From Candidatus Woesearchaeota archaeon (GTDB taxonomy: Archaea > Nanobdellota > Nanobdellia > Woesearchaeales > ARS49): 64,000 nt of DNA. The stretch lies in contig JACRKG010000045.1 in NCBI GenBank assembly GCA_016215315.1, positions 19,204-83,203 of the forward strand, given 5' to 3'. Positions 1 through 64,000 of this stretch are shown here, in pieces (the first letter of the stretch is position 1; each line of letters opens with the position of its first letter). The notes under the pieces were generated by a model, which searched no databases, was not told where the DNA came from, and was given only the letters and a program-made list of their open reading frames with translations. The position numbers were made by a program, and so were the translations under genes.

Positions 1-1223
1 GAGGCAATTGCGTTTTATTTGGAATGACTGGCGATGACAGAAGTGCTGAAAAAATAATCAAACTTGCAAAAAAACAAAAAATCAGTCTTTACTTAATAAA
101 AGACAAAAATGTTCCAACAATAAAAAAAACAAGAGCAATAGCACAAAATCAGCATTTATTAAGATTAGATTTTGAAGAGAAATACGAACCAAACCAAGTA
201 TTTCTGGACGCACTAAAAGAATTATTGGTGCAACAAAACTTTGACGCAATACTGGTTTCTGATTACGCAAAAGGAACAATAACAAAAGAAGTAATGGAAA
301 TACTCAAACAAGCAAACAAACCAATATTTGTAGACCCCAAACCTGCAAATAAAGAATTTTACGAAGGAGTTTTTTTAATTACTCCAAACTTAAAAGAAGC
401 AAAAGAATTAGCCAAAATTAAAGAACAAGAAACTGAAAAGTCTTCTGAAGAATTTTTAGGAAAACACTTATGCGAACTTTACAGCTCTAACATTCTAATA
501 ACAAAAAGTGAAAAAGGAATGACTTTGCACGAAAAAAACAAAGAAGCATTTAACATACCAACTCAAGCGAAAGAAGTTTATGACGTAACAGGAGCAGGAG
601 ACACAGTAATATCAACACTAACACTGGCGTATTCTTGTTGCGCTGATTTGAAAACTTCAGCATTGCTATCAAACATCGCTGCAGGAATATCGGTGGGAAA
701 AATAGGAACATCACCAGTACTAAAAGAAGAATTAATTAATGAATTATTCAGAGATGAAAGCAAAATAAAATCATTAGAAGAACTAAAATTATTAATTAAT
801 GATTTGAAACTAAAAAACAAAAAAATAGTATTTACTAATGGATGTTTTGACATCTTACATACAGGACATACAAGACTTTTAAATTTTGCAAAAAAACAAG
901 GAGACATACTAATATTAGGATTAAACTCAGATGACTCAGTAAAAAGACTAAAAGGAGAAAGCAGACCAATAAATGTTCAAGAAAAAAGAGCAGAAATACT
1001 ATCAAATTTCCCACAAATAAATTACATAACAATATTCGAACAAGACACACCACTAGAATTAGTCGAATCACTAAGACCTGACATAATAGTGAAAGGCGGT
1101 GATTGGAAACCAGAAAACGTAGTAGGAAATCACGTAGCAGAAATAAGAATCTTCAACACAATCGAAGGAGAAAGTACGACAAATATAATAAAGAAAGTGC
1201 AGGAAAAATCTGCTAATAATTGA
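1..1223 (+). CDS. Bifunctional sugar kinase/nucleotidyltransferase (HldE/RfaE-like), probably 5'-truncated by window edge
   Basis: C-terminal cytidylyltransferase-like domain (FTNGCFDILHTGHTRLL...IVKGGDW) after a PfkB-type kinase region; reading frame open to position 1. Confidence 0.65.
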   Translation, partial: GNCVLFGMTGDDRSAEKIIKLAKKQKISLYLIKDKNVPTIKKTRAIAQNQHLLRLDFEEKYEPNQVFLDALKELLVQQNFDAILVSDYAKGTITKEVMEILKQANKPIFVDPKPANKEFYEGVFLITPNLKEAKELAKIKEQETEKSSEEFLGKHLCELYSSNILITKSEKGMTLHEKNKEAFNIPTQAKEVYDVTGAGDTVISTLTLAYSCCADLKTSALLSNIAAGISVGKIGTSPVLKEELINELFRDESKIKSLEELKLLINDLKLKNKKIVFTNGCFDILHTGHTRLLNFAKKQGDILILGLNSDDSVKRLKGESRPINVQEKRAEILSNFPQINYITIFEQDTPLELVESLRPDIIVKGGDWKPENVVGNHVAEIRIFNTIEGESTTNIIKKVQEKSANN

Positions 1224-1621
1224 AAGTTGTCATAACTTTAATTTCTTTTCTGAACCTTTTAGATTTTCCCCTGGTCGCCTGCAAATTAGTTCACGGTTCG
1301 CAGTTTATGGTTTACAGGACGCACTGCAAACTACGAACCATAAACTATGAACCTAAAGGCAGGCGGAACATAGACGCCGCGATAAAATACTGGGTATCTG
1401 AGGTATCATTTGATATCATAGACATTACTGGGTGTCGGGAGAATTGATAACAGAATAGTTTTAAAAGTGCACACTAAAAACTTATCTACTTTTTTATCAA
1501 CTGTTATTGTCGCCAAAACAATTAAAAAACTCAACATGCACATTCAGAAAGGCGACCTGAGCTAAGAAAATTTTCTTGAAATTTAATAAATTCTTTGAGA
1601 ATTTTAATATTATGGAGATTT

Positions 1622-2593
1622 TTAGTAGTGTTGTGTTATTTTTACTGGTGCATCTAATTCTTCTTTTAGTTTGTTTGCAAGAATTGTTGCACTTTCTAGA
1701 TATTGTTCAGACCAAACTCCTAATTCAATATAAGAAACTTTCTTAGAATTTGAAAAATTAATGTAATCGCATTCCACTGTAAGTCCATATGCAAATTTTG
1801 TTTTGAAAAATAGCTTGCACTCACTAACACTCAGAGGAATTCTCATTTCTCCATATTCATAATCGATAAACCAGGGTGAAGTATCTGACCCCCCAACACA
1901 AAAACCTTTTTCCAATTTTTGTTTTATTATTTTTTCCAATTCTTGTTTTACTTCTTCCAGGAGAGTTTCTTGTTTTTCTTCTCTTAATTTTCGCATAGCT
2001 TCATCTGACCTTACAAAAGTAACACGTAAAGTAACACGCGGTTCTTCAACCAACTCATTAATATTTGTTATTTTTTCTTCTCCTTTTTTTGCAGTTCCAA
2101 TTATTCCTTCTAGTTTTATCATTTTTTGGGCGTTTTCTTCAGTGCTAGTGTATTCTTTTGTTATTGTTGCTTCTTGTCCGCTCCATTTCTGGTATGCTTT
2201 TGCAAATGTTTTTGCGGGTTCTAGAAATCTTGAGTCATAAACTCTTATTTTTATTGGAGCAATTTCTGAGTTATCATTAATTATGTCTTGATATTTTTCA
2301 TCAGCTGTTTTTATAGTAACATAACGAGTAATACTATGTGGTATAAACATTCCGCCGTTCATTCTTCCTAAAACAAGTTGAGGTTTGTAATTAGTTTTGT
2401 CAGAGTAACAGTAAAAATAATCACAAGACGTAATACTAATATTTTTTTCAACACCTGAAAAAATATTTTTTAGCAAATAATCAAGTTCTTCCCTAAAACA
2501 ATCTGCTCCTTTATTTACTTCAACTTCTGGAAAGTCTTGTGATTCTAGTATTAATTTATCTAATTCTGTTTTATTTTGAACCATTGAAAACAA
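1622..2593 (-). CDS. Hypothetical protein (323 aa), first gene of minus-strand cluster with TA pair and NurA-like gene
   Basis: Long ORF, compact spacing with downstream genes; no motif recognised. Confidence 0.5.
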   Translation of the reverse strand: MFSMVQNKTELDKLILESQDFPEVEVNKGADCFREELDYLLKNIFSGVEKNISITSCDYFYCYSDKTNYKPQLVLGRMNGGMFIPHSITRYVTIKTADEKYQDIINDNSEIAPIKIRVYDSRFLEPAKTFAKAYQKWSGQEATITKEYTSTEENAQKMIKLEGIIGTAKKGEEKITNINELVEEPRVTLRVTFVRSDEAMRKLREEKQETLLEEVKQELEKIIKQKLEKGFCVGGSDTSPWFIDYEYGEMRIPLSVSECKLFFKTKFAYGLTVECDYINFSNSKKVSYIELGVWSEQYLESATILANKLKEELDAPVKITQHY

Positions 2594-2644
2594 TTAATTT
2601 GTTTTTGTTTAAAAACTTTTAAAACAGTTTAAAAAATGAGAATA

Positions 2645-3010
2645 TTACAATCGTATAAGACCTAAACTTATCTTTATCGCTTCGTCAATTCCGCTTTTTG
2701 TTTCAACGTCTAGTTCCCCTAGTTTTTTAATAAGTCTTCTTTTATCTACTGCTCTTATTTGATTAAGCAACGCTTTAGAATCTTTCTGCAGTCCTTTTCT
2801 TTTCTTTATAAAAACCTCAAAGGGATAGATTTTATCGACTTTTTGAGAAGTTACTGGCGCAATGATAGTTATTGGACTGTAAGTGTTTCCATAATCATTT
2901 TGAATAATTACTGCAGGTCTTGACTTTTTAATTTCATGACCAATAGTGGGATCTAAATTAACAAGCCAAATATCTCCTCGTTTAACTTCAAAAATTCTTA
3001 TTTCTACCAT
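2645..3010 (-). CDS. mazF: MazF/PemK-family type II toxin endoribonuclease
   Basis: GDIWLVNLDPTIGHEIKKSRPAVIIQND...SPITIIAPVTS signature of PemK/MazF. Confidence 0.8.
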   Translation of the reverse strand: MVEIRIFEVKRGDIWLVNLDPTIGHEIKKSRPAVIIQNDYGNTYSPITIIAPVTSQKVDKIYPFEVFIKKRKGLQKDSKALLNQIRAVDKRRLIKKLGELDVETKSGIDEAIKISLGLIRL

Positions 3011-3225
3011 TCTACTTCTTTAGAAGCAGTCTCCCACTCGTTTAAATTTGCCAAATCTTCTTTACCTAAACTAGAATAACCTGCAATTAATTTTTTTTTT
3101 AAATTCTCATGTCTTACTTGAAAAATTAATTTCTGAATTGCAACATCATAACTATCTCTTTTTAATCTTAATTTGTCTAAACTGTGTTTTGTTCTTTTGT
3201 GAAGTTTAATGGTTGTTATGTCCAT
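3004..3225 (-). CDS. Putative antitoxin partner of MazF-like toxin
   Basis: 73-aa ORF immediately upstream, 7-nt overlap with toxin start; typical TA arrangement. Confidence 0.5.
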   Translation of the reverse strand: MDITTIKLHKRTKHSLDKLRLKRDSYDVAIQKLIFQVRHENLKKKLIAGYSSLGKEDLANLNEWETASKEVEW

Positions 3226-3273
3226 AGTATACCAAAAGTATACCTATTATTTAAATTTTTCTATACTTCGGAA

Positions 3274-4221
3274 CTATTTCACCAAATTCAACTTATCATG
3301 CATATCCACGCTGGCCATGTGTTGATCAAAGTCTTTTTCATATTTTGTCAGCAAGTATAATTTCATTCTTTCTAATTCATCTTTATTTACTCTTGCCATT
3401 TTGTCTACGTCTATTAATGCATATGGATAGCCTGGAAAAATTAAATCAACACTGTTTTTTGCCAACAATTCTATTAATTCTTCACTGAACTCGCTAATAT
3501 CTAATCTAAAAACATATCTTGATTTCTTGTGCATTCGAACAAAAAATCTGTTGTCATCACATTTATAATACCATTTACTTAATTTTGCTAACTTACTAAG
3601 AACAACACTTGCGCTTTGGCTGTTATCACATAATATTGTAGATGTTTTACTTAATCCTGCAAGAACTACTTTCTTTTCTTTGCAAGTTTCTAACAATTCC
3701 TCATAATGAACTTTATCAAAATCATCAAATTCCAAATCGCCATCTCTAACAATAAAATCACAGTCCAACAATTTATTACATGCTTTAATTTCAAAGATTT
3801 TTCGAATCTTCTCAGCAATAACACTTGGCTTAATCAAGTGCTTGTTTTCGAACGCTTCGAAAACAAATGCATCTTTTTTATCGAAAAAAGTAACTTCATA
3901 AAAAATTCCTTCAGAATTTTTGAGATTAACCAGTATTAAAAATTCGTCGAGATTTTTTTTAATTCTTTTATTATCTTGGTAAACACTCCAATAAATTTTT
4001 ATTAATTGAACACTAAAATTAACTCCGCCAATTATTTCCCCATTACCCCCATCTACAAAACCAATCTTTTTAGTGGAAACTGTCTCGTTGATAGGAAAAA
4101 AAGAAGTTTTTTCTATAGGCACTTTTTTATTTGGAAGAATGATTTCTGAGGCAGCCACGGTAAAACTCTTTTTAAGGCTTTCAGCCACCTTGTCTAATTT
4201 TTCAAAATGCATAATTTTCAA
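3274..4221 (-). CDS. NurA-like (RNase H-fold) nuclease, tentative
   Basis: IGFVDGGNGEI motif resembling NurA vDGS active-site motif, acidic motifs DGDLEFDD, LIDVDK; size consistent with NurA; no herA neighbour. Confidence 0.35.
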   Translation of the reverse strand: MKIMHFEKLDKVAESLKKSFTVAASEIILPNKKVPIEKTSFFPINETVSTKKIGFVDGGNGEIIGGVNFSVQLIKIYWSVYQDNKRIKKNLDEFLILVNLKNSEGIFYEVTFFDKKDAFVFEAFENKHLIKPSVIAEKIRKIFEIKACNKLLDCDFIVRDGDLEFDDFDKVHYEELLETCKEKKVVLAGLSKTSTILCDNSQSASVVLSKLAKLSKWYYKCDDNRFFVRMHKKSRYVFRLDISEFSEELIELLAKNSVDLIFPGYPYALIDVDKMARVNKDELERMKLYLLTKYEKDFDQHMASVDMHDKLNLVK

Positions 4222-4375
4222 AAAATAAGCAGATTATTAAGTTTTATCTAGCTTTGCGAGTTTAAAAAAGTAAGATTTATAAATAAACACGTTTTCCCAC
4301 TGCAAGATGAGGGCCACGTTAGATTTACTTCTAGACATTAACAATATGTCTTAGGTAGATCTATAAAAAAATAGC

Positions 4376-4477
4376 GCTCTGGTAGTCTAGTGGCCTAGGA
4401 TGGAGCCCTGTCGAGGCTCCGACCCGGGTTCGAAATGGTTTAATGAGCTACAAACCAGGAATGTCCCGGCCAGAGCG
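4376..4477 (+). tRNA. tRNA-Asp(GTC) with about 29-nt intervening sequence in the T-loop (position 59/60-like)
   Basis: Acceptor GCTCTGG/CCAGAGC, anticodon stem GAGCC/GGCTC, loop CTGTCGA, T-stem CCGGG/CCCGG with TTCGAA-[29 nt]-T. Confidence 0.5.
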
Positions 4478-4492
4478 TAAGAAATATGTTGT

Positions 4493-4614
4493 GGGCCGGT
4501 AGCTCAGCCTGGTAGAGCACCTCACTTTTATCCTTCGGGAGGAAATGAGGTGGTCGCGAGTTCAAAACTTCATAACGCAAAAGTGCGTTTTGAGTGAACG
4601 TCTCGTCCGGCCCG
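4493..4614 (+). tRNA. tRNA-Lys(TTT) with two introns (14 nt at 37/38, about 34 nt in T-loop)
   Basis: Acceptor GGGCCGG/CCGGCCC, D-stem GCTC/GAGC, anticodon stem CCTCA/TGAGG enclosing CTTTTA+14 nt+A, T-stem GCGAG/CTCGT with TTCAAA-[34 nt]-T. Confidence 0.45.
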
Positions 4615-4635
4615 TCAACACTTAACAATCATAAA

Positions 4636-4878
4636 ATGACAGAAAAAAAGTTTGAAATCACCCAACATAGGTTAGTACCGAAACACTCAGTACTTTCCGA
4701 AAAAGAAGTAACTACTTTGTTAAAGAATTATTCTCTAAAAGATTTACCTAAAATGCATCTTACAGACCCAATAATAGAAACATTAAAAGCAAAAGAAGGG
4801 GATATAATAAGAATTGAAAGAAACAGTTTAACTGCAGGAAAAAGCGTTTTTTACAGGAGGGTTATTGCAAATGCTTGA
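4636..4878 (+). CDS. rpoH: DNA-directed RNA polymerase subunit H (Rpb5 homologue)
   Basis: HRLVPKHSVLSEKEV..LPKM..DPI....GDIIRIERNS.TAG...YRRVI; start moved to ATG 4636 because the 4594 ORF start overlaps the tRNA. Confidence 0.85.
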   Translation: MTEKKFEITQHRLVPKHSVLSEKEVTTLLKNYSLKDLPKMHLTDPIIETLKAKEGDIIRIERNSLTAGKSVFYRRVIANA

Positions 4879-6352
4879 TTATTCATACTTATTAATAAAA
4901 AAATATTTTGACGAAAACAGTTTAGTACAATCAGATATAGAATCATTCAATGCGTTCATAGATGTTGAAATGCAAAAAATCATCGAAGAAAGCAAAGATG
5001 TAGAACCAACAATCATTCCTCCAGATGTTGAAAGTTTCAAAATAAGACTTGATAAAGTGTGGGTTACAAAACCACAAATTACAGAAGCAGACGGAAGTAA
5101 AAGAGCAATTTTCCCAGTAGAAGCAAGACTTAGAAAAATAACATACTCAGCACCAATATATTTGGAAGTAAGCTCTCACATTAATGATGTTCAAAGAGAA
5201 AGTTTCACAACACAAATCGGAAGCTTACCAATAATGCTTCACAGTAAATACTGCCACCTACACGGCATGAACAAAGATCAATTAATAGAAAAAGGAGAAG
5301 ACCCTGACGAACAAGGAGGATATTTCATAATTAACGGAACAGAAAGAGTTCTAGTAACGATGGAAGACTTAGCATCAAACAATTTCATAGTAGAAAAATC
5401 AAATTCGGGAGTTAGCAAGTACTTAGGAAAATTATTCTCAGAAAGAGGACCATTCAAAATACCACATACAATTGAAAGATTAAAAAACGGAATTTATTAT
5501 GCATCATTTACGAGAGTAAAAAGAGCTCCATTAATAGTTCTATTAAAAGCATTAGGATTGCTAAAAGATGAAGAAATAATGAATTTAATCTCAAGAAAAA
5601 AACAATACGATGAAGTACTAATCAATTTATTTGAATACGTAGCAATAAAAACAGACGAAGATGCAATGGACTACTTAGCAAAACTTATTGGAATAACACA
5701 AACAAGAGAAATAAGATTACAAAGAATGCAAGAAATAGTTGACAAGTACTTACTACCTCACGTTGGAACTAATAAAGAAGACAGACTAGTCAAAGCACAT
5801 AATTTATGCAAACTATTAAGCAAATACATTACAGTATCAAGAGGAGAAGCACCACTAGACAACAAAGACCACTACATGAACAAAAGACTGAAAATGAGCG
5901 GAGACCTACTAGCAGACTTATTCAGAATGAACTTAAAAGTACTAATTGATGACATATTATACAACTTCCAAAGAATAGTTAAAAGAGGAAAATTCCCGTC
6001 AATAAAAGTAATTATTCGTGACAAATTATTAACATCAAGAATTTACAGTTCAATGGCTACAGGAAACTGGGTTGGAGGAAGAAAGGGAGTATCACAAAGA
6101 ATCCAAAGACATAATTACTTAGACACATTAAGCCACTTACAAAGAGTTTCATCACCATTATCAAACACACAAGAAAATTTTGCAGCAAGAGAACTACACC
6201 CAACACACATAGGAAGACTTTGTCCTAGCGAAACACCAGAAGGAGTAAACATCGGACTAAAGAAAAACCTAGCACTATTAACTAGTGTTACATCACAAAC
6301 ACACGATCCAATGAATATTTTGTTAAACGCAGGACTAAAACCAATAAAATAA
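4865..6352 (+). CDS. rpoB2: RNA polymerase subunit B'' (N-terminal part of split RpoB)
   Basis: Rpb2 N-terminal-domain-like sequence, position directly after rpoH. Confidence 0.9.
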   Translation: MQMLDYSYLLIKKYFDENSLVQSDIESFNAFIDVEMQKIIEESKDVEPTIIPPDVESFKIRLDKVWVTKPQITEADGSKRAIFPVEARLRKITYSAPIYLEVSSHINDVQRESFTTQIGSLPIMLHSKYCHLHGMNKDQLIEKGEDPDEQGGYFIINGTERVLVTMEDLASNNFIVEKSNSGVSKYLGKLFSERGPFKIPHTIERLKNGIYYASFTRVKRAPLIVLLKALGLLKDEEIMNLISRKKQYDEVLINLFEYVAIKTDEDAMDYLAKLIGITQTREIRLQRMQEIVDKYLLPHVGTNKEDRLVKAHNLCKLLSKYITVSRGEAPLDNKDHYMNKRLKMSGDLLADLFRMNLKVLIDDILYNFQRIVKRGKFPSIKVIIRDKLLTSRIYSSMATGNWVGGRKGVSQRIQRHNYLDTLSHLQRVSSPLSNTQENFAARELHPTHIGRLCPSETPEGVNIGLKKNLALLTSVTSQTHDPMNILLNAGLKPIK

Positions 6353-6356
6353 AAAA

Positions 6357-8159
6357 ATGACAGAAGTATACTTAGACGGAAGATATGTAGGCGATGTAGA
6401 CAATAAAGAAGACTTTGTTGAACACATAAAAGCAGAAAGAAGAAAAGGCGGAGCAGCAGAAGGAATTAATGTTCAATTAGACAAAATTTTAGACAGAGTA
6501 AACGTTTGCGCATCAAAAGGAAGAGCAAGAAGACCAGTAATTGTAGTAAAAAACGGCATTCCATTACTAACAGAAAAACACATAAAACAATTACACAAAA
6601 ACGAAATTTCCTGGCAAGACTTAGTAAACCAAGGAATAATAGAATACTTGGATGCAGCAGAAGAAGAAAATTCATTACTCGCATTCTATGAACAAGAATT
6701 AACACCAGAACACACACACTTAGAAGTAAGCCCACTAGTAATGTTAGGACTAATCGCATCACTAGTACCTTACGGAAACTTCACACAATCTGCAAGATTA
6801 AGCATTGGATCAAAAAACCAAAAACAAAGCATAGGAGTCTACGCTTCAAACTACTTAGTAAGAATGGACATGGACGTAAACTTACTACACACACCACACA
6901 AACCAATAATTAAAACAATAATTCACGATTTATCAAATTACGAAAGACATCCAGCAGGACAAAACGTAGTTGTAGCAGTAATGAGCTACAAAGGATACAA
7001 CATGGAAGACGCAATCCTAGTAAATAAAGGAAGCATAGAAAGAGGATTCGCAAGATCAAGCTATTACAGACCAGCAATCGCAGAAGAACTACGTTATTCA
7101 GGAGGACTAATGGATCAAGTATGCCCTCCAGACAAAGACGTTAAAGGATACAAAAGCGAAAAAGATTACAGATTCTTAGAAGATGACGGAATAATTTATC
7201 CAGAAGCACAAGTAAAAGAAGACGATGTAGTAATCGGAAAAACAAGCCCTCCAAGATTCTTAAGCTCACTAGACGAATACAGCTTAGCAAGCAACATAAG
7301 AAGAGAAAGCAGCGTAGCACTAAAACACGGAGAAGAAGGAGCAATAGACTTTGTAATGCTAACAGAAAACGAAGAAGGAAACAAACTAGTCCAAGTAAGA
7401 ATAAGAGACCAAAGAATTCCAGAAATAGGAGACAAATTCACATCAAGACACGGACAAAAAGGAGTAATAGGATTAATAGTTCCAGAAAGCGACATGCCAT
7501 TCACATCAAGAGGAATAATCCCAGATATAATGTTCAGCCCTCACGGAATCCCGAGCAGAATGACCGTTTCACAATTAATGGAATTATTAGGAGCAAAAAC
7601 AGGAGCACTAAGCGGACGTTACGTTGACTCAACAACATTCAACGCAGAACCAATGGAAAAAGTAAAACAAGAATTACTAAGCTTAGGATTCCGAGATGAC
7701 GGAGAAGAAATAATGTACAACGGAATCACAGGAGAAAGACTAACAGTAAGAATATTCATAGGAAGCATGTACTACCTAAAACTAAGACACATGGTCGCAA
7801 ACAAAATCCACGCAAGAGCAAGAGGACCAATACAATTACTAACAAGACAACCAACAGAAGGAAGAGCAAAAGAAGGAGGATTAAGATTAGGAGAAATGGA
7901 AAAAGACACCTTCGTAGCTCACGGAACATCATTATTACTAAAAGAAAGATTTGACAGCGACAAAACAATCGTTCCAATCTGCGAAAGCTGCGGAATGGTA
8001 GTAATCCACGACTATGTAAAAGACAAAAGATACTGCCCAGTTTGTGGAGAAAACGTAGACATCAACGACATCGAAATAAGCTACGCATTCAAACTAATGC
8101 TTGACGAATTCAAAACACTAGGATTATATCCAAAACTAACATTAGAAAACAAATATTAA
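6357..8159 (+). CDS. rpoB1: RNA polymerase subunit B' (C-terminal part of split RpoB)
   Basis: GDKF.SRHGQKGV, zinc-ribbon CxxC...CxxC at C-terminus. Confidence 0.9.
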   Translation: MTEVYLDGRYVGDVDNKEDFVEHIKAERRKGGAAEGINVQLDKILDRVNVCASKGRARRPVIVVKNGIPLLTEKHIKQLHKNEISWQDLVNQGIIEYLDAAEEENSLLAFYEQELTPEHTHLEVSPLVMLGLIASLVPYGNFTQSARLSIGSKNQKQSIGVYASNYLVRMDMDVNLLHTPHKPIIKTIIHDLSNYERHPAGQNVVVAVMSYKGYNMEDAILVNKGSIERGFARSSYYRPAIAEELRYSGGLMDQVCPPDKDVKGYKSEKDYRFLEDDGIIYPEAQVKEDDVVIGKTSPPRFLSSLDEYSLASNIRRESSVALKHGEEGAIDFVMLTENEEGNKLVQVRIRDQRIPEIGDKFTSRHGQKGVIGLIVPESDMPFTSRGIIPDIMFSPHGIPSRMTVSQLMELLGAKTGALSGRYVDSTTFNAEPMEKVKQELLSLGFRDDGEEIMYNGITGERLTVRIFIGSMYYLKLRHMVANKIHARARGPIQLLTRQPTEGRAKEGGLRLGEMEKDTFVAHGTSLLLKERFDSDKTIVPICESCGMVVIHDYVKDKRYCPVCGENVDINDIEISYAFKLMLDEFKTLGLYPKLTLENKY

Positions 8160-8192
8160 ACAAAATAATAAATAAAATACTAAAAAAATAAA

Positions 8193-10892
8193 ATGGCAAA
8201 AAAAGAAGAAATCACGGAAGAAGTAAAAGAAAAAACTGAAGAACTAAAAGAAAAAGAAGACGAAGTTCTAACTCCTGAAGAAAAAAACATACTTAAAGAA
8301 GCATTAAGCAGAGAAACAATAGAATCAACACAACAATACATAACTAAAAAAGTAAAAGGAGTAGTATTCGGAGTTCTATCACCAAAAATGATTAAGAAAA
8401 TGTCGACTGCTAAAATAGTAACTCCAGAATTATATGACAAAGAAGGATACCCAGTTGACGGCGGATTAATGGATATACGATTAGGAGTAATCGACCCAGG
8501 ACTAAAATGCAAAACTTGCGGATCAAAACTAAAAGAATGTATAGGACACTTCGGATACATAGAATTAGCAAGACCGGTATTCCACATCAAATTTGTAAGA
8601 CACATTTATGACGGCTTAAGATGCACTTGCAGAGAATGCGGCAGAATCTTAATGGCTGAAGACAAAATAAAAAAAACAATAAAAGAATACAAAAGAATAA
8701 AAGAAAAAGAAGGACTAGAAGCACTAAGACGCTTAACAAGATCAACAATCAGTCCACTAAAATCAGTGAGCAAATGTCCTCACTGTAAAGCAAAACAAGA
8801 AAAAATATTTTTAGTAAAACCATTAATGTTCAAAGAAGACGAGAAAAAACTAACATCAATACAAGTAAGAGCAAGACTTGAAAGAATACCTGACGAAGAC
8901 TCAGAAGTTTTAGGACTAAACCCAAAAGTAGTCAGACCAGAATGGACTGTGTTAACAGTACTACCAATACCACCAGTAACAGTAAGACCATCAATAACAC
9001 TAGAAAGCGGAGAAAGAAGCGAAGACGACCTAACACACAAATTAGGCGACATAGTAAGAATCAACCAAAGACTATTCGAAAACATCAACGCAGGAGCACC
9101 AGAAACAATCATAGAAGACCTATGGGACTTATTACAATACCACGTAACAACATTCTTTGACAACAACATACCACAACTACCTCCAGCAAGACACAGAGGA
9201 GGACAACCACTAAAAACAATCACGGAAAGAATCTCAAGCAAAGAAGGAAGAATAAGACACAACCTAGCAGGAAAAAGAACAAACTTCTGCGCAAGAACAG
9301 TAATCAGCCCAGACCCAATGTTAGGAATCAATTACGTAGGAGTGCCATTCATAGTAGCAATGAAAGTTACAGTTCCAGAAGTAGTAAACGAATGGAACAT
9401 GAATTACTTAAAAAAATTCGTCCAAACAGGACCAAAAGAATACCCTGGAGCAAACTACATAGTAAGACCTGACGGAAAAAAGAAAAAAGTAACAGAAGAA
9501 ACAAAAGAAGCAATGTTAGAAGAATTACAACCCGGATACAAAGTAGAAAGACACTTAATGGACGGAGACATAACAATCTTCAACAGACAACCAAGCTTAC
9601 ACAGAATGAGCATGATGTGCCACAAAGTAAAAGTATTACCATACAAAACACTAAGACTAAACCCGGTTGTTTGTGCTCCTTACAACGCAGACTTTGATGG
9701 AGACGAAATGAACTTACACGTCCCACAAACAGAAGAATCAAGAGCAGAAGCAGAAATATTAATGCAAGTACAAACACAAATAGTAAGCCCAGGATACGGA
9801 CTAAGTGTAATAGGATGCTTACAAGATGCAATATCAGGAAACTTTATACTAACAAGAGACTTAACATTAGAAAGAGAAAAAGCAGTAGAACTATTATGCG
9901 CAGTAGGAATAACAGACTTCAAAAAATTACCAAACAAAAAAACAATCACGGGAAAAGAAATATTCAGCATGCTATTACCAGACGACTTAGATTTCCAAGG
10001 AGCAAGCAAAGCAGGAGAACCAGTATTAATCGAAAAAGGAATACTAAAAGAAGGAGTAATGGACCAAAAAACAATCGGCGGAGAAGGAGAAGGACTCTTA
10101 CTAAGATCACTACACAAACAATACGGTCCAGACGCAACAATCGAAATCTTACAAAGAATACTAAGACTAGGAATAGAAGTATTACTACAAAGAGGATTCA
10201 CAGTAAGCTATTCAGAAACAGAATTACCACCAGAAACAGTTGAAGAAATAAACAAAACACTAAACGTAGCAGAAGAAGATGTACAAAAAGTAATCCAATC
10301 ATTCCACGACGGCTCACTAGAAACATTCCCAGGAAGAACACTAAAAGAAACACTAGAAATGAAAATAGTAGAAGTACTAAACAAAGCAAGAAACTTATGC
10401 GGAAGCATAATAAAGAAAACAATAAACAAAAAAACACACATCTCAATGATGGCAGAAAGCGGAGCAAGAGGAAACATACTAAACGTAGTACAAATGAGTG
10501 CCTGTGTAGGACAACAAGTACTTAGCGGTAGAAGAATAGAAAAAGGATTCAGCAAAAGAACACTAGCATGCTTCAAACAAGGAGACTTATCACCTGAAGC
10601 AAGAGGATTCGTAAGAAGCTCATTCAAAAAAGGACTAAACCCAAGAGAATTCTTCTTCCACTCAATCACTGGTAGAGACGGATTAATGGACACAGCACTA
10701 AGAACACCAAAATCAGGATACTTATACAGACGTCTCGCAAACGCAATGCAAGACCTAAAAGTAGAATACGACGGAAGCGTAAGAGATGCAGCTAACAGAA
10801 TAATACAGTTTTCATACGGAGAAGATGGACTAGACGTTTCAAAAACAGAAAGCGGAAAAATAAATATTAAAAAAATAATACAAATGGCTTAA
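8193..10892 (+). CDS. rpoA1: RNA polymerase subunit A'
   Basis: [10 protein letters not shown] catalytic motif, zinc-binding Cys clusters. Confidence 0.95.
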
Positions 10893-10893
10893 A

Positions 10894-12015
10894 ATGGTAC
10901 ACGCAGACTTAAAAGAATACATTGGAAAATTACCTAGTTCAATAATTCAAGAACTAGAAGAAACTTGCCCAGCATCAAAAATGAAGAAAGTAGCAAAACT
11001 AGTTCATGAAGAATTTGAAAACTCAAGAATATCACCTGGAGAAGCAGTAGGACTAATCAGTGCAGAAAGTATTGGAGAACCAGGAACACAAATGACGTTA
11101 AACACATTCCACTTTGCCGGAGTAGCTGAAATGAGCGTCACAAAAGGATTGCCTAGAATAATAGAAATCCTAGACGCAAGAAAAACCATTTCAACACCAA
11201 CAATGGAAATTTACTTACACGCTCCATACAACAAAGGAAAAGACATAAGAGAAATAGCAATGAGAATAAAAGAAACAAACATGGAATCAGTGGCAAAAGA
11301 TTTTGCCATCAATGTTGTCGACTTAAAAATGGAAACAACACTCGACGCAGAAAAACTAGAAAAACTAGAATTAAACTCCAAAAAAGTACAAAAAATATTA
11401 GAAAAAGCACTAGCAAAAGAAGCAAACGTAGAACTAAACGGAGACAAACTAGAAATTTCATTAAAAGGAAAAGAAAAAGACCTAAACCAATTATACAAAT
11501 TAAAAGAAGCAATCAAAGACGTATACGTTTGCGGAATAAAAGGAATAAAACAAGTACTACCCGTAAGAAGAAAAGAAGACTACATAATCATAACAGCAGG
11601 ATCAAACTTAAAAAAAGTATTCGAACTAGACTTTGTTGACTCATCAAGATCAACATCAAACGATATTCACGAAATAAAAAAAATATTAGGAATAGAAGCA
11701 GCAAGACAAGCAATAATTGACGAATTATTACAAGTTGTAGAAACACAAGGATTAAATGTAGACGTAAGACACTTAATGCTTGTCGCAGACACAATGTGCA
11801 TATCGGGAGACATAAAAGGAATAACAAGATACGGAGTAGTCAGTGAAAAAGCAAGTGTTCTAGCAAGAGCAAGCTTTGAAACACCAATAAAACACTTAAT
11901 AGAAGCATCAGTAATAGGGGAAATAGATTACTTAAACTCAGTAGTAGAAAACGTAATGCTAAACCAACCAGTACCATTAGGAACAGGAATGGTAAAATTA
12001 GTATCAAAAAAATAA
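10894..12015 (+). CDS. rpoA2: RNA polymerase subunit A''
   Basis: Rpb1 C-terminal region homologue, follows rpoA' with 1-nt gap. Confidence 0.9.
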
Positions 12016-12033
12016 ATACTTAAAAAAACAAAA

Positions 12034-12306
12034 ATGGCACAAACAACAGGACCGGAACTAAAAAAATTATCAGAAACAAAAAAACTAGTATTAGGCACAG
12101 AAAGAAACTTAAAACTAATCAAAAAAGGTTCAGAACTAAAAAAAGTAATAATCGCAAAAAACTGCAATCCACAAACAGTAAAATTAATAGAAAAATATTC
12201 TAAAATTCGCGGCCTAGAATTAGAAGTTTCGACGCTAACAAACGAAAAATTAGGAACTTTATGTAAAAAGCCATTCTTAGTCTCAGTTATTGGCATTACC
12301 CAGTGA
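12034..12306 (+). CDS. rpl30e: Ribosomal protein L30e
   Basis: Sequence and operon position typical of L30e. Confidence 0.85.
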   Translation: MAQTTGPELKKLSETKKLVLGTERNLKLIKKGSELKKVIIAKNCNPQTVKLIEKYSKIRGLELEVSTLTNEKLGTLCKKPFLVSVIGITQ

Positions 12307-12749
12307 ATTCTATGGTCAAGTATGATACTGAAGCAATTCAATTTATGAACTTCTTTGAGACATCAACTAAAGCTAAACTAAAAGACTGTTTCGAGTGGAA
12401 CACATTCCAAGTTTTTGTAGTAGAACAAGGAGAAATAGGAAAAGCAATAGGCAAAGGAGGACAAACAGTACTCCAACTACAAAAAAAACTAAAAAAGAAA
12501 ATAAAAATAGTAGAATACAGCCCAGAATTGAAAACATTTATAAATAATCTCGTATCCCCTTTGAAGTTAAAGAGCATAGAAGAGACAGAAAGCATCGTCA
12601 CATTAATACCCCAAGACAATCAAACAAGAGGTGTGTTAATCGGAAGAAACGCAATCTCTCTACGCGCGCTCGAACAAATAATTCAACGATATTTTAAAAT
12701 AAAAGAAGTAAAAATAGGAAAACCATGGGAAATAAATCAAGCGGACTAA
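12303..12749 (+). CDS. nusA: Archaeal NusA-like transcription factor (KH domains)
   Basis: Two KH motifs ([11 protein letters not shown] ; [15 protein letters not shown]), operon position. Confidence 0.8.
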
Positions 12750-13162
12750 ACGCAGGAAAAGCACTAAAAAGAAGAAGACACGTAAGCAAATTACTAAAAA
12801 AAGATTTTGTTAGAAGACTCTTCGAACTAAAAAGAAAAGCAGACCCACTAAGAGGATCATCACAAGCTAAAGGACTAGTTCTAGAAAAAATAGAATTAGA
12901 AGCAAAACAACCAAACAGCGCAAAAAGAAAATGCTGCAGAGTACAATTAATAAAAAACAACAAACAAATCACTGCATTCATGCCAGGCGATGGTGCACAA
13001 AAATTAATTGACGAACACGACGAAGTAATAGTAGAATGCATCGGCGGTCCAATGGGAAAAAGCAAAGGAGACATCCCAGGAGTAAGATGGCAAGTAATCA
13101 AAGTTAACGATCAAAGCTTACGAGACTTAAGAAGCGGAAAATTGGAGAAAGCAAGGAAATGA
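12725..13162 (+). CDS. rps12: Ribosomal protein S12 (uS12)
   Basis: [14 protein letters not shown]...TAFMPGDG motif. Confidence 0.9.
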
Positions 13163-13758
13163 GCGAAGTATTAGTATTCAACAAATGGAGTGCTCAAGGA
13201 GCAAAAGTAGTAGATCCGGGATTAATAGATTACATAAGTGTAAAACCAGTCTACGTACCAAAAACCGCAACAAGATATGCAGGCCACAGATTCAGAAAAT
13301 CAAAACTATTCATAGTAGAAAGATTAATCAACAAAGTAATGGTGCCAGGCCACAGAGCAAAAAAACACAGAAAAAGTTCAGGACACCAAACAGGAAAAGC
13401 AGTAAAGGCATACCAAATAGTAGAAAAAGCACTAATACTAATCGAACAAAGACTAAAAAAAAATCCAATAGAAGTAGTAGTTAAAGCAGTAGAAAACGGA
13501 GCACCAAGAGAAGAAATAGTAACAATAGAATACGGTGGAGCAAGATATCCAAAAGCAGTAGAATGCGCACCACAAAGAAGAATAGATATAGTACTAAAAT
13601 ACTTCATAAACAGTGCTTACGACAAATCATTCAAAAGCAAAAAAAGCATAGAAGAAAGCTTAGCAGAAGAAATAATTGCAGCATACAGGCTTGATCCAAA
13701 AAGTTTGGCAATTTCTAAAAAAAACGAAATGGAAAGACAAGCAGACGCAAGCAGATAA
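13159..13758 (+). CDS. rps7: Ribosomal protein S7 (uS7)
   Basis: S7 family sequence, operon position. Confidence 0.9.
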
Positions 13759-13800
13759 AACTAGTTCACAGTTTGTGGTCTACAGTTTACAGTAAAAAAG

Positions 13801-14007
13801 GTGATAAAAATTAAAAAAATATTCAATTGGATATCATTGGTGCTTTCTGCATATACAACTCTTGCTTTTTTAACATCCTTCTTTGTTCCAAGCATAAAAC
13901 TAACACCAATACCAGCACAATACTCAGCAGTACTACCAATATATCTAGGATTTGTATTAACATTTGCAGTATTGTTTAATGGAATTGCTGCAGTATTAAA
14001 AGAATAA
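13801..14007 (+). CDS. Small hydrophobic protein (2 predicted TM helices)
   Basis: 68-aa hydrophobic ORF; weak support. Confidence 0.3.
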   Translation: MIKIKKIFNWISLVLSAYTTLAFLTSFFVPSIKLTPIPAQYSAVLPIYLGFVLTFAVLFNGIAAVLKE

Positions 14008-14064
14008 TTCTTTCTTGAATTTGTTAAAAACTCTATTTTGTTTCTTATCTTACTTAAATTTTCT

Positions 14065-14183
14065 CAGTTTCAGTCGCCACGAAGAGTGTGCCAGTAGAGT
14101 TTCTTAATTATTCTAGCGACAAAGACAGTTGATAAAAAAGTAGAAAGAATTTTTTGAGTGCACGTGAATTACTTTTCAGTTAT
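14065..14183. repeat. Copy A of a repeated non-coding element (agtagagtttcttaat...gcgaca...ataaaaa...ttttgagtgcac...acttttcagttat)
   Basis: Aligns along about 120 nt with 37347-37470; ends in the 37-bp direct repeat 14147-14183. Confidence 0.6.
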
Positions 14184-14185
14184 AC

Positions 14186-14638
14186 TTAATCCTTGAACAA
14201 ATCTCTATATTTATCATCGAATTGGATGTAAATATTCTTTGCGTAGTTTATTTTAAGGTATGATTCCGCACTTGATTTTAATGCGTTGTCTAGTCTTTTA
14301 AAATAACCTTTCATTGTACTAAAAACGCTTAAAGCTTCAGCATAATTTTGACTTTGATTATTTACTTTAAAATCCAAGTTTAATGCAAGCTCTACGTGAT
14401 CTCTTAAACTATGAACTTTTTTGTTCATCGGAATACCTTCTTTTTTAATGACTTCATCAATCGAGTTCATTATCAAACAAAGTTCGCTTATTTCTTTACT
14501 TCCAGTTCCAACTTCTCTAACAATGCGTTTTGTTTCCGCTTTTTCTTTGACCTTTCTAATAGTGGTTTCAGCTTTACTTTTATTCAAAGCATCCATTTTA
14601 GAATTATCCCTTGGCGGAGTAGGACTAGACCATGGCAT
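14186..14638 (-). CDS. Hypothetical protein (150 aa) carried in a cassette flanked by 37-bp direct repeats
   Basis: ORF preceded by conserved leader with GAGGTG Shine-Dalgarno. Confidence 0.55.
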   Translation of the reverse strand: MPWSSPTPPRDNSKMDALNKSKAETTIRKVKEKAETKRIVREVGTGSKEISELCLIMNSIDEVIKKEGIPMNKKVHSLRDHVELALNLDFKVNNQSQNYAEALSVFSTMKGYFKRLDNALKSSAESYLKINYAKNIYIQFDDKYRDLFKD

Positions 14639-14641
14639 TAA

Positions 14642-14687
14642 ACCACCTCAACTCTCTTTAAGGGATTACAGTTAATAAATATTACTG
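14642..14687 (-). promoter_or_regulatory. Conserved promoter/5' leader (TATA-like ATATTTATTAA plus GAGGTG SD), copy 1
   Basis: About 44-nt near-identical copy at 25052-25094 in front of another minus-strand gene. Confidence 0.5.
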
Positions 14688-14790
14688 AATTTTTTGAGTG
14701 CACGTGAATTATTTTTCAGTTATCAATTTCTGCGCAGCAGAGTTAATGTTCCGGTTGAGAATGCAGAACAAAACTCAATAAGCACACAAA
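14687..14790. repeat. Copy C (3' part) of repeated element: T-run, GAGTGCAC box, TTTCTGCGCAGCAGAGTTAATGTTCCG
   Basis: Second copy of 37-bp direct repeat (14687-14723) followed by 28-nt block identical to 20798-20825. Confidence 0.6.
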
Positions 14791-14899
14791 TCAAGTAACC
14801 GGCTAAGAGAAAATTCAACTAAAATTGGCTTTATTTTTTAGAAATATTTATATACTTATAACTTTTTATTACTAATTAATAACTATTGAGGTGGTTTAA

Positions 14900-15187
14900 A
14901 TGCCTGAATTAATGTTTAGAAAAAAAATGATAAAAGCGCAGCATAGTCCTACTTTGAATACTGTTATGATGGTTGAAGAAGTCATAAGAACTGCTAAAGA
15001 AATTATTAGTGTTGCTGAATTAAAGAGAAAACTTCCTAAAAAAGTAAATCATTACACTTTAAAACTCATTCTTTCCTATTTACAACTTAGTGGAAAGATA
15101 GAATTTACTCCTAATGGCGTTCTCTGGATTTTCATGCCAAGAGAAGATCTTAAATTAATTATGAAAAAAGGCAGAACATGGACTTAA
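14900..15187 (+). CDS. Hypothetical small protein (95 aa)
   Basis: ORF with GAGGTG SD 8 nt upstream. Confidence 0.5.
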   Translation: MPELMFRKKMIKAQHSPTLNTVMMVEEVIRTAKEIISVAELKRKLPKKVNHYTLKLILSYLQLSGKIEFTPNGVLWIFMPREDLKLIMKKGRTWT

Positions 15188-15353
15188 AAGATAAGCAAAA
15201 AATTGTTCAACTAATTGGACATGCTGATGAAGCCCTGCAAAAATTAGAACACAACATAAATTCTTACGAAGCTCAAGTTAAAGTAATTTCTGTTGTTTTT
15301 GAAATATGCGATCATGATGCGTATAATAAAATATTTGGTTATAAAAAGAAATA
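15180..15353 (+). CDS. Possible small ORF (57 aa) overlapping previous stop (ATGGACTTAA)
   Basis: ATG/TAA overlap typical of coupled genes; not in ORF track because under 60 aa. Confidence 0.25.
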
Positions 15354-15377
15354 AAAAACAGTTTATTTCATTTAAGA

Positions 15378-15827
15378 TTAACTTAACAACATCTCTAATT
15401 CAAATTTTTCGCCACCTAGCATAACATGAGGAACACTTTTTCTTGACTTTGCTGGAATGTATAATTGTTGAGTTCCTGCTCCTTCATAGAATGAAAAATC
15501 CAAAATTGTTGTTCCGCCATCTCTCTGTACTTCAACGTTAAGAATGCTTGCTTCTACTAATTTGTTTTGTTGTCCTACATGCAATCTCAAACCTTTATGA
15601 TCTGCACTGCTTCTTTCTCCTGCTTTAGGTTCATGAATGACATAATAAATAGTGCCATATTCTCTTGTGATTCGTGCAATGTGTGTTAGTTCATCTTGTT
15701 CGGGAAGTCCTGTTACAGTTAATTCTCCATATATTAAGTTCAATTGTACACAGGATAAATTTTCTTTACTTTCTACTTTAAATCGGTTGGCCAAATTTAT
15801 TGTCACATTTTTTACCATTTTATTCAC
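15378..15827 (-). CDS. Hypothetical protein (149 aa)
   Basis: ORF; 3' gene of minus-strand trio. Confidence 0.5.
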   Translation of the reverse strand: MNKMVKNVTINLANRFKVESKENLSCVQLNLIYGELTVTGLPEQDELTHIARITREYGTIYYVIHEPKAGERSSADHKGLRLHVGQQNKLVEASILNVEVQRDGGTTILDFSFYEGAGTQQLYIPAKSRKSVPHVMLGGEKFELEMLLS

Positions 15828-15861
15828 CTTTAAAAATATAAATTATAAACTGCAAATTATT

Positions 15862-17349
15862 TCAAAAACCACTACCGCTGGAGAAACTTCCTCCACCGAA
15901 TCCTCCGCCGCTTGAATGAGATCCGCCTCCGAATCCTCCGAAAGAAGAACTGCTACTTGAACTGTGATGACTGCTACTTCCTCCAAATCCACTGCTAAAT
16001 CCTCCAAATGAAGAACTGTCGCTATCATAAGAGTATGAAGGTCTTGGTTTTGGTTTAAATCTTTGATTTGCTTCAATTTGAGACCAAACACTGGTGTTTG
16101 TTATTCTTCCTAACAAGTATCCTGCAATCAATGAATCCATATCAAAACCACTTTCAAAATAAGATCTGCTTCCTTCATAATCCTTACTTCTATAATTATT
16201 TAAAATACTGTTCAGTCCATCTAATTTGTTGCTCACAGCATCTCTGGCTGCAATTGTTTCTTTTGCGTTATCTTTAAAATTTCTAACTTCAGTATCAATC
16301 TGTTCCATTCTATTAACTAAAGCATCATCCCTTGAGTCTGGAGTTTCTTTTGCCATTCTTTTTAAGTCTGCAATTGAATCTCCTTTCAAAAAATCTTTAA
16401 TTCTTTTAACTGCTTTCTCGTAATATTCTCCTTTAGTTGTATCTAATTCTTTTCTGTCTTGAGTGCATCTTTGGTATGCTTCTTCTTTTTGTTTTATTCT
16501 TTGAAGAATTTTTTCCCTTTCGTCACCTAAACTTGCTCCTTCCTTCATTACTTTAGGCAAGCCATAACTTTCTTGAACTTCTTTAACCATTGCTTCAACT
16601 TTAGAAGCAACTTCCTTGTAAGCACTTTGTCTTCTTTCTAATTCTGCGTCCATTAATTCTGGCATCATCATTAAAAAATCATAATTCTTTTTATTTTCTT
16701 CAAAATTAACTAACCTTGCAACTGCTCGGTCCCAATTTCTAACTAATCTTCCATGATTGTATAATGGTGCAGGTTTTCCAAATTGTCTGTTTACTAGATA
16801 CATAAATAATTCGTTACTTTTGTATGCTTCAAGTTTCTTTTTTGCATCAGCTTTGAATTGTTCTAATGTTGTTTTGTTTTCAGCCAATTCTTTTCCTTTT
16901 ACTTCAGCTGTAGCATTTAATTGAGGATATTCATCTCTTCCAGCCAATTCAGCGTTAACTTTTTCAACTATTGCATCCCTCTCTTCTGCTTTTTGGTTTA
17001 ATTGATCTGTTACAACTGCTAATCTTGATTCTAGAAGTCCTTTATCGTTAAGTGCAGACTGCATTTGACCTTCTAAGCTTTCTCTGAGTGCTTGTTTTTG
17101 TCTAAATACATCTTTTACTTGCGCTTGAACTTGTTTTAAAGTTGTTTCAACTGATTTAGCGTCAAGTTCTGGTAAGTAAATGAGTGCTAAATTACTTAAA
17201 CACCTTTCTCTTTCATTCATTAAAGAATCAATTTTGTTCTCATAATTAGTTAGTTGAGTGCTTAAACTATTTTGTTTTGATTGCAACTCATTCACTTTTC
17301 CTCTAATTTTACTCTCTCCGTCGCTTCCGCTTATACTCATTTTTACCAA
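15862..17349 (-). CDS. Coiled-coil protein with C-terminal Gly/Ser/Phe-rich low-complexity tail
   Basis: Heptad-rich helical segments; tail SYSYDSDSSSFGGFSSGFGGSSSHHSSSSSSSFGGFGGGSHSSGGGFGGGSFSSGSGF. Confidence 0.6.
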   Translation of the reverse strand: MVKMSISGSDGESKIRGKVNELQSKQNSLSTQLTNYENKIDSLMNERERCLSNLALIYLPELDAKSVETTLKQVQAQVKDVFRQKQALRESLEGQMQSALNDKGLLESRLAVVTDQLNQKAEERDAIVEKVNAELAGRDEYPQLNATAEVKGKELAENKTTLEQFKADAKKKLEAYKSNELFMYLVNRQFGKPAPLYNHGRLVRNWDRAVARLVNFEENKKNYDFLMMMPELMDAELERRQSAYKEVASKVEAMVKEVQESYGLPKVMKEGASLGDEREKILQRIKQKEEAYQRCTQDRKELDTTKGEYYEKAVKRIKDFLKGDSIADLKRMAKETPDSRDDALVNRMEQIDTEVRNFKDNAKETIAARDAVSNKLDGLNSILNNYRSKDYEGSRSYFESGFDMDSLIAGYLLGRITNTSVWSQIEANQRFKPKPRPSYSYDSDSSSFGGFSSGFGGSSSHHSSSSSSSFGGFGGGSHSSGGGFGGGSFSSGSGF

Positions 17350-18833
17350 CTCGTAATTTGACCCGTTCTTTGTGATACTCCTGGAAATTTAACTACTTCT
17401 TTTAAGTATCCTGCTTTCTTTTCTGAAAATAAAGTTTTATCAACACGACCATTATCCATTTTATCCGCTTTTACTGCTTCGTACACTTCAGAAGGAACTC
17501 TCTCTCCCCACATTCTAACTGAATGAATTTGCCCACTTTGTTCGTCAGTATTTTCTATTTGTCTGGCAATTGTGTTCCCATTTTGATCTACTGCTTCAAC
17601 TATCAAATAAAATCCTGCCAGTCTTTTTCCTGCGTTGTCGGTGTAATATCTATCAATTCCGCTTTTAACGCCAGATTTGTTAACAATTCTTACAGTATAC
17701 TCTTGTTTCAAAACAGCATCCAAACTTTCTAATGATGCAATTGTTGTTTTCAAAGAAGCAATATCAACACTGCTAACGTAATTTCTTCCTTTAGTATGTA
17801 AGTCTTCTGCTTGAGAATTTGCTTCTGGATCTTGTGATACAATTCTTACCGAACTATAAACTTGCTCTAATCTTGCAGGCAATGTTTCAAATTCTTTAAC
17901 GCCTAATTTTATTTCAACTAATTGTTGTTTGTAATTTATTCCTTCTTGTAATTGTCTATTTGTTATGCTTGCAATACCACTGTCATAAGCACTTTGTGCT
18001 TTTGTTCTTAATACTGCTGGTGGATTGCTGCTTTTTATTTCTTGAATTAAAGAATCTAAACTCTGTCTTGTTGCTACTAAATCTTGTTCTGTTCTAATCA
18101 ATCCTTGGCCAGTATTCACTTTGCCTTTAACGGTTGCAAGAACTCCATTGATAGAATCTAATTTTTGTTCTGCTTCTTTATAATTACTTTGATTAATATC
18201 ATCACTTGCTGTGCCATCATCACAATATGTTTCAAAAAAATCATCAGTGCTTCTTAAGTTGTCCCCTGCATTTCTAATTAATTCAGTTAATTCAGTAGAA
18301 TCAGGTAATGAATTTTTTTGAGAATTTAAGTCCTTGATTTGGTTTGCTAAATTTAATCTTGCTTTGTAACTGTCTTCAACAGCACTTTCAACACCGCTTT
18401 CTGCAGCTCTTAATGTTATTGCATTTACAGCAATTGAACCAACATAAACTATTGTTGATAATGCTAAAACAGCCAAAGTAGGAATTCCATATTTTCTTCC
18501 TATTCTTGCTCTGTTAACGTAAGCTCTTGCTAGTTTTGTTGAGAATGTATTTTCAGGTCCTTGAAAAACATAGAACTCATCAAAATATCTTTGAACTGCT
18601 AAATCGGTAGCTTCTTCACTACGATCTGATCCAGTGAATTTGTTTGAAGAGAGAAGTTTTTGTTTATATTTTTCTTTTAATTGATTGACGTTAAATTGTT
18701 CTGCAGCACTATCCATTAATTTTTGGATATCATCAGCATCTGCATTAATCTTCAATGTTTTTACCATTTCAGGATTAACAGGAATGTCTCCAACCATACC
18801 ATCTTTTGCTATTTCTTGATCTTGTTGAGTCAT
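17343..18833 (-). CDS. Membrane-anchored coiled-coil protein (single TM around residue 118-140)
   Basis: Hydrophobic helix IPTLAVLALSTIVYVGSIAVNAITL; 7-nt overlap with downstream gene. Confidence 0.6.
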   Translation of the reverse strand: MTQQDQEIAKDGMVGDIPVNPEMVKTLKINADADDIQKLMDSAAEQFNVNQLKEKYKQKLLSSNKFTGSDRSEEATDLAVQRYFDEFYVFQGPENTFSTKLARAYVNRARIGRKYGIPTLAVLALSTIVYVGSIAVNAITLRAAESGVESAVEDSYKARLNLANQIKDLNSQKNSLPDSTELTELIRNAGDNLRSTDDFFETYCDDGTASDDINQSNYKEAEQKLDSINGVLATVKGKVNTGQGLIRTEQDLVATRQSLDSLIQEIKSSNPPAVLRTKAQSAYDSGIASITNRQLQEGINYKQQLVEIKLGVKEFETLPARLEQVYSSVRIVSQDPEANSQAEDLHTKGRNYVSSVDIASLKTTIASLESLDAVLKQEYTVRIVNKSGVKSGIDRYYTDNAGKRLAGFYLIVEAVDQNGNTIARQIENTDEQSGQIHSVRMWGERVPSEVYEAVKADKMDNGRVDKTLFSEKKAGYLKEVVKFPGVSQRTGQITSW

Positions 18834-19012
18834 GAGACAACCGAGAAGAAGTTCTATTTATAAATCTTTCTGATTTTTGACTACTGCGTAATAGTAATAA
18901 AAGAAAAGTTTTATATCTTGATGTTTTGTTCTATGTTACAAAGGAAAATTTCAAAGAAATTTTCTAAAATCAATTTTTTTCCGAAGGAAAAAAATTTGGG
19001 GGAAAAAATAAA

Positions 19013-20278
19013 ATGGAACAAACATTATCGACTTATTTAAGAAAAGGAAAAGATATTCTAGAAAAGTACGGAGTTAAATCAACAAGAGATTCAAGATTAA
19101 TAACTCTTTTATCAAAAGCTCAAGACGTTGACGAAGGAAGAGTTCTTGCAATTTGTCAAACAATACAATACATGGACGATTTCAACGAATTAGCAAGAAG
19201 TAAAACTGGCGAAATGCATTTTGCAGACAGATACAATGATATTACTAAAACATTCGAGTCAATAAGAACAGATTCAGCAAAATTATTACAACAAGCTGAA
19301 AACGGTATAGGATTCTTTGAAAAATGGGCAAACAAAATAAAATTCTTTTTTAAAGGAACACCAAACGACAGATTCCTTGATGGAATGGAAACAGTATACA
19401 AAGTTTGTGACGATTTAGAAACACAATTAAAGAGAGAAACAGAAATAAAAGAAGCTTACAAAGACTTCAGAACAGCTTTCAAACAAGCAGAAGTACTAAC
19501 GTTTGAAGTTTTAGAACAACAAGCAAAAATACTAACTGCTGCAGAAGTAGCATTTAAAACAGCATCAGATGCAGTAACTAATTACAAAGGCGAAAACAGA
19601 TCAGAAAAATCAAATTTAGAATTAGCAAGAGATGAAGCAGAAAGAGCTTACGAAGCACAAAAAGAAAAAAGAGATATGTTAGAATTTATAGCTAACGATA
19701 TGGTTCAAAGCTATAACACAACAGAAGGAATAGTTGCAAGTGTAAACGAAACACACAAAACAAAAAACGCAGTTTACATGAGATCAGTATCCTTCATAGG
19801 AAACAACGAAACTATGTTCACTATGATGAGCGTAGCTTACACACAAATCTTAGGATTAAATGAAGGAACCAGAACATTGAAATCAATTAAAGAAGCAGCT
19901 ACAAAAGGAATCCAACAAATGGGCGACTTATCAACAAAAGTAAACAAAGAAGGAGTAACTCAAGCATACGGAATCGGAGTAGAAGCTGAAGTAATAAGAG
20001 ATTTCAACAGAAAATTAACTGATCAAATCGTTGAATCAAGAAAACTAGAAGAAGAACAAAGAACAGCAAACCGAGAAAACACAGTTAAAATAGAACAATA
20101 CTGTCAAGAAGAATTTGAAAGAAGAAGAAAAGGAGCTTACAAATTCTTAAGCGACGAAGATAAAGCAGCACTAGAAGTTAAAGTTGAAGAACCAAAACTA
20201 TTAGCAGAAGGAAGTAGAGATAACATTAACGAACTAGTTACTGATGTAGAATACAAAGTCAAAGTAGAAAAACAATAA
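19013..20278 (+). CDS. All-helical 421-aa protein, possibly TelA-like (unverified)
   Basis: Size and K/E-rich helical composition; divergently transcribed from the coiled-coil pair. Confidence 0.5.
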   Translation: MEQTLSTYLRKGKDILEKYGVKSTRDSRLITLLSKAQDVDEGRVLAICQTIQYMDDFNELARSKTGEMHFADRYNDITKTFESIRTDSAKLLQQAENGIGFFEKWANKIKFFFKGTPNDRFLDGMETVYKVCDDLETQLKRETEIKEAYKDFRTAFKQAEVLTFEVLEQQAKILTAAEVAFKTASDAVTNYKGENRSEKSNLELARDEAERAYEAQKEKRDMLEFIANDMVQSYNTTEGIVASVNETHKTKNAVYMRSVSFIGNNETMFTMMSVAYTQILGLNEGTRTLKSIKEAATKGIQQMGDLSTKVNKEGVTQAYGIGVEAEVIRDFNRKLTDQIVESRKLEEEQRTANRENTVKIEQYCQEEFERRRKGAYKFLSDEDKAALEVKVEEPKLLAEGSRDNINELVTDVEYKVKVEKQ

Positions 20279-20339
20279 AAAGAAAAACTTCGTTTTTCTT
20301 CTTTTTTTATTAATTTTTTTTATCGGAGGTAAATAAAAT

Positions 20340-20696
20340 ATGGCAACAAACGCAACAGCACATGTTTTTTATGGAGTACAATTAAGTGAAGAAAGAGCTT
20401 TAGAATTATTTGGAGAATACGCGAAAGAAGATATGCGAACACTAGATGATTTAGAAGGTTCTGAAAAAGTTCAAGCAACAGGATTAGACTTACATGTTTT
20501 CAGTGATGATGAATACAGTGATTTTTTAGGCGCTTACTTGGGAAGAGAACTAGGAAGCACTGGAGAAATTGCTGATGGCTCTGATTTTACTGCGATGGAA
20601 TTTAATGCAGATCTTGCAGCAGAAGTTAAAAATAAATTAGCAAAACTAGAAATAATAGAACCAGCAAAATTATACTTGTTCACGCATGCAGATTAG
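20340..20696 (+). CDS. Small acidic protein (118 aa)
   Basis: ORF with GGAGGT SD; D/E-rich. Confidence 0.45.
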   Translation: MATNATAHVFYGVQLSEERALELFGEYAKEDMRTLDDLEGSEKVQATGLDLHVFSDDEYSDFLGAYLGRELGSTGEIADGSDFTAMEFNADLAAEVKNKLAKLEIIEPAKLYLFTHAD

Positions 20697-20760
20697 GCGG
20701 ATTACCTGTTGAAACAAATTATATTGGCGGAAAATAAAATAATTTGAAAGATTTATTCTT

Positions 20761-20850
20761 TTTTTTAGTGTGCACTAATTAAATTTAATAATTATAAATT
20801 TCTGCGCAGCAGAGTTAATGTTCCGAACGCTTAGAGCAATAAAACTAAAG
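20761..20850. repeat. Copy D of repeated element (T-run, AGTGTGCAC box, TTTCTGCGCAGCAGAGTTAATGTTCCGAACGC)
   Basis: Same module architecture as 14687-14790 and 37440-37525. Confidence 0.6.
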
Positions 20851-20942
20851 CTGCACAATTAGTATGAGTTCTGTAAGGAGAAAATAAAAAAAGATGACAA
20901 GATTTAAATACTAGTAATTACTTATAATTACTGGTTATAACT

Positions 20943-21143
20943 ATGAATATCCAGATAAGCATTCACGCCAAAGAAAAAATGGATAAAGAAGGGATTGACG
21001 AAGAACAGATTAAAACTGCAATAACTAGAGGGTCTGTTTCGAGGCAAACTGATGGTTATCTTGCTTCATACACATATTTTAGTGTAGCTTATCAAAAGAA
21101 AGGAGAAATTTACAGAATAAAAACAGTATATTTGAATAAATAA
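20943..21143 (+). CDS. DUF4258-like toxin-family small protein
   Basis: IHAKEKMDKEGIDEEQIKTAI motif resembles DUF4258 (HAxxRMxERGI). Confidence 0.45.
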   Translation: MNIQISIHAKEKMDKEGIDEEQIKTAITRGSVSRQTDGYLASYTYFSVAYQKKGEIYRIKTVYLNK

Positions 21144-21144
21144 G

Positions 21145-21489
21145 GTGGAAAATATGGAAAATGAAAGTACTTGTTGGGATTGTGGGAAGAAAATGATTAA
21201 GAAAAATGTAGAGTACTCTTTGTATGGTATATTAATTGGCAAATTTCCTGCCTTGGTTTGTGATAATTGCAAAGAAACTTTATTTAGTGAAGAAACATCC
21301 AAGAAAATCACTCAACTAGTTAAAGAAAAAGGCTTGTGGGGTTTGCAGGCTAAAACAAAGGTAGGTCAGGCTGGCAAAACTTTAGATATAAGACTGCCTA
21401 AGAAAATAATAGATTTTGTAAAATTCAAAAAAGGCACAGAAGTGACTATCACTCCTGAAAGCCAAAATAAAATAGTAATAACTGTTTAG
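21145..21489 (+). CDS. Zinc-ribbon (YgiT/MqsA-type) plus SpoVT/AbrB-like antitoxin-type DNA-binding protein
   Basis: CWDCG...CDNC zinc ribbon; C-terminal LDIRLPKKIIDFVKFKKGTEVTI swapped-hairpin-like motif; 1-nt spacing to upstream gene. Confidence 0.5.
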   Translation: MENMENESTCWDCGKKMIKKNVEYSLYGILIGKFPALVCDNCKETLFSEETSKKITQLVKEKGLWGLQAKTKVGQAGKTLDIRLPKKIIDFVKFKKGTEVTITPESQNKIVITV

Positions 21490-21752
21490 TTTCTTTTTTC
21501 TTGTTGGTGTATTTGGTATGCGCCGTGGAAGTTCCATGCTGCAAAAGCAAAATCAATTACTGCCCAGCCTAATCTTCCTTGAGCTAAGTTTCCTAATCCG
21601 AAATAAGCCATTAATCCTCCTAATCCTATTAATACTCCTTTCTTGCTTATTTCTCCTCGATCATCATTCATGAAATCGCTTATATCTTTTCCTGTTTGTG
21701 CAAAATCTTTCTTCCAAGCTTCTTGTGTTAAATAATTTTTTAATGGTTCCAT
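21486..21752 (-). CDS. Small membrane protein
   Basis: Hydrophobic segments. Confidence 0.4.
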   Translation of the reverse strand: MEPLKNYLTQEAWKKDFAQTGKDISDFMNDDRGEISKKGVLIGLGGLMAYFGLGNLAQGRLGWAVIDFAFAAWNFHGAYQIHQQEKRN

Positions 21753-21758
21753 TTTAAT

Positions 21759-22163
21759 TTATTCCTCCAATTTGTTAATATCATTTCTCGTAATTCGCTC
21801 ATCTTTTTTTTCTGGAAAATCTTGACTTTCAATTCTTTGATCTAAACTGCTCTCTTCTTGTTTAGGTTTTGGTTTTGCTTCTAAATCTTTTAACTTGTCA
21901 AATACTTTAATTGTTTTTTCTGTTTCTTCTTTTCTATATAATTGTCCTTTTGCAAGAAGATACCAACCCGCTGCTGATACTCCCCACAATGCTGCTGAAC
22001 CAGTGTTGCCGTTGTAAAGATTAAGACCTGCGTTTAGTGAAGATAAAGCCATGTTAAAATAGCTTAAATTTTTAAGAAAATTTTGTCGACTGCTTAATTT
22101 AACAAGATCGTCTTTCAAAGATAGATATCCCCTTCTTGTGTTTTTGTTATAATCATGTTCCAT
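21759..22163 (-). CDS. Small membrane protein
   Basis: Hydrophobic segments AALWGVSAAGWYLLA. Confidence 0.4.
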   Translation of the reverse strand: MEHDYNKNTRRGYLSLKDDLVKLSSRQNFLKNLSYFNMALSSLNAGLNLYNGNTGSAALWGVSAAGWYLLAKGQLYRKEETEKTIKVFDKLKDLEAKPKPKQEESSLDQRIESQDFPEKKDERITRNDINKLEE

Positions 22164-22164
22164 T

Positions 22165-23040
22165 TTATTTACCTCTAGAATCTTTTTTCATGAGCTTGTT
22201 TAAGTCTTTTGCTATTCTTGATCTCAATATTTTTTTATCTTCCTCTGTTAATGGCGGCCATATTTTCGCACATATTTTTGGATCTTTTCTCACATTATCA
22301 ATCTTCTTTTTAAGTTCAGCATATCCTTCATGACTATTTTCAACGTAATTTTTTCCTAAAGTCATTCCTTGTCTTAATACTGCGCAAATTAATGTATCAA
22401 AAGGAGTTCTTCCTTGTTCAGTATCACCATAAAATACATTAGGCTCACTCAAGGTTTCTATGAAAGGAGGATGACCTGCAACTAAAGATTCATGTGTGTT
22501 CACTCCTTTAAACTCTGCATGTTCGGATAAGTTTCTTTCAAGCGTGCTTTCACTTTTTTTGTATGCTCTGTAACCTTTAGGTTGAGCAGAAATACTAAAA
22601 TATGATTTTAAAAATATTCTTAATGCGTCAGAGTCCTTTTCAAAATATTTTTCAAAACCTTCGCAATTTGGAGCTTTTCTTCCTTGAAGTAGAATTAATT
22701 TTTCTTCAAGCACACCTGCTGCATTTATGTCTTTTGCATTCCCATTGAGATAAATCAACTGGTCTTTCATATCTTCATATCCTAGGACTATTCCTCTATT
22801 AATTCCTTGGACTAAAACTGACTCTATTACAACATCAATTGGATCACGACTTCTTCCGTGTGCAAGTATGACTGTTTCTGGTATTGGTGAGAATATTTCT
22901 GTTAAGTCTTCACACAATGGCGATCCTTCAAACTTTCTTGTTTGAATTTTTGTTTTCTTGCTAACTCTGAAATTCCAATAAGCATCTAAAAATTCTTTTA
23001 TTGCTTGCTTTTCTTGCTTGAATTCCTTATATAAATCCAT
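22165..23040 (-). CDS. Hypothetical protein (291 aa)
   Basis: ORF, 1-nt spacing to downstream gene. Confidence 0.5.
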   Translation of the reverse strand: MDLYKEFKQEKQAIKEFLDAYWNFRVSKKTKIQTRKFEGSPLCEDLTEIFSPIPETVILAHGRSRDPIDVVIESVLVQGINRGIVLGYEDMKDQLIYLNGNAKDINAAGVLEEKLILLQGRKAPNCEGFEKYFEKDSDALRIFLKSYFSISAQPKGYRAYKKSESTLERNLSEHAEFKGVNTHESLVAGHPPFIETLSEPNVFYGDTEQGRTPFDTLICAVLRQGMTLGKNYVENSHEGYAELKKKIDNVRKDPKICAKIWPPLTEEDKKILRSRIAKDLNKLMKKDSRGK

Positions 23041-23146
23041 TTTAGTTAGTTTAAAACAAGTTTTTTTATAAAACTTTCTTATTTTTCACCACTTATGAAG
23101 AGTCATTTTAGAAAGCTTTATAAGCGGTTGCCTCTATCTTTCAACA

Positions 23147-23818
23147 ATGGCGTACACATTGTCTCCTGCCAGCTTGTCTGCGTTTATGGAGTGTCCTAGG
23201 TGTTTTTGGCGTTACCAAAATGAAGGATTTAGAAAACCGCAGTCATCATTTAATCCTTCTTTGCCTTCTGGAATGGATCGAGTAATTAAACTATATTTTG
23301 ATTCTTACCGAGGAAAAAGAAAAGTTCCTCCAGAATTGGCTTCGCTTAAAGGGGTTAAACTTTTTAATGATGTAACTTTGCTAGAAGAATGGAGAAGTAA
23401 TGGTAAAAATAAAGGAATAAGATGGACAAATGAAGATGGCAACACTTTAATGGGAATTGTCGATGATGTTTTAGCAAAAAAAGATAAATTAATAGTTTTA
23501 GATTACAAAACAAAAGGTTTTTCATTAGGAGAAGATTGTCATGAAAGATACCAACACCAATTAGACATTTACACTTTCTTATTGCAACAAAATGGTTATG
23601 GAATTGATGATGCTGCTTACTTGTTATTTTACAGACCTAAAGAAGTTAAAGAAAATGGAGTTGTTTTGTTTTATACTGATTTAGTTGAAGTGAAAGTGTC
23701 AGTTGATAATGCAAAAAGATTATTTGAAGACGCAATTGAAACTTTAGACGCAAAAATCATTCCAGAAGCTTCAAAAAAATGCGGGTTTTGTAAAAAGGCA
23801 GATTCAAAGAAAAAATAA
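23147..23818 (+). CDS. PD-(D/E)xK nuclease with Cas4-like Cys cluster
   Basis: N-terminal CPRC, core GIVDDV...VLDYKTK (D...D/ExK), C-terminal CGFC. Confidence 0.55.
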   Translation: MAYTLSPASLSAFMECPRCFWRYQNEGFRKPQSSFNPSLPSGMDRVIKLYFDSYRGKRKVPPELASLKGVKLFNDVTLLEEWRSNGKNKGIRWTNEDGNTLMGIVDDVLAKKDKLIVLDYKTKGFSLGEDCHERYQHQLDIYTFLLQQNGYGIDDAAYLLFYRPKEVKENGVVLFYTDLVEVKVSVDNAKRLFEDAIETLDAKIIPEASKKCGFCKKADSKKK

Positions 23819-23822
23819 TTTT

Positions 23823-24884
23823 TCACTTATTTTCTTTCACAGGTTCTTGTTTTACTGGTTGTTGAATTGTTTGTTCAGCATGTGCTTCATGCGTCTCAAA
23901 TATCTCATCATATTCATCTATTATCTCTCCTACTATTTCTTCAAGAACATCTTCTAAAGTTATTATTCCTGTGGCCTTTCCAAAGCTATCCAGTACAATA
24001 AATATGTGTGTTTTTTTTTGTCTAAATAAGTTTAAAATTTCATCGAGTTTGTTTGAGTCTTTTACAAAAATTGCATTTTTTCTCATTAATTTCCACACGG
24101 GCATTTTTCTTTCTGGTAAAACTGAGATTAAGTCTTTTGAATATAGTATTCCTACTACTTTGTCATTTATTTTGTCATAAACTGGAATTCTCGAGTGCGC
24201 TTGAGATCTTATTTCTTTGAGTAGATTGCTTTCTAGTACTGCATGTTTTTCTACAAAAAAAGTTTTTTTAATTGGCGTCATTGCTTCTTTAACGATTTTG
24301 TCTGAAAAAAGTAATCCTCTTTTCAGTATTTCGTATTCGTCTTGATCTATTTCTGGTTTTGGTAGTTTGTGATATTGTTCGTGAAATTTGTACTGTTGTT
24401 CAATAAATAGTCTTATTTCTTTTTTAGAATAAACCGAAGGTAATTCTCCGCCCAAAACTTTATCTAACACTAATGCAATGGGATAATTTAAAGGAAACAG
24501 AATCCAAATAAATATTTTGACTAACCAGATTAGTTTTGCACTGACTTTTAATGCATACTTAGCAAAAACTGCTTGAGGACCTATCTCACCAACTACAACT
24601 ATTAACAAAGTTGAGATAGCAACTGCAACAGGGCCTATGATTAACGAGCCTAAAAATATGGCAAGTGTTGAGTTGACAAGAACGTTGCCTAATAATAGCG
24701 TGCTTAACAATTGGTTTCCTTTTTTTCTTATAGGGTAAACTTTTATTGCTGCGGGATCACCCAAATCAACTTTTCTCTTCAAAATGAATGGGTTTAGGCT
24801 CATTATTCCTAGATTTAATCCAGAAAATAACGCAGAAAGAACTAATAAAAACAGAATAATTACATAAGAAAGTATTTGTTGCAT
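23823..24884 (-). CDS. corC: CNNM/CorC/HlyC-family transporter (DUF21 TM domain plus CBS pair)
   Basis: N-terminal 4 TM helices, CBS-like repeats, C-terminal acidic tail. Confidence 0.75.
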   Translation of the reverse strand: MQQILSYVIILFLLVLSALFSGLNLGIMSLNPFILKRKVDLGDPAAIKVYPIRKKGNQLLSTLLLGNVLVNSTLAIFLGSLIIGPVAVAISTLLIVVVGEIGPQAVFAKYALKVSAKLIWLVKIFIWILFPLNYPIALVLDKVLGGELPSVYSKKEIRLFIEQQYKFHEQYHKLPKPEIDQDEYEILKRGLLFSDKIVKEAMTPIKKTFFVEKHAVLESNLLKEIRSQAHSRIPVYDKINDKVVGILYSKDLISVLPERKMPVWKLMRKNAIFVKDSNKLDEILNLFRQKKTHIFIVLDSFGKATGIITLEDVLEEIVGEIIDEYDEIFETHEAHAEQTIQQPVKQEPVKENK

Positions 24885-24961
24885 TTATTGGTCACGTAAT
24901 TACACTAAAGAAACTCTTGCTTAAATACTTTGCTCTATTGATTTAAAAAGAAGGAAAAATC

Positions 24962-25045
24962 TTATTTCTTCTTCTTACATTTGCAATTTGACATTTCTTT
25001 GCCGCACTTTTCGCAAGCATTGCTACCACAACATGATCCGCACAT
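24962..25045 (-). CDS. Cys-rich micropeptide (27 aa: MCGSCCGSNACEKCGKEMSNCKCKKKK)
   Basis: GAGGTG SD 7 nt upstream; shares conserved promoter/leader with gene 14186-14638. Confidence 0.4.
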   Translation of the reverse strand: MCGSCCGSNACEKCGKEMSNCKCKKKK

Positions 25046-25051
25046 AATATT

Positions 25052-25094
25052 TCACCTCAATCTCCTTAAGAAATTCCAGTTAATAAATATTACT
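25052..25094 (-). promoter_or_regulatory. Conserved promoter/5' leader, copy 2
   Basis: Near-identical to 14642-14687. Confidence 0.5.
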
Positions 25095-25191
25095 AAAAAA
25101 GTTTGCAGTTTGTAGTTTACAACCTGCAGTAGGGGAAATTCATTTAGAACCATTGCACTGTAAACTGTGAACTGTAAACTGCCAACCAGTG

Positions 25192-26370
25192 CTAGAACTT
25201 TATATCAACACCTAAAACCGCATTCCAACCATCTTTTTCTCCTTTTACAACATTCTCTAATAGATCTTTTTTATTATGCTCCACTTTAAGTCTTAAGTCA
25301 ACATTTTTTCTCAATGGTTTGTTTATTTGTAGGCCTGCGTTATATCCTGTGTGGTTGAATGAAAGATCTGTATCGACATAATAAAATGGGCTTAGCTTAA
25401 AATTTCCCAATTTTAAATTATTAACTTGCCCTCCTCCACGGTAAGTTTCAACTTTTCCATCACCAATAAAATTAACTGGAGTTGCAAAACTTAACTCAAC
25501 GGGATTTTTTCCCAAAGCATCAACAATTGAGCTCATATTGTAAAAAGTTCCCTCAGGTGTCAAGTAAGCATTAACTATGGGGGGAGTTACTATAATATTT
25601 TTTAAATACATTCTTGTGGGTCTTTTAACTGTACTATGGCCATCAATCAAATAACCAAGAACTACTTCAATACTATCATAAGTTTGCATAGTTAAAGCAT
25701 CAGCAAGGAATGCTTGAGCAAAATAATCTCCCTCAGTTAAATTAATATTTTTTTCATTAAGAAAAAAAATATAGCTATCAGGGTCTCCACCTTCTTCTTC
25801 GCTTGGACCAGTTAAAATGTAAAAATCATCATACCATTTATTCATTAAGAAAGACAACCCATCATGCACGCTTAGTTGATCTAAATTGTTTCTAAAAGTC
25901 AAATAAGAACTATACTCATCTTGATTTAGGCCTGCAGTAGATGCGTCAAGAGATTGCTCTAGGTCTGGTTCATAACGGAATAGTTTTATAAAATTTTTAT
26001 TAAGATCAAAAGGAGAGTTCCAATGGTACGCAACAGTCATATCACCGTATCTTTTTGCCGCTCGAACATGCCCGAATTCATGACTTGCAAATTTTAAAAG
26101 ATGAGTTAATTCATTATCAGCAAGTAATGCTAAAGTTCTAGTGCCAAAATTATTCTTCCAATTTTTATACAAATAATCACTTCCTTTACCAACTACTTGG
26201 TCTGAAGAATACCAATCATTACTGTTTGCTTCGAAATTAGTTATGGGATTGTTAAAGTCTATTTTTAATTCTCTTTGAGGTGAATTGATAGTTTGAGCTT
26301 CAACACTTGAAGGAATAAAAAAAGAGGTAGCTAAAACTAAAGATCCGACTAGATTTTTTAATACCCCCAT
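25192..26370 (-). CDS. Secreted HExxH zinc-metallopeptidase-like protein
   Basis: N-terminal signal peptide; HEFGH motif. Confidence 0.5.
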   Translation of the reverse strand: MGVLKNLVGSLVLATSFFIPSSVEAQTINSPQRELKIDFNNPITNFEANSNDWYSSDQVVGKGSDYLYKNWKNNFGTRTLALLADNELTHLLKFASHEFGHVRAAKRYGDMTVAYHWNSPFDLNKNFIKLFRYEPDLEQSLDASTAGLNQDEYSSYLTFRNNLDQLSVHDGLSFLMNKWYDDFYILTGPSEEEGGDPDSYIFFLNEKNINLTEGDYFAQAFLADALTMQTYDSIEVVLGYLIDGHSTVKRPTRMYLKNIIVTPPIVNAYLTPEGTFYNMSSIVDALGKNPVELSFATPVNFIGDGKVETYRGGGQVNNLKLGNFKLSPFYYVDTDLSFNHTGYNAGLQINKPLRKNVDLRLKVEHNKKDLLENVVKGEKDGWNAVLGVDIKF

Positions 26371-26407
26371 TTTCAGTTATTGATTTGGTAGGGTTTTTAT
26401 AAATTTA

Positions 26408-27778
26408 TTGACCAAAGAAATTATTGAAATATTGAAGATAATTTTCATAAATAATTTAAATGTTCAGTTAATTCTCAGTTTAATGATTCAAATAGCTTCA
26501 GAGCAGCCAAAAACTTGCGGTAGCGAAGGTTCTGGACAATTATCTGCTTCAGCTCAAGAAGAATTAGAAAAACAAGCATACAGAATTGTTGGAAGACATA
26601 GTGCAGTAAAGACTTGCGGCTGGACTAAAAACATGATTCGCGGTGAAGGCGGCTGCTACAAATTAAAGTTCTACGGCATAATGAGTCATCAATGCATGCA
26701 AATGACAACAAGTATTAGTTGTGCTAATAGGTGTACTTTTTGTTGGAGGGGCTACAAAGCACCAGTAGCAAAAGAATGGAAGTGGGGTGTTGATGATCCA
26801 GAATTTATTCTAGAAAATAGCTTAGAAGCACATCACGACTTAATTGTTGGCTTTAAAGGAGGTAAAAAAACAAACGAAAAATTATTTGAAGGTTCTCAAG
26901 AAGTAAAACATGTAGCTCTTTCACTGACTGGAGAACCTATAACTTACCCAAGAATAAATGAATTACTAGATTTATTTAATCAAAAAGGAATTTCTACTTT
27001 TTTAGTAACAAATGCGCAATATCCTGAACAAATAAAAAATCTTAAACCAGTAACTCAGCTTTATGAAAGCCTAGATGCACCAAACAAGGAATTACTTAAA
27101 GAAATTGATAAACCATTATTTATTGATTTCTGGGAAAGAGCAAATCAAAGTCTTGATTATTTGAAAGAAAAAAAACAAAGAACTTGTATTCGATTGACGA
27201 TAATTAAAGGAGTTAATGATGTTGAGCCAGAAAATTATGCAAAACTAATACTGAAAGGAATGCCTGATTTCATTGAAGTAAAAGCATACATGTGGGTCGG
27301 AGCATCAAGAGAAAGACTAAACAAAGCAAACATGCCATTACACGAAGAAGTAATTGACTTCACGAAAAAATTAATTCAATACTTGCCAGATTATGACATA
27401 GTTTCAGAACACATTCCTTCAAGAGTAATAATGTGCGCTAAAAAGAAATTCTTCAAAAATGGAAGATGGCACACGTGGATTGATTTCCCAAAATATCACG
27501 AACTAGTAAATTCCGGAAAAGAATTTGTGACAGCTGATTATTTGAAACCCACACCAAGTACAGGACTTTCAGGCAAAGGAACTATCGATAGAAGAAAAGA
27601 ATGGGAAGAAATAAAGTTAGAAAAAAAAGAAAAACAAAATGAGGAAAAACAAAACAAAGAAAAAGAATCTCAAGAAGTTTACGTTAACGAAACAATGCCC
27701 GAACTAGATTTCTGGCAAAAAAAAGAAGAACAAACAACAGAACAAAATACAGAACAAAAACCGCCAGGTGGATGCTAA
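26408..27778 (+). CDS. taw1: tRNA 4-demethylwyosine synthase (Taw1/TYW1, radical SAM); true start possibly 26483
   Basis: KTCGWTKNMIRGEGGCYKLKFYGI.SHQCMQM....CANRCTFCWR; CxxxCxxC; K/E-rich C-terminal extension. Confidence 0.75.
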   Translation: MTKEIIEILKIIFINNLNVQLILSLMIQIASEQPKTCGSEGSGQLSASAQEELEKQAYRIVGRHSAVKTCGWTKNMIRGEGGCYKLKFYGIMSHQCMQMTTSISCANRCTFCWRGYKAPVAKEWKWGVDDPEFILENSLEAHHDLIVGFKGGKKTNEKLFEGSQEVKHVALSLTGEPITYPRINELLDLFNQKGISTFLVTNAQYPEQIKNLKPVTQLYESLDAPNKELLKEIDKPLFIDFWERANQSLDYLKEKKQRTCIRLTIIKGVNDVEPENYAKLILKGMPDFIEVKAYMWVGASRERLNKANMPLHEEVIDFTKKLIQYLPDYDIVSEHIPSRVIMCAKKKFFKNGRWHTWIDFPKYHELVNSGKEFVTADYLKPTPSTGLSGKGTIDRRKEWEEIKLEKKEKQNEEKQNKEKESQEVYVNETMPELDFWQKKEEQTTEQNTEQKPPGGC

Positions 27779-27813
27779 AAAGTTTGTAGTTTGGTGTTTA
27801 TGGTTTACGGGAA

Positions 27814-28245
27814 TTATTCTCCTTTTTTCTTCACAACGCTAACAAAACAACTAGGTACTTTTCCCATTTTGTCTTCTGAAAAAAGATCACACATTCTTGC
27901 TCCTGAACCATTAGGTATATTTGTGGGAAATTTAACTATGTCACCTACTTCAATTTGGTCTTCTAAAGCTAGTAACGGTTTCGCAATTCGAGTATCTTCT
28001 ATCATTTCTTCATATATGCTGAAAGTATAAATTCCTTGTTCTGTTTCAACTTTTAATGCATAACTCATCTCGCTGATACTTATTGGTTCTTTTCTAAAAA
28101 TTGAGTTAGGATCATGATTCAAAAGAGGCACAGAGCCTAGTTCTTTAACAACTTTTCCTTGCAAATAATTTGTTGGTCTAGAATAACATCCTCCAAATAA
28201 AATGGTTAATGCAGCGATACTTAGCACTTTGTTTAAAGTTCTCAT
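27814..28245 (-). CDS. Lipoprotein, paralog 1
   Basis: Signal peptide plus Cys (LFGGCYS); conserved LQGKVVKELGSVPLL ... VPSCFVSVVKKKGE. Confidence 0.5.
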   Translation of the reverse strand: MRTLNKVLSIAALTILFGGCYSRPTNYLQGKVVKELGSVPLLNHDPNSIFRKEPISISEMSYALKVETEQGIYTFSIYEEMIEDTRIAKPLLALEDQIEVGDIVKFPTNIPNGSGARMCDLFSEDKMGKVPSCFVSVVKKKGE

Positions 28246-28248
28246 TTT

Positions 28249-28692
28249 TTATTCTCCTTTCTTCTTCACAACGCTGACATAACTGCTAGGAACGTTGCCT
28301 GTTTTATCGTCTTGAAAATATATGGTTGTATCCCCATTCATCACAGATACATCTCCCAGAGCAAATCTAACAGTATCTCCTTCTTCAATTTGTTCTTCCA
28401 AAACAAGTAGAGATTTAGGAGTTATTATATTTCCTGCAATATCACGAAATTTTTTATCTTCATAAACCGCAAAAGAATAAACGCCTTGATCTGTTTCAAC
28501 TTTCAGACCATAACTTAATTCTCCTATGTTTGTTCCTCCATCTTTAAAAATTGATCTTACTTTTAACAGAGGGGCAGAACCTAATTCTTTAACAACGCGT
28601 CCTTCTAAATATTCTGTAGGTCCTAGTTTTTGGGGGCAACCACTCAATGAAATTGCCAAACTAACAATGCCTAACAATTTTTTAACATTCAT
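28249..28692 (-). CDS. Lipoprotein, paralog 2
   Basis: LSGCPQK lipobox-like; LEGRVVKELGSAPLL ... VPSSYVSVVKKKGE. Confidence 0.5.
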   Translation of the reverse strand: MNVKKLLGIVSLAISLSGCPQKLGPTEYLEGRVVKELGSAPLLKVRSIFKDGGTNIGELSYGLKVETDQGVYSFAVYEDKKFRDIAGNIITPKSLLVLEEQIEEGDTVRFALGDVSVMNGDTTIYFQDDKTGNVPSSYVSVVKKKGE

Positions 28693-28793
28693 AGAATGAA
28701 TAAATGAAACAAGTTTTATAAGTCTTTAATCTTATTATTGTTCTTAAACCCGTAAGGGCAGTGACGACAACCACTTTTGCAACAAAAACCTTT

Positions 28794-29675
28794 CTAAAAT
28801 CTTTTGCGTTTTGGAGCACATCTTGATTCTAAAATTCTGCGAACTTCAGCATGTTTTTGATCATTCCAATCATGACTTTTCAAACAATCTTGTATGAATT
28901 TGTCTTCTCGTTCATATTTCTCTTTCGCCTCTCTGATTTTTTCTGCTAAATAGTTATCATTTTTGATTTGTTCTGCTGTAAAATCAAAATATAAATGCGC
29001 TGTTCCTTGTCCTTCCTCTTTAGTATATTCTAAATCTAGTGCAAATTGTTCGTAAATTCTTAATACTTTTATTTCATGCCAAGTTGAGTCAGGAGCTAAA
29101 CTTTTAAGTTTGTCTTCTAATTCTTCTTCAGGCAAGTGTAATTCAACAACAGGTTCATCACTTCTTTGTATTGTTGCAAAGATTGTTGGTTCTCCACTCT
29201 GTGCATGGATTTCACAGAACGGATAAAAGTCTTCTTGATTAAATGAACAAAAATGACTTAAAACATATCTTCCAGGCATAACATCAACAACTGATATCCC
29301 TCTTCCAACATTTCCTCCTCTTGCTAAAAACAAATCTTGATCTGCAGCACAATAAGTGTATGCATCAGTTACTACTCCTCCCACTATTTGTCCTTGTATT
29401 GTTGGTATTCTGTTATAATCTTTATCACGAGGATCGTTTCCTATTATGAGTGAATCTCCTTGTCGGTAAATGCCAGGACATGAATTTCCTACGAATCCTC
29501 TTAATAATCCTTGTTTTGCGTATTCTTTTATTAGTTCTTTTTCTTCTGCACTTGTATCGCACCATTTTCTTTTTGGAGTTGGCTCATCAAAAAGATCTGT
29601 GAATGAATTGCCAAAAACAAGTTTTCCCGAAGGAACTTCAATTGCAACTTGTACTGCATGCTGATTTGGTTTCAT
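28794..29675 (-). CDS. Hypothetical protein (293 aa), translationally coupled to DAHP synthase gene
   Basis: 4-nt overlap (ATGA) with upstream gene. Confidence 0.5.
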   Translation of the reverse strand: MKPNQHAVQVAIEVPSGKLVFGNSFTDLFDEPTPKRKWCDTSAEEKELIKEYAKQGLLRGFVGNSCPGIYRQGDSLIIGNDPRDKDYNRIPTIQGQIVGGVVTDAYTYCAADQDLFLARGGNVGRGISVVDVMPGRYVLSHFCSFNQEDFYPFCEIHAQSGEPTIFATIQRSDEPVVELHLPEEELEDKLKSLAPDSTWHEIKVLRIYEQFALDLEYTKEEGQGTAHLYFDFTAEQIKNDNYLAEKIREAKEKYEREDKFIQDCLKSHDWNDQKHAEVRRILESRCAPKRKRF

Positions 29676-30694
29676 TTTATTCTCCTAACTTCTTTCTCGA
29701 TATTTCTAGCAAACTGTACTAGCTCTCCTAAATCTTTTGGCAGGATCATTTGTGCTCCATCGCATAGTGCTTCTGAAGGACAGTAATGTGTTTCTATAAT
29801 TAATCCGTCAACTCCTCCAGCTATTGCCATTCTTGCAAGGCTTGGAACGTAATCTCTTCTTCCTGCTGCATGGCTTGGATCAAAAATTATTGGTAAATGA
29901 CTTTTTCTTTTCAAATCAGGAATTGCGTACAAATCTGCAGTGTATCTTTGCGATCTATCAAAAGTTGTTATTCCTCTCAAACAAAGCAATACATTTTTGT
30001 TTCCTCCGTCAATTATTCTGTCTGCTGCGCCTAAAAAAACATCTATATCGGCATCAGTTCCTCTCTTTAACAAAACTGGCTTGCTTGCTTTTCCTAATTC
30101 ATCAAGTAAATCATAATTTTGCATATTTCTAGCACCAACTTGGAAAATATCTGTGTATCTGCCTATTAATTCTACTTCGCGAGAACTCATGACTTCTGTT
30201 ATTATTGGCAATCCCGTTTCTCTTTTTGCTTTTGCCAAGTATACTAATCCTTCTTCTTTTAATCCTTCAAAGTGTCCCGGATAAGTTCTTGGCTTCCAAG
30301 CTCCTCCTCTTAAAATAACTGCTCCTTGATCTTTAACTTCTTTAGCAATTCTCATTATTTGTTCTTCGCTTTCAACAGCGCAAGGACCTGCCATGAAAAC
30401 GGTTGGATGGCCTTCTCCAATTTTAACTCCGCCAACTTCTACTACTGTGCTTACTTGGTGATATTGTCTGCCGGATAATTTGAATTTTGAACTAACTCTT
30501 TGAACGTCTTCAACTCCGGGCAACTTAGAAAATTCTTGAGTGCTTAATTTAGTGCAATCTCCTCTAACTCCTAGCCAAATGCTGATTCCTTCAAGTCTGC
30601 TTAATTTATCTACCTTTAAGCCATGCTTTTCTACTTCTTGAATCAATCTGGCATAGTTTTCATCGTTTATTCCTTCTTCACATTTAATTAACAT
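29672..30694 (-). CDS. aroA: 3-deoxy-7-phosphoheptulonate (DAHP) synthase, class I-beta with N-terminal regulatory domain
   Basis: ILRGGAWKPRTYPGHFEGL, IIFDPSHAAGRRD motifs. Confidence 0.75.
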   Translation of the reverse strand: MLIKCEEGINDENYARLIQEVEKHGLKVDKLSRLEGISIWLGVRGDCTKLSTQEFSKLPGVEDVQRVSSKFKLSGRQYHQVSTVVEVGGVKIGEGHPTVFMAGPCAVESEEQIMRIAKEVKDQGAVILRGGAWKPRTYPGHFEGLKEEGLVYLAKAKRETGLPIITEVMSSREVELIGRYTDIFQVGARNMQNYDLLDELGKASKPVLLKRGTDADIDVFLGAADRIIDGGNKNVLLCLRGITTFDRSQRYTADLYAIPDLKRKSHLPIIFDPSHAAGRRDYVPSLARMAIAGGVDGLIIETHYCPSEALCDGAQMILPKDLGELVQFARNIEKEVRRIK

Positions 30695-30697
30695 TAT

Positions 30698-31000
30698 TTA
30701 CCACCTAAATTTTGTTTGAAATGTTTTTTTGCTAACAACTCCTAACGAATATAGGCCATCGCTTGCTAGTTCATAATTTGCTTTTTCAAAATTTGCAAAA
30801 AAAGGGGCGTTTTCTTTGACTGTTTCTTTGCCTGAAGCAAATAAATTTTGTTCATTCCATTTTACTGCTGGTGAGTTAACTAAGTTCTTTACCGCTCCCC
30901 AATCTCTTGCTGCAAAATAATGTGTTGCATCATTTGTTTCGACTTTGAAATATAGCACTGTTGTTTGTGGGTCCATTTCCATTTTCATCATCATTCTCAT
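30698..31000 (-). CDS. Hypothetical small protein
   Basis: ORF. Confidence 0.4.
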   Translation of the reverse strand: MRMMMKMEMDPQTTVLYFKVETNDATHYFAARDWGAVKNLVNSPAVKWNEQNLFASGKETVKENAPFFANFEKANYELASDGLYSLGVVSKKTFQTKFRW

Positions 31001-31001
31001 T

Positions 31002-31337
31002 TTAAACCTCTTGTGAAAGTTCTGTTACTCTTTGATCTATTTTTTTTATTAATTCTTCTGGGCTGATTTTTGCTCCGTAATGTATGCAAAAAAGTTCTCT
31101 GTCTTCCCAATCAACATCTTCAATTCCGCCGATTTCATTTAAGCAATCGCCGAGTTCTTCTGCAACTTCTTCTGAAGCAAAATCTGCTAAATATCCATCT
31201 CGGAAAGTGATATACATCATTCTATGTTCTAAATCGTCTTGGTCGGCCCAAGCAGAGTTTACAAAATCAAAACCGTCTGCTGCAGCCACCCCTTCTGGAC
31301 TTACAAAATAATGTTTTCCATCTTCATCGAATTTCAT
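31002..31337 (-). CDS. Hypothetical small acidic protein
   Basis: ORF. Confidence 0.4.
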   Translation of the reverse strand: MKFDEDGKHYFVSPEGVAAADGFDFVNSAWADQDDLEHRMMYITFRDGYLADFASEEVAEELGDCLNEIGGIEDVDWEDRELFCIHYGAKISPEELIKKIDQRVTELSQEV

Positions 31338-31437
31338 GATATACCTCCCAAAATACCTGAGAATAAGCTAGCCTCTTTATAAACTTTTCCATTGTAACCA
31401 CTGTTGAGAGGTGAAATTTAGAAAGGTTTAAAAACCA

Positions 31438-33021
31438 GTGAAATTTCTAGGTCTGATGGAAAAAGAATTTTTCGTTAAAACAATAAGTTCATTAGAACAA
31501 GCATTGCAAGATAATCCCAATACTTTATTCTTAAGACCTAGAAAATCTCTACAAAAAACCGGAGGAATGACTTTACAACTACAAGAAGCAGAGTGGAAAC
31601 CAGATAATTTAAGAAAAACAGTTAGAGATATGATTGCTGATTACGTGAATTATTCTGATGATCCTCAACACAGAACTGCGCACTTAAAAAATACAAATCA
31701 ACCCGGAACAATGTTGCTTGATGGCCTAAAAAGTCGTCTTGAAGATTTTTTCTTCTTAGAATGCATGCTTGTAGATAAAAACAATTTGATTTATCATTTT
31801 AAAGATCCTTTAGATGTTCAAGCAATAGAAACTTTAGCAAACAATTCTTTACTTGGCAGAGTAAACGTAGAGCACAAAAAAACCAGGAGTGGAAGGGATG
31901 TTTCAGAATTATTCATTGATGGTGTTTTAGTTCTGTCAATAGATCTTTACAATGTAAAAATGAATTACGCAAACTTAGTTAATCAAGATAAATTTTCATT
32001 AGGCTTTCAAGCATCAACAGAATTAGTAACAAGAATACACCAAGACAGATTGCTTGATGGAAACAGAAGAAAGATTTATTTATCAAATTACCAACCAGTA
32101 TTCAAATTAGTTTCTCCGGAAGCATTTGAAGACAAAATAAGCCAAGCATTAAAAGAAATAAGACAATTATCTTTGAGTGGAGATCTTCCTAAACATCCCG
32201 ATTTTGTAGAAACTCGGATGTCAAAAAGAGTAAGCTCAAATAAAGTGTACAGACCCAATGCGGGGAAGATAGTTGATCATTTAGAATATTTGGCAATCTG
32301 TCCTGACAAAAAAGAAATGTATGTAAAATTCGGATGCAATTTTGATTATGATGCAATAAAAGACATGCTTAAAAGAGAAGGATTCAGATTAGACGATGCA
32401 AAAGAAATAAGTGCATTCAAATCAATAACAATAAAAAAAGGCGGCGGCTCACGAAAAAGAACTTGGAGCAGCACAAAAACAAAAAGAGATATATTGGATG
32501 AAGAAGGAAATTTATTGCTTTCATTATCTGATAAAGATTCCTTAAAAATCTCATTCGATGGATCGGAAGAATCATTCAACAAAGCAGCAAAAATTTTCGG
32601 CAACATTTACTATGAAAGATTATTCTATACTGGCTGGGTCAATACTTCAGAACTAAAGTCAGATCTTACTAAAGAAGAAAGAATAGTTATTAGCTCGTTA
32701 GAACCATTAGTACAATTTTACACTCTATTTTTAGAAGTGGAAGAAGCGCAAACAGCTATGGCTCAAGGGAAAAAATTCTTATTCGGTCCTCAAGGATGGG
32801 TGAATCACAGATTAATAGAAGCAGGAAACGTAAGTTTTGAAGAAAGAGTGTTACACGTACTAAACTATATGGATAGCAAAGTTGATCCTGACACATTTTA
32901 CAAACACGGAAAAGAACAAAGCACTCAAGAAAGATTAAGAACTTATTACTCTGCATTGCAAAACTTAAAAGGAAGATTTGAAGCTTTGACAATCGCAAGA
33001 AAAGCAGGTCAATTAAAATGA
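31438..33021 (+). CDS. Hypothetical protein (527 aa)
   Basis: ORF; 4-nt overlap with exonuclease gene. Confidence 0.5.
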   Translation: MKFLGLMEKEFFVKTISSLEQALQDNPNTLFLRPRKSLQKTGGMTLQLQEAEWKPDNLRKTVRDMIADYVNYSDDPQHRTAHLKNTNQPGTMLLDGLKSRLEDFFFLECMLVDKNNLIYHFKDPLDVQAIETLANNSLLGRVNVEHKKTRSGRDVSELFIDGVLVLSIDLYNVKMNYANLVNQDKFSLGFQASTELVTRIHQDRLLDGNRRKIYLSNYQPVFKLVSPEAFEDKISQALKEIRQLSLSGDLPKHPDFVETRMSKRVSSNKVYRPNAGKIVDHLEYLAICPDKKEMYVKFGCNFDYDAIKDMLKREGFRLDDAKEISAFKSITIKKGGGSRKRTWSSTKTKRDILDEEGNLLLSLSDKDSLKISFDGSEESFNKAAKIFGNIYYERLFYTGWVNTSELKSDLTKEERIVISSLEPLVQFYTLFLEVEEAQTAMAQGKKFLFGPQGWVNHRLIEAGNVSFEERVLHVLNYMDSKVDPDTFYKHGKEQSTQERLRTYYSALQNLKGRFEALTIARKAGQLK

Positions 33022-33632
33022 AAAAATACATCTCTGTTGATGTAGAAGCTTCAGGAACAATTCCCGGAAAATATTCTATGTTATCTGTGGGTGCATGCTT
33101 AGTTGACGATCCTAGCAAACAATTCTATGCCGAACTTAAACCAATCAGTTTTGAATTTGATCCAGAAGCAATGAAAATAGGAAGCTTAGGATTGAAATGC
33201 TTAGAAGAGTACAGACGAGCAATTCCTGCACAAAAAGACAAATTAGATCCTAAGCATGAAAAATTTGATCCCAGATTAGTTCTTAATGTTTTAGAAAAAG
33301 AAGGACTGTTTCCAATTCACGCAATGCAAAACTTTGAAGAATGGATTAAAGAAAACACTACAAAAAAAAGCAAACCTATAATTGCTGCAGCACCAATACT
33401 ATTTGACGGAATGTATATTTCTTGGTATTTCAACACATTCTTAGGACATAATCCTTTCGGTTTCAGCGGAGAAGACATAAATTCAGTGTACAGAGGATTC
33501 AGAAAAAACGTGCACGCAAGCATTAAAGACTTAAAAATGAGACAAGGTGAACTACCTCATAATGCTTTAGAGGATGCAATACAGCAAGCCAAAGAATTTA
33601 AATACTTCTTAGATCAAATAAGACAAAAATAG
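33018..33632 (+). CDS. DEDDh-type 3'-5' exonuclease (DnaQ/oligoribonuclease-like)
   Basis: SVDVEASG (D-x-E), HNALEDA (H...D). Confidence 0.6.
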   Translation: MKKYISVDVEASGTIPGKYSMLSVGACLVDDPSKQFYAELKPISFEFDPEAMKIGSLGLKCLEEYRRAIPAQKDKLDPKHEKFDPRLVLNVLEKEGLFPIHAMQNFEEWIKENTTKKSKPIIAAAPILFDGMYISWYFNTFLGHNPFGFSGEDINSVYRGFRKNVHASIKDLKMRQGELPHNALEDAIQQAKEFKYFLDQIRQK

Positions 33633-33710
33633 ATCAAAACGAGGTGAAGATAAATAGTAGATTATTTAGGAATTGTATTAGCAACATTAGCAAGTTATGC
33701 GTTAGGAGCA

Positions 33711-34049
33711 TTGTGGCATTCTCCATTAATGTTTGGTAATGCTTGGGCAAGATTATCTGGAATGGATAAAAAAATAAAAAAAGTAAGCAAGAGTAGTATG
33801 AATTTAGCTTACGGCGGAACTTTGGTAACAACCTTATTGACTGCTTTTGTGCTCTCTTTGTTTTTAGAAAAAATAACCTTGTTCGGTGAAGGTCTTTTCC
33901 TTGCATTCGCAATTTGGTTTGGTTTTTATGCAACTTCTCAATTAGGAATGGTTTTATGGGAACAAAAATCCTTCAAACTGTTTTTAATAAACAGCGGGCA
34001 TAGCTTAGTTGCGTTATTAGTTATGGCTGCAGTAATAATTGCAGTATAA
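33711..34049 (+). CDS. Small membrane protein
   Basis: 3 hydrophobic helices. Confidence 0.4.
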   Translation: MWHSPLMFGNAWARLSGMDKKIKKVSKSSMNLAYGGTLVTTLLTAFVLSLFLEKITLFGEGLFLAFAIWFGFYATSQLGMVLWEQKSFKLFLINSGHSLVALLVMAAVIIAV

Positions 34050-34118
34050 ACTATAAACTCCAAACTATAAACCAAGAACATAAATTTATTTAAACTCTTA
34101 TTTTAGAAGTAATTCTAA

Positions 34119-34862
34119 ATGAATGTGAAAGGGGGAGTTTACAGCACTGGAAGATTGTTAACTAACACAATAGATCCGGGCTTACTAGTTGGTTCAGGCA
34201 TGTTTTTCTCTGACACTTTAAAAATTCTTTCCCATGCTAATACTTCAAGTGATTTTATCGCTGCAGGTGTAACTGGATTTGCAGCATACTATCTTGCAAG
34301 TAGAGGTTTATTGTATTTTAAAGGAAGATTGGGTGTTTATTGCACAAAAAAAACAACAGAAGATGAAAAAGAATTTCCTTTTGAACATTCAGAAAAAATA
34401 GTTTTTGATGATGTTGAGGGATTAGAAATGCTTTTAGAAAATACGAGAAGTGATCACAAAATTGAATGGGGAACATTTTTTAATGCTCATGATGACAAAA
34501 CAAATGCAGTAATTAGTAACATTCTATCTCAGGAAGAAGTAAATCAAAGCGGGCTAATACTAGGTCAAGGTTTTGGGTACATAATGTATGATATTGCCGA
34601 AGCCAGAAAAAAATATCAAGGATTCCAACATTTTCATCCAACAGTTTTCACGAAAAAACTAGGATACCTCAATTATGCAATATCAAATGTTGACAGATTC
34701 GCACCACAAAACTGGCTAAACTTTATAACATTTAACCTACCAAACGGCCCAGAAATAATTGGATTTAATTCGAGATACAATTACATTCCTAAAGATAAAA
34801 CAAAAAGAGAATTAGTGAAGGCTACGCCAAGAGATGTTAAGAAATATCTTAAAGCATTCTAA
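34119..34862 (+). CDS. Hypothetical protein (247 aa)
   Basis: ORF. Confidence 0.45.
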   Translation: MNVKGGVYSTGRLLTNTIDPGLLVGSGMFFSDTLKILSHANTSSDFIAAGVTGFAAYYLASRGLLYFKGRLGVYCTKKTTEDEKEFPFEHSEKIVFDDVEGLEMLLENTRSDHKIEWGTFFNAHDDKTNAVISNILSQEEVNQSGLILGQGFGYIMYDIAEARKKYQGFQHFHPTVFTKKLGYLNYAISNVDRFAPQNWLNFITFNLPNGPEIIGFNSRYNYIPKDKTKRELVKATPRDVKKYLKAF

Positions 34863-34971
34863 AAACAAAAAGACTTAAATATCTCATTTCTAATAAAAAT
34901 CAAAAAAAAGCAGCGAAAATTCGTTTTTGAATTTTCTGGTCTTTTTTTGAGAATCAAAAAAAGGTGATAAC

Positions 34972-35532
34972 TTGAACGGCAATAATGGCGATAAAAAAAA
35001 TTTAAAAGATGTAATTCTGGGAGGCCAAGATGGTTTGGTTAATGTTTTAGGAATAATTCTGGGAGTTGCTGTTGCAACAAATAATTATATCATTGTTCTA
35101 ATTGCAGGCTTAAGCGCTACTTTTGCAGAATCAATAAGCATGGGCGCAGTAGCGTATACTTCTTCAAAAGCAGAAATAGACTATTTTCATAGTATCAATA
35201 AACAAAAATTCTTGAAAGAACACAGAACTCCTTTGAATAGTGGATTTATTGTTTTCGTTAGCGCAATGATTGGAAGTATTATTCCTTTAATCCCTTTTGC
35301 ACTGATTCATACTGGCATTAAAATGAGTGTAAACTATGCTTCAATCGTTGCAGTAATAATTTCTCTAATAACTTTGTTCATTACTGGAGCGCTAAAAGCA
35401 AGATGGAGTATTGGCAGTTGGAAAAGAGAAGGTTTAGAAATGGCACTAATAGGCCTAGGAGCAGTAATCGCAGGATACGCAGTGGGAATAATTCTAGAAT
35501 ACTATTTTGGAGTGCAAGTGCCTAAAGCGTAG
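34972..35532 (+). CDS. VIT1/CCC1-family (DUF125) iron/manganese transporter homologue
   Basis: ILGGQDGLVNVLGIILGVA motif. Confidence 0.7.
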   Translation: MNGNNGDKKNLKDVILGGQDGLVNVLGIILGVAVATNNYIIVLIAGLSATFAESISMGAVAYTSSKAEIDYFHSINKQKFLKEHRTPLNSGFIVFVSAMIGSIIPLIPFALIHTGIKMSVNYASIVAVIISLITLFITGALKARWSIGSWKREGLEMALIGLGAVIAGYAVGIILEYYFGVQVPKA

Positions 35533-35576
35533 TTGTGCATACAAGGAATTCTAAAAATCAAAAACCAAGTTTACTT

Positions 35577-35939
35577 TCAAACTTTCTCGTAATTCTTCGT
35601 TCTAGAAGTATCATTATGTAATGAATGATGTATTTGATTTTCTAATGCTTCAAAACCTGCGCGTATTGCTTGTGCTAAATCCCAGCCGTGAGATTTTTTA
35701 TCACTTTCATAAATTTTCCCAGGAGCAGTACACTTAATATGTACGGTGTATTTTTTTCTCTTTTCTGGATTGTCTTTTTCTCCAGACTTATAACACTTAA
35801 CGTGAACTACTAAAGAAAGCATTTTATCTAAACATCGTTTTATTTTCTCAAAGTACTCTGTTGACAATTTACTAACTAATTCTTGTTCTTCTTCAGTTAA
35901 ATCCTTAACGCCAACGAACTGTATTACCTCTTCTTTCAT
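35577..35939 (-). CDS. Ribosome hibernation factor-like protein (RaiA/HPF/YfiA fold), tentative
   Basis: beta-alpha-beta-beta-beta-alpha pattern with VHVK...TVHIKCTAPGKIYESD...DLAQAIRAGFEALENQ resembling HPF. Confidence 0.4.
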   Translation of the reverse strand: MKEEVIQFVGVKDLTEEEQELVSKLSTEYFEKIKRCLDKMLSLVVHVKCYKSGEKDNPEKRKKYTVHIKCTAPGKIYESDKKSHGWDLAQAIRAGFEALENQIHHSLHNDTSRTKNYEKV

Positions 35940-36012
35940 GTTATTCCAAGTATAAAATTCAGGTTTTATAAACTTTACTAAAAACCTTTATAAATTATCA
36001 GAAAACCTTTTT

Positions 36013-36321
36013 TTGAGCATGGATAAAACAAGTTCTCAATCACAAAAACACCCAATTCCAGGAAGAAAGTATAGGGTTGTTTATGATAAAGCAGGCTGCA
36101 TAGGTGTAGGAGCATGCGAAGCGGCAGCACCATTATTCTGGAAATTACAAGAAGACGGCAAAGCAACTTTTGTCCCTAAAGAAGCAAAAAAGAGTGAAAC
36201 AGCAGAAGAACTAATCATTGACGGCAAAGATTTCAAGGTAAACTTAGAAGCAGCAGAAGTCTGTCCGGTACAAGTAATAAAGATTTTTGACGAAGAAACT
36301 GGAGAACAAATCTTCCCATAA
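36013..36321 (+). CDS. Single-cluster ferredoxin
   Basis: CIGVGAC...CP motif. Confidence 0.55.
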   Translation: MSMDKTSSQSQKHPIPGRKYRVVYDKAGCIGVGACEAAAPLFWKLQEDGKATFVPKEAKKSETAEELIIDGKDFKVNLEAAEVCPVQVIKIFDEETGEQIFP

Positions 36322-36386
36322 AAATTGCTGCGCAATTTTTGTCAATACTTTTTTAAATGCCTAATTCTGTGTTTTAATAAAAAAGA

Positions 36387-36884
36387 GTGATTATTATGAA
36401 ATACTTTATTCATCAGCCAGACCATTATTGGATTCTTTTTGTAGGAACAGAAAAAGAACAAATAATTAATACTGTGAAATACTATAGAGACCAAAGAGGA
36501 GTGTCCAACTTAAGCATTCCTGATGATTCTAAAATAAAAGAAATTTCTAAACTAGAAATAATGTGCACTTTTCCAATGCTAAAAGTTGATCAATTCATTG
36601 AAGCAGAAGTTAGAGAAAAAGTAAAACTTAATGTGAATGCTAACGCTTTTGATCATGTGAGATATATCGCTCAATTTTATGAAGATTTAAAACGAGGAGA
36701 TTTGTACAAATTCAATCCAGGAATGCCTAATATTGATGGAATGTATCTATTGCCTGAATACATAATGAAAGGAATAAATGAATACAATTGGGATCAACAT
36801 TCTAAACAAATCGATGCATGGCTTTCAGAAAGAGAAAGAATAATTAGAGTGATGGAAAAAGATAAAAGATTTTATAGACCTTAA
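36387..36884 (+). CDS. Hypothetical protein (165 aa)
   Basis: ORF. Confidence 0.45.
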   Translation: MIIMKYFIHQPDHYWILFVGTEKEQIINTVKYYRDQRGVSNLSIPDDSKIKEISKLEIMCTFPMLKVDQFIEAEVREKVKLNVNANAFDHVRYIAQFYEDLKRGDLYKFNPGMPNIDGMYLLPEYIMKGINEYNWDQHSKQIDAWLSERERIIRVMEKDKRFYRP

Positions 36885-36886
36885 AT

Positions 36887-37249
36887 TTAATTCTTAATCC
36901 CTTCAATCGGATTTGTATGCTTACCTTTTATTTTATCAACAGAATAACGCTTTTCATTCTTAACTAGCTTTTCTTCAATTATTTTTGAAAGATCGACATT
37001 CATTTTGTAACCTAGAATGATTAAGTAAATAAAAATATCAGCCAACTCTTCTTCGATCTTTTTCCTCTTTTCAGGATCAGCATGAACTTTCTCAACTTCA
37101 GCATTGCTTAACCATCTATAACACTCGCTTAATTCACCAACTTCGCTAACTAGAGCTAACAAAACATCTTTAGGATTATGATATTTATCCCAATCACGCT
37201 CTAGATTGAAATTCTTGATGCGCGTTTTTAATCTTTCAAAGTCAGTCAT
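36887..37249 (-). CDS. MazG-like nucleoside triphosphate pyrophosphohydrolase
   Basis: RDWDKYHNPKDVLLALVSEVGELSE...EEELADIFIYLIIL. Confidence 0.7.
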   Translation of the reverse strand: MTDFERLKTRIKNFNLERDWDKYHNPKDVLLALVSEVGELSECYRWLSNAEVEKVHADPEKRKKIEEELADIFIYLIILGYKMNVDLSKIIEEKLVKNEKRYSVDKIKGKHTNPIEGIKN

Positions 37250-37346
37250 GAAAAATACAAATAATTGATGGTTTATAAGTTTTGTTCAAGAAAAGATTTG
37301 TAGAAGAGAATGTGTTAATTCTCTTGATTCTAGTTTACAAAAAGTT

Positions 37347-37525
37347 CAGTTTACGATTTGAAGTTTGTGTGTGAGTAGAGTTTCTTAATGGGCATGGCGA
37401 CAGCATCATGAGTCTATAAAAAGGTTGAAGAGTTTTGAGAGTGCACTCAAATAACTTTTCGTTTATTATTTTTCAACGCGCTAGCGTTGACAAAGTGTTC
37501 CGACCGCCTAAAAGTATAATTAAAC
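37347..37525. repeat. Copy B (apparently intact) of repeated non-coding element
   Basis: Contains agtagagtttcttaat, gcgaca, ataaaaa, ttttgagagtgcac, hairpin caacgcgctagcgttg, tgttccgaccgcctaaaagtataattaaac. Confidence 0.6.
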
Positions 37526-37619
37526 TTTACAAGCACAAGAAGCGAGCGTGTCGGCTAGGGGAAAATTAAAATCCAGATTAAAATTGAGCAAAGTTATTAA
37601 CAAAATAAAAATAGTAATT

Positions 37620-37913
37620 TTACTCCTCATATTTCTTAACTAGCTTTTCCAATTGATCTAAACTTAAATCTTCTTTTGGAAATTTTTCTAAGCCTATTTT
37701 TTTCAAAGCGTAAGCTCTTTCTATAATATCTACTTTTTTGTCAAAATTAATATCTGCATAACCACCAGGACCAAAAACTTTTTCAGTTAATTCTAGATAT
37801 TTTTCTTCTTTTTGTTTTTTTTCTATTTCTTTCTGTTTGTAAAAACTATGCTGACTGAAAGGATTAAGAGTTTTAGTCTCGGGATAAGAAATTAATGTGT
37901 TGGTTATTATCAT
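37620..37913 (-). CDS. Hypothetical small protein
   Basis: ORF. Confidence 0.4.
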   Translation of the reverse strand: MIITNTLISYPETKTLNPFSQHSFYKQKEIEKKQKEEKYLELTEKVFGPGGYADINFDKKVDIIERAYALKKIGLEKFPKEDLSLDQLEKLVKKYEE

Positions 37914-38155
37914 TAGTGTGTAAGCTGATCCACCTATGGCATAAATGATGTGTGACTAACCATGAACAAATTCTCTTGTTGATGAAAAATGATAACTCGA
38001 AAAATTTTCTGAAAAGTACTTAAAACTTCCAACTGGCAAAAAACTCCACAAAGGACGACCAAATACAGGCATAAAATTTAGTAAGTTCTCTTGTTTAAAT
38101 ATTTTTATCCTAATCGACAATTATTTTTATAAAGCTTATTGTATTAACACTGCTA

Positions 38156-38740
38156 ATGGTATACATAATTCAAGGAAAAATAGCTTTTGAAAAACCTGCA
38201 TTTGATATGACTCTTGCTGACGGAAAAAGCACAATTGATCAAAAAGCAAAAGACTTAAGTGAACAAAATCAATTAGCTCAAAAAGTAATTTCTGAATCTT
38301 TAGAGAACCAATTCAAAAAATCAGGTCTTAGCACAGTTAATGCAACATTTAATCTCTCAGAGCAAAGAGGCTTAGAAATTGCTGAACAGAAATTATTTTT
38401 GCCTAAAGAAGGTTGGGAAGAATACTTAACACAAATGTACTGTTTACACAAAGAATATTCCGATCAAGGCTGGAAAGCAGCTCACGGAGAAATATTGCTT
38501 TACCAAGAAACAAGAATTCCTTCACCATGGATCTATTTGTATGCTAGCGGCAACTTAATAGAACAATTATATGTAGAAGACGGAAGAGTACATAGAAAAC
38601 AGAACAGAAATAAAAAAGAAAATGCCAAAATTGCTGGATTATTCTTTGATTTTGGTTCACATGACTTCAGAAATCCTAAAGGACTGAAAGTTTACGAACA
38701 AAGAAGCACTAAAACAGCAAGAGGATTCTCATTCAAATAA
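38156..38740 (+). CDS. Hypothetical protein, tandem paralog 1
   Basis: Shares LFLPKEGWEEYLTQMY / RIPSPWIYLYASG blocks with next gene. Confidence 0.5.
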   Translation: MVYIIQGKIAFEKPAFDMTLADGKSTIDQKAKDLSEQNQLAQKVISESLENQFKKSGLSTVNATFNLSEQRGLEIAEQKLFLPKEGWEEYLTQMYCLHKEYSDQGWKAAHGEILLYQETRIPSPWIYLYASGNLIEQLYVEDGRVHRKQNRNKKENAKIAGLFFDFGSHDFRNPKGLKVYEQRSTKTARGFSFK

Positions 38741-38741
38741 A

Positions 38742-39212
38742 ATGACTTACTTAATAAAAGGCGAACTTTCTCTTGAAAGCACTTTAGATTCTTGTGATAC
38801 TGAAGAATTAATAATTGAAGAGAAAAAATTATTCATGCCTAAGGAAGGTTGGGAATCATATTTAACAAGAAAATACAGCAACTGGAATAATGAATATACT
38901 GCTATTGGTGGTGAAATAATTATTTGGAAACAAAAAAGAATTCCTCTGCCTTGGCTTTACTGTTACGCGCAGGGAGAAGCAGTAGGATATTTTGTTGCAA
39001 GCGATGGAGTTATTTATCAACCAAGAACAGTTAAATTTGATGGAAAAATAACTACTTTAGGTTTAGCTATTGAGTTAGGTTTTGTTAATTTTCGAAAAAT
39101 CCATTCTGAAAAGAACACCAGAAAACAAACATTTAAAATTGGTTCACAAGAAGTAAATGTGGTGGAATCTAAAGAAGATACAAAAGACAGAAATTTTACA
39201 TTTAAAATTTAA
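38742..39212 (+). CDS. Hypothetical protein, tandem paralog 2
   Basis: LFMPKEGWESYLTRKY / RIPLPWLYCYAQG. Confidence 0.5.
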   Translation: MTYLIKGELSLESTLDSCDTEELIIEEKKLFMPKEGWESYLTRKYSNWNNEYTAIGGEIIIWKQKRIPLPWLYCYAQGEAVGYFVASDGVIYQPRTVKFDGKITTLGLAIELGFVNFRKIHSEKNTRKQTFKIGSQEVNVVESKEDTKDRNFTFKI

Positions 39213-39640
39213 CTAAAAGTAAGCACTCCTTTAGCTTTCTGAGTAAACTTGAGCATGTTTTGTTCAGAACTGAAAGTTCCATGAACATCAAGGTAAGGAA
39301 CAACTTCTTTGAGCACTTTATTGAATACTTTCTGGCCTTTCTTACTTAAAACTAAAGACTTGTTAATATAAGAAACATATTTTTGTTTTTCCAAAGCTTC
39401 AAAATTCTTGTACAAAGCTCGCTCTTTAATCTTAGCAATGTTAGAATTCATTGCCATCTCAACAAAAGCACTCTTAGAAATAACTGCACTATAAGGCTTA
39501 TCTTTAAACCTGCCATAAATACTGGAATGTAATAATCCTAAAGAATAAACCAATAATTTTTGTTGACGGTTTAGAGAGCTTATACCGTTATGATATAACG
39601 CAGATCTAAGTTTAAAAACCTTGCGAAAGTTTTTCCTCAC
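39209..39640 (-). CDS. Hypothetical protein
   Basis: ORF. Confidence 0.4.
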   Translation of the reverse strand: MRKNFRKVFKLRSALYHNGISSLNRQQKLLVYSLGLLHSSIYGRFKDKPYSAVISKSAFVEMAMNSNIAKIKERALYKNFEALEKQKYVSYINKSLVLSKKGQKVFNKVLKEVVPYLDVHGTFSSEQNMLKFTQKAKGVLTFS

Positions 39641-39710
39641 GGAAAAACTTAGCGGAGGAAATAAATAACTTGATTGAACGTCAAAAACCGCAAATCAATC
39701 CGCGAATGGT

Positions 39711-39941
39711 TCATTTCTTATCATGCCACTTTTTAATTGATAGATAAACATATCCAACCAAAGAAGAAACCAAAAAGAATATCACAAAACTTGCAATAAA
39801 TCTTCCACCTAAGTAACCTAGTAATTCACTAAAAATCATATTGTTTTCTGGAGGATGTGTTGCTAAACTTAATACTGCCCAAATTAAAGAAACTATTGAA
39901 ATCTTTTTCCAGTACTTTTCATAAAAGTTTTTTATTTTCAT
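39711..39941 (-). CDS. Small membrane protein
   Basis: Two hydrophobic helices; 4-nt overlap with upstream gene. Confidence 0.4.
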   Translation of the reverse strand: MKIKNFYEKYWKKISIVSLIWAVLSLATHPPENNMIFSELLGYLGGRFIASFVIFFLVSSLVGYVYLSIKKWHDKK

Positions 39942-40777
39942 TTCTTTCTTTTTGATGTATTTGCTATCATTTGTTCACCTTTCTTGACTTCAATTTCCAA
40001 CTTTTTAATGTCTTCTTCGGGCGGAAGTTCTTCAGGTTTTATTCCTCTTTTATTTAATAATTTTCTAACATCTGCATTATTTCTCATGTGCTCTTTTGAT
40101 ATGCTTTTTTCTCCTTTCAGATCGTCTTTTTTAATACTAAAATTGGTAATTTCAGTAGCAAGATTTTTAGCAGTGATAGTTATTGTAGGAAGAAAATCTG
40201 CAAGCGGTCTGCTTTGAGGCACGCCAAACTTGTTCTTCATTTGTGCTGTAGTTTTACCTCCAAAAAGAACTTGATCGCCTTTACTTCTTATTCTCGCAAA
40301 ACCATCATCATCAACTCCCCGCTCATAAATTAATTTTGATAATTCAGTTTCTGAGGCGACAAGCTTCTGTCTAGCATTAAGTCTTTCAACAAGTGCGATT
40401 CTTTGTTCTATTAATTCTTGCTTTCTTGTTTGAACTGCAAAATAGCTTTGAGCAAATGCAATTTCTTCTTTTCTCGGATCCCCATTTTGAGCTATAAGAT
40501 AACAAGCGTATCTGGTGAGCATAATATCTTCAATTTCTCTTTTAGCTCCAGATCCGATATCTACCATTTTCTTAACGTCAGGAAAATGGTCATTTGTGCT
40601 GTGTCCTGACTTCTTGCAAGCTATTTTTGCTTTTTCAATAACATGAACAAAGTTCTCCCATTTATCATAACCTAATAGAACCTGTAAATCTCTGGCAAAC
40701 CAAAATTCAACTCCTTCTGCTTCTTGAGCATAGTCTTCAAATGTTTTTTTCAGTTTTTTTATTATCTCTTTTTCCAT
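39938..40777 (-). CDS. DNA-damage-inducible protein D (DinD)-family protein
   Basis: EFWFARDLQVLLGYDKWENF...KKMVDIGSGAKREIEDIMLTRYACYLIAQNGDP matches DinD N-terminal signature. Confidence 0.65.
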   Translation of the reverse strand: MEKEIIKKLKKTFEDYAQEAEGVEFWFARDLQVLLGYDKWENFVHVIEKAKIACKKSGHSTNDHFPDVKKMVDIGSGAKREIEDIMLTRYACYLIAQNGDPRKEEIAFAQSYFAVQTRKQELIEQRIALVERLNARQKLVASETELSKLIYERGVDDDGFARIRSKGDQVLFGGKTTAQMKNKFGVPQSRPLADFLPTITITAKNLATEITNFSIKKDDLKGEKSISKEHMRNNADVRKLLNKRGIKPEELPPEEDIKKLEIEVKKGEQMIANTSKRKK

Positions 40778-40786
40778 TTTTGACTC

Positions 40787-41356
40787 TTATTTTCTTGAAA
40801 CAAATTCTGAACCTTTAATATAAAATCTTAATAATTTCTCTTTTGCTTGGCTTATTCCTATTCTTTGTGTTGATACTATTTTAAAGTTTTCCTTTTTCCC
40901 TTGCATCAATTTTAAATCAGAATTCTTGCTTAACAAATCTGCTCCATCTTCATTTCTAGTTATTTCTAAAGCAATAGTTAATTTTGCAGGACCGCTACAT
41001 AAATTTTTCAGGTCATTTGTTTTGCGATTTTTCTTCATGACTTCAACACCTTCAACAGGTTCTAAAGCTCTAATTAGTATTGCTTCGCCAAAACCTTTGT
41101 TCGTAACAACATTAAAACAATAATGCATACCATAAGTAAAGTAAACATAAGAGATTCCGGGCTTGCCAAAAACAGACTTATTTCTTTCAGTTTTCCCTTT
41201 GAAAGCATGTGATGCGGGATCATTTTTCAAGTACGCTTCGGTTTCAACTATTTTACCAACTAAATTTTTGTGAACCAAATACTTACCTAACAGATTTCTG
41301 GCTATTTCAATGGTCGATTTGTTAAAAAAGGATTTTGGCAAAGTTTTAAGATGCAT
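40787..41356 (-). CDS. mpg: DNA-3-methyladenine glycosylase (Mpg/AAG family)
   Basis: GKIVETEAY...DPASHAF..KTERN..VFG.PG..YVYFTYGMHYCFNVV. Confidence 0.8.
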   Translation of the reverse strand: MHLKTLPKSFFNKSTIEIARNLLGKYLVHKNLVGKIVETEAYLKNDPASHAFKGKTERNKSVFGKPGISYVYFTYGMHYCFNVVTNKGFGEAILIRALEPVEGVEVMKKNRKTNDLKNLCSGPAKLTIALEITRNEDGADLLSKNSDLKLMQGKKENFKIVSTQRIGISQAKEKLLRFYIKGSEFVSRK

Positions 41357-41830
41357 GAATTCTATCTTTCTTAATCAGTATAAAAATCTAATTGTGCAAA
41401 AAACTTTGTTAGTTACAGGCTTTACTATGAACTCCAAACCACAAACTCCAAACCTTTTCACTGGACACCCTTTTTTTGGGAAATCTTGCAAAAAAATTGA
41501 AAATTTTCCCAAACTTTTGCTAAGAAATTCACTAAGAAAAACTGAATTCATCGTCTAATTTATCAAAAAACCAATACACTGCAAACTACAAGCTGCAAAC
41601 TATAAACTAGAGTTCACTGGACACTGGACATTTACCCGTAGGCTATTTAAACAAACCCTAGAATTAATATTTACTGGCAAGGCAAGAGAGAGTGAATATT
41701 TAAGTGCCCACGCATTTGAATATTCATTCCTTGAAACCTTGTCAGCTACCTTATATAAAAAGGTTTTGGTGAATAATTCAAAAAAGCAAATTTTACTAGC
41801 GTTAGCTCTAAAACACTTGGAGGTGAGAAA

Positions 41831-42187
41831 ATGAGCGAAAGTCAAAGTAGGTATAGTATCGTGGAAAGGTTAACTAAAACGAGACTTGAAATAATGGACT
41901 CAAAGGCAAGTCTTGAAGAAGACTTGAAGAAGAAAAAATATGAGATAGATGACTTGAAAAAACAGTTAACTGACTGGAATGAAGATATTAAAGAAATAGT
42001 GAGCAGAGAAAAAAGAAGTAAAGAAAGAGAAGTGGATGATGCTGAAAGAAGTTATGAGAATTCAAAACAGCATTTGGAAACTAAAAGAAAGGCATTTGAT
42101 GAGAAACTAAAAGCAATAGACTCGGCTCTTGAAAGCATAGAAGAAATTTCAAGAAGTGCTGCAGTTCAAGAAACGTCTCAGTCCTGA
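41831..42187 (+). CDS. Coiled-coil small protein
   Basis: GGAGGTGAG SD; K/E-rich heptads. Confidence 0.45.
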   Translation: MSESQSRYSIVERLTKTRLEIMDSKASLEEDLKKKKYEIDDLKKQLTDWNEDIKEIVSREKRSKEREVDDAERSYENSKQHLETKRKAFDEKLKAIDSALESIEEISRSAAVQETSQS

Positions 42188-42285
42188 AAAATAAAGCACT
42201 GCCATGCGCTGAGGACTCAATACGGTAGAAAATGTGCAATGCCATGTGCTGCAACCTCCGCAGTCCGCCGACTATGGAACTGCAG

Positions 42286-42324
42286 GCGAGAATTCTTAAC
42301 AGAGTTCTCGCTATGAGGTTTTTT
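42286..42324 (+). terminator. Terminator-like hairpin (10-bp stem GCGAGAATTC/AGTTCTCGC) followed by T6, within a GC-rich structured region 42196-42324
   Basis: Hairpin plus oligo-T immediately downstream of gene 41831-42187. Confidence 0.35.
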
Positions 42325-42444
42325 AATTTTTGAAAGGAAAAAATAAGGTGGCACTAAAATAGTATTTTGTTATACATAACATAAAGTATGTTATTCATAA
42401 CAGAAAAATTTCAGAGTGCCTTGCAAAATTCGTAAAATATCTGC

Positions 42445-42879
42445 TTAACTTTTCAGGATGGATTTAATATTCTCAACACAAATCCAAGCACTCATCAAAC
42501 CGTAACCTGTTTTGTCTATGCTGAAAGGTTTGATTTTTTGAACATTTTTCAAAAAGATCAAAATGCAGTAATTTTTATCATCAAAATATTTCCAAAATTC
42601 TTTATCTTTATTTTCGGACAAACAAATAGCTTTGCTATATTTTTCTACTAATTCTTTTATTTTCTCAAGATTTAAGTTTTCAAACTGCAATACTTGTTCA
42701 ACTTCTGCTTTGAATGTTACAGGATCCCCAGAATCTTTAAAATAAATTATTTCTCCTTTTTTTATTTTATTCCAAGGGTATCTTTTGAATTTGTACCATC
42801 TGGATTCTATTGTTTTCTCTCCTGACAAAATTTTCTTAGCTAGTTTTCTGCTTTTTTTAAGAATTGCCAAATGATCCAT
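42445..42879 (-). CDS. ASCH-domain protein
   Basis: ILSGEKTIESRW motif. Confidence 0.6.
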   Translation of the reverse strand: MDHLAILKKSRKLAKKILSGEKTIESRWYKFKRYPWNKIKKGEIIYFKDSGDPVTFKAEVEQVLQFENLNLEKIKELVEKYSKAICLSENKDKEFWKYFDDKNYCILIFLKNVQKIKPFSIDKTGYGLMSAWICVENIKSILKS

Positions 42880-43586
42880 TAAATCGCACCAGTCAAGTAT
42901 TTTTTTCTTTTTTCTTCACCAAATTTTTCAATTGCATATCTCAACATAGTTCTAGGCATTTGTTTGTAATGTTTTTTTAAGAAATCTTTCAGCACGTCTT
43001 GATTTTTCTTCCCAACTTCTCTAAGCATCCAGCCAACTGCTTTATGAATTAAGTCATGTTCATCTTTGATAAGAATTTCTGAAATTTTTAGTGTGTCTTC
43101 AAATTTATTGTTCTTAATAAATTGAAATGTTGCAATTATTGCAATTCTTTTGTCCCATAATTTTTTGGATTTAGCAAGGGAGTAAAGAAGCCATTTATCT
43201 TTCAATCCATCAAGTATTGCTTGACCTAAAATTTTATCTGCACTAGAATCAACTAAATCCCAATTATTAACTCTGTTTCTGTGGGATAAATAAAAATTAA
43301 CTAATTTTTTATCTTTATTTTTCTGAAACTGCTTTATTAATATAAATAAAGCAACAAGTCTTTCTTCATGAATTTTGCTTCTAATTAACGCTTCAATATA
43401 TTTTATTGGAAGATCTTTGTGTGTTTCAGCAATTTTTCTCTGTTCTGGAACTGTCGACCCTAAAAAAACATCCCCTTCGCCGTATTCTCCTTTTTTTGTT
43501 TTAAAAAATTTTTGGCCGATTTCTGCCCGGGATTTATTAGAATGTTGTTTGAATTCTTTCCTGATTTCTTTGAGTTCATTAAACAT
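42879..43586 (-). CDS. DNA alkylation repair enzyme (AlkD/AlkC-like HEAT-repeat glycosylase family)
   Basis: Helical repeat protein with WDLVDSSADKILGQ block typical of DNA_alkylation family. Confidence 0.6.
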   Translation of the reverse strand: MFNELKEIRKEFKQHSNKSRAEIGQKFFKTKKGEYGEGDVFLGSTVPEQRKIAETHKDLPIKYIEALIRSKIHEERLVALFILIKQFQKNKDKKLVNFYLSHRNRVNNWDLVDSSADKILGQAILDGLKDKWLLYSLAKSKKLWDKRIAIIATFQFIKNNKFEDTLKISEILIKDEHDLIHKAVGWMLREVGKKNQDVLKDFLKKHYKQMPRTMLRYAIEKFGEEKRKKYLTGAI

Positions 43587-43618
43587 AGTTTGCTAATTCT
43601 TGAGAAGTATTTAAATTT

Positions 43619-44323
43619 TTATTTTAAATAAGCTCTTACTTCCTTATAGACTTCTTCTGGATGAAAATTTGGCCAAGAATGATTTTTGGGAAGGATTTTA
43701 TGAGTTATGTTTTTGTGCTCAAATAATTTCTTTGATTTCTCATTTGGAGGAAAAAATTCATCATATTTTGCTTCAATAACTAAACTAGGATGTTCTGGAG
43801 TGAAAGCATAAGTGCAACTATTCAAGTTGTTAACAAAAGCAATTATGTTAGAAAGATTTCTTGTTATTTTCCATGTAATATTTTTTGCCAAACGTGAACC
43901 TTTTGAAGGGCAAAAAATGCTTCCTTTAACTCCTTGATAAACTGCTCTAGCCAAGAAAGTTTGAATACCATAATCAACAGGAACAATAGGACTAATGGCA
44001 ATATTTTTTTCTGCGGAAACAGGTTCTTTAAGAGTTAAATGTCCTCCTAAACTATGGCCGAAAACATAGCGAGGCTCTATTTTGTGTGTTAAACATAATT
44101 CTTGTAATCTTTCAATGTATTCATCAATACTTCTAGGCTGTGGATGGTGTTTTTTCATTTTAGAAGTGGTAGGAACAACAACTTCATAATTTTGAGATAA
44201 TAATTCTAAAAGATCTTGATAATCTTCAGTAACAGTTCCTAAACCTCTAAGAAACAACAAAACATTACTTTTACCTCTACCAAAATAAGTGATAGCGCCG
44301 TTATCAATAACACAACCCGCCAT
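43619..44323 (-). CDS. Alpha/beta-fold hydrolase
   Basis: GHSLGG nucleophile elbow. Confidence 0.6.
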   Translation of the reverse strand: MAGCVIDNGAITYFGRGKSNVLLFLRGLGTVTEDYQDLLELLSQNYEVVVPTTSKMKKHHPQPRSIDEYIERLQELCLTHKIEPRYVFGHSLGGHLTLKEPVSAEKNIAISPIVPVDYGIQTFLARAVYQGVKGSIFCPSKGSRLAKNITWKITRNLSNIIAFVNNLNSCTYAFTPEHPSLVIEAKYDEFFPPNEKSKKLFEHKNITHKILPKNHSWPNFHPEEVYKEVRAYLK

Positions 44324-44372
44324 AAATGTTCATAACATAATAGAATTTAAAACACTTTCTGCCGATTATTAT

Positions 44373-44984
44373 CTATTTTTTAAGGATTCTTTTTATTTCT
44401 TTCAAATAATTCTTTCTATTACCCACGCTTACTACTGGCAATTTATGCTTTTTTGCTTCCTTTTTAATAAAATCATTAAATGCAGCAACCCACTCAACTT
44501 CTTTCTCCTTAACACTATCAGGGTATTTGCTTGCTTCGTCCCATAAGCCTCTAGTAAAAATAGTTTTTCTAACTCTATCTAAATCTTCATCCACTAAGAA
44601 GACTGCTTTAACATTTTTATTCTTCTTAACTAACTTAGCAACCAAATGAGGCAAAATTGCTACGCCTTCAACAATAAATGATTTCCAAACATAATCTGTT
44701 TCTATTAATGCCTTTACTCCTTTCCAAACTTCTTTATTTTCTTTATTGTGCAGGTTAACAATTTCTTCGGCAGTATTGCTTGTTAGAAATTTTACTGCAA
44801 GCTTAGGCGTAGATTCAGAATGCAAAAACAATGCAGGATAATCTGTTTTTCTAACTAATTCTCTCATTTGTTCTCTTATAGTATCTGTAGAAATCCAAGG
44901 CAATTTAAGTTCTTCAGCTATTTTTCTTGCAGTATAACTTTTGCCTGCGGTAGGAGAACCTCCAATTAAGATGATTTTGTTCAT
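44373..44984 (-). CDS. P-loop kinase-like ATP-binding protein
   Basis: ILIGGSPTAGKSY Walker A. Confidence 0.55.
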   Translation of the reverse strand: MNKIILIGGSPTAGKSYTARKIAEELKLPWISTDTIREQMRELVRKTDYPALFLHSESTPKLAVKFLTSNTAEEIVNLHNKENKEVWKGVKALIETDYVWKSFIVEGVAILPHLVAKLVKKNKNVKAVFLVDEDLDRVRKTIFTRGLWDEASKYPDSVKEKEVEWVAAFNDFIKKEAKKHKLPVVSVGNRKNYLKEIKRILKK

Positions 44985-45095
44985 AAAAAATACTGCGTAT
45001 TTTTTAGTTTATAAAACTTTTTAGGAAAACAAGCAACTCAAGCGTGATGCGCACTACTGTGCTTACCCGCAAATACTTTTTTTCAGGTTCATGAT

Positions 45096-45168
45096 TAGCT
45101 CCGCTCGGATTTGAACCGAGGTCTAGAGGGCCAGAACCTCTTATGCTTGACCACTACACCACGGAGCT
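45096..45168 (-). tRNA. tRNA-Gln(CTG)
   Basis: Reverse complement folds: acceptor AGCTCCG/CGGAGCT, anticodon stem AGAGG/CCTCT loop TTCTGGC, T-arm CTCGG-TTCAAAT-CCGAG. Confidence 0.7.
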
Positions 45169-45204
45169 ATTTGATAACAGAAACTAGATTAGTATTATAA
45201 ATTT

Positions 45205-46113
45205 TTATTGCTGTGCTGGCGGTTTGTTTTCTGTTGGTGGAGGAGGATTGTTTTTATTTAGTTCGTCTTTAATTCTGTGAAAAACATCGCTTTTTCTTGC
45301 GTTTAAATCGTTGATTTTTTCTTTTCTTAATTTTATAGAAGAACTAAGAACATCAAATAAGTTTTGTGTTGAGGATAGACAAGTTTCGATCATATTTGTT
45401 ATTGTTTCGCTTTTCCAGGTTAATTTCGCTTCGTTCATTGAACTTAATAATTCATAGATTTTCTCAAAAGAACTTATTATGCTGTTAAATATTAGTTCTG
45501 TATTAACTGAGTCTATGTTTTTCACAAAAATGGAGTCATCTGATTTATTTATCAAAGCAAAAGTTTCTCTGAGAGAATCTTCTAATGGAGAAATAAAATT
45601 GTACATACTGATTATTTCTCTTCTTCTTATACTGCCATCTTCAACTTTAGTTATCATTCTATCTAAGTTTTGTCTGAACAATAAAAGAGAAGATCTTAAT
45701 TTGTTTATTCTCTCAGTAAACGAAAGGTCGTACAATTCATTGAGTATTGCGTCTTGTTTTATCGAAACTAATTTTGAAGTTACTAACGCTAAAAGCAATA
45801 GTCCTGAAATAACTTCCAATATGGCAATCAGTTTAAACGAACCTGTAGGGATGATATCTCCAAAACCAGTAGTTGTTGCAGAAACAAAACTAAAATAGAG
45901 TGAATCAGTAACACTATTTACGGGTGTTTCTTTTGCAACATAAAGAAGAAAAGAATTACTTCCGCTGAAAAAATAGTAAATAAATCCAAAAAGAATAATT
46001 GCGAAAATCCAGAAAATAAGAATATTGGCAAAACTGACTTTATCAAGGAAGCTAGTTAGTTTTTTCTGTTTTAAGCTTCTAAAAAATGCATCAATATCCA
46101 GAAAATCTTTCAC
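45205..46113 (-). CDS. Two-TM potassium channel with cytoplasmic C-terminal domain
   Basis: Selectivity-filter-like ATTTGFGDI between two TM helices. Confidence 0.6.
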   Translation of the reverse strand: MKDFLDIDAFFRSLKQKKLTSFLDKVSFANILIFWIFAIILFGFIYYFFSGSNSFLLYVAKETPVNSVTDSLYFSFVSATTTGFGDIIPTGSFKLIAILEVISGLLLLALVTSKLVSIKQDAILNELYDLSFTERINKLRSSLLLFRQNLDRMITKVEDGSIRRREIISMYNFISPLEDSLRETFALINKSDDSIFVKNIDSVNTELIFNSIISSFEKIYELLSSMNEAKLTWKSETITNMIETCLSSTQNLFDVLSSSIKLRKEKINDLNARKSDVFHRIKDELNKNNPPPPTENKPPAQQ

Positions 46114-46213
46114 GAGCCCACCTCAATAAATTGGAAATTGTGGTTGTTTATAAAGTTTGTTTTTATTACCCTTAAAATACTAAAAAATTATATACTTTTC
46201 TCTGTTTCTATTC

Positions 46214-47164
46214 TTGATGGGGATAAATCCTGAACTAAAATCGCACTTGGCACACTTGGGTAATTTAGGAATCTTTACTGCGTATAGATCAATGCCTTTT
46301 TTTCATTTACTAAAATACACCGGTTTTACTAATTTTACAGAACAGAGAGGTTGTATGTCAGTTAAGAATAAATCTTCAAAAACAGATGATTTAATTGACT
46401 GGCTAGAAATAGTCTTGAATGATAATGTTTTGAGATTTGATGAATGGGGGCAAATTCTTGAGTGTAAATTAACAGATGAAGATCAGAAAGAATTGATTGT
46501 TGTACTAAAAGGTTTTGAAGAATACTTAGTGCATTCTTTATTCAGAACGTATTTTTTTAAGAGTACTGTTGGAGTTGATGCTCCTTTAGAGGATTACTTG
46601 AACATGAACGTTTGTCCTATTGTAGTTGAGTTTTACAATTTTATCGAGTCTGATTTTAAAAAAATAGAACCATTGCTCAAAGAAGCAAAAATAACTGTTG
46701 AAAAACTTAAATTTTTCAAAAGCGAATATAATATTGAGGTTGAACTTGGAAAGGATTTTTTGAAACTGAGCGCAAAAAATTCTTTCATAAAGATTCCTTT
46801 AGTTAAATTTGAAAGGCATTACTTCACTCAGACTTACAAAGCAAGAGGGGATATCTTATATTCTTATGTAAAATTCAGAGACCAATGGATGAATGTTCCC
46901 GAACCATCAAAATTCACTTTAGATCCTCTCAATACTGGTATTTCAGCAATATATTTCTCGGAGTATTATGATAAAAAAGTGAGAGAAACAGAATCGGGAA
47001 AAGAATCAATGGAAGAAATAGACAAATCTTTTCCGCTAAAACAAAAAATCTCTTTGGTAGAATATCAAGGAGACCAGAAAATATGTGCTCGTCTCGCAGG
47101 AAGATTACTTTGTTCTTTGGGAAGTTATATGGCTAAAAATGGAAAAAACTTATTAGTGTTATGA
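46214..47164 (+). CDS. Hypothetical protein (316 aa)
   Basis: ORF. Confidence 0.45.
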   Translation: MMGINPELKSHLAHLGNLGIFTAYRSMPFFHLLKYTGFTNFTEQRGCMSVKNKSSKTDDLIDWLEIVLNDNVLRFDEWGQILECKLTDEDQKELIVVLKGFEEYLVHSLFRTYFFKSTVGVDAPLEDYLNMNVCPIVVEFYNFIESDFKKIEPLLKEAKITVEKLKFFKSEYNIEVELGKDFLKLSAKNSFIKIPLVKFERHYFTQTYKARGDILYSYVKFRDQWMNVPEPSKFTLDPLNTGISAIYFSEYYDKKVRETESGKESMEEIDKSFPLKQKISLVEYQGDQKICARLAGRLLCSLGSYMAKNGKNLLVL

Positions 47165-47706
47165 TTATAATTAGCCCATGTTTGAGCTTGACCTTTGAAT
47201 TTTTCACTCGCTTCTATTCTGTGTATTACACTTTCATTACAAGGCTTATATTTTTTCTTTACTTCTTAATAAGCGGTGAAAACATGGTCAAACAAACTAA
47301 TGTATTTGAAAAGATTGAACAATTTAAAAATGTTTTGAAGCCTTTAACGGTTGGAAAAACAGATCAAGACATAAAATTAATGCTTTGTCATTGTAAGCAT
47401 TACAATCTCAGTCTAAGAAAAAGCTTAACTACAGAAGAATATGCTTTAAATGATTTTCTTATGAAAAAAGGTTTGAATGCTAAAACTATTTATGAAAATT
47501 TTGTATTCATAGATTATCCTCAAAGCATAAAGAACTTGTTAGCAGAGAGGAAGATTTCCATAAAAGAAGCGCAATCGCGTTTTATGGCAATTAAAAAATT
47601 GGTAAACGTGAGGGATGGTAAAGATTTAATGACTGAAATAAAATCAGTCATAAGGAGGTTAGAATGGTCTGGGCTCAACAAAACTATCACAACACAGGAA
47701 ATTTAA
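47161..47706 (+). CDS. Hypothetical protein (181 aa)
   Basis: ORF overlapping by 4 nt. Confidence 0.45.
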   Translation: MIIISPCLSLTFEFFTRFYSVYYTFITRLIFFLYFLISGENMVKQTNVFEKIEQFKNVLKPLTVGKTDQDIKLMLCHCKHYNLSLRKSLTTEEYALNDFLMKKGLNAKTIYENFVFIDYPQSIKNLLAERKISIKEAQSRFMAIKKLVNVRDGKDLMTEIKSVIRRLEWSGLNKTITTQEI

Positions 47707-48497
47707 GCAAAACTCAAGAAAAAAAGAGAAAAAGAAAAAGATTTCCTAATGTATTTTTCAAGAACGAAATAACTGAATTATTTGACAATATTGAAGATCT
47801 TAAAACGATGATGGCTAGTTTTTTGGCTTTCTTTTGCGCATTAAGAAATAGTGAAGTATGCAAACTAAAATGGCAAGATATAGACTTAGAAAACAAAAGA
47901 TTAAAGGTTGTGGACGGTAAAAACCACAAAGACGGATTTATACCAATAAGTTCTGTATGCATACCAATACTCAGAAAATGGCGGCAAATAAACTCTGAGT
48001 CAGAATATTTTTTGTCGGGGGAAGCAAAAGGGCTGCCGTTCTTAAGCTCGCATGCATTACTGGAGCGCTTTAAAGTTGCATTATCCAGAGCAAATCTTGA
48101 CATTCCAACAGAGAAAAATGCGGGAGGAAATCAACAGCATCAATACAAATTTCATACTTTGAGGCACTCTAGATGCACCCACTTATTGAACAATGGTGTG
48201 CCAATACAAAAAGTTCAGCACTTCATGAGGCACGACAAAATAGAAACAACAATGCATTACACGTGGATCTTAGACACAGAATTAAACAAAATGGTAGAAA
48301 AAGTTGATACTTCGCCAATGAAAATGTATCAAGAAATAATGCCGGAAAACAATCAATTTACTCAAACACAAACAATAGTGCAGCAAGAACACAGCAATCC
48401 AATAGAAATCGCCAAAAGACGCTTAGCATTTGGAGAAATCAGCCCCAGAGAATTTAAAAGAATAGTTGGAGTGCTTCAAACACCGCTAAGTGTCTGA
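47664..48497 (+). CDS. Tyrosine recombinase/integrase (XerC/XerD/phage integrase family)
   Basis: ALRNSE (R), HTLRHS (HxxR), RHDKIETTMHY (R/H...Y) catalytic signature. Confidence 0.75.
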   Translation: MVWAQQNYHNTGNLSKTQEKKRKRKRFPNVFFKNEITELFDNIEDLKTMMASFLAFFCALRNSEVCKLKWQDIDLENKRLKVVDGKNHKDGFIPISSVCIPILRKWRQINSESEYFLSGEAKGLPFLSSHALLERFKVALSRANLDIPTEKNAGGNQQHQYKFHTLRHSRCTHLLNNGVPIQKVQHFMRHDKIETTMHYTWILDTELNKMVEKVDTSPMKMYQEIMPENNQFTQTQTIVQQEHSNPIEIAKRRLAFGEISPREFKRIVGVLQTPLSV

Positions 48498-48524
48498 AAA
48501 GTTACTTCTTTTTTTCAGTCCATT

Positions 48525-48800
48525 TTGGACTGCTTTTTTTCTTCAACCCAATATTTATTCTCACTTATCTTTCATAAGAATATGAAAAATAAAAAAATAA
48601 AAAAGCAAAAAAACAGATATAGGTTCAACTTTATTGAAGAAGAACCGGCAGTTTCTTTTTGTGAAATTTGCGGCGTCCCTTCAAAAGACGCTAAAGTAAT
48701 GTTTTCTAGAAAATTCAAGTGCGAAATTTGTACAACCTGCTACGAGGAAAGACTAAATGAAAACACAGGGGATGTTATAGATCCAAAATGGTGGAAATAA
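48525..48800 (+). CDS. Zinc-ribbon small protein
   Basis: CEICG...CEICTTC. Confidence 0.4.
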   Translation: MDCFFSSTQYLFSLIFHKNMKNKKIKKQKNRYRFNFIEEEPAVSFCEICGVPSKDAKVMFSRKFKCEICTTCYEERLNENTGDVIDPKWWK

Positions 48801-48831
48801 AAGTTCAAAAATATCAAGGAGGAAAAACAAA

Positions 48832-49251
48832 ATGACAAATGAAATACAAAAATATGATCCGCAGGCTTTTGCGGCGCAGAGAGTTTATGACAGGCTCACA
48901 GAGCCTTTAGAAGATTTAACGTCAGTTCAACAGATTAACACTATTGCTGTAGGTGTTGGAAACTTGAAAAGAACTCTTGAAGAAGTAGTTGAAAAGTTAA
49001 AAGACAAAGCTGTTGACGAACAAAAGAAAGTCGTTGGAGAAAAAGACGATAAAGTGCAAAATGTTTATTCTGGACTTGATAAAGCCAGAAGAACTAACGA
49101 CTTTGAAATGTACGACAAAGTGAGCATGGATGTAATCAGAGCAATCATGCAGGCTAAAGGCTCAGTTTCTGATTTGAGATTGTTACAAGCTGGAGATTTT
49201 GATGGTTACGTGAAAAGTCAAAAACTTCTTACAGAAGGTGATGCGAAATGA
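48832..49251 (+). CDS. Hypothetical protein
   Basis: AGGAGG SD. Confidence 0.45.
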   Translation: MTNEIQKYDPQAFAAQRVYDRLTEPLEDLTSVQQINTIAVGVGNLKRTLEEVVEKLKDKAVDEQKKVVGEKDDKVQNVYSGLDKARRTNDFEMYDKVSMDVIRAIMQAKGSVSDLRLLQAGDFDGYVKSQKLLTEGDAK

Positions 49252-49778
49252 ATGATTTAGACCAAAAACTCAAACAGTATGAGACTACTGCTGTTGATGT
49301 TACTAACAAAATGTATGATCCTAATCTCAGAACTGAGAGCAGCAAAGAGGTTTTAGAGAATTTTCCGAATGTCAGGCTGGCTTCGGAAAAACAAGAAAAC
49401 AAAGCAGTTATTGGGCGGAAAGGAATTAATTTCCTTTCTGCCTTATTTTTATCAGCAGGAATAGGCATCGGAGGATACTTTGTTGGCAACTATCAAGGAA
49501 AACATCATGGATTCGAGAAAGGACAAGAAATATTACTGAGAGAAATTACAAGAAATTATTTCGACAGCAAAACAAGAAGTTATCTAGGGCATGAAAGGTT
49601 TTACACAAAAATAATGAGTCCTGCAATTCTTGGAAGGGAACCGACAAGCAAAGAGTTTGATATAATTCTTGATGAAGTACTAAACACTATTGTTCCAGAA
49701 AGCGGCTTGCCTCTAAGAGAACACATAACTGAAAGTTCAAAACATGGCTACTTTTATTTTGGAGGTGTAAAAAAATGA
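49248..49778 (+). CDS. Hypothetical membrane-associated protein
   Basis: One TM (INFLSALFLSAGIGIGGYFVG). Confidence 0.45.
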   Translation: MNDLDQKLKQYETTAVDVTNKMYDPNLRTESSKEVLENFPNVRLASEKQENKAVIGRKGINFLSALFLSAGIGIGGYFVGNYQGKHHGFEKGQEILLREITRNYFDSKTRSYLGHERFYTKIMSPAILGREPTSKEFDIILDEVLNTIVPESGLPLREHITESSKHGYFYFGGVKK

Positions 49779-50170
49779 AAGCAATACAAATTTTCTTTTT
49801 TTCTTTACTTTATTTTTTAGTTTATTTAACAATAAGTTTGGCTATTGATTTGTATTTCGGCTTAGAAACGAGTATTCCTGAACTTGTAACTATTGGTTTG
49901 ATGTTTAACCTTTTACTGATTGTTTTGCTTGTTTTTGAAGTTCCAGACAAGATTGCTGAAAAGTTTGCCAGAAAAAAGGAAAGTGTTTTGTTCTACATAA
50001 CTGAAGACGTAAAAGATGATAAAAATACTTCTGAATTGTTGGAAACTCTTGAAGGAAACGCAACAAAAATAGAATCCCCTAAGAAGTCTGAAGAAAAATC
50101 CAATGAGAAAATCATAGAAGCTGAATTTGTGAAACAAGTTCAAGATCAAAAAGAAGAAAACATATACTGA
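49775..50170 (+). CDS. Membrane protein
   Basis: Two N-terminal TM helices. Confidence 0.45.
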   Translation: MKAIQIFFFSLLYFLVYLTISLAIDLYFGLETSIPELVTIGLMFNLLLIVLLVFEVPDKIAEKFARKKESVLFYITEDVKDDKNTSELLETLEGNATKIESPKKSEEKSNEKIIEAEFVKQVQDQKEENIY

Positions 50171-50182
50171 GGAGGTAAAAAA

Positions 50183-50533
50183 ATGGAAACAATTAACATT
50201 TTGCTTAAAATTTTGATGTACATTTTAATAATTACAACCCCATTAATACTTGGGTCAAAATTAGTTAACGCTTACCCTTACAATACTATCAGCAGTCAGG
50301 ATCAGCAAAAGATTGACGAAATCATGGCTCCATTCAACAAAGTATTCAATTTCGTTAGAATCGCAGCTGGTTCTGTAGCAGTTTTTGTTCTTATTTTAGC
50401 TGGAGTGGTTTACATGACTGCTGGAAGTGATGTTGGAAAGAAAGAGAAAGCCAAAAACATGGCCACCGGAGTTATTGTTGGACTAATGATTTTTGTTGTA
50501 GCACCAACAGCAGTACAATACCTAATAACTTGA
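50183..50533 (+). CDS. TrbC/VirB2-like pilin candidate
   Basis: 116 aa, long signal/TM, second hydrophobic helix near C-terminus, GGAGG SD. Confidence 0.4.
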   Translation: METINILLKILMYILIITTPLILGSKLVNAYPYNTISSQDQQKIDEIMAPFNKVFNFVRIAAGSVAVFVLILAGVVYMTAGSDVGKKEKAKNMATGVIVGLMIFVVAPTAVQYLIT

Positions 50534-50543
50534 GGAAAAAATA

Positions 50544-51491
50544 ATGAAAAAACAATCTAGATACTTACAAGTATCAATAATTTTAATTGCATTATTGCTC
50601 ACTTTTAATTCAGTTAGTGCGAGCCACAATGATGATGAAGAACCTCCAGATAAAGGCTTTTTTGGCAACATCTTTGATGACTTAACTGATGCAATAACTG
50701 CAATACCTGAGATGTTATTAGATTTGTTTCTCGACATAATTAACGCTCCAATTAGACCTTTATTGAGTTTTATTAAAACTCTTCTAGGTGAGCCACCGAG
50801 CACAAGTATTTTTAAAAGTATTTGGAGTATAGTTGTCTACATTTTCAGTTTTTGTTTTAGTTTGATTCTTGTTTTTTGCGGTTTCAGTTTTATTCTTTCA
50901 GGGCATGATGTTGAGAAAAGAGAAAAAGCTAAAGATTGGCTAAAAAACACATTAATATTGATTATTTTGTTGCCTGCAAGTTACTTTATTTATGAATTAA
51001 TTCTTCAATTTAGTGCAGGACTTACAAATTTTGTCTTAAACATAATACGTCCAGAATTTTTTTTAATAACTTCAAATAATCTTGGAGATATTTTCTTAAG
51101 CCTCGCGTTATCAATACCTTACTTAATTGTCTTGTTATTAACTGGCATTGTTTTAGTTATTCGTTATGCACTCATTAGTGCAGGAGTGATATTTTTTCCT
51201 ATAGGAATCTTTTTTTATTTCATCAGTCCACTTAAAAGTTATGGTAGTTTTATAATTAATTTTTTGATGATAAATATATTTATAGGTTTCATTAACGCAT
51301 TGTTTTTGCTTGCATTTTCTAAGCTTGTTGAACTACCTGTATTTAGTACTTTGAAAATTCTAGTCATGATCTCAGCTTTTTTGATTATTGATTTAATAAC
51401 AATTTTTGCGATGGTTTTCGCACTCATCAAAGCAGCAGTAAACTTCGGAAAGACCGTTGTTAATCCAGTAGTTAAAATTGTAAAACCATAA
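50544..51491 (+). CDS. Polytopic membrane protein (VirB6/TrbL-like candidate)
   Basis: Signal peptide plus at least 6 TM helices. Confidence 0.4.
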   Translation: MKKQSRYLQVSIILIALLLTFNSVSASHNDDEEPPDKGFFGNIFDDLTDAITAIPEMLLDLFLDIINAPIRPLLSFIKTLLGEPPSTSIFKSIWSIVVYIFSFCFSLILVFCGFSFILSGHDVEKREKAKDWLKNTLILIILLPASYFIYELILQFSAGLTNFVLNIIRPEFFLITSNNLGDIFLSLALSIPYLIVLLLTGIVLVIRYALISAGVIFFPIGIFFYFISPLKSYGSFIINFLMINIFIGFINALFLLAFSKLVELPVFSTLKILVMISAFLIIDLITIFAMVFALIKAAVNFGKTVVNPVVKIVKP

Positions 51492-51495
51492 AAAA

Positions 51496-52449
51496 ATGAA
51501 TGATACTCAAACTTTTCGGAAATTGAATGTTGTTGACTTCTTTTGCGGAGCTGGAGGATTCAGCAAAGGTTTCGAGCAAGCAGGCTTCAACATATTGGCA
51601 GGAATAGATTTTAATGAGAATGCAATAGCCACGTTCAAACAAAATCATTCTGGTAAAGGGGTTGTCAGGGACATAAAAAAGTTGTCTCTAAAAGAGTTTA
51701 ATGAGCTCACAGGATGTTCTGGCGTCGATGTTTTGATCGGTGGCTTTCCGTGTCAAGGATTTAGTCTTCTTGGGAAGCGTAACAAAAAAGATCCTAGAAA
51801 TCTTTTATACAGAGAATTATTACGTTTCATTGAAGGATTAAAGCCTGAGTTTGTTATTCTTGAAAATGTGAGGGGTTTGGCTTCAATGAAGGATTCTAAA
51901 AATAATTCTGTTTTATCCTCTATACTGCAAGAAATTATTTCACTAGGTTACTGTGTTAGTTACAAAGTTTTGCTGGCAAGCGATTATGGAGTTCCACAAA
52001 ACCGTGAGCGATTAATCATTTTTGCACAGAAAATAAACTTTTTTGACATTCCAAAAATTGAAAATAAAACAACAGTGATTGAAGCTTTGCAAAACATTCC
52101 TGAAGGATTAAATGCTCACATTGTTGTAAATCATAAGCCAGAATATTCTGAGCGTTTAGCACAAGTTGCACAGGGTAAAAGTCTTGGAAAATTCAGATCT
52201 TGCATGAGACTTCAGGCAGATAAGCCAAGCAACACAATAACGAGCGGAGACTTAATACATCCAACACTCAATCGTTTCTTAACTCCTAGAGAAAGCGCGC
52301 GATTACAAGGTTTTAGCGACGATTTTGTTTTTTGCGGTGGAAGAGAAAGTATCAAGTTGCAAATTGGTAATGCAGTTCCTCCACTACTTGCTAAAGTTCT
52401 TGCAAATCAGCTATTAGCTGAGATTAATCGAGGTGTTTCAAATGTATGA
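51496..52449 (+). CDS. dcm: DNA (cytosine-5)-methyltransferase, no adjacent restriction enzyme recognised
   Basis: Motifs I FFCGAGGFS, IV GFPCQGFS, VI ENVRGL, VIII QNRERL, X GNAVPP. Confidence 0.9.
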   Translation: MNDTQTFRKLNVVDFFCGAGGFSKGFEQAGFNILAGIDFNENAIATFKQNHSGKGVVRDIKKLSLKEFNELTGCSGVDVLIGGFPCQGFSLLGKRNKKDPRNLLYRELLRFIEGLKPEFVILENVRGLASMKDSKNNSVLSSILQEIISLGYCVSYKVLLASDYGVPQNRERLIIFAQKINFFDIPKIENKTTVIEALQNIPEGLNAHIVVNHKPEYSERLAQVAQGKSLGKFRSCMRLQADKPSNTITSGDLIHPTLNRFLTPRESARLQGFSDDFVFCGGRESIKLQIGNAVPPLLAKVLANQLLAEINRGVSNV

Positions 52450-55195
52450 AATACCTCAAGAATTGCAATATTCTGAAAAGATTGTTTTTGGTTTAACATT
52501 GAAACAAACTTTTGTTGTATTAAGTACAGGAGTACTGGTCTATTTTACAATTTTCAAATGGCTCATCAGTCCTTGGATAAAATATTCTTTAGCTTTGTTG
52601 ATTGTTGTTCTTGGTGTTTTGTTTACTTTTTTCAAACTAGACCAGTTAATCTCGAACTTTTTGTTGTGGATTTGGAGCAAAAGAATTAAGTTTTTTCAAA
52701 GCCAATCATTGTTCGGAGTTCAAAAATTTGAGAATGATTTCATGTTTGTTAAGGGCGTTAGGACTGTTGTTCTTGAAGTTTTTCCAATGAATTATGGAAT
52801 AAAAAACAATACAGAACAAGAAAGTATTGTTAAAATTTTTAGAAAATTGTTGCAAAGCATTGATTATCCTACACAGTATTTTATGAGGACAGAACCTTTA
52901 GAAATAAAGAAATACCTTGAAGTTTTAGGAAATAAAGTTTCTGAAGTCTCTGCAAAAACTCAAAACAAAATTTATGAGGAACAATTTGCAGGTCTTGAAA
53001 AGCACTTAAATCAAACAATAAGTGAAAATAATCTTTGTAATAGAAAATTCTACATAATAATCCCAGAACTCGCTGGATTAGAAATTCAAGTCAAAATAGT
53101 AGAAGACAAAATCAAAAATCTCGGATTAAAAAGCAAAAGACTTATTGGTAAAGAACTTGAAAAACTCATCAAAGAATTTATTAATCAAGAAAACAAAGAG
53201 TTAAAGAATTGCAAGAATCATTTAGAAATTGGCAAGACTTTTCACAGAGTAATAACTGCTGTAGGCTATCCGAGAATAGTTGAAGCAGGATTTCTCGACA
53301 AAATAATCACTTTACAAGGAAATTTCGACTTAAGCATACATATACAACCAAAACAGATTAGCAAAACTATTGTTGATTTGAACAGAGACTTGCAAAAACA
53401 AAGAAGCGACTTGTACTCAGAACAACTAAAAAATATAATCAATCCAAGTTTAGAGATAAAATATGAAGATACTCGAAGAATTCTTGAAGAATTGCAAAAA
53501 GGAAAAGATAAACTCTTTGACGTCAGTTTATACATTAATTGCCGAGCTAATAAGTTAGATGAATTAAATCTCTTAACCCGTAAAGTCGAAGCAGAACTTA
53601 ACAGCACATTAATCATTCCAGAAGTTCAAAATTTCAAGCAATTACAAGGCTTGAAGAGTGTTGCTCCAACAAGCAAAAATATTTTGAAAGTTAATAGAAA
53701 CATTACAACAACGGCATTATCAGCATTTTTTCCTTTTACAAGCAAATTCTTAGAAATAGATAATTCTGGAGTGTGGTTTGGCTTGAACAAAAACAACATT
53801 CCAATAATCATTGATCCGTTCAAGTTGAGCAATCCTAATGGAGTTATATTGGCAACTTCTGGAGCAGGAAAAAGCTATTTAGCTAAATTGTTGATTTCTA
53901 GACAATTATTGACTGGAAGTCAAGTTATTATTATTGATCCTCAAGGAGAATACACTGATTTAGTGCAAAAATTTAATGGTCAAATTATTGATTTACACAC
54001 GAAAAGCAAAACAATAATTAATCCTTTGGATTTAATGAATAAAACTTACGAGGATAAACGTTTGTTCTTAATGGATTTAATAAAAGTAATTTTTGGAGAA
54101 ATAAGCCCCCATCAGAAAAGCATTATTGACAAAGCAATAAGCTTAGCTTACACAAAAAAAGGAATTACTGATGATCCGAATACTTGGAATAAGGAGCCTC
54201 CGAAACTAGAAGATGTTCTTCAAGAAATAGTAAAAATGAAGGCAAAGGCCAGTGAAGTTACTGAGTACGGCATTGCAGCTCTAGAAAACAAATTAGAACT
54301 TTACGTCAATGGTGTTTTCAAATTCTTAAATCAGCACACTCAATTAAAACTTAATAATCAATTGATTTGCTTTAATATCCAGAAATTACCTAATCAAGTT
54401 CAGCCGGTAATGATGTTCTTAATTTTGGATTTTGTTTATACAACAATGCAAAAAGAACTCAATAGAAAGATTTTACTTATTGATGAGTCATGGAAGTTAT
54501 TGTCAAGAACGGAAGATGCAGGCTACGTTTTTGCTATTGTAAAAACTTGTCGTAAGTTCAATATGGGACTTTTGCTTATCAATCAAGAAGTTGAAGGATT
54601 GCTAGAAAGCAGTGCAGGAAAAAGTGTTTTGGCAAACAGTTCATACACAATATTGCTTAAGCAGAAACCTTCAGTAATCAAGCAATTAAAAACAACTTTT
54701 GACCTTTCAGATTATGAAAGAGATTACTTGTTAACTGCTAATGTTGGTGAAGGAATACTTATTACGGATCAAGAGCATAATGAGCTAAAAATTATTGCTT
54801 CTAAAGCTGAGCACGATTTGATTACTACTAATGCTGACGAGAAATTACAACAAAAGAATAATAAGGTTGAAAAAAATGAAGACAACAAGCCAAAAGAAGA
54901 AAAACCTGTTAAGAAAACAGAACTTGATTTTACAAAAATAGCTTACGACAAAGAAATTCTTAGTAAAGAACAAATTGAGCTGTTGAAAAATAAAGGTTAT
55001 CAAGAATTTTCAGAAAAAATCTTCAGTACAACAAAAGCATACTTTGTAAAAAGCCAAAATAGTGAAGAAATTACTTGTTTATTCAATCTTTGCACAATAA
55101 CTGACTATTTGAGAAGTAAAAGTTTTAGCGCAAAAATAGTCAAGAAAAACAAGAAATTCTTTTTAGAGGTAGAAAAATGCCAGAAAACTCATTAA
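52433..55195 (+). CDS. VirB4/TrbE/CagE-family conjugative ATPase with N-terminal VirB3-like TM segment
   Basis: N-terminal 2 TM helices; Walker A ATSGAGKSY; Walker B LLIDESWKLL. Confidence 0.7.
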   Translation: MFQMYEIPQELQYSEKIVFGLTLKQTFVVLSTGVLVYFTIFKWLISPWIKYSLALLIVVLGVLFTFFKLDQLISNFLLWIWSKRIKFFQSQSLFGVQKFENDFMFVKGVRTVVLEVFPMNYGIKNNTEQESIVKIFRKLLQSIDYPTQYFMRTEPLEIKKYLEVLGNKVSEVSAKTQNKIYEEQFAGLEKHLNQTISENNLCNRKFYIIIPELAGLEIQVKIVEDKIKNLGLKSKRLIGKELEKLIKEFINQENKELKNCKNHLEIGKTFHRVITAVGYPRIVEAGFLDKIITLQGNFDLSIHIQPKQISKTIVDLNRDLQKQRSDLYSEQLKNIINPSLEIKYEDTRRILEELQKGKDKLFDVSLYINCRANKLDELNLLTRKVEAELNSTLIIPEVQNFKQLQGLKSVAPTSKNILKVNRNITTTALSAFFPFTSKFLEIDNSGVWFGLNKNNIPIIIDPFKLSNPNGVILATSGAGKSYLAKLLISRQLLTGSQVIIIDPQGEYTDLVQKFNGQIIDLHTKSKTIINPLDLMNKTYEDKRLFLMDLIKVIFGEISPHQKSIIDKAISLAYTKKGITDDPNTWNKEPPKLEDVLQEIVKMKAKASEVTEYGIAALENKLELYVNGVFKFLNQHTQLKLNNQLICFNIQKLPNQVQPVMMFLILDFVYTTMQKELNRKILLIDESWKLLSRTEDAGYVFAIVKTCRKFNMGLLLINQEVEGLLESSAGKSVLANSSYTILLKQKPSVIKQLKTTFDLSDYERDYLLTANVGEGILITDQEHNELKIIASKAEHDLITTNADEKLQQKNNKVEKNEDNKPKEEKPVKKTELDFTKIAYDKEILSKEQIELLKNKGYQEFSEKIFSTTKAYFVKSQNSEEITCLFNLCTITDYLRSKSFSAKIVKKNKKFFLEVEKCQKTH

Positions 55196-56232
55196 TAGAT
55201 AACGAATTATTTATTATTTCACTGTTTCTTATAGGAACTCCTTTAATTATTATAGGTTTCGTAAACACTAATTATTACATCATTCCAAATTTTTCAATGT
55301 ACAATTTATTTCTTGCCTTGCCGGGATTTGTTGGCATAATTGTATTCATTTGCGTTTTAACATACCTAATTCTAAAGATTTTTCACTTAGTACAGTATTT
55401 GTTTGTCCGGCGTAAAATAATTAGTTTAAAACAAAAAGAACAAACAATAAAAACACATCAAGAAAATCACATTGCTAAATTAAGCGAAGAGTTAGATAAA
55501 ATATTTCTTGAAGCAAAACCATTACTAAAAGCAGAAAACACCTTTGAAAACAAGCAAAAACTTGAAGAAATACAAAAAGAATTATTACAATCAAAATTCA
55601 AAGACTTAGAATTACACAAGAAAAGAATTCAATACGTTCAACAAATCGGAGAAAAAGTAAGAGAAATAGAAATCTACTTGAAAAGTAAAGAAAAAGAAAT
55701 ATTAGGTAAAGAAGAACAAAGATTAAAAGAATTAAAAGCAGAATGTGGGTACGTCAAAGGCGCAAAATTATCTGATTGGGATAAAGAATTGTTATTAAAA
55801 AGAGGTTTTGCCAAATTACAATGTAATGAGTTTTGTGGACGTGGAAATCCAGTATATTTCTTAAAACCGAGAGATAAAGAAACTCCAGAGCACTTCTTTT
55901 TAGTTAGGCATACTCAAGAATATCTTGAAAATAAAGGGATAACTGCAACAACACCTGAAAAAAGAGATGCAGATGTTATCTTTGAAATAAATGGAGTAAC
56001 TTATGCAATAGAAGTTGAAACTGGAACTTATCCTGAGAAGAAACCTGAAGAATTTGAAAATAAAATAAAACAATGCAATGACAAATACGGCAACAATTGG
56101 ATGTTTTTAGTGGTTCATAGAGATCTTATTTCATTCTATAAAAAGTACAATGCAAAAACATATCATCGTGAACAGATGGTGGAGGTGCTGGATGTAATAA
56201 CATCAACAAATCACATCAACAAAAATAATTGA
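55177..56232 (+). CDS. Membrane-anchored coiled-coil protein with C-terminal possible nuclease-like domain
   Basis: 2 N-terminal TM, K/E coiled coil, C-terminal DADVIFEINGVTYAIEVETG block. Confidence 0.45.
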   Translation: MPENSLIDNELFIISLFLIGTPLIIIGFVNTNYYIIPNFSMYNLFLALPGFVGIIVFICVLTYLILKIFHLVQYLFVRRKIISLKQKEQTIKTHQENHIAKLSEELDKIFLEAKPLLKAENTFENKQKLEEIQKELLQSKFKDLELHKKRIQYVQQIGEKVREIEIYLKSKEKEILGKEEQRLKELKAECGYVKGAKLSDWDKELLLKRGFAKLQCNEFCGRGNPVYFLKPRDKETPEHFFLVRHTQEYLENKGITATTPEKRDADVIFEINGVTYAIEVETGTYPEKKPEEFENKIKQCNDKYGNNWMFLVVHRDLISFYKKYNAKTYHREQMVEVLDVITSTNHINKNN

Positions 56233-56330
56233 AAAATTGATGTGGGATTTATAAAAAAATCACATCAATAAATTTGACAAAAACACAGAAAACTCTGAAA
56301 GAAAATCAGAAAACACATCAACAAAATTTC
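56200..56330. repeat. Iteron-like repeats CACATCAA(C/T)AAA (4 direct and 1 inverted copy)
   Basis: Copies at about 56201, 56212, 56261, 56314 and inverted TTGATGTG at 56237. Confidence 0.55.
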
Positions 56331-56375
56331 CACTTATATACATATAATTTTACTTAATATGGGGAGGGCAATAAA

Positions 56376-56651
56376 ATGGAAAATGAAACACAACAAAACA
56401 CAACACAAAGTGTGACACCAAGTGTGCCGCAAAGTACAACGCCAGTTTTCAAACCTAATGTAAATCAGGACGATAGCGTTGGTTCTTTTATCAGAAAACA
56501 AAACATCAAAACCAAAATTAATCAACTAGGCTGTCAAGTCGGAGTAGATTTTTATCCTCGCTTTAACGAATTTCTAGAAAGCACGATAGTAAAAGCAATC
56601 TTTAGAACTAAATGCAACAGAAGAAAAACTGTTCGTGGGATGGATATCTAA
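56376..56651 (+). CDS. Hypothetical protein
   Basis: GGGGAGGG SD. Confidence 0.4.
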   Translation: MENETQQNTTQSVTPSVPQSTTPVFKPNVNQDDSVGSFIRKQNIKTKINQLGCQVGVDFYPRFNEFLESTIVKAIFRTKCNRRKTVRGMDI

Positions 56652-56652
56652 A

Positions 56653-57186
56653 ATGACTTACGCAGTATATGTGAGAGTCAGCACGGAAGAGCAGAATTTG
56701 GATATGCAAAAACTTGAGATAAGCAATTATTGTCAGAGAATGGGCTGGAATTATGTGATTTACGAGGAGAAAGAAAGTACTAGAAAAACACGTCCAGTAA
56801 AACAATGGTTATTGCAGCAATTGCGTCTGAAAAAATTTGGTGGTGTGATCGTTTGGCGTTTGGACAGATGGGCTAGAAGTTTGCAAGAGTTAGTCATGGA
56901 TCTCGAGGAAATGACAAACAAAAACATAAAATTCATTTCACTTCGTGATAATGTTGACTACACTAGTGCAAGTGGTCGAGCGTTTACACAAATTTTGTGT
57001 GTCTTTGCAGAGTTCGAAAGACAATTAATAAGAGAAAGAACTCTAGCAGGATTAGCCAGGGCAAAAGCCGCAGGCATTAAACTCGGTCGTCCAAAAGGCA
57101 GCAAAGATGGAAAAGTCCGTCGGAAAAGCGGATACTACATGCGCTACATTCTGGAAAACAATAAGCACAAAGAATTCGCTCTTTGA
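56653..57186 (+). CDS. Serine recombinase (resolvase/invertase family)
   Basis: YVRVSTEEQ catalytic Ser motif; start taken at MTYAVY. Confidence 0.8.
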   Translation: MTYAVYVRVSTEEQNLDMQKLEISNYCQRMGWNYVIYEEKESTRKTRPVKQWLLQQLRLKKFGGVIVWRLDRWARSLQELVMDLEEMTNKNIKFISLRDNVDYTSASGRAFTQILCVFAEFERQLIRERTLAGLARAKAAGIKLGRPKGSKDGKVRRKSGYYMRYILENNKHKEFAL

Positions 57187-57326
57187 AAATATTTTTTTAT
57201 TTTTTTCTATTTTTAATACGAGCGAATAAGCGCCGTCCGTCGGTTTTGGTCATTTAGAGGCTGATTTTGCTTAACAGTCTGAATTTGTTTGGTTTGTATA
57301 TTTGAGGGGTTTTATCTTCTCACAAA

Positions 57327-57707
57327 TCACCAACTTCCTTCATTAATATCATTCCTTCTTCTTTCTTCATATCTTTCAAGTTCCCTTCTAGCATCGACAT
57401 CAGAACTCCAACCTCCGCCGTAATTAATTCTATTTATCAATCTTTCTTTGTAATTATCTGAAGAAACACTATTAAGAGCAATTCTTGTTAGTTCTCCAGA
57501 CATGTATGTTGCTTGTGCTTCTTCTGCATCAGCTTCATTAAAAATTCCGTTCTTTAATCCATATAAATATGCTTCTCTTATTTCCAGATTGCATATTCTA
57601 TTAGCAGGATCAACAATAGCAATACCTGCACTTCTAATTCTATCTAAAACCTTTTTCACTCTTACTTCTAAATCTTGATTGTTTGTTTTACATTCCATTT
57701 TAATCAC
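57327..57707 (-). CDS. Hypothetical protein
   Basis: ORF. Confidence 0.4.
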   Translation of the reverse strand: MIKMECKTNNQDLEVRVKKVLDRIRSAGIAIVDPANRICNLEIREAYLYGLKNGIFNEADAEEAQATYMSGELTRIALNSVSSDNYKERLINRINYGGGWSSDVDARRELERYEERRRNDINEGSW

Positions 57708-57802
57708 CTTGCAATAGTATCTCTGCGGATAAATATAAAACTATTTCTCTATATCTTTGACAAATAACAATATTTATATACTTAAATAGATAATAATCCT
57801 AT

Positions 57803-58780
57803 ATGGATAAAACAGACCAGAAATTGTTATATGAACTAGAATTAAAATCGAATGAAAAAGATTCGATTCTAGCGAAAAAACTCAAAACTAGCAAACAAGT
57901 TATAGGGTACAGAATAAAACGTCTAACTTCTGAAAATATAATCAAACAATTTCAAACCGTTCTCAACATATCTAATTTAGGCGTACCTATTTGGGCACAC
58001 ATATATTTCAAATTATTGGAAGTTACAAAAGAAAAAGAAGAAGAAATAACAAAATATCTTGCCGAGAATAAGAAAATAGGATACCTTGCCATTTTAGGAG
58101 GCAGATTTGATTTATCTATTGTATTGGTTGCAAAAAATATACAAGAATTAGAGTTTGATTTAGAAGAAATTACGAGTAAATTCCCAGAACAATTAAAGAG
58201 TTATGATATTATATTGAGAACTTTTGGATGGAAATTCCCAAAAAAATATCTTCTTCAAGAAAAGAATATCGCTCATCATAAAGTTATACTCTCAAAAGAA
58301 ACAGACCTTGTGCAAATTGATTCAATTGATATTTCTATACTAAAGGAAATAACTAAAAATTCAAGAATATCTATAATGGATTTAAGAAAAAAATTAGATA
58401 TCCCATTCTCCACAGTTAGATCAAGGATTAAATCTCTAGAAAAGAAAAAAGTAATTGCAGGATATTCAATATTATTAGATTTACAGAAAATAGGATATAA
58501 TAATTATAAAGTATTTATGAAAACAAAAGACAATTCAAAAGATGCTTTTAATACACTCCGTGAATTTGCTTCTTCTCATCCTAATGTAACTTACTTTATG
58601 AAGACTTTCGGAGAACACAATTATGAACTAAGATTTGAGGTAGAAAGCCAAGAGAAATTCCAAGATGTAATCAAAGAAATAAGATCAAAATTCTCTGAAA
58701 TTATAGACGGATTAGAAACTGTTATTATTTTTAAAGAATTGAAAGAAGACTTTTCAGCAGTGCTGGAACACCTAGATTGA
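57803..58780 (+). CDS. Lrp/AsnC-family regulator with two tandem HTH plus ligand-binding modules
   Basis: Two repeats of DxxDxkLLxEL..n.R.S...lakkl..S...v..RIkrL....VI.gY. Confidence 0.55.
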   Translation: MDKTDQKLLYELELKSNEKDSILAKKLKTSKQVIGYRIKRLTSENIIKQFQTVLNISNLGVPIWAHIYFKLLEVTKEKEEEITKYLAENKKIGYLAILGGRFDLSIVLVAKNIQELEFDLEEITSKFPEQLKSYDIILRTFGWKFPKKYLLQEKNIAHHKVILSKETDLVQIDSIDISILKEITKNSRISIMDLRKKLDIPFSTVRSRIKSLEKKKVIAGYSILLDLQKIGYNNYKVFMKTKDNSKDAFNTLREFASSHPNVTYFMKTFGEHNYELRFEVESQEKFQDVIKEIRSKFSEIIDGLETVIIFKELKEDFSAVLEHLD

Positions 58781-58924
58781 TATTCTAAACAAAGGTCTTC
58801 AAATAATGATTTCTCATCCGAATCTACAACAATTCATCATTCAAGCAGGTAAATCTAAGAACCTAAACTATCGGTCAATTTACAAATTTTATTTCTGAGT
58901 AAGATTTAAATAAAATGCAGTTAT

Positions 58925-59293
58925 TTGACTGTTTTAATGAAAGATATTGCACCCAACATAACTAGACAAAGATTAGTAGTTGAAGGATTCTTTGAAGTTG
59001 ATGTTGATGAGACTAAAATCTTAGAGTTTTATGACAAAATACTCAAAGAACTCGAATTAAGAGCTTATGGAAAACCAGTCATTCATTCAACCGGTTCCCA
59101 AGGTAAAAAGATAAATCAAGGATTTGATTGCTTTATTCCTTTGATTGATTCTGGAATTGCTTTGTATGTTTGGGGCAATGCTAAATTCTTCTCAACAGTA
59201 ATTTACACTTGCAAAGAATTCGATGTCAAAAAAGCAGTCAAATTCTGCAAAGGCTTCTTTAAATCCAAAAAAATGACACATCAATCTTTCTGA
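58925..59293 (+). CDS. AdoMetDC (SpeH)-like small protein, possibly non-catalytic
   Basis: Pattern resembling ...ESHISIHTWPE...FTCG but no processing Ser. Confidence 0.3.
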   Translation: MTVLMKDIAPNITRQRLVVEGFFEVDVDETKILEFYDKILKELELRAYGKPVIHSTGSQGKKINQGFDCFIPLIDSGIALYVWGNAKFFSTVIYTCKEFDVKKAVKFCKGFFKSKKMTHQSF

Positions 59294-59360
59294 AGGAAGC
59301 TAAAACTCACGAGATTTTTTCTAAGAAAAGTTTAAAAGTAAGTGATTTATTATTTAATGT

Positions 59361-60164
59361 ATGATGTTACCTGAAAAAGTTGTTGATTTATTTGGGATAA
59401 AAGGCAGAGTAAGACGATTTAACGGAGGGAGAGGTACAACGTATCTTGTTGGTAAAACTGTATTAAAACCGGTTGATAACGAAGAAGAATCTAGATGGAT
59501 TGCAGAAACTTTTAGAGAAATAAAAATCAGTCGAATTCGCTTGCCGGAATATAAAAAATCAGAGAATAATAAATGGATTGAACAGGGATGGATTGCTTAT
59601 CAATTTATTAGTGGTAAACATTACAAAAAGAGGTGGAATGATAAAATAGCTGTTTGCGAAAAATTTCATAATAGTTTAGAGGAAGTTCCTTGCCCGAGAT
59701 TTATGAAAACTCGAAAAGATCCTTGGTCAAGAGCAGATAGAATTGTGTGGGGTGAAGAACTTCTTAAATGTCATAAAAAGATTGAACCATATGCTATAAA
59801 AATAATACAACATATAAAACCAATTTCTCTAAAGAATCAGATAATTCACGGAGATATAGGAGGTAATATACTTTTTTCTAAAGGTCAATCTCCTGCAATT
59901 ATTGATTTCTCCCCATATTATAGACCAAGAGATTTTGCATTGGCAATCCTCGCTGTTGACGCATTAGTTTGGGGCGGAGCATCAGCTAAAATACTCCATC
60001 TTTTCAAGGACAAAAAGGAATTTAACCAACTTCTTCTAAGAGCAGAATTGCGAAGAATATTAGAAATAGGCTTTTGTATTGAACACTTTGAAAAAGGAAA
60101 CATTGCTGACATAAATCAACACAAAAACACAATAGAGTTACTATGCAATCTTTCTAATATTTGA
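59361..60164 (+). CDS. Aminoglycoside phosphotransferase/kinase-like protein
   Basis: IIHGDIGGNILF....AIIDFS (HGD catalytic loop plus DFS). Confidence 0.55.
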   Translation: MMLPEKVVDLFGIKGRVRRFNGGRGTTYLVGKTVLKPVDNEEESRWIAETFREIKISRIRLPEYKKSENNKWIEQGWIAYQFISGKHYKKRWNDKIAVCEKFHNSLEEVPCPRFMKTRKDPWSRADRIVWGEELLKCHKKIEPYAIKIIQHIKPISLKNQIIHGDIGGNILFSKGQSPAIIDFSPYYRPRDFALAILAVDALVWGGASAKILHLFKDKKEFNQLLLRAELRRILEIGFCIEHFEKGNIADINQHKNTIELLCNLSNI

Positions 60165-60289
60165 CCGATATTCTGCAAATAAATTTGGATCTTTAAAACT
60201 CACTTTTTCTTAAGTAAAGTGTGTGTTTTATTAACAATCGTTGACTTATTTTAGAAAGTTTTATCAATCAGATATTATTAAATTCTAAT

Positions 60290-61477
60290 ATGTCTGATTA
60301 CAAAAAGAGGTTAGAAAGTAATATTTGGAAGTTTTATCTTTTTGATATATTTGCCGCCATGCTCTTTTCTATTCCAATCATGGTTTTGTTTTGGCAAGAA
60401 AATGGTTTAAGTTTAACTCAAGTAATGTTCTTGCAGTCTTTATTCTCAATAGCGATGGTCATTTTAGAGATTCCTACAGGTTATCTTGCTGATTTATTTG
60501 GGAGGAAAAAGATTCTCTTTTTATCAGGAATGAACTTTTTGATTGGGGTATCGGTTTACAGTATAGGGTTTAATTTCATTTCTTTTTTAATGGCCGAGTT
60601 ATTTTTTGCTTTGGCAGTATCTTTTTACTCAGGTACTGGTTCAGCATTTATCTACGAGACGCTAATAGATTTAAAGCAAAAGAATAATTACAGCAAGATA
60701 TGGGGAAATGCTAAATTCTATGGTTTACTCGCAATTGCATTTGCGAATGTTGTTGGAGGTCTTGTAGGAGAATTAAACCTTAGATGGACTCTTTACTTAT
60801 CTATTCCATTTATGGCGTTACTAATACCAATCACACTATCATTACACGAACCCAAAAAAAATAAATTTATTGCGGAGCGAGGGCATCTTCATAACTTATC
60901 AAAAATACTTAAATTTTCATTAATTAAAAATATAAAACTAAGATGGATAATTATTTTTTCAGCAGTCATCTACTCATTGAATTCTGCAGGTTTGTGGCTA
61001 TATCAACCATATTTCAAATTAACGGGAATTGATATTGCTTACTTTGGTGTAATATTCGCATCATTTCAAATAGTTGCAGCAATATCATCAAAATATGCAC
61101 ACAGAATAGAAAACAAATTAGGCTCAAAACTTTCACTAATTCTCTTAATACCCATAATTTTTGTGGGTTATCTTCTTATGAGTAAAATACTCTTTTTGTT
61201 TAGCTTTATTTTTATCTTTCTATTTCAATTTGTTAGAGGTTTTTCAGAACCAATATTCTCAGATTACGTGAATAAACTAGCAAAACCAGATTTGAGAGCC
61301 ACTGTCTTATCAGTAAGTAGCTTAGTCCAAAAACTTTTATATTCAATATTAATGCCTTTTGTTGGCTGGATAGCAGATGTTTACAGTTTGTTACAAGCAT
61401 TAACAATATCAGGAATAGTCACTTTAATCAGCGGCATAATAATTTTGTTAATTTTGCGAAAGAATAAACTTATTTAA
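60290..61477 (+). CDS. MFS transporter
   Basis: 12 TM; motif A GYLADLFGRKK. Confidence 0.75.
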   Translation: MSDYKKRLESNIWKFYLFDIFAAMLFSIPIMVLFWQENGLSLTQVMFLQSLFSIAMVILEIPTGYLADLFGRKKILFLSGMNFLIGVSVYSIGFNFISFLMAELFFALAVSFYSGTGSAFIYETLIDLKQKNNYSKIWGNAKFYGLLAIAFANVVGGLVGELNLRWTLYLSIPFMALLIPITLSLHEPKKNKFIAERGHLHNLSKILKFSLIKNIKLRWIIIFSAVIYSLNSAGLWLYQPYFKLTGIDIAYFGVIFASFQIVAAISSKYAHRIENKLGSKLSLILLIPIIFVGYLLMSKILFLFSFIFIFLFQFVRGFSEPIFSDYVNKLAKPDLRATVLSVSSLVQKLLYSILMPFVGWIADVYSLLQALTISGIVTLISGIIILLILRKNKLI

Positions 61478-61564
61478 ACAATATTCCCTCAAATATAGGA
61501 TATTTCAAAAGTTTGCGTAAATTGCTAATTTGCTTAAAGAATTTGAAAATCTCATAGGCAGTGT

Positions 61565-61837
61565 TTATTTCGTTTGTGTGATACTCTCAAGCAGTTTTCG
61601 TATCTCCTCTTTTGTTGTCTTTCTATAATTCTCTAATATCTCTTCTATTTCTTTTGCTTTTCTCATAATTACTTCTTCAGTAAAGTACCGTCCTAACTTC
61701 TTTCTGAATGTTTTTTGTGCACCTTTTTCTTTAAAGATATGAATCAAATAATATCTTCCATCTGGTTTCTTCTCTATGTACATAGGTTTATCAGGAAGTT
61801 TGTATCGCTTTATCATTTTTCTTTCTTTTTCAACCAT
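61565..61837 (-). CDS. Hypothetical small basic protein
   Basis: ORF. Confidence 0.4.
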   Translation of the reverse strand: MVEKERKMIKRYKLPDKPMYIEKKPDGRYYLIHIFKEKGAQKTFRKKLGRYFTEEVIMRKAKEIEEILENYRKTTKEEIRKLLESITQTK

Positions 61838-61859
61838 TTCCTTGAGAGTTTCTAAAAGT

Positions 61860-62498
61860 TTATTTGCCGACTAATTTATTCCTGAACTCTCTTAAATCTC
61901 TAAAATCTGCAGGTTTGTCTCCTTTTCTGCATAAGAGAAATGCTTGAATTCCTATACTTTTTGGTACTTTTACGTCGTATTCTTCATCATCTCCTATATG
62001 TATCATTTCTTCTGGTTTTATTTTAAAGTCTGAAAGAACTTTGTTAAAAACTTCTGCATCTTTTTTTTTCTTATTGAAGTCTGAAGCTGCGGAGTATATT
62101 TTCTTGAATAATTTGCCTAAATTGCCGCATTTTATTTTTGCTTCAATAAATTTTTTTTCTGCGTTTGAAACTATTACTAAAGTGAATCTTTTAGATAATT
62201 CTGTGAGAACAGCATCAACGTCTTCGAAATGCTTAATTTCTTTGTGTACTGCATTTACTAGGTCTTCCCAAGTGGTTTTAAGTCCAAAATGAGTTAGCCA
62301 AAAGCTTGCATCCCTCCAATTTCCCTGTGCTTTCCCCCATAAATTTTTGTATTCTGTGGTTACTGCTTTGTATGCTTCTTCAAAGCTTAAATTCTTTTCT
62401 TTAGCGAATGCTTTTGGTATTTCTGTTCTCCATATTAATTCGTCAAATTGTGAATCACTTAACGTGTCGTCTAAATCAAAGCTTATTACTTTTATCAT
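61860..62498 (-). CDS. HAD-superfamily hydrolase
   Basis: ISFDLDDTL motif I. Confidence 0.65.
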   Translation of the reverse strand: MIKVISFDLDDTLSDSQFDELIWRTEIPKAFAKEKNLSFEEAYKAVTTEYKNLWGKAQGNWRDASFWLTHFGLKTTWEDLVNAVHKEIKHFEDVDAVLTELSKRFTLVIVSNAEKKFIEAKIKCGNLGKLFKKIYSAASDFNKKKKDAEVFNKVLSDFKIKPEEMIHIGDDEEYDVKVPKSIGIQAFLLCRKGDKPADFRDLREFRNKLVGK

Positions 62499-63562
62499 AT
62501 GAATTCCTTCTCCATTTCTTTTAGTTTTTCTTCAAATCTGTATAAGTCTCTTACTACAAAATGTTCTTTGCTGTGGCCTATTCGGTCTATTAGGAATGCA
62601 TTGATTCCTATGCTTGTTGGTATTTTGTAATCTATTGTAAGATCGTTTCCTACGTGAACCATTTCTTCTGGCTGAATTTTTAGCATTTCGCAGATTTCAC
62701 GATAAATATCTGCGTCTTTGGTCATTTTGTTAAAGTTGCTCCCTGTTGAAAATATTCTTGTAAAGTATTTGTCAAAACCAGCTAGCTTTATTTTTGTTTT
62801 CATTATGTTTTCCTCAGCGTGACTGATTATGACTAAATGATATTCTTTTGAAAGTTTCTTCAATATTGGTTCTACATCTAAGTAGGCGAATATTTCGCCT
62901 TTTATTCCTTTAATTATGTTTTTGAAGTTTTTATTCAGGCTGAAGTGTTTTAGCCAAAATTCTGGATTTCTCCATCCCGTAACTTTGCCCCATAAGCGCG
63001 AATATTCTGAAGTAACTTCTTCAAATGCTTTTTCTCGAGAAAGTCCATATTGTTCTGCATAAGCTTTAGGAATCTCTCTCCTCCATAACAATTCATCAAA
63101 CTGATTATTGAATAAAGCACCTCCTAAGTCAAAAGAAATAACTTTGATGAGCTTTTGATTCGCACTAAAATTCTTTTTATTGAGTTGAGTTACTAGCAAT
63201 CGGTTTCTTTTTCTTAATCTTTCTCTGACAGAAGTGCTGAATTCCTCAATTTTATCAAGCCACACTTGATTTATGGAATATTCCAATCCGTTTTTCTTCA
63301 AAATTTGTTCTCTTAGCATCAATAGCAATTTTTTATGAATCGCTTGATAAGTTATTGATATACCATCTCTTCCTAGTTTAAAATATATTTGCTTAGCAGT
63401 TAATGGCTGGCAAGCGAGAAGAATATCTACAATTATTTTTGTAAGATTTCTGATTTCTCCAAAAGATTCTGTAAGTTGTAAACCCCCCATAAAACTACAA
63501 TATCTAGTTTGCAGTATATAAACCTGCTGGTGAAAATCAACTAAAAAGTTGATTTTTATCAA
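62495..63562 (-). CDS. HAD-like paralog with N-terminal winged-helix-like domain and degenerate motif I (DLGGAL)
   Basis: C-terminal half alignable with previous gene; nucleophile Asp replaced. Confidence 0.55.
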   Translation of the reverse strand: MIKINFLVDFHQQVYILQTRYCSFMGGLQLTESFGEIRNLTKIIVDILLACQPLTAKQIYFKLGRDGISITYQAIHKKLLLMLREQILKKNGLEYSINQVWLDKIEEFSTSVRERLRKRNRLLVTQLNKKNFSANQKLIKVISFDLGGALFNNQFDELLWRREIPKAYAEQYGLSREKAFEEVTSEYSRLWGKVTGWRNPEFWLKHFSLNKNFKNIIKGIKGEIFAYLDVEPILKKLSKEYHLVIISHAEENIMKTKIKLAGFDKYFTRIFSTGSNFNKMTKDADIYREICEMLKIQPEEMVHVGNDLTIDYKIPTSIGINAFLIDRIGHSKEHFVVRDLYRFEEKLKEMEKEFI

Positions 63563-63626
63563 CCAAACATTAATAACAACTTAAAGAAACAAAAATAAAC
63601 AATATCGAGGTGATGGAGCAAAATAA

Positions 63627-63878
63627 GTGTCAGAACTTTCATTTCAAGGCATATCATGGAATGCTAGAATTAGAAAAAGCAAAGGATCTTGCTACATCTG
63701 TATTCCTAAACCTTTAGTAAAAGGCAATTTCTTAGATAAAGGAGATTCTTTACAACAATTCGTTGCAAAACTAAACGATAAAGTAGCTTTAATCACGATA
63801 CTCGATAAAGAGGAATTGGAAGAAATAAAAACAGTAAAAGTCGAAAGAAACACATCTATAATACAATCTATGGCTTAA
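63627..63878 (+). CDS. Hypothetical small protein
   Basis: GAGGTG SD. Confidence 0.4.
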   Translation: MSELSFQGISWNARIRKSKGSCYICIPKPLVKGNFLDKGDSLQQFVAKLNDKVALITILDKEELEEIKTVKVERNTSIIQSMA

Positions 63879-64000
63879 TTCTAATAACTTAATTAAACTG
63901 CTTCTTCTCAAGCTCAGTATTCTTCCGTACGGAACAGCGTACTGCATAGCGTACGGGTTAGCTTTAACTGTTTCTCTAATTCTACAGGTACTCTATGATT

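What the first reader, a model, noticed from the sequence alone, without database searches (positions are those of the whole stretch)
56200..56330. Iteron-like CACATCAA(C/T)AAA repeats upstream of the serine recombinase
Four direct copies and one inverted copy of a 12-mer lie within 130 nt, spanning the 3' end of gene 55177-56232 and the following intergenic region. That is just upstream of 56376-56651 and the serine recombinase. Such arrays are typical of plasmid replication origins or res/recombinase binding sites, which fits an episomal origin for the island.
Basis: seen in the sequence. Interest (0 to 1): 0.5.

Follow-up and report, generated by a model that had tools for sequence, protein, structure and literature searches.

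The report
Element-specific DNA address array in archaeal ICE
The repeats are real and form a conserved five-site protein-docking array around a promoter in a conjugative island of a Woesearchaeota archaeon, but each related island uses its own repeat sequence and the neighbouring recombinase almost certainly does not read it.

Summary
Observation confirmed. Four direct copies and one inverted copy of (A/C)ACATCAA(C/T)AAA lie in 56199-56325. The exact 11-mer occurs nowhere else in the 64 kb.

The same layout recurs in four related Woesearchaeota elements: a tandem pair 12-13 nt apart, an inverted copy, TTTATAAA, a third copy, then a fourth 53-54 nt on. Each element has a different core (AACATCGA, ACACGAG, GGGGCGAG, CGATCAA). 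TTTATAAA is this host's TATA-box consensus.

The recombinase (56653-57186) has no DNA-binding domain. It and the small histone-like protein (56376-56651) are 94% and 91% identical in a locus with an unrelated motif, so neither is likely to read the variable core.

The gene that ends in the repeats (55177-56232) is the most divergent of the array's neighbours. It encodes a membrane-anchored protein with a PD-(D/E)xK nuclease domain, which relatives fuse to the VirB4 conjugation ATPase.

Best reading (about 0.4): an element-specific address read by that nuclease. It would act as an oriT/clt-like processing site that also gates the promoter of the histone-recombinase operon. Rivals are a Sin-like res site, an operator for an unknown regulator, and iterons (least likely: no Rep gene detected). 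The reader protein is inferred, not shown.

The parts
56199..56210 (+). DR1, AACATCAACAAA, first copy of the tandem head-to-tail pair; lies inside the last codons of ORF 55177-56232
   Evidence: the same position carries the locus-specific motif in L003, L007, L009 and L019
56212..56223 (+). DR2, CACATCAACAAA, 13 nt after DR1
   Evidence: 12-13 nt spacing conserved in five loci
56233..56244 (-). Inverted copy (CACATCAATTTT on the minus strand); left arm of a 9-nt perfect inverted repeat with DR3
   Evidence: (I9); an inverted copy of the local motif sits at the same offset in all five loci
56248..56255 (.). TTTATAAA (TATA1), a palindromic match to the host TATA-box consensus, centred between the inverted copy and DR3
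   Evidence: 10 or more of the 14 TTTATAAA in the window sit 24-34 nt upstream of start codons. Exact in 4 of 5 related loci; L003 has ATATAAA
56261..56272 (+). DR3, CACATCAATAAA, right arm of the inverted repeat; lies between TATA1 and the expected transcription start (about 56278)
56314..56325 (+). DR4, CACATCAACAAA, 53 nt after DR3; abuts the conserved box and the second promoter
   Evidence: 53-54 nt spacing conserved
56326..56341 (+). Conserved box ATTTCCACTTATATAC (CCCACTAATTAA in relatives), including the candidate TATA2 (TTATATAC, 56334-56341) of the histone-recombinase operon
   Evidence: alignment A3; resembles host leadered promoters such as that of gene 14900. Promoter function is inferred
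55177..56232 (+). 351-aa protein: hydrophobic, probably membrane-spanning N-terminus, a central region that looks like a coiled coil, and a C-terminal PD-(D/E)xK nuclease-fold domain (residues about 190-345). Proposed reader of the repeats
56376..56651 (+). 91-aa protein with a disordered T/Q-rich tail and a histone-fold-like core that resembles face-to-face alpha3 histones; its stop codon lies 1 nt before the recombinase start codon
   Evidence: profile hit to HLp, PDB 9QT0, E=0.0065; hhalign probability 79% over 52 columns; predicted helices 41-50 and 59-80; only 8 homologues, each beside the recombinase gene where the contig extends that far
56653..57186 (+). 177-aa serine recombinase: catalytic domain plus E-helix only, ending in ...GRPKGSKDGKVRRKSGYYMRY..., with no HTH domain
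   Evidence: Pfam Resolvase 10-147 of the ORF as listed from GTG 56635; aligns to Gin residues 5-141 only; family alignment
52433..55195 (+). PrgI-VirB4 fusion ATPase of a monoderm-type conjugative T4SS; overlaps the start of ORF 55177-56232
   Evidence: NCBIfam conju_CD1110, 327.6 bits against a cutoff of 325

Best explanation
The five copies form a conserved nucleoprotein assembly site in which the variable 8-nt core acts as an element-specific address.

Proposed reader (inferred). A rapidly diverging, element-encoded protein reads the core. The best candidate is the protein whose gene ends inside the array (55177-56232). It is membrane-anchored and carries a PD-(D/E)xK nuclease domain that relatives fuse directly to the VirB4 conjugation ATPase.

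Proposed mechanism (inferred).
- Several nuclease subunits dock on DR1, DR3 and DR4, which lie about 5 and 6 helical turns apart and so face the same side of the helix, and on the inverted pair.
- The histone-like protein encoded immediately downstream wraps the roughly 50-bp spacers.
- The complex marks this one place in the island for DNA processing coupled to the T4SS. This parallels the bind site of five direct repeats used by the PD-(D/E)xK-type MOBC relaxase TraX, and the plasmid-specific 8-bp clt repeats read by Streptomyces TraB.
- The inverted pair brackets a consensus TATA box and DR4 abuts the second promoter, so occupancy should also gate transcription of the histone-recombinase operon.

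Shown: the array, its conserved geometry, the motif swapping between elements, the TATA match, the nuclease fold, the VirB4 fusions, and the lack of a DNA-binding domain in the recombinase.

Inferred: who binds, whether DNA is cut, and the direction of the effect on transcription.
For: 1. Five related loci keep the same geometry with different cores. The window and L019 score 31 of 32 in the fixed-offset test, L003 and L009 score 23, and L007 scores 21. The null maximum over 122,368 anchors is 25.
2. In each locus the core is confined to, or strongly concentrated in, this one site.
3. Of the three genes next to the array, only the upstream one diverges in step with the motif change. Window versus L003: 41% for the upstream protein, against 91% (histone-like) and 94% (recombinase). 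L009 versus L019: VirB4 95%, upstream protein 72%, histone-like 85%, recombinase 92%. Window versus L009: 81-83% for VirB4 and the methylase, 47% for the upstream protein.
4. Between L009 and L019, divergence within the globular domain is concentrated in its last ~45 residues, right next to the array.
5. L009 and L019 come from one assembly (GCA_053533315.1) and carry different cores, as expected if the specificities have diverged to avoid cross-talk.
6. The upstream protein has a confident PD-(D/E)xK fold with invariant catalytic-type residues. In 8 of 34 homologues sampled it is fused to a VirB4/TraG-type P-loop ATPase domain.
7. In loci where the nuclease domain is fused to VirB4 and there is no promoter or inverted repeat, a locus-specific pair still sits at the DR3 and DR4 positions, 52-54 nt apart, at the 3' end of that gene. 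L005 matches 10 of 10 (p about 0.0016); L004 and L010 match 8 of 10.
8. TTTATAAA is the host TATA consensus and lies exactly between the arms.
9. Precedents: TraX of pAD1, a PD-(D/E)xK-type relaxase, binds five direct repeats, and no relaxase is known for archaeal conjugative plasmids (PMC12857230). clt regions contain plasmid-specific 8-bp direct repeats read by the cognate TraB (PMC4447253).
Against: - No binding or cleavage data exist.
- Motif similarity against identity of the upstream protein gives only rho=0.54, p=0.11 over 10 non-independent pairs, and rho=0.0 for the four loci with long sequence.
- Other element proteins are equally variable. The early operon ORFs are 31-47% identical between the window and L009, and the AsnC-type regulator is 23% identical.
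- The nuclease domain has no detectable sequence similarity to MOBC relaxases or to anything in 72,556 plasmids. No separate sequence-reading domain was identified.
- The hypervariable tract could be a recombination mosaic boundary rather than co-evolution.
- Support from the VirB4-fusion loci is statistically weak except for L005.
- TATA1 lacks the host AGAAAG BRE and lies 128 nt from the next ATG.
Confidence: 0.4

Rival explanations
1. Sin-like res site. The inverted pair around the central TA (56252-56253) is the crossover site I, and the head-to-tail pair DR1-DR2 is an accessory site II. The histone-like protein is the architectural bender. The adjacent serine recombinase resolves multimers of the excised element and represses its own promoter.
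For: - The array lies directly upstream of the recombinase operon in all five loci.
- Its composition mirrors Sin res, which has an inverted site I, a head-to-tail site II and a non-specific DNA-bending protein in an 86-bp site. Many resolution systems are Sin-like (PMC2428073).
- The 34-bp palindrome has a central TA.
- The histone-like gene ends 1 nt before the recombinase start codon.
Against: - The recombinase has no HTH domain; only 29 residues follow GRPK.
- Its C-terminal tail is conserved across the sampled family members, and homologues are found in several bacterial and archaeal phyla.
- Recombinase and histone-like proteins at 94% and 91% identity pair with unrelated motifs, CACATCAA against GGGGCGAG.
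- Motif similarity correlates negatively with identity of either protein.
- Relatives with the same two genes have no inverted repeat or tandem pair.
- An unidentified adaptor would be needed to read the core.
Confidence: 0.2
2. Pure operator. The copies are binding sites for a separate, not yet identified, element-encoded transcription factor. It represses or activates the TATA1 and TATA2 promoters of the histone-recombinase operon. Motif swapping would then reflect immunity-like divergence between related elements.
For: - The inverted pair brackets a perfect host TATA consensus at constant offsets in five loci, and DR4 abuts the second promoter-like box.
- Variable regulators exist in the elements, including an AsnC-type double wHTH protein (window 57803-58780; L009 16927-17961; L019 6517-7569) and small early ORFs.
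- Two co-resident elements carry different cores.
Against: - The core is not found upstream of any candidate regulator gene or elsewhere in the element.
- In the VirB4-fusion loci a repeat pair persists although there is no promoter.
- The candidate regulators are not syntenic with the array.
- TATA1 lacks the host BRE and is 128 nt from the ATG.
Confidence: 0.25
3. Iterons of a plasmid-type replication origin (oriV), bound by a Rep initiator, with the AT-rich spacer serving as the unwinding element.
For: Direct repeats combined with an inverted repeat and an AT-rich centre in a mobile element. The motif is element-specific, as in incompatibility groups.
Against: - No Rep, Orc1/Cdc6, MCM or primase-polymerase was detected in the element by Pfam, PHROGs, NCBIfam or PDB sequence search.
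- The spacings (13, 49, 53 nt) and the single short 16-bp AT tract are unlike iteron origins.
- The adjacent genes are a nuclease, a histone-like protein and a recombinase.
Confidence: 0.05
4. Chance or compositional artefact of A-rich sequence, or a by-product of coding constraints at the 3' end of ORF 55177-56232.
For: The region is A-rich. A naive best-8-mer family test is not significant in shuffles.
Against: - The exact 11-mer occurs 4 times against 0.33 expected.
- In the fixed-geometry test, no null anchor (maximum 25) reaches the 31 of the window and L019; 23 (L003, L009) is reached by about 0.02% of null anchors and 21 (L007) by about 0.2%.
- Only two of the five copies are coding in the window.
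- The protein tails they encode are non-homologous and differ in length: the proteins are 351, 361 and 389 aa.
Confidence: 0.02

Closest known systems
oriT bind site of MOBC relaxase TraX (Enterococcus pAD1)
   Same: A PD-(D/E)xK-superfamily enzyme of a monoderm conjugation system binds a set of five short direct repeats, and no covalent relaxase-DNA intermediate is known (PMC12857230). Here a PD-(D/E)xK-fold protein tied to VirB4 sits next to five short repeats.
   Different: No detectable sequence similarity to MOBC relaxases or to any of 72,556 plasmids. This protein is membrane-anchored or fused to VirB4 and lacks the N-terminal wHTH described for TraX. The host is an archaeon. No nic site is known here.
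clt locus and TraB of Streptomyces conjugative plasmids
   Same: Plasmid-specific 8-bp direct repeats are recognised by the C-terminal domain of the cognate transfer ATPase (PMC4447253). Here element-specific 8-nt cores lie at the 3' end of a gene whose domain is fused to the transfer ATPase in relatives.
   Different: TraB is an FtsK-like dsDNA translocase with a C-terminal clt-recognition domain. Here the ATPase is VirB4-like and the adjacent domain has a nuclease fold. The array also contains an inverted copy and a TATA box.
Sin/beta-type res sites of small serine resolvases
   Same: A site of about 90-130 bp upstream of the recombinase gene combines an inverted pair (site I) and a head-to-tail pair (site II) and depends on a non-specific DNA-bending protein (PMC2428073).
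   Different: The recombinase here has no HTH domain and does not vary with the motif. The head-to-tail pair lies only 9 bp from the palindrome. There is a fifth copy 53 nt away. The architectural protein would be an element-encoded histone-fold protein rather than HU.
Iteron arrays of theta-replicating plasmids
   Same: Element-specific direct repeats together with an inverted repeat that overlaps a promoter.
   Different: No Rep gene was detected, and the repeat length and spacing differ.
Archaeal operators that flank or overlap TATA/BRE (for example the SSV1 F55 tandem repeats; cited from memory, not checked here)
   Same: Short repeats flanking a TATA box in an archaeal mobile element.
   Different: Five copies spread over 127 bp with 49-53 nt spacings. 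Part of the array persists in relatives that have no promoter.

Membership tests
Iteron-type replication origin (oriV) | A Rep initiator gene adjacent to or within the element | tested here: not met
   Pfam, PHROGs, NCBIfam and PDB sequence searches of the island ORFs found no Rep, Orc, MCM or primase. Several ORFs remain unassigned.
Iteron-type replication origin (oriV) | Multiple regularly spaced direct repeats next to an extended AT-rich unwinding region. The typical 17-22 bp repeats at about 22-bp spacing are stated from general knowledge. | tested here: not met
   8-12 nt cores at 13, 49 and 53 nt spacing; the only AT tract is the 16-bp spacer.
res site of a small serine recombinase (resolvase/invertase) | The recombinase carries a C-terminal HTH domain that reads the 12-bp motif | tested here: not met
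   Only the Resolvase N-terminal domain is detected. The protein aligns to Gin residues 5-141 and ends 29 residues after GRPK.
res site of a small serine recombinase (resolvase/invertase) | The motif covaries with its recombinase across related elements | tested here: not met
   A 94% identical recombinase sits beside an unrelated motif (window against L003). Correlation rho = -0.19 to -0.41.
res site of a small serine recombinase (resolvase/invertase) | An inverted-repeat crossover site with a central dinucleotide, plus accessory sites, upstream of the recombinase gene | tested here: met
   34-bp palindrome centred on TA 56252-56253, a head-to-tail pair and a further copy, 51 nt upstream of the operon's first gene (56376).
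res site of a small serine recombinase (resolvase/invertase) | Recombination between two copies of the site | not testable with these tools
   Requires an in vivo or in vitro resolution assay.
MOBC-type relaxase with its oriT | Sequence homology of the nuclease to MOBC relaxases (TraX, CloDF13 MobC) | tested here: not met
   tblastn of the nuclease domain against 72,556 plasmids gave no match at E<=1e-3. No Pfam or NCBIfam family was assigned.
MOBC-type relaxase with its oriT | PD-(D/E)xK fold with conserved acidic and Lys residues | tested here: met
MOBC-type relaxase with its oriT | Site-specific binding to direct repeats and nicking at a nearby nic site | not testable with these tools
   Requires EMSA or footprinting and nicking assays.
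Streptomyces clt/TraB system | FtsK-like translocase with a C-terminal clt-recognition domain | tested here: not met
   The ATPase is VirB4/CD1110-type, and the adjacent or fused domain has a nuclease fold.
Archaeal promoter with operator | Match to the host TATA-box consensus | tested here: met
   TTTATAAA at 56248-56255. At least 10 of the 14 copies in the window sit at promoter positions.
Archaeal promoter with operator | BRE (AGAAAG in this host) and a start codon or TSS at the usual 24-34 nt distance | tested here: not met
   No A-rich BRE on either side; the next ATG is 128 nt away. The TSS itself cannot be determined here.
Face-to-face (FtF) alpha3 histones, for the 91-aa protein | Histone-fold alpha1-L1-alpha2-L2 with the RD clamp and the tetramerisation residues R49, N53 and R55 of HLp | tested here: inconclusive
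   Profile hit to HLp 9QT0, E=0.0065. hhalign probability 79%. The residues align 1:1 when one search is compared with PMC12701072. The AF2 monomer reaches only pLDDT 57 and its fold search was uninformative.

The most novel reading that the evidence does not exclude
The array is the oriT-like bind site of a previously unrecognised archaeal conjugative DNA-processing machine. Its enzyme would be a membrane-anchored PD-(D/E)xK nuclease that is coupled, and in relatives fused, to the VirB4 ATPase. It would read an element-specific 8-nt address, assisted by an element-encoded histone that wraps the roughly 50-bp spacers and by a serine recombinase without a DNA-binding domain. This would be the relaxosome equivalent that has not been found in archaeal conjugative elements.
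Probability: 0.2. Interest if true: 0.85.

Novelty: new variant of a known kind. Interest (0 to 1): 0.6.

Why it matters
No relaxase or oriT has been identified for archaeal conjugative plasmids (PMC12857230), and T4SS-bearing islands of DPANN archaea are essentially uncharacterised.

This locus offers a compact, testable cis site with a clear candidate reader, a nuclease tied to VirB4. Five related elements carry five different cores in one fixed layout, which amounts to natural specificity-swap controls.

It also pairs a serine recombinase that lacks a DNA-binding domain with a histone-fold protein. That raises the question of how this large recombinase family (3,376 database hits) finds its sites.

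If the array turns out to be only an operator or a res site, it remains a useful and well-defined example of rapid site and reader divergence between co-resident archaeal elements.

Tried and rejected
- Rfam scan of 55900-56800: no hit. The inverted repeat folds as a ssDNA hairpin (z = -3.9), but a hairpin does not explain the co-varying direct copies.
- att-type repeats between the tRNA-Gln region and the rest of the window: nothing of 16 nt or longer, only 14-15-nt AT-rich chance matches. The island ends were not determined.
- Near-copies at 45204 and 46119: chance. The one at 46119 is the Shine-Dalgarno region of gene 45205-46113.
- A leaderless small ORF downstream of TATA1 (TTG at 56274, 27 aa): not conserved in relatives, so dropped.
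- Viral contigs searched with the small protein and the nuclease domain: nothing. Plasmids and phages searched with the nuclease domain: nothing. Genome contigs searched with the small protein: nothing.
- Eighty loci of the wider recombinase family: none encodes the histone-like protein or the nuclease domain. Their upstream small ORFs are heterogeneous (XRE, RHH, membrane proteins). The four checked show no comparable array.
- Naive best-8-mer enrichment test: underpowered in A-rich DNA. Replaced by the fixed-geometry test.
- Motif against protein distance correlation: inconclusive for the nuclease, negative for the recombinase and the histone-like protein.
- Restriction-modification pairing of the nuclease with the C5 methylase: rejected. 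The methylase is 83% identical between loci with different cores and is absent from the VirB4-fusion loci.
- attP of the tyrosine integrase: rejected. The array lies in the middle of the integrated island, and a 16-bp spacer is too long for a tyrosine-recombinase core.
- Fold search with the low-confidence model of the small protein: meaningless, as expected.
Full report
**The observation**

The sequence holds the following copies:
- DR1, AACATCAACAAA, 56199-56210.
- DR2, CACATCAACAAA, 56212-56223.
- An inverted copy at 56233-56244, which reads CACATCAATTTT on the minus strand.
- DR3, CACATCAATAAA, 56261-56272.
- DR4, CACATCAACAAA, 56314-56325.

The inverted copy and DR3 form a perfect 9-nt inverted repeat with a 16-nt spacer. 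The exact 11-mer ACATCAAYAAA occurs four times, all here, against 0.33 expected in 64 kb. One-mismatch hits elsewhere match the chance expectation, and one of them is a ribosome-binding region.

**Context**

The window comes from a Candidatus Woesearchaeota genome. The recombinase is 100% identical to an NCBI Woesearchaeota protein on an 88.9-kb contig. Split RpoA' and Taw1 confirm an archaeon.

The array lies in an island next to tRNA-Gln (45095-45169). The island encodes:
- a tyrosine integrase (47664-48497);
- two T4SS pilins;
- a C5 DNA methylase;
- a PrgI-VirB4 ATPase (52433-55195), which passes the NCBIfam cutoff for CD1110-type conjugal ATPases;
- a 351-aa protein (55177-56232);
- a 91-aa protein (56376-56651);
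- a serine recombinase, whose real start is ATG 56653.

**Comparative result, the key finding**

The 91-aa protein has only eight homologues among 5.8 billion clusters. Wherever the contig reaches far enough, the recombinase gene follows it directly. Contigs for these and for close recombinase homologues were fetched.

The 12-mer itself is not conserved. Four loci that also have a separate upstream gene share the architecture: L003, L007, and L009 and L019, the last two both from assembly GCA_053533315.1. The layout is a tandem pair 12-13 nt apart, an inverted copy, TTTATAAA, a third copy, a fourth copy 53-54 nt further on, and then a conserved CCCACTAATTAA box. Each locus has its own core:

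| Locus | Core |
|---|---|
| window | CACATCAA |
| L019 | AACATCGA |
| L009 | ACACGA(G/C) |
| L003 | G(G/T)GGCGA(G/C) |
| L007 | C(C/T)CGATCAA |

A fixed-offset test scores 31 of 32 for the window and L019, 23 for L003 and L009, and 21 for L007. The null over 122,368 anchors has mean 13.4 and maximum 25. In each locus the core is confined to, or strongly concentrated in, this one place.

This is the signature of a specific protein-DNA recognition site whose specificity has been re-set repeatedly while the scaffold has been kept.

**Who does not read it**

The recombinase consists of the catalytic domain and E-helix only. It aligns to Gin residues 5-141 and ends 29 residues after GRPK in a tail (RRKSGYYxRY). 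That tail is conserved across the sampled members of a family with 3,376 database hits, found in Bacteroidota, Omnitrophota, Woesearchaeota and Methanosarcinales.

Between the window and L003 the recombinase is 94% identical and the 91-aa protein 91% identical, with differences confined to the disordered tail. Yet the cores are unrelated, CACATCAA against GGGGCGAG. Motif similarity correlates negatively with identity of either protein. Direct reading of the variable core by either protein is therefore unlikely.

**Who might read it**

The gene that ends inside the array is a local divergence hot spot between conserved neighbours:

| Comparison | Upstream protein | Neighbours |
|---|---|---|
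| window vs L003 | 41% | histone-like 91%, recombinase 94% |
| window vs L009 | 47% | VirB4 81%, methylase 83%, recombinase 75% |
| L009 vs L019 | 72% | VirB4 95%, recombinase 92% |

Within the globular domain, L009 and L019 differ most in the last ~45 residues, next to the array. The protein tails encoded by DR1 and DR2 are non-homologous and differ in length. In L019 the ORF runs on through all the copies, so the constraint acts on the DNA, not on the peptide.

In those fusion loci (L001, L004, L005, L010 and its copies) there is no inverted repeat and no TATA box. A locus-specific pair still sits 52-54 nt apart at the DR3 and DR4 positions, at the 3' end of the fused gene. L005 matches 10 of 10 (p about 0.0016). 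L004 and L010 match 8 of 10 (p about 0.15 each). L001 is not significant.

Correlation of motif similarity with identity of this protein is positive but not significant (rho 0.54, p 0.11). It vanishes in the four-locus subset.

**Promoter aspect**

Upstream regions of the window's genes give a clear host promoter consensus: AGAAAG-n-TTTATAAA, 24-34 nt before the start codon. At least 10 of the 14 TTTATAAA in the window are at such positions. The remaining notable copy is at 56248-56255, centred between the inverted arms. It is exact in four of the five loci; L003 has ATATAAA. It lacks the BRE and lies 128 nt from the next ATG. A second, leadered promoter-like element (TTATATAC at 56334, then GGGGAGGG) follows DR4 and the conserved box.

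Any protein that occupies the arms and DR4 should therefore influence TBP and TFB access. This follows from the geometry; no transcription start sites are known.

**The 91-aa protein**

Its conserved C-terminal 52 residues match HLp of Leptospira (PDB 9QT0), with profile E=0.0065 and hhalign probability 79%. HLp is a face-to-face alpha3 histone that forms tetramers and wraps about 60 bp of DNA without sequence preference (PMC12701072). Residues equivalent to R49, N53, R55, T57 and D62 are retained. The monomer model is of low confidence, and its fold search gave nothing.

A wrapper of about 60 bp fits the 49-54 nt spacers. It would bring DR1, DR3 and DR4, which are in helical phase (62 and 53 nt), together. 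This is inference.

**Weighing the explanations**

- Iterons/oriV: no initiator gene was detected and the geometry is wrong. Estimate 0.05.
- Sin-like res: the composition (inverted pair, head-to-tail pair, architectural protein) and the position upstream of the recombinase are strikingly similar (PMC2428073). Against it, the recombinase cannot read the core, does not covary with it, and keeps its partner in relatives that lack the palindrome. Estimate 0.2.
- Pure operator for an unidentified regulator: supported by the bracketed TATA box, but it does not explain the repeat pair in promoter-less relatives, and no reader is in hand. Estimate 0.25.
- Best: an element-specific address read by the adjacent T4SS-linked nuclease, serving as an oriT/clt-like processing site that also gates the operon's promoters. 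Estimate 0.4. Functional precedents are the five direct repeats bound by the PD-(D/E)xK-type MOBC relaxase TraX, the absence of any known archaeal relaxase (PMC12857230), and the plasmid-specific 8-bp clt repeats read by TraB (PMC4447253).

Membership in those two precedent families is not claimed. The nuclease domain has no detectable similarity to any plasmid-encoded protein, and the ATPase is VirB4-type, not FtsK-type.

**Verdict**

The array is a new archaeal variant of the known kind of element-specific repeat arrays. Its interest comes from the natural specificity swaps, the VirB4-linked nuclease, and the pairing of a histone-like protein with a recombinase that lacks a DNA-binding domain.

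Noticed in passing
window 56376-56651 and 56653-57186: A histone-fold-like 91-aa protein ends 1 nt before the start codon of a serine recombinase that has no DNA-binding domain. Its best match is the face-to-face alpha3 histone HLp, PDB 9QT0. The pairing is seen only in this small Woesearchaeota clade (8 homologues).
   Followed up: partly
window 56653-57186; loci L020-L099: The recombinase belongs to a large family (3,376 hits) of about 165-195-aa serine recombinases that end in GRPxGSKDxxxRRKSGYxxRY with no HTH domain. Members occur in Bacteroidota, Omnitrophota, Woesearchaeota and Methanosarcinales. The small ORFs upstream are heterogeneous (XRE, RHH, membrane proteins). How these enzymes find their sites is unclear.
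   Followed up: partly
window 55177-56232; L001 4252-7155; L010 6369-9290: A PD-(D/E)xK nuclease-fold domain of unknown family (368 representatives) occurs either on a membrane-anchored protein of about 350 aa encoded after VirB4, or fused to the C-terminus of VirB4 itself.
   Followed up: partly
window-wide, e.g. 18857, 23065, 31376, 35965/35987, 38126, 45008, 46147: The host promoter consensus is AGAAAG-n-TTTATAAA, 24-34 nt upstream of start codons, which implies mostly leaderless mRNAs. A minority of genes have a GAGGTG-type Shine-Dalgarno sequence.
   Followed up: partly
L009 (9540-9690) and L019 (2560-2710), both GCA_053533315.1: Two related conjugative elements in one assembly carry the same array architecture with different cores (ACACGAG against AACATCGA, which differ essentially by one inserted T). 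This is consistent with specificity divergence between co-resident elements, although binning artefacts cannot be excluded.
   Followed up: partly
window 45095-45169 and 46214-57186: The island sits near tRNA-Gln, but no att-type direct repeat of 16 nt or longer was found and its ends are undetermined. The tyrosine integrase is internal (47664-48497). A divergent AsnC-type double-wHTH regulator (57803-58780) recurs downstream in L009 and L019, so the element may extend beyond the recombinase.
   Followed up: partly
window 57174-57227: An inverted repeat ATTCGCTC...GAGCGAAT with a T-rich 38-nt loop overlaps the recombinase stop codon. It is probably a transcription terminator.
   Followed up: no
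window 56326-56341; L003, L009, L019 at the aligned positions: A conserved box, (A)AAAyyCCACTAATTAA, follows DR4 in all five loci and does not vary with the motif. It could be a promoter element, or a site for one of the conserved proteins (recombinase or histone-like).
   Followed up: no
window 39938-40777 (-); L009 12929-13750: A Bro-N domain protein is encoded about 5 kb on the far side of tRNA-Gln in the window and inside the L009 element. This hints at further mobile DNA on that side.
   Followed up: no
window 51496-52449: A C5 cytosine DNA methylase is embedded in the T4SS operon directly upstream of VirB4 and is 83% identical in L009. It is an orphan methylase, possibly for anti-restriction.
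   Followed up: no
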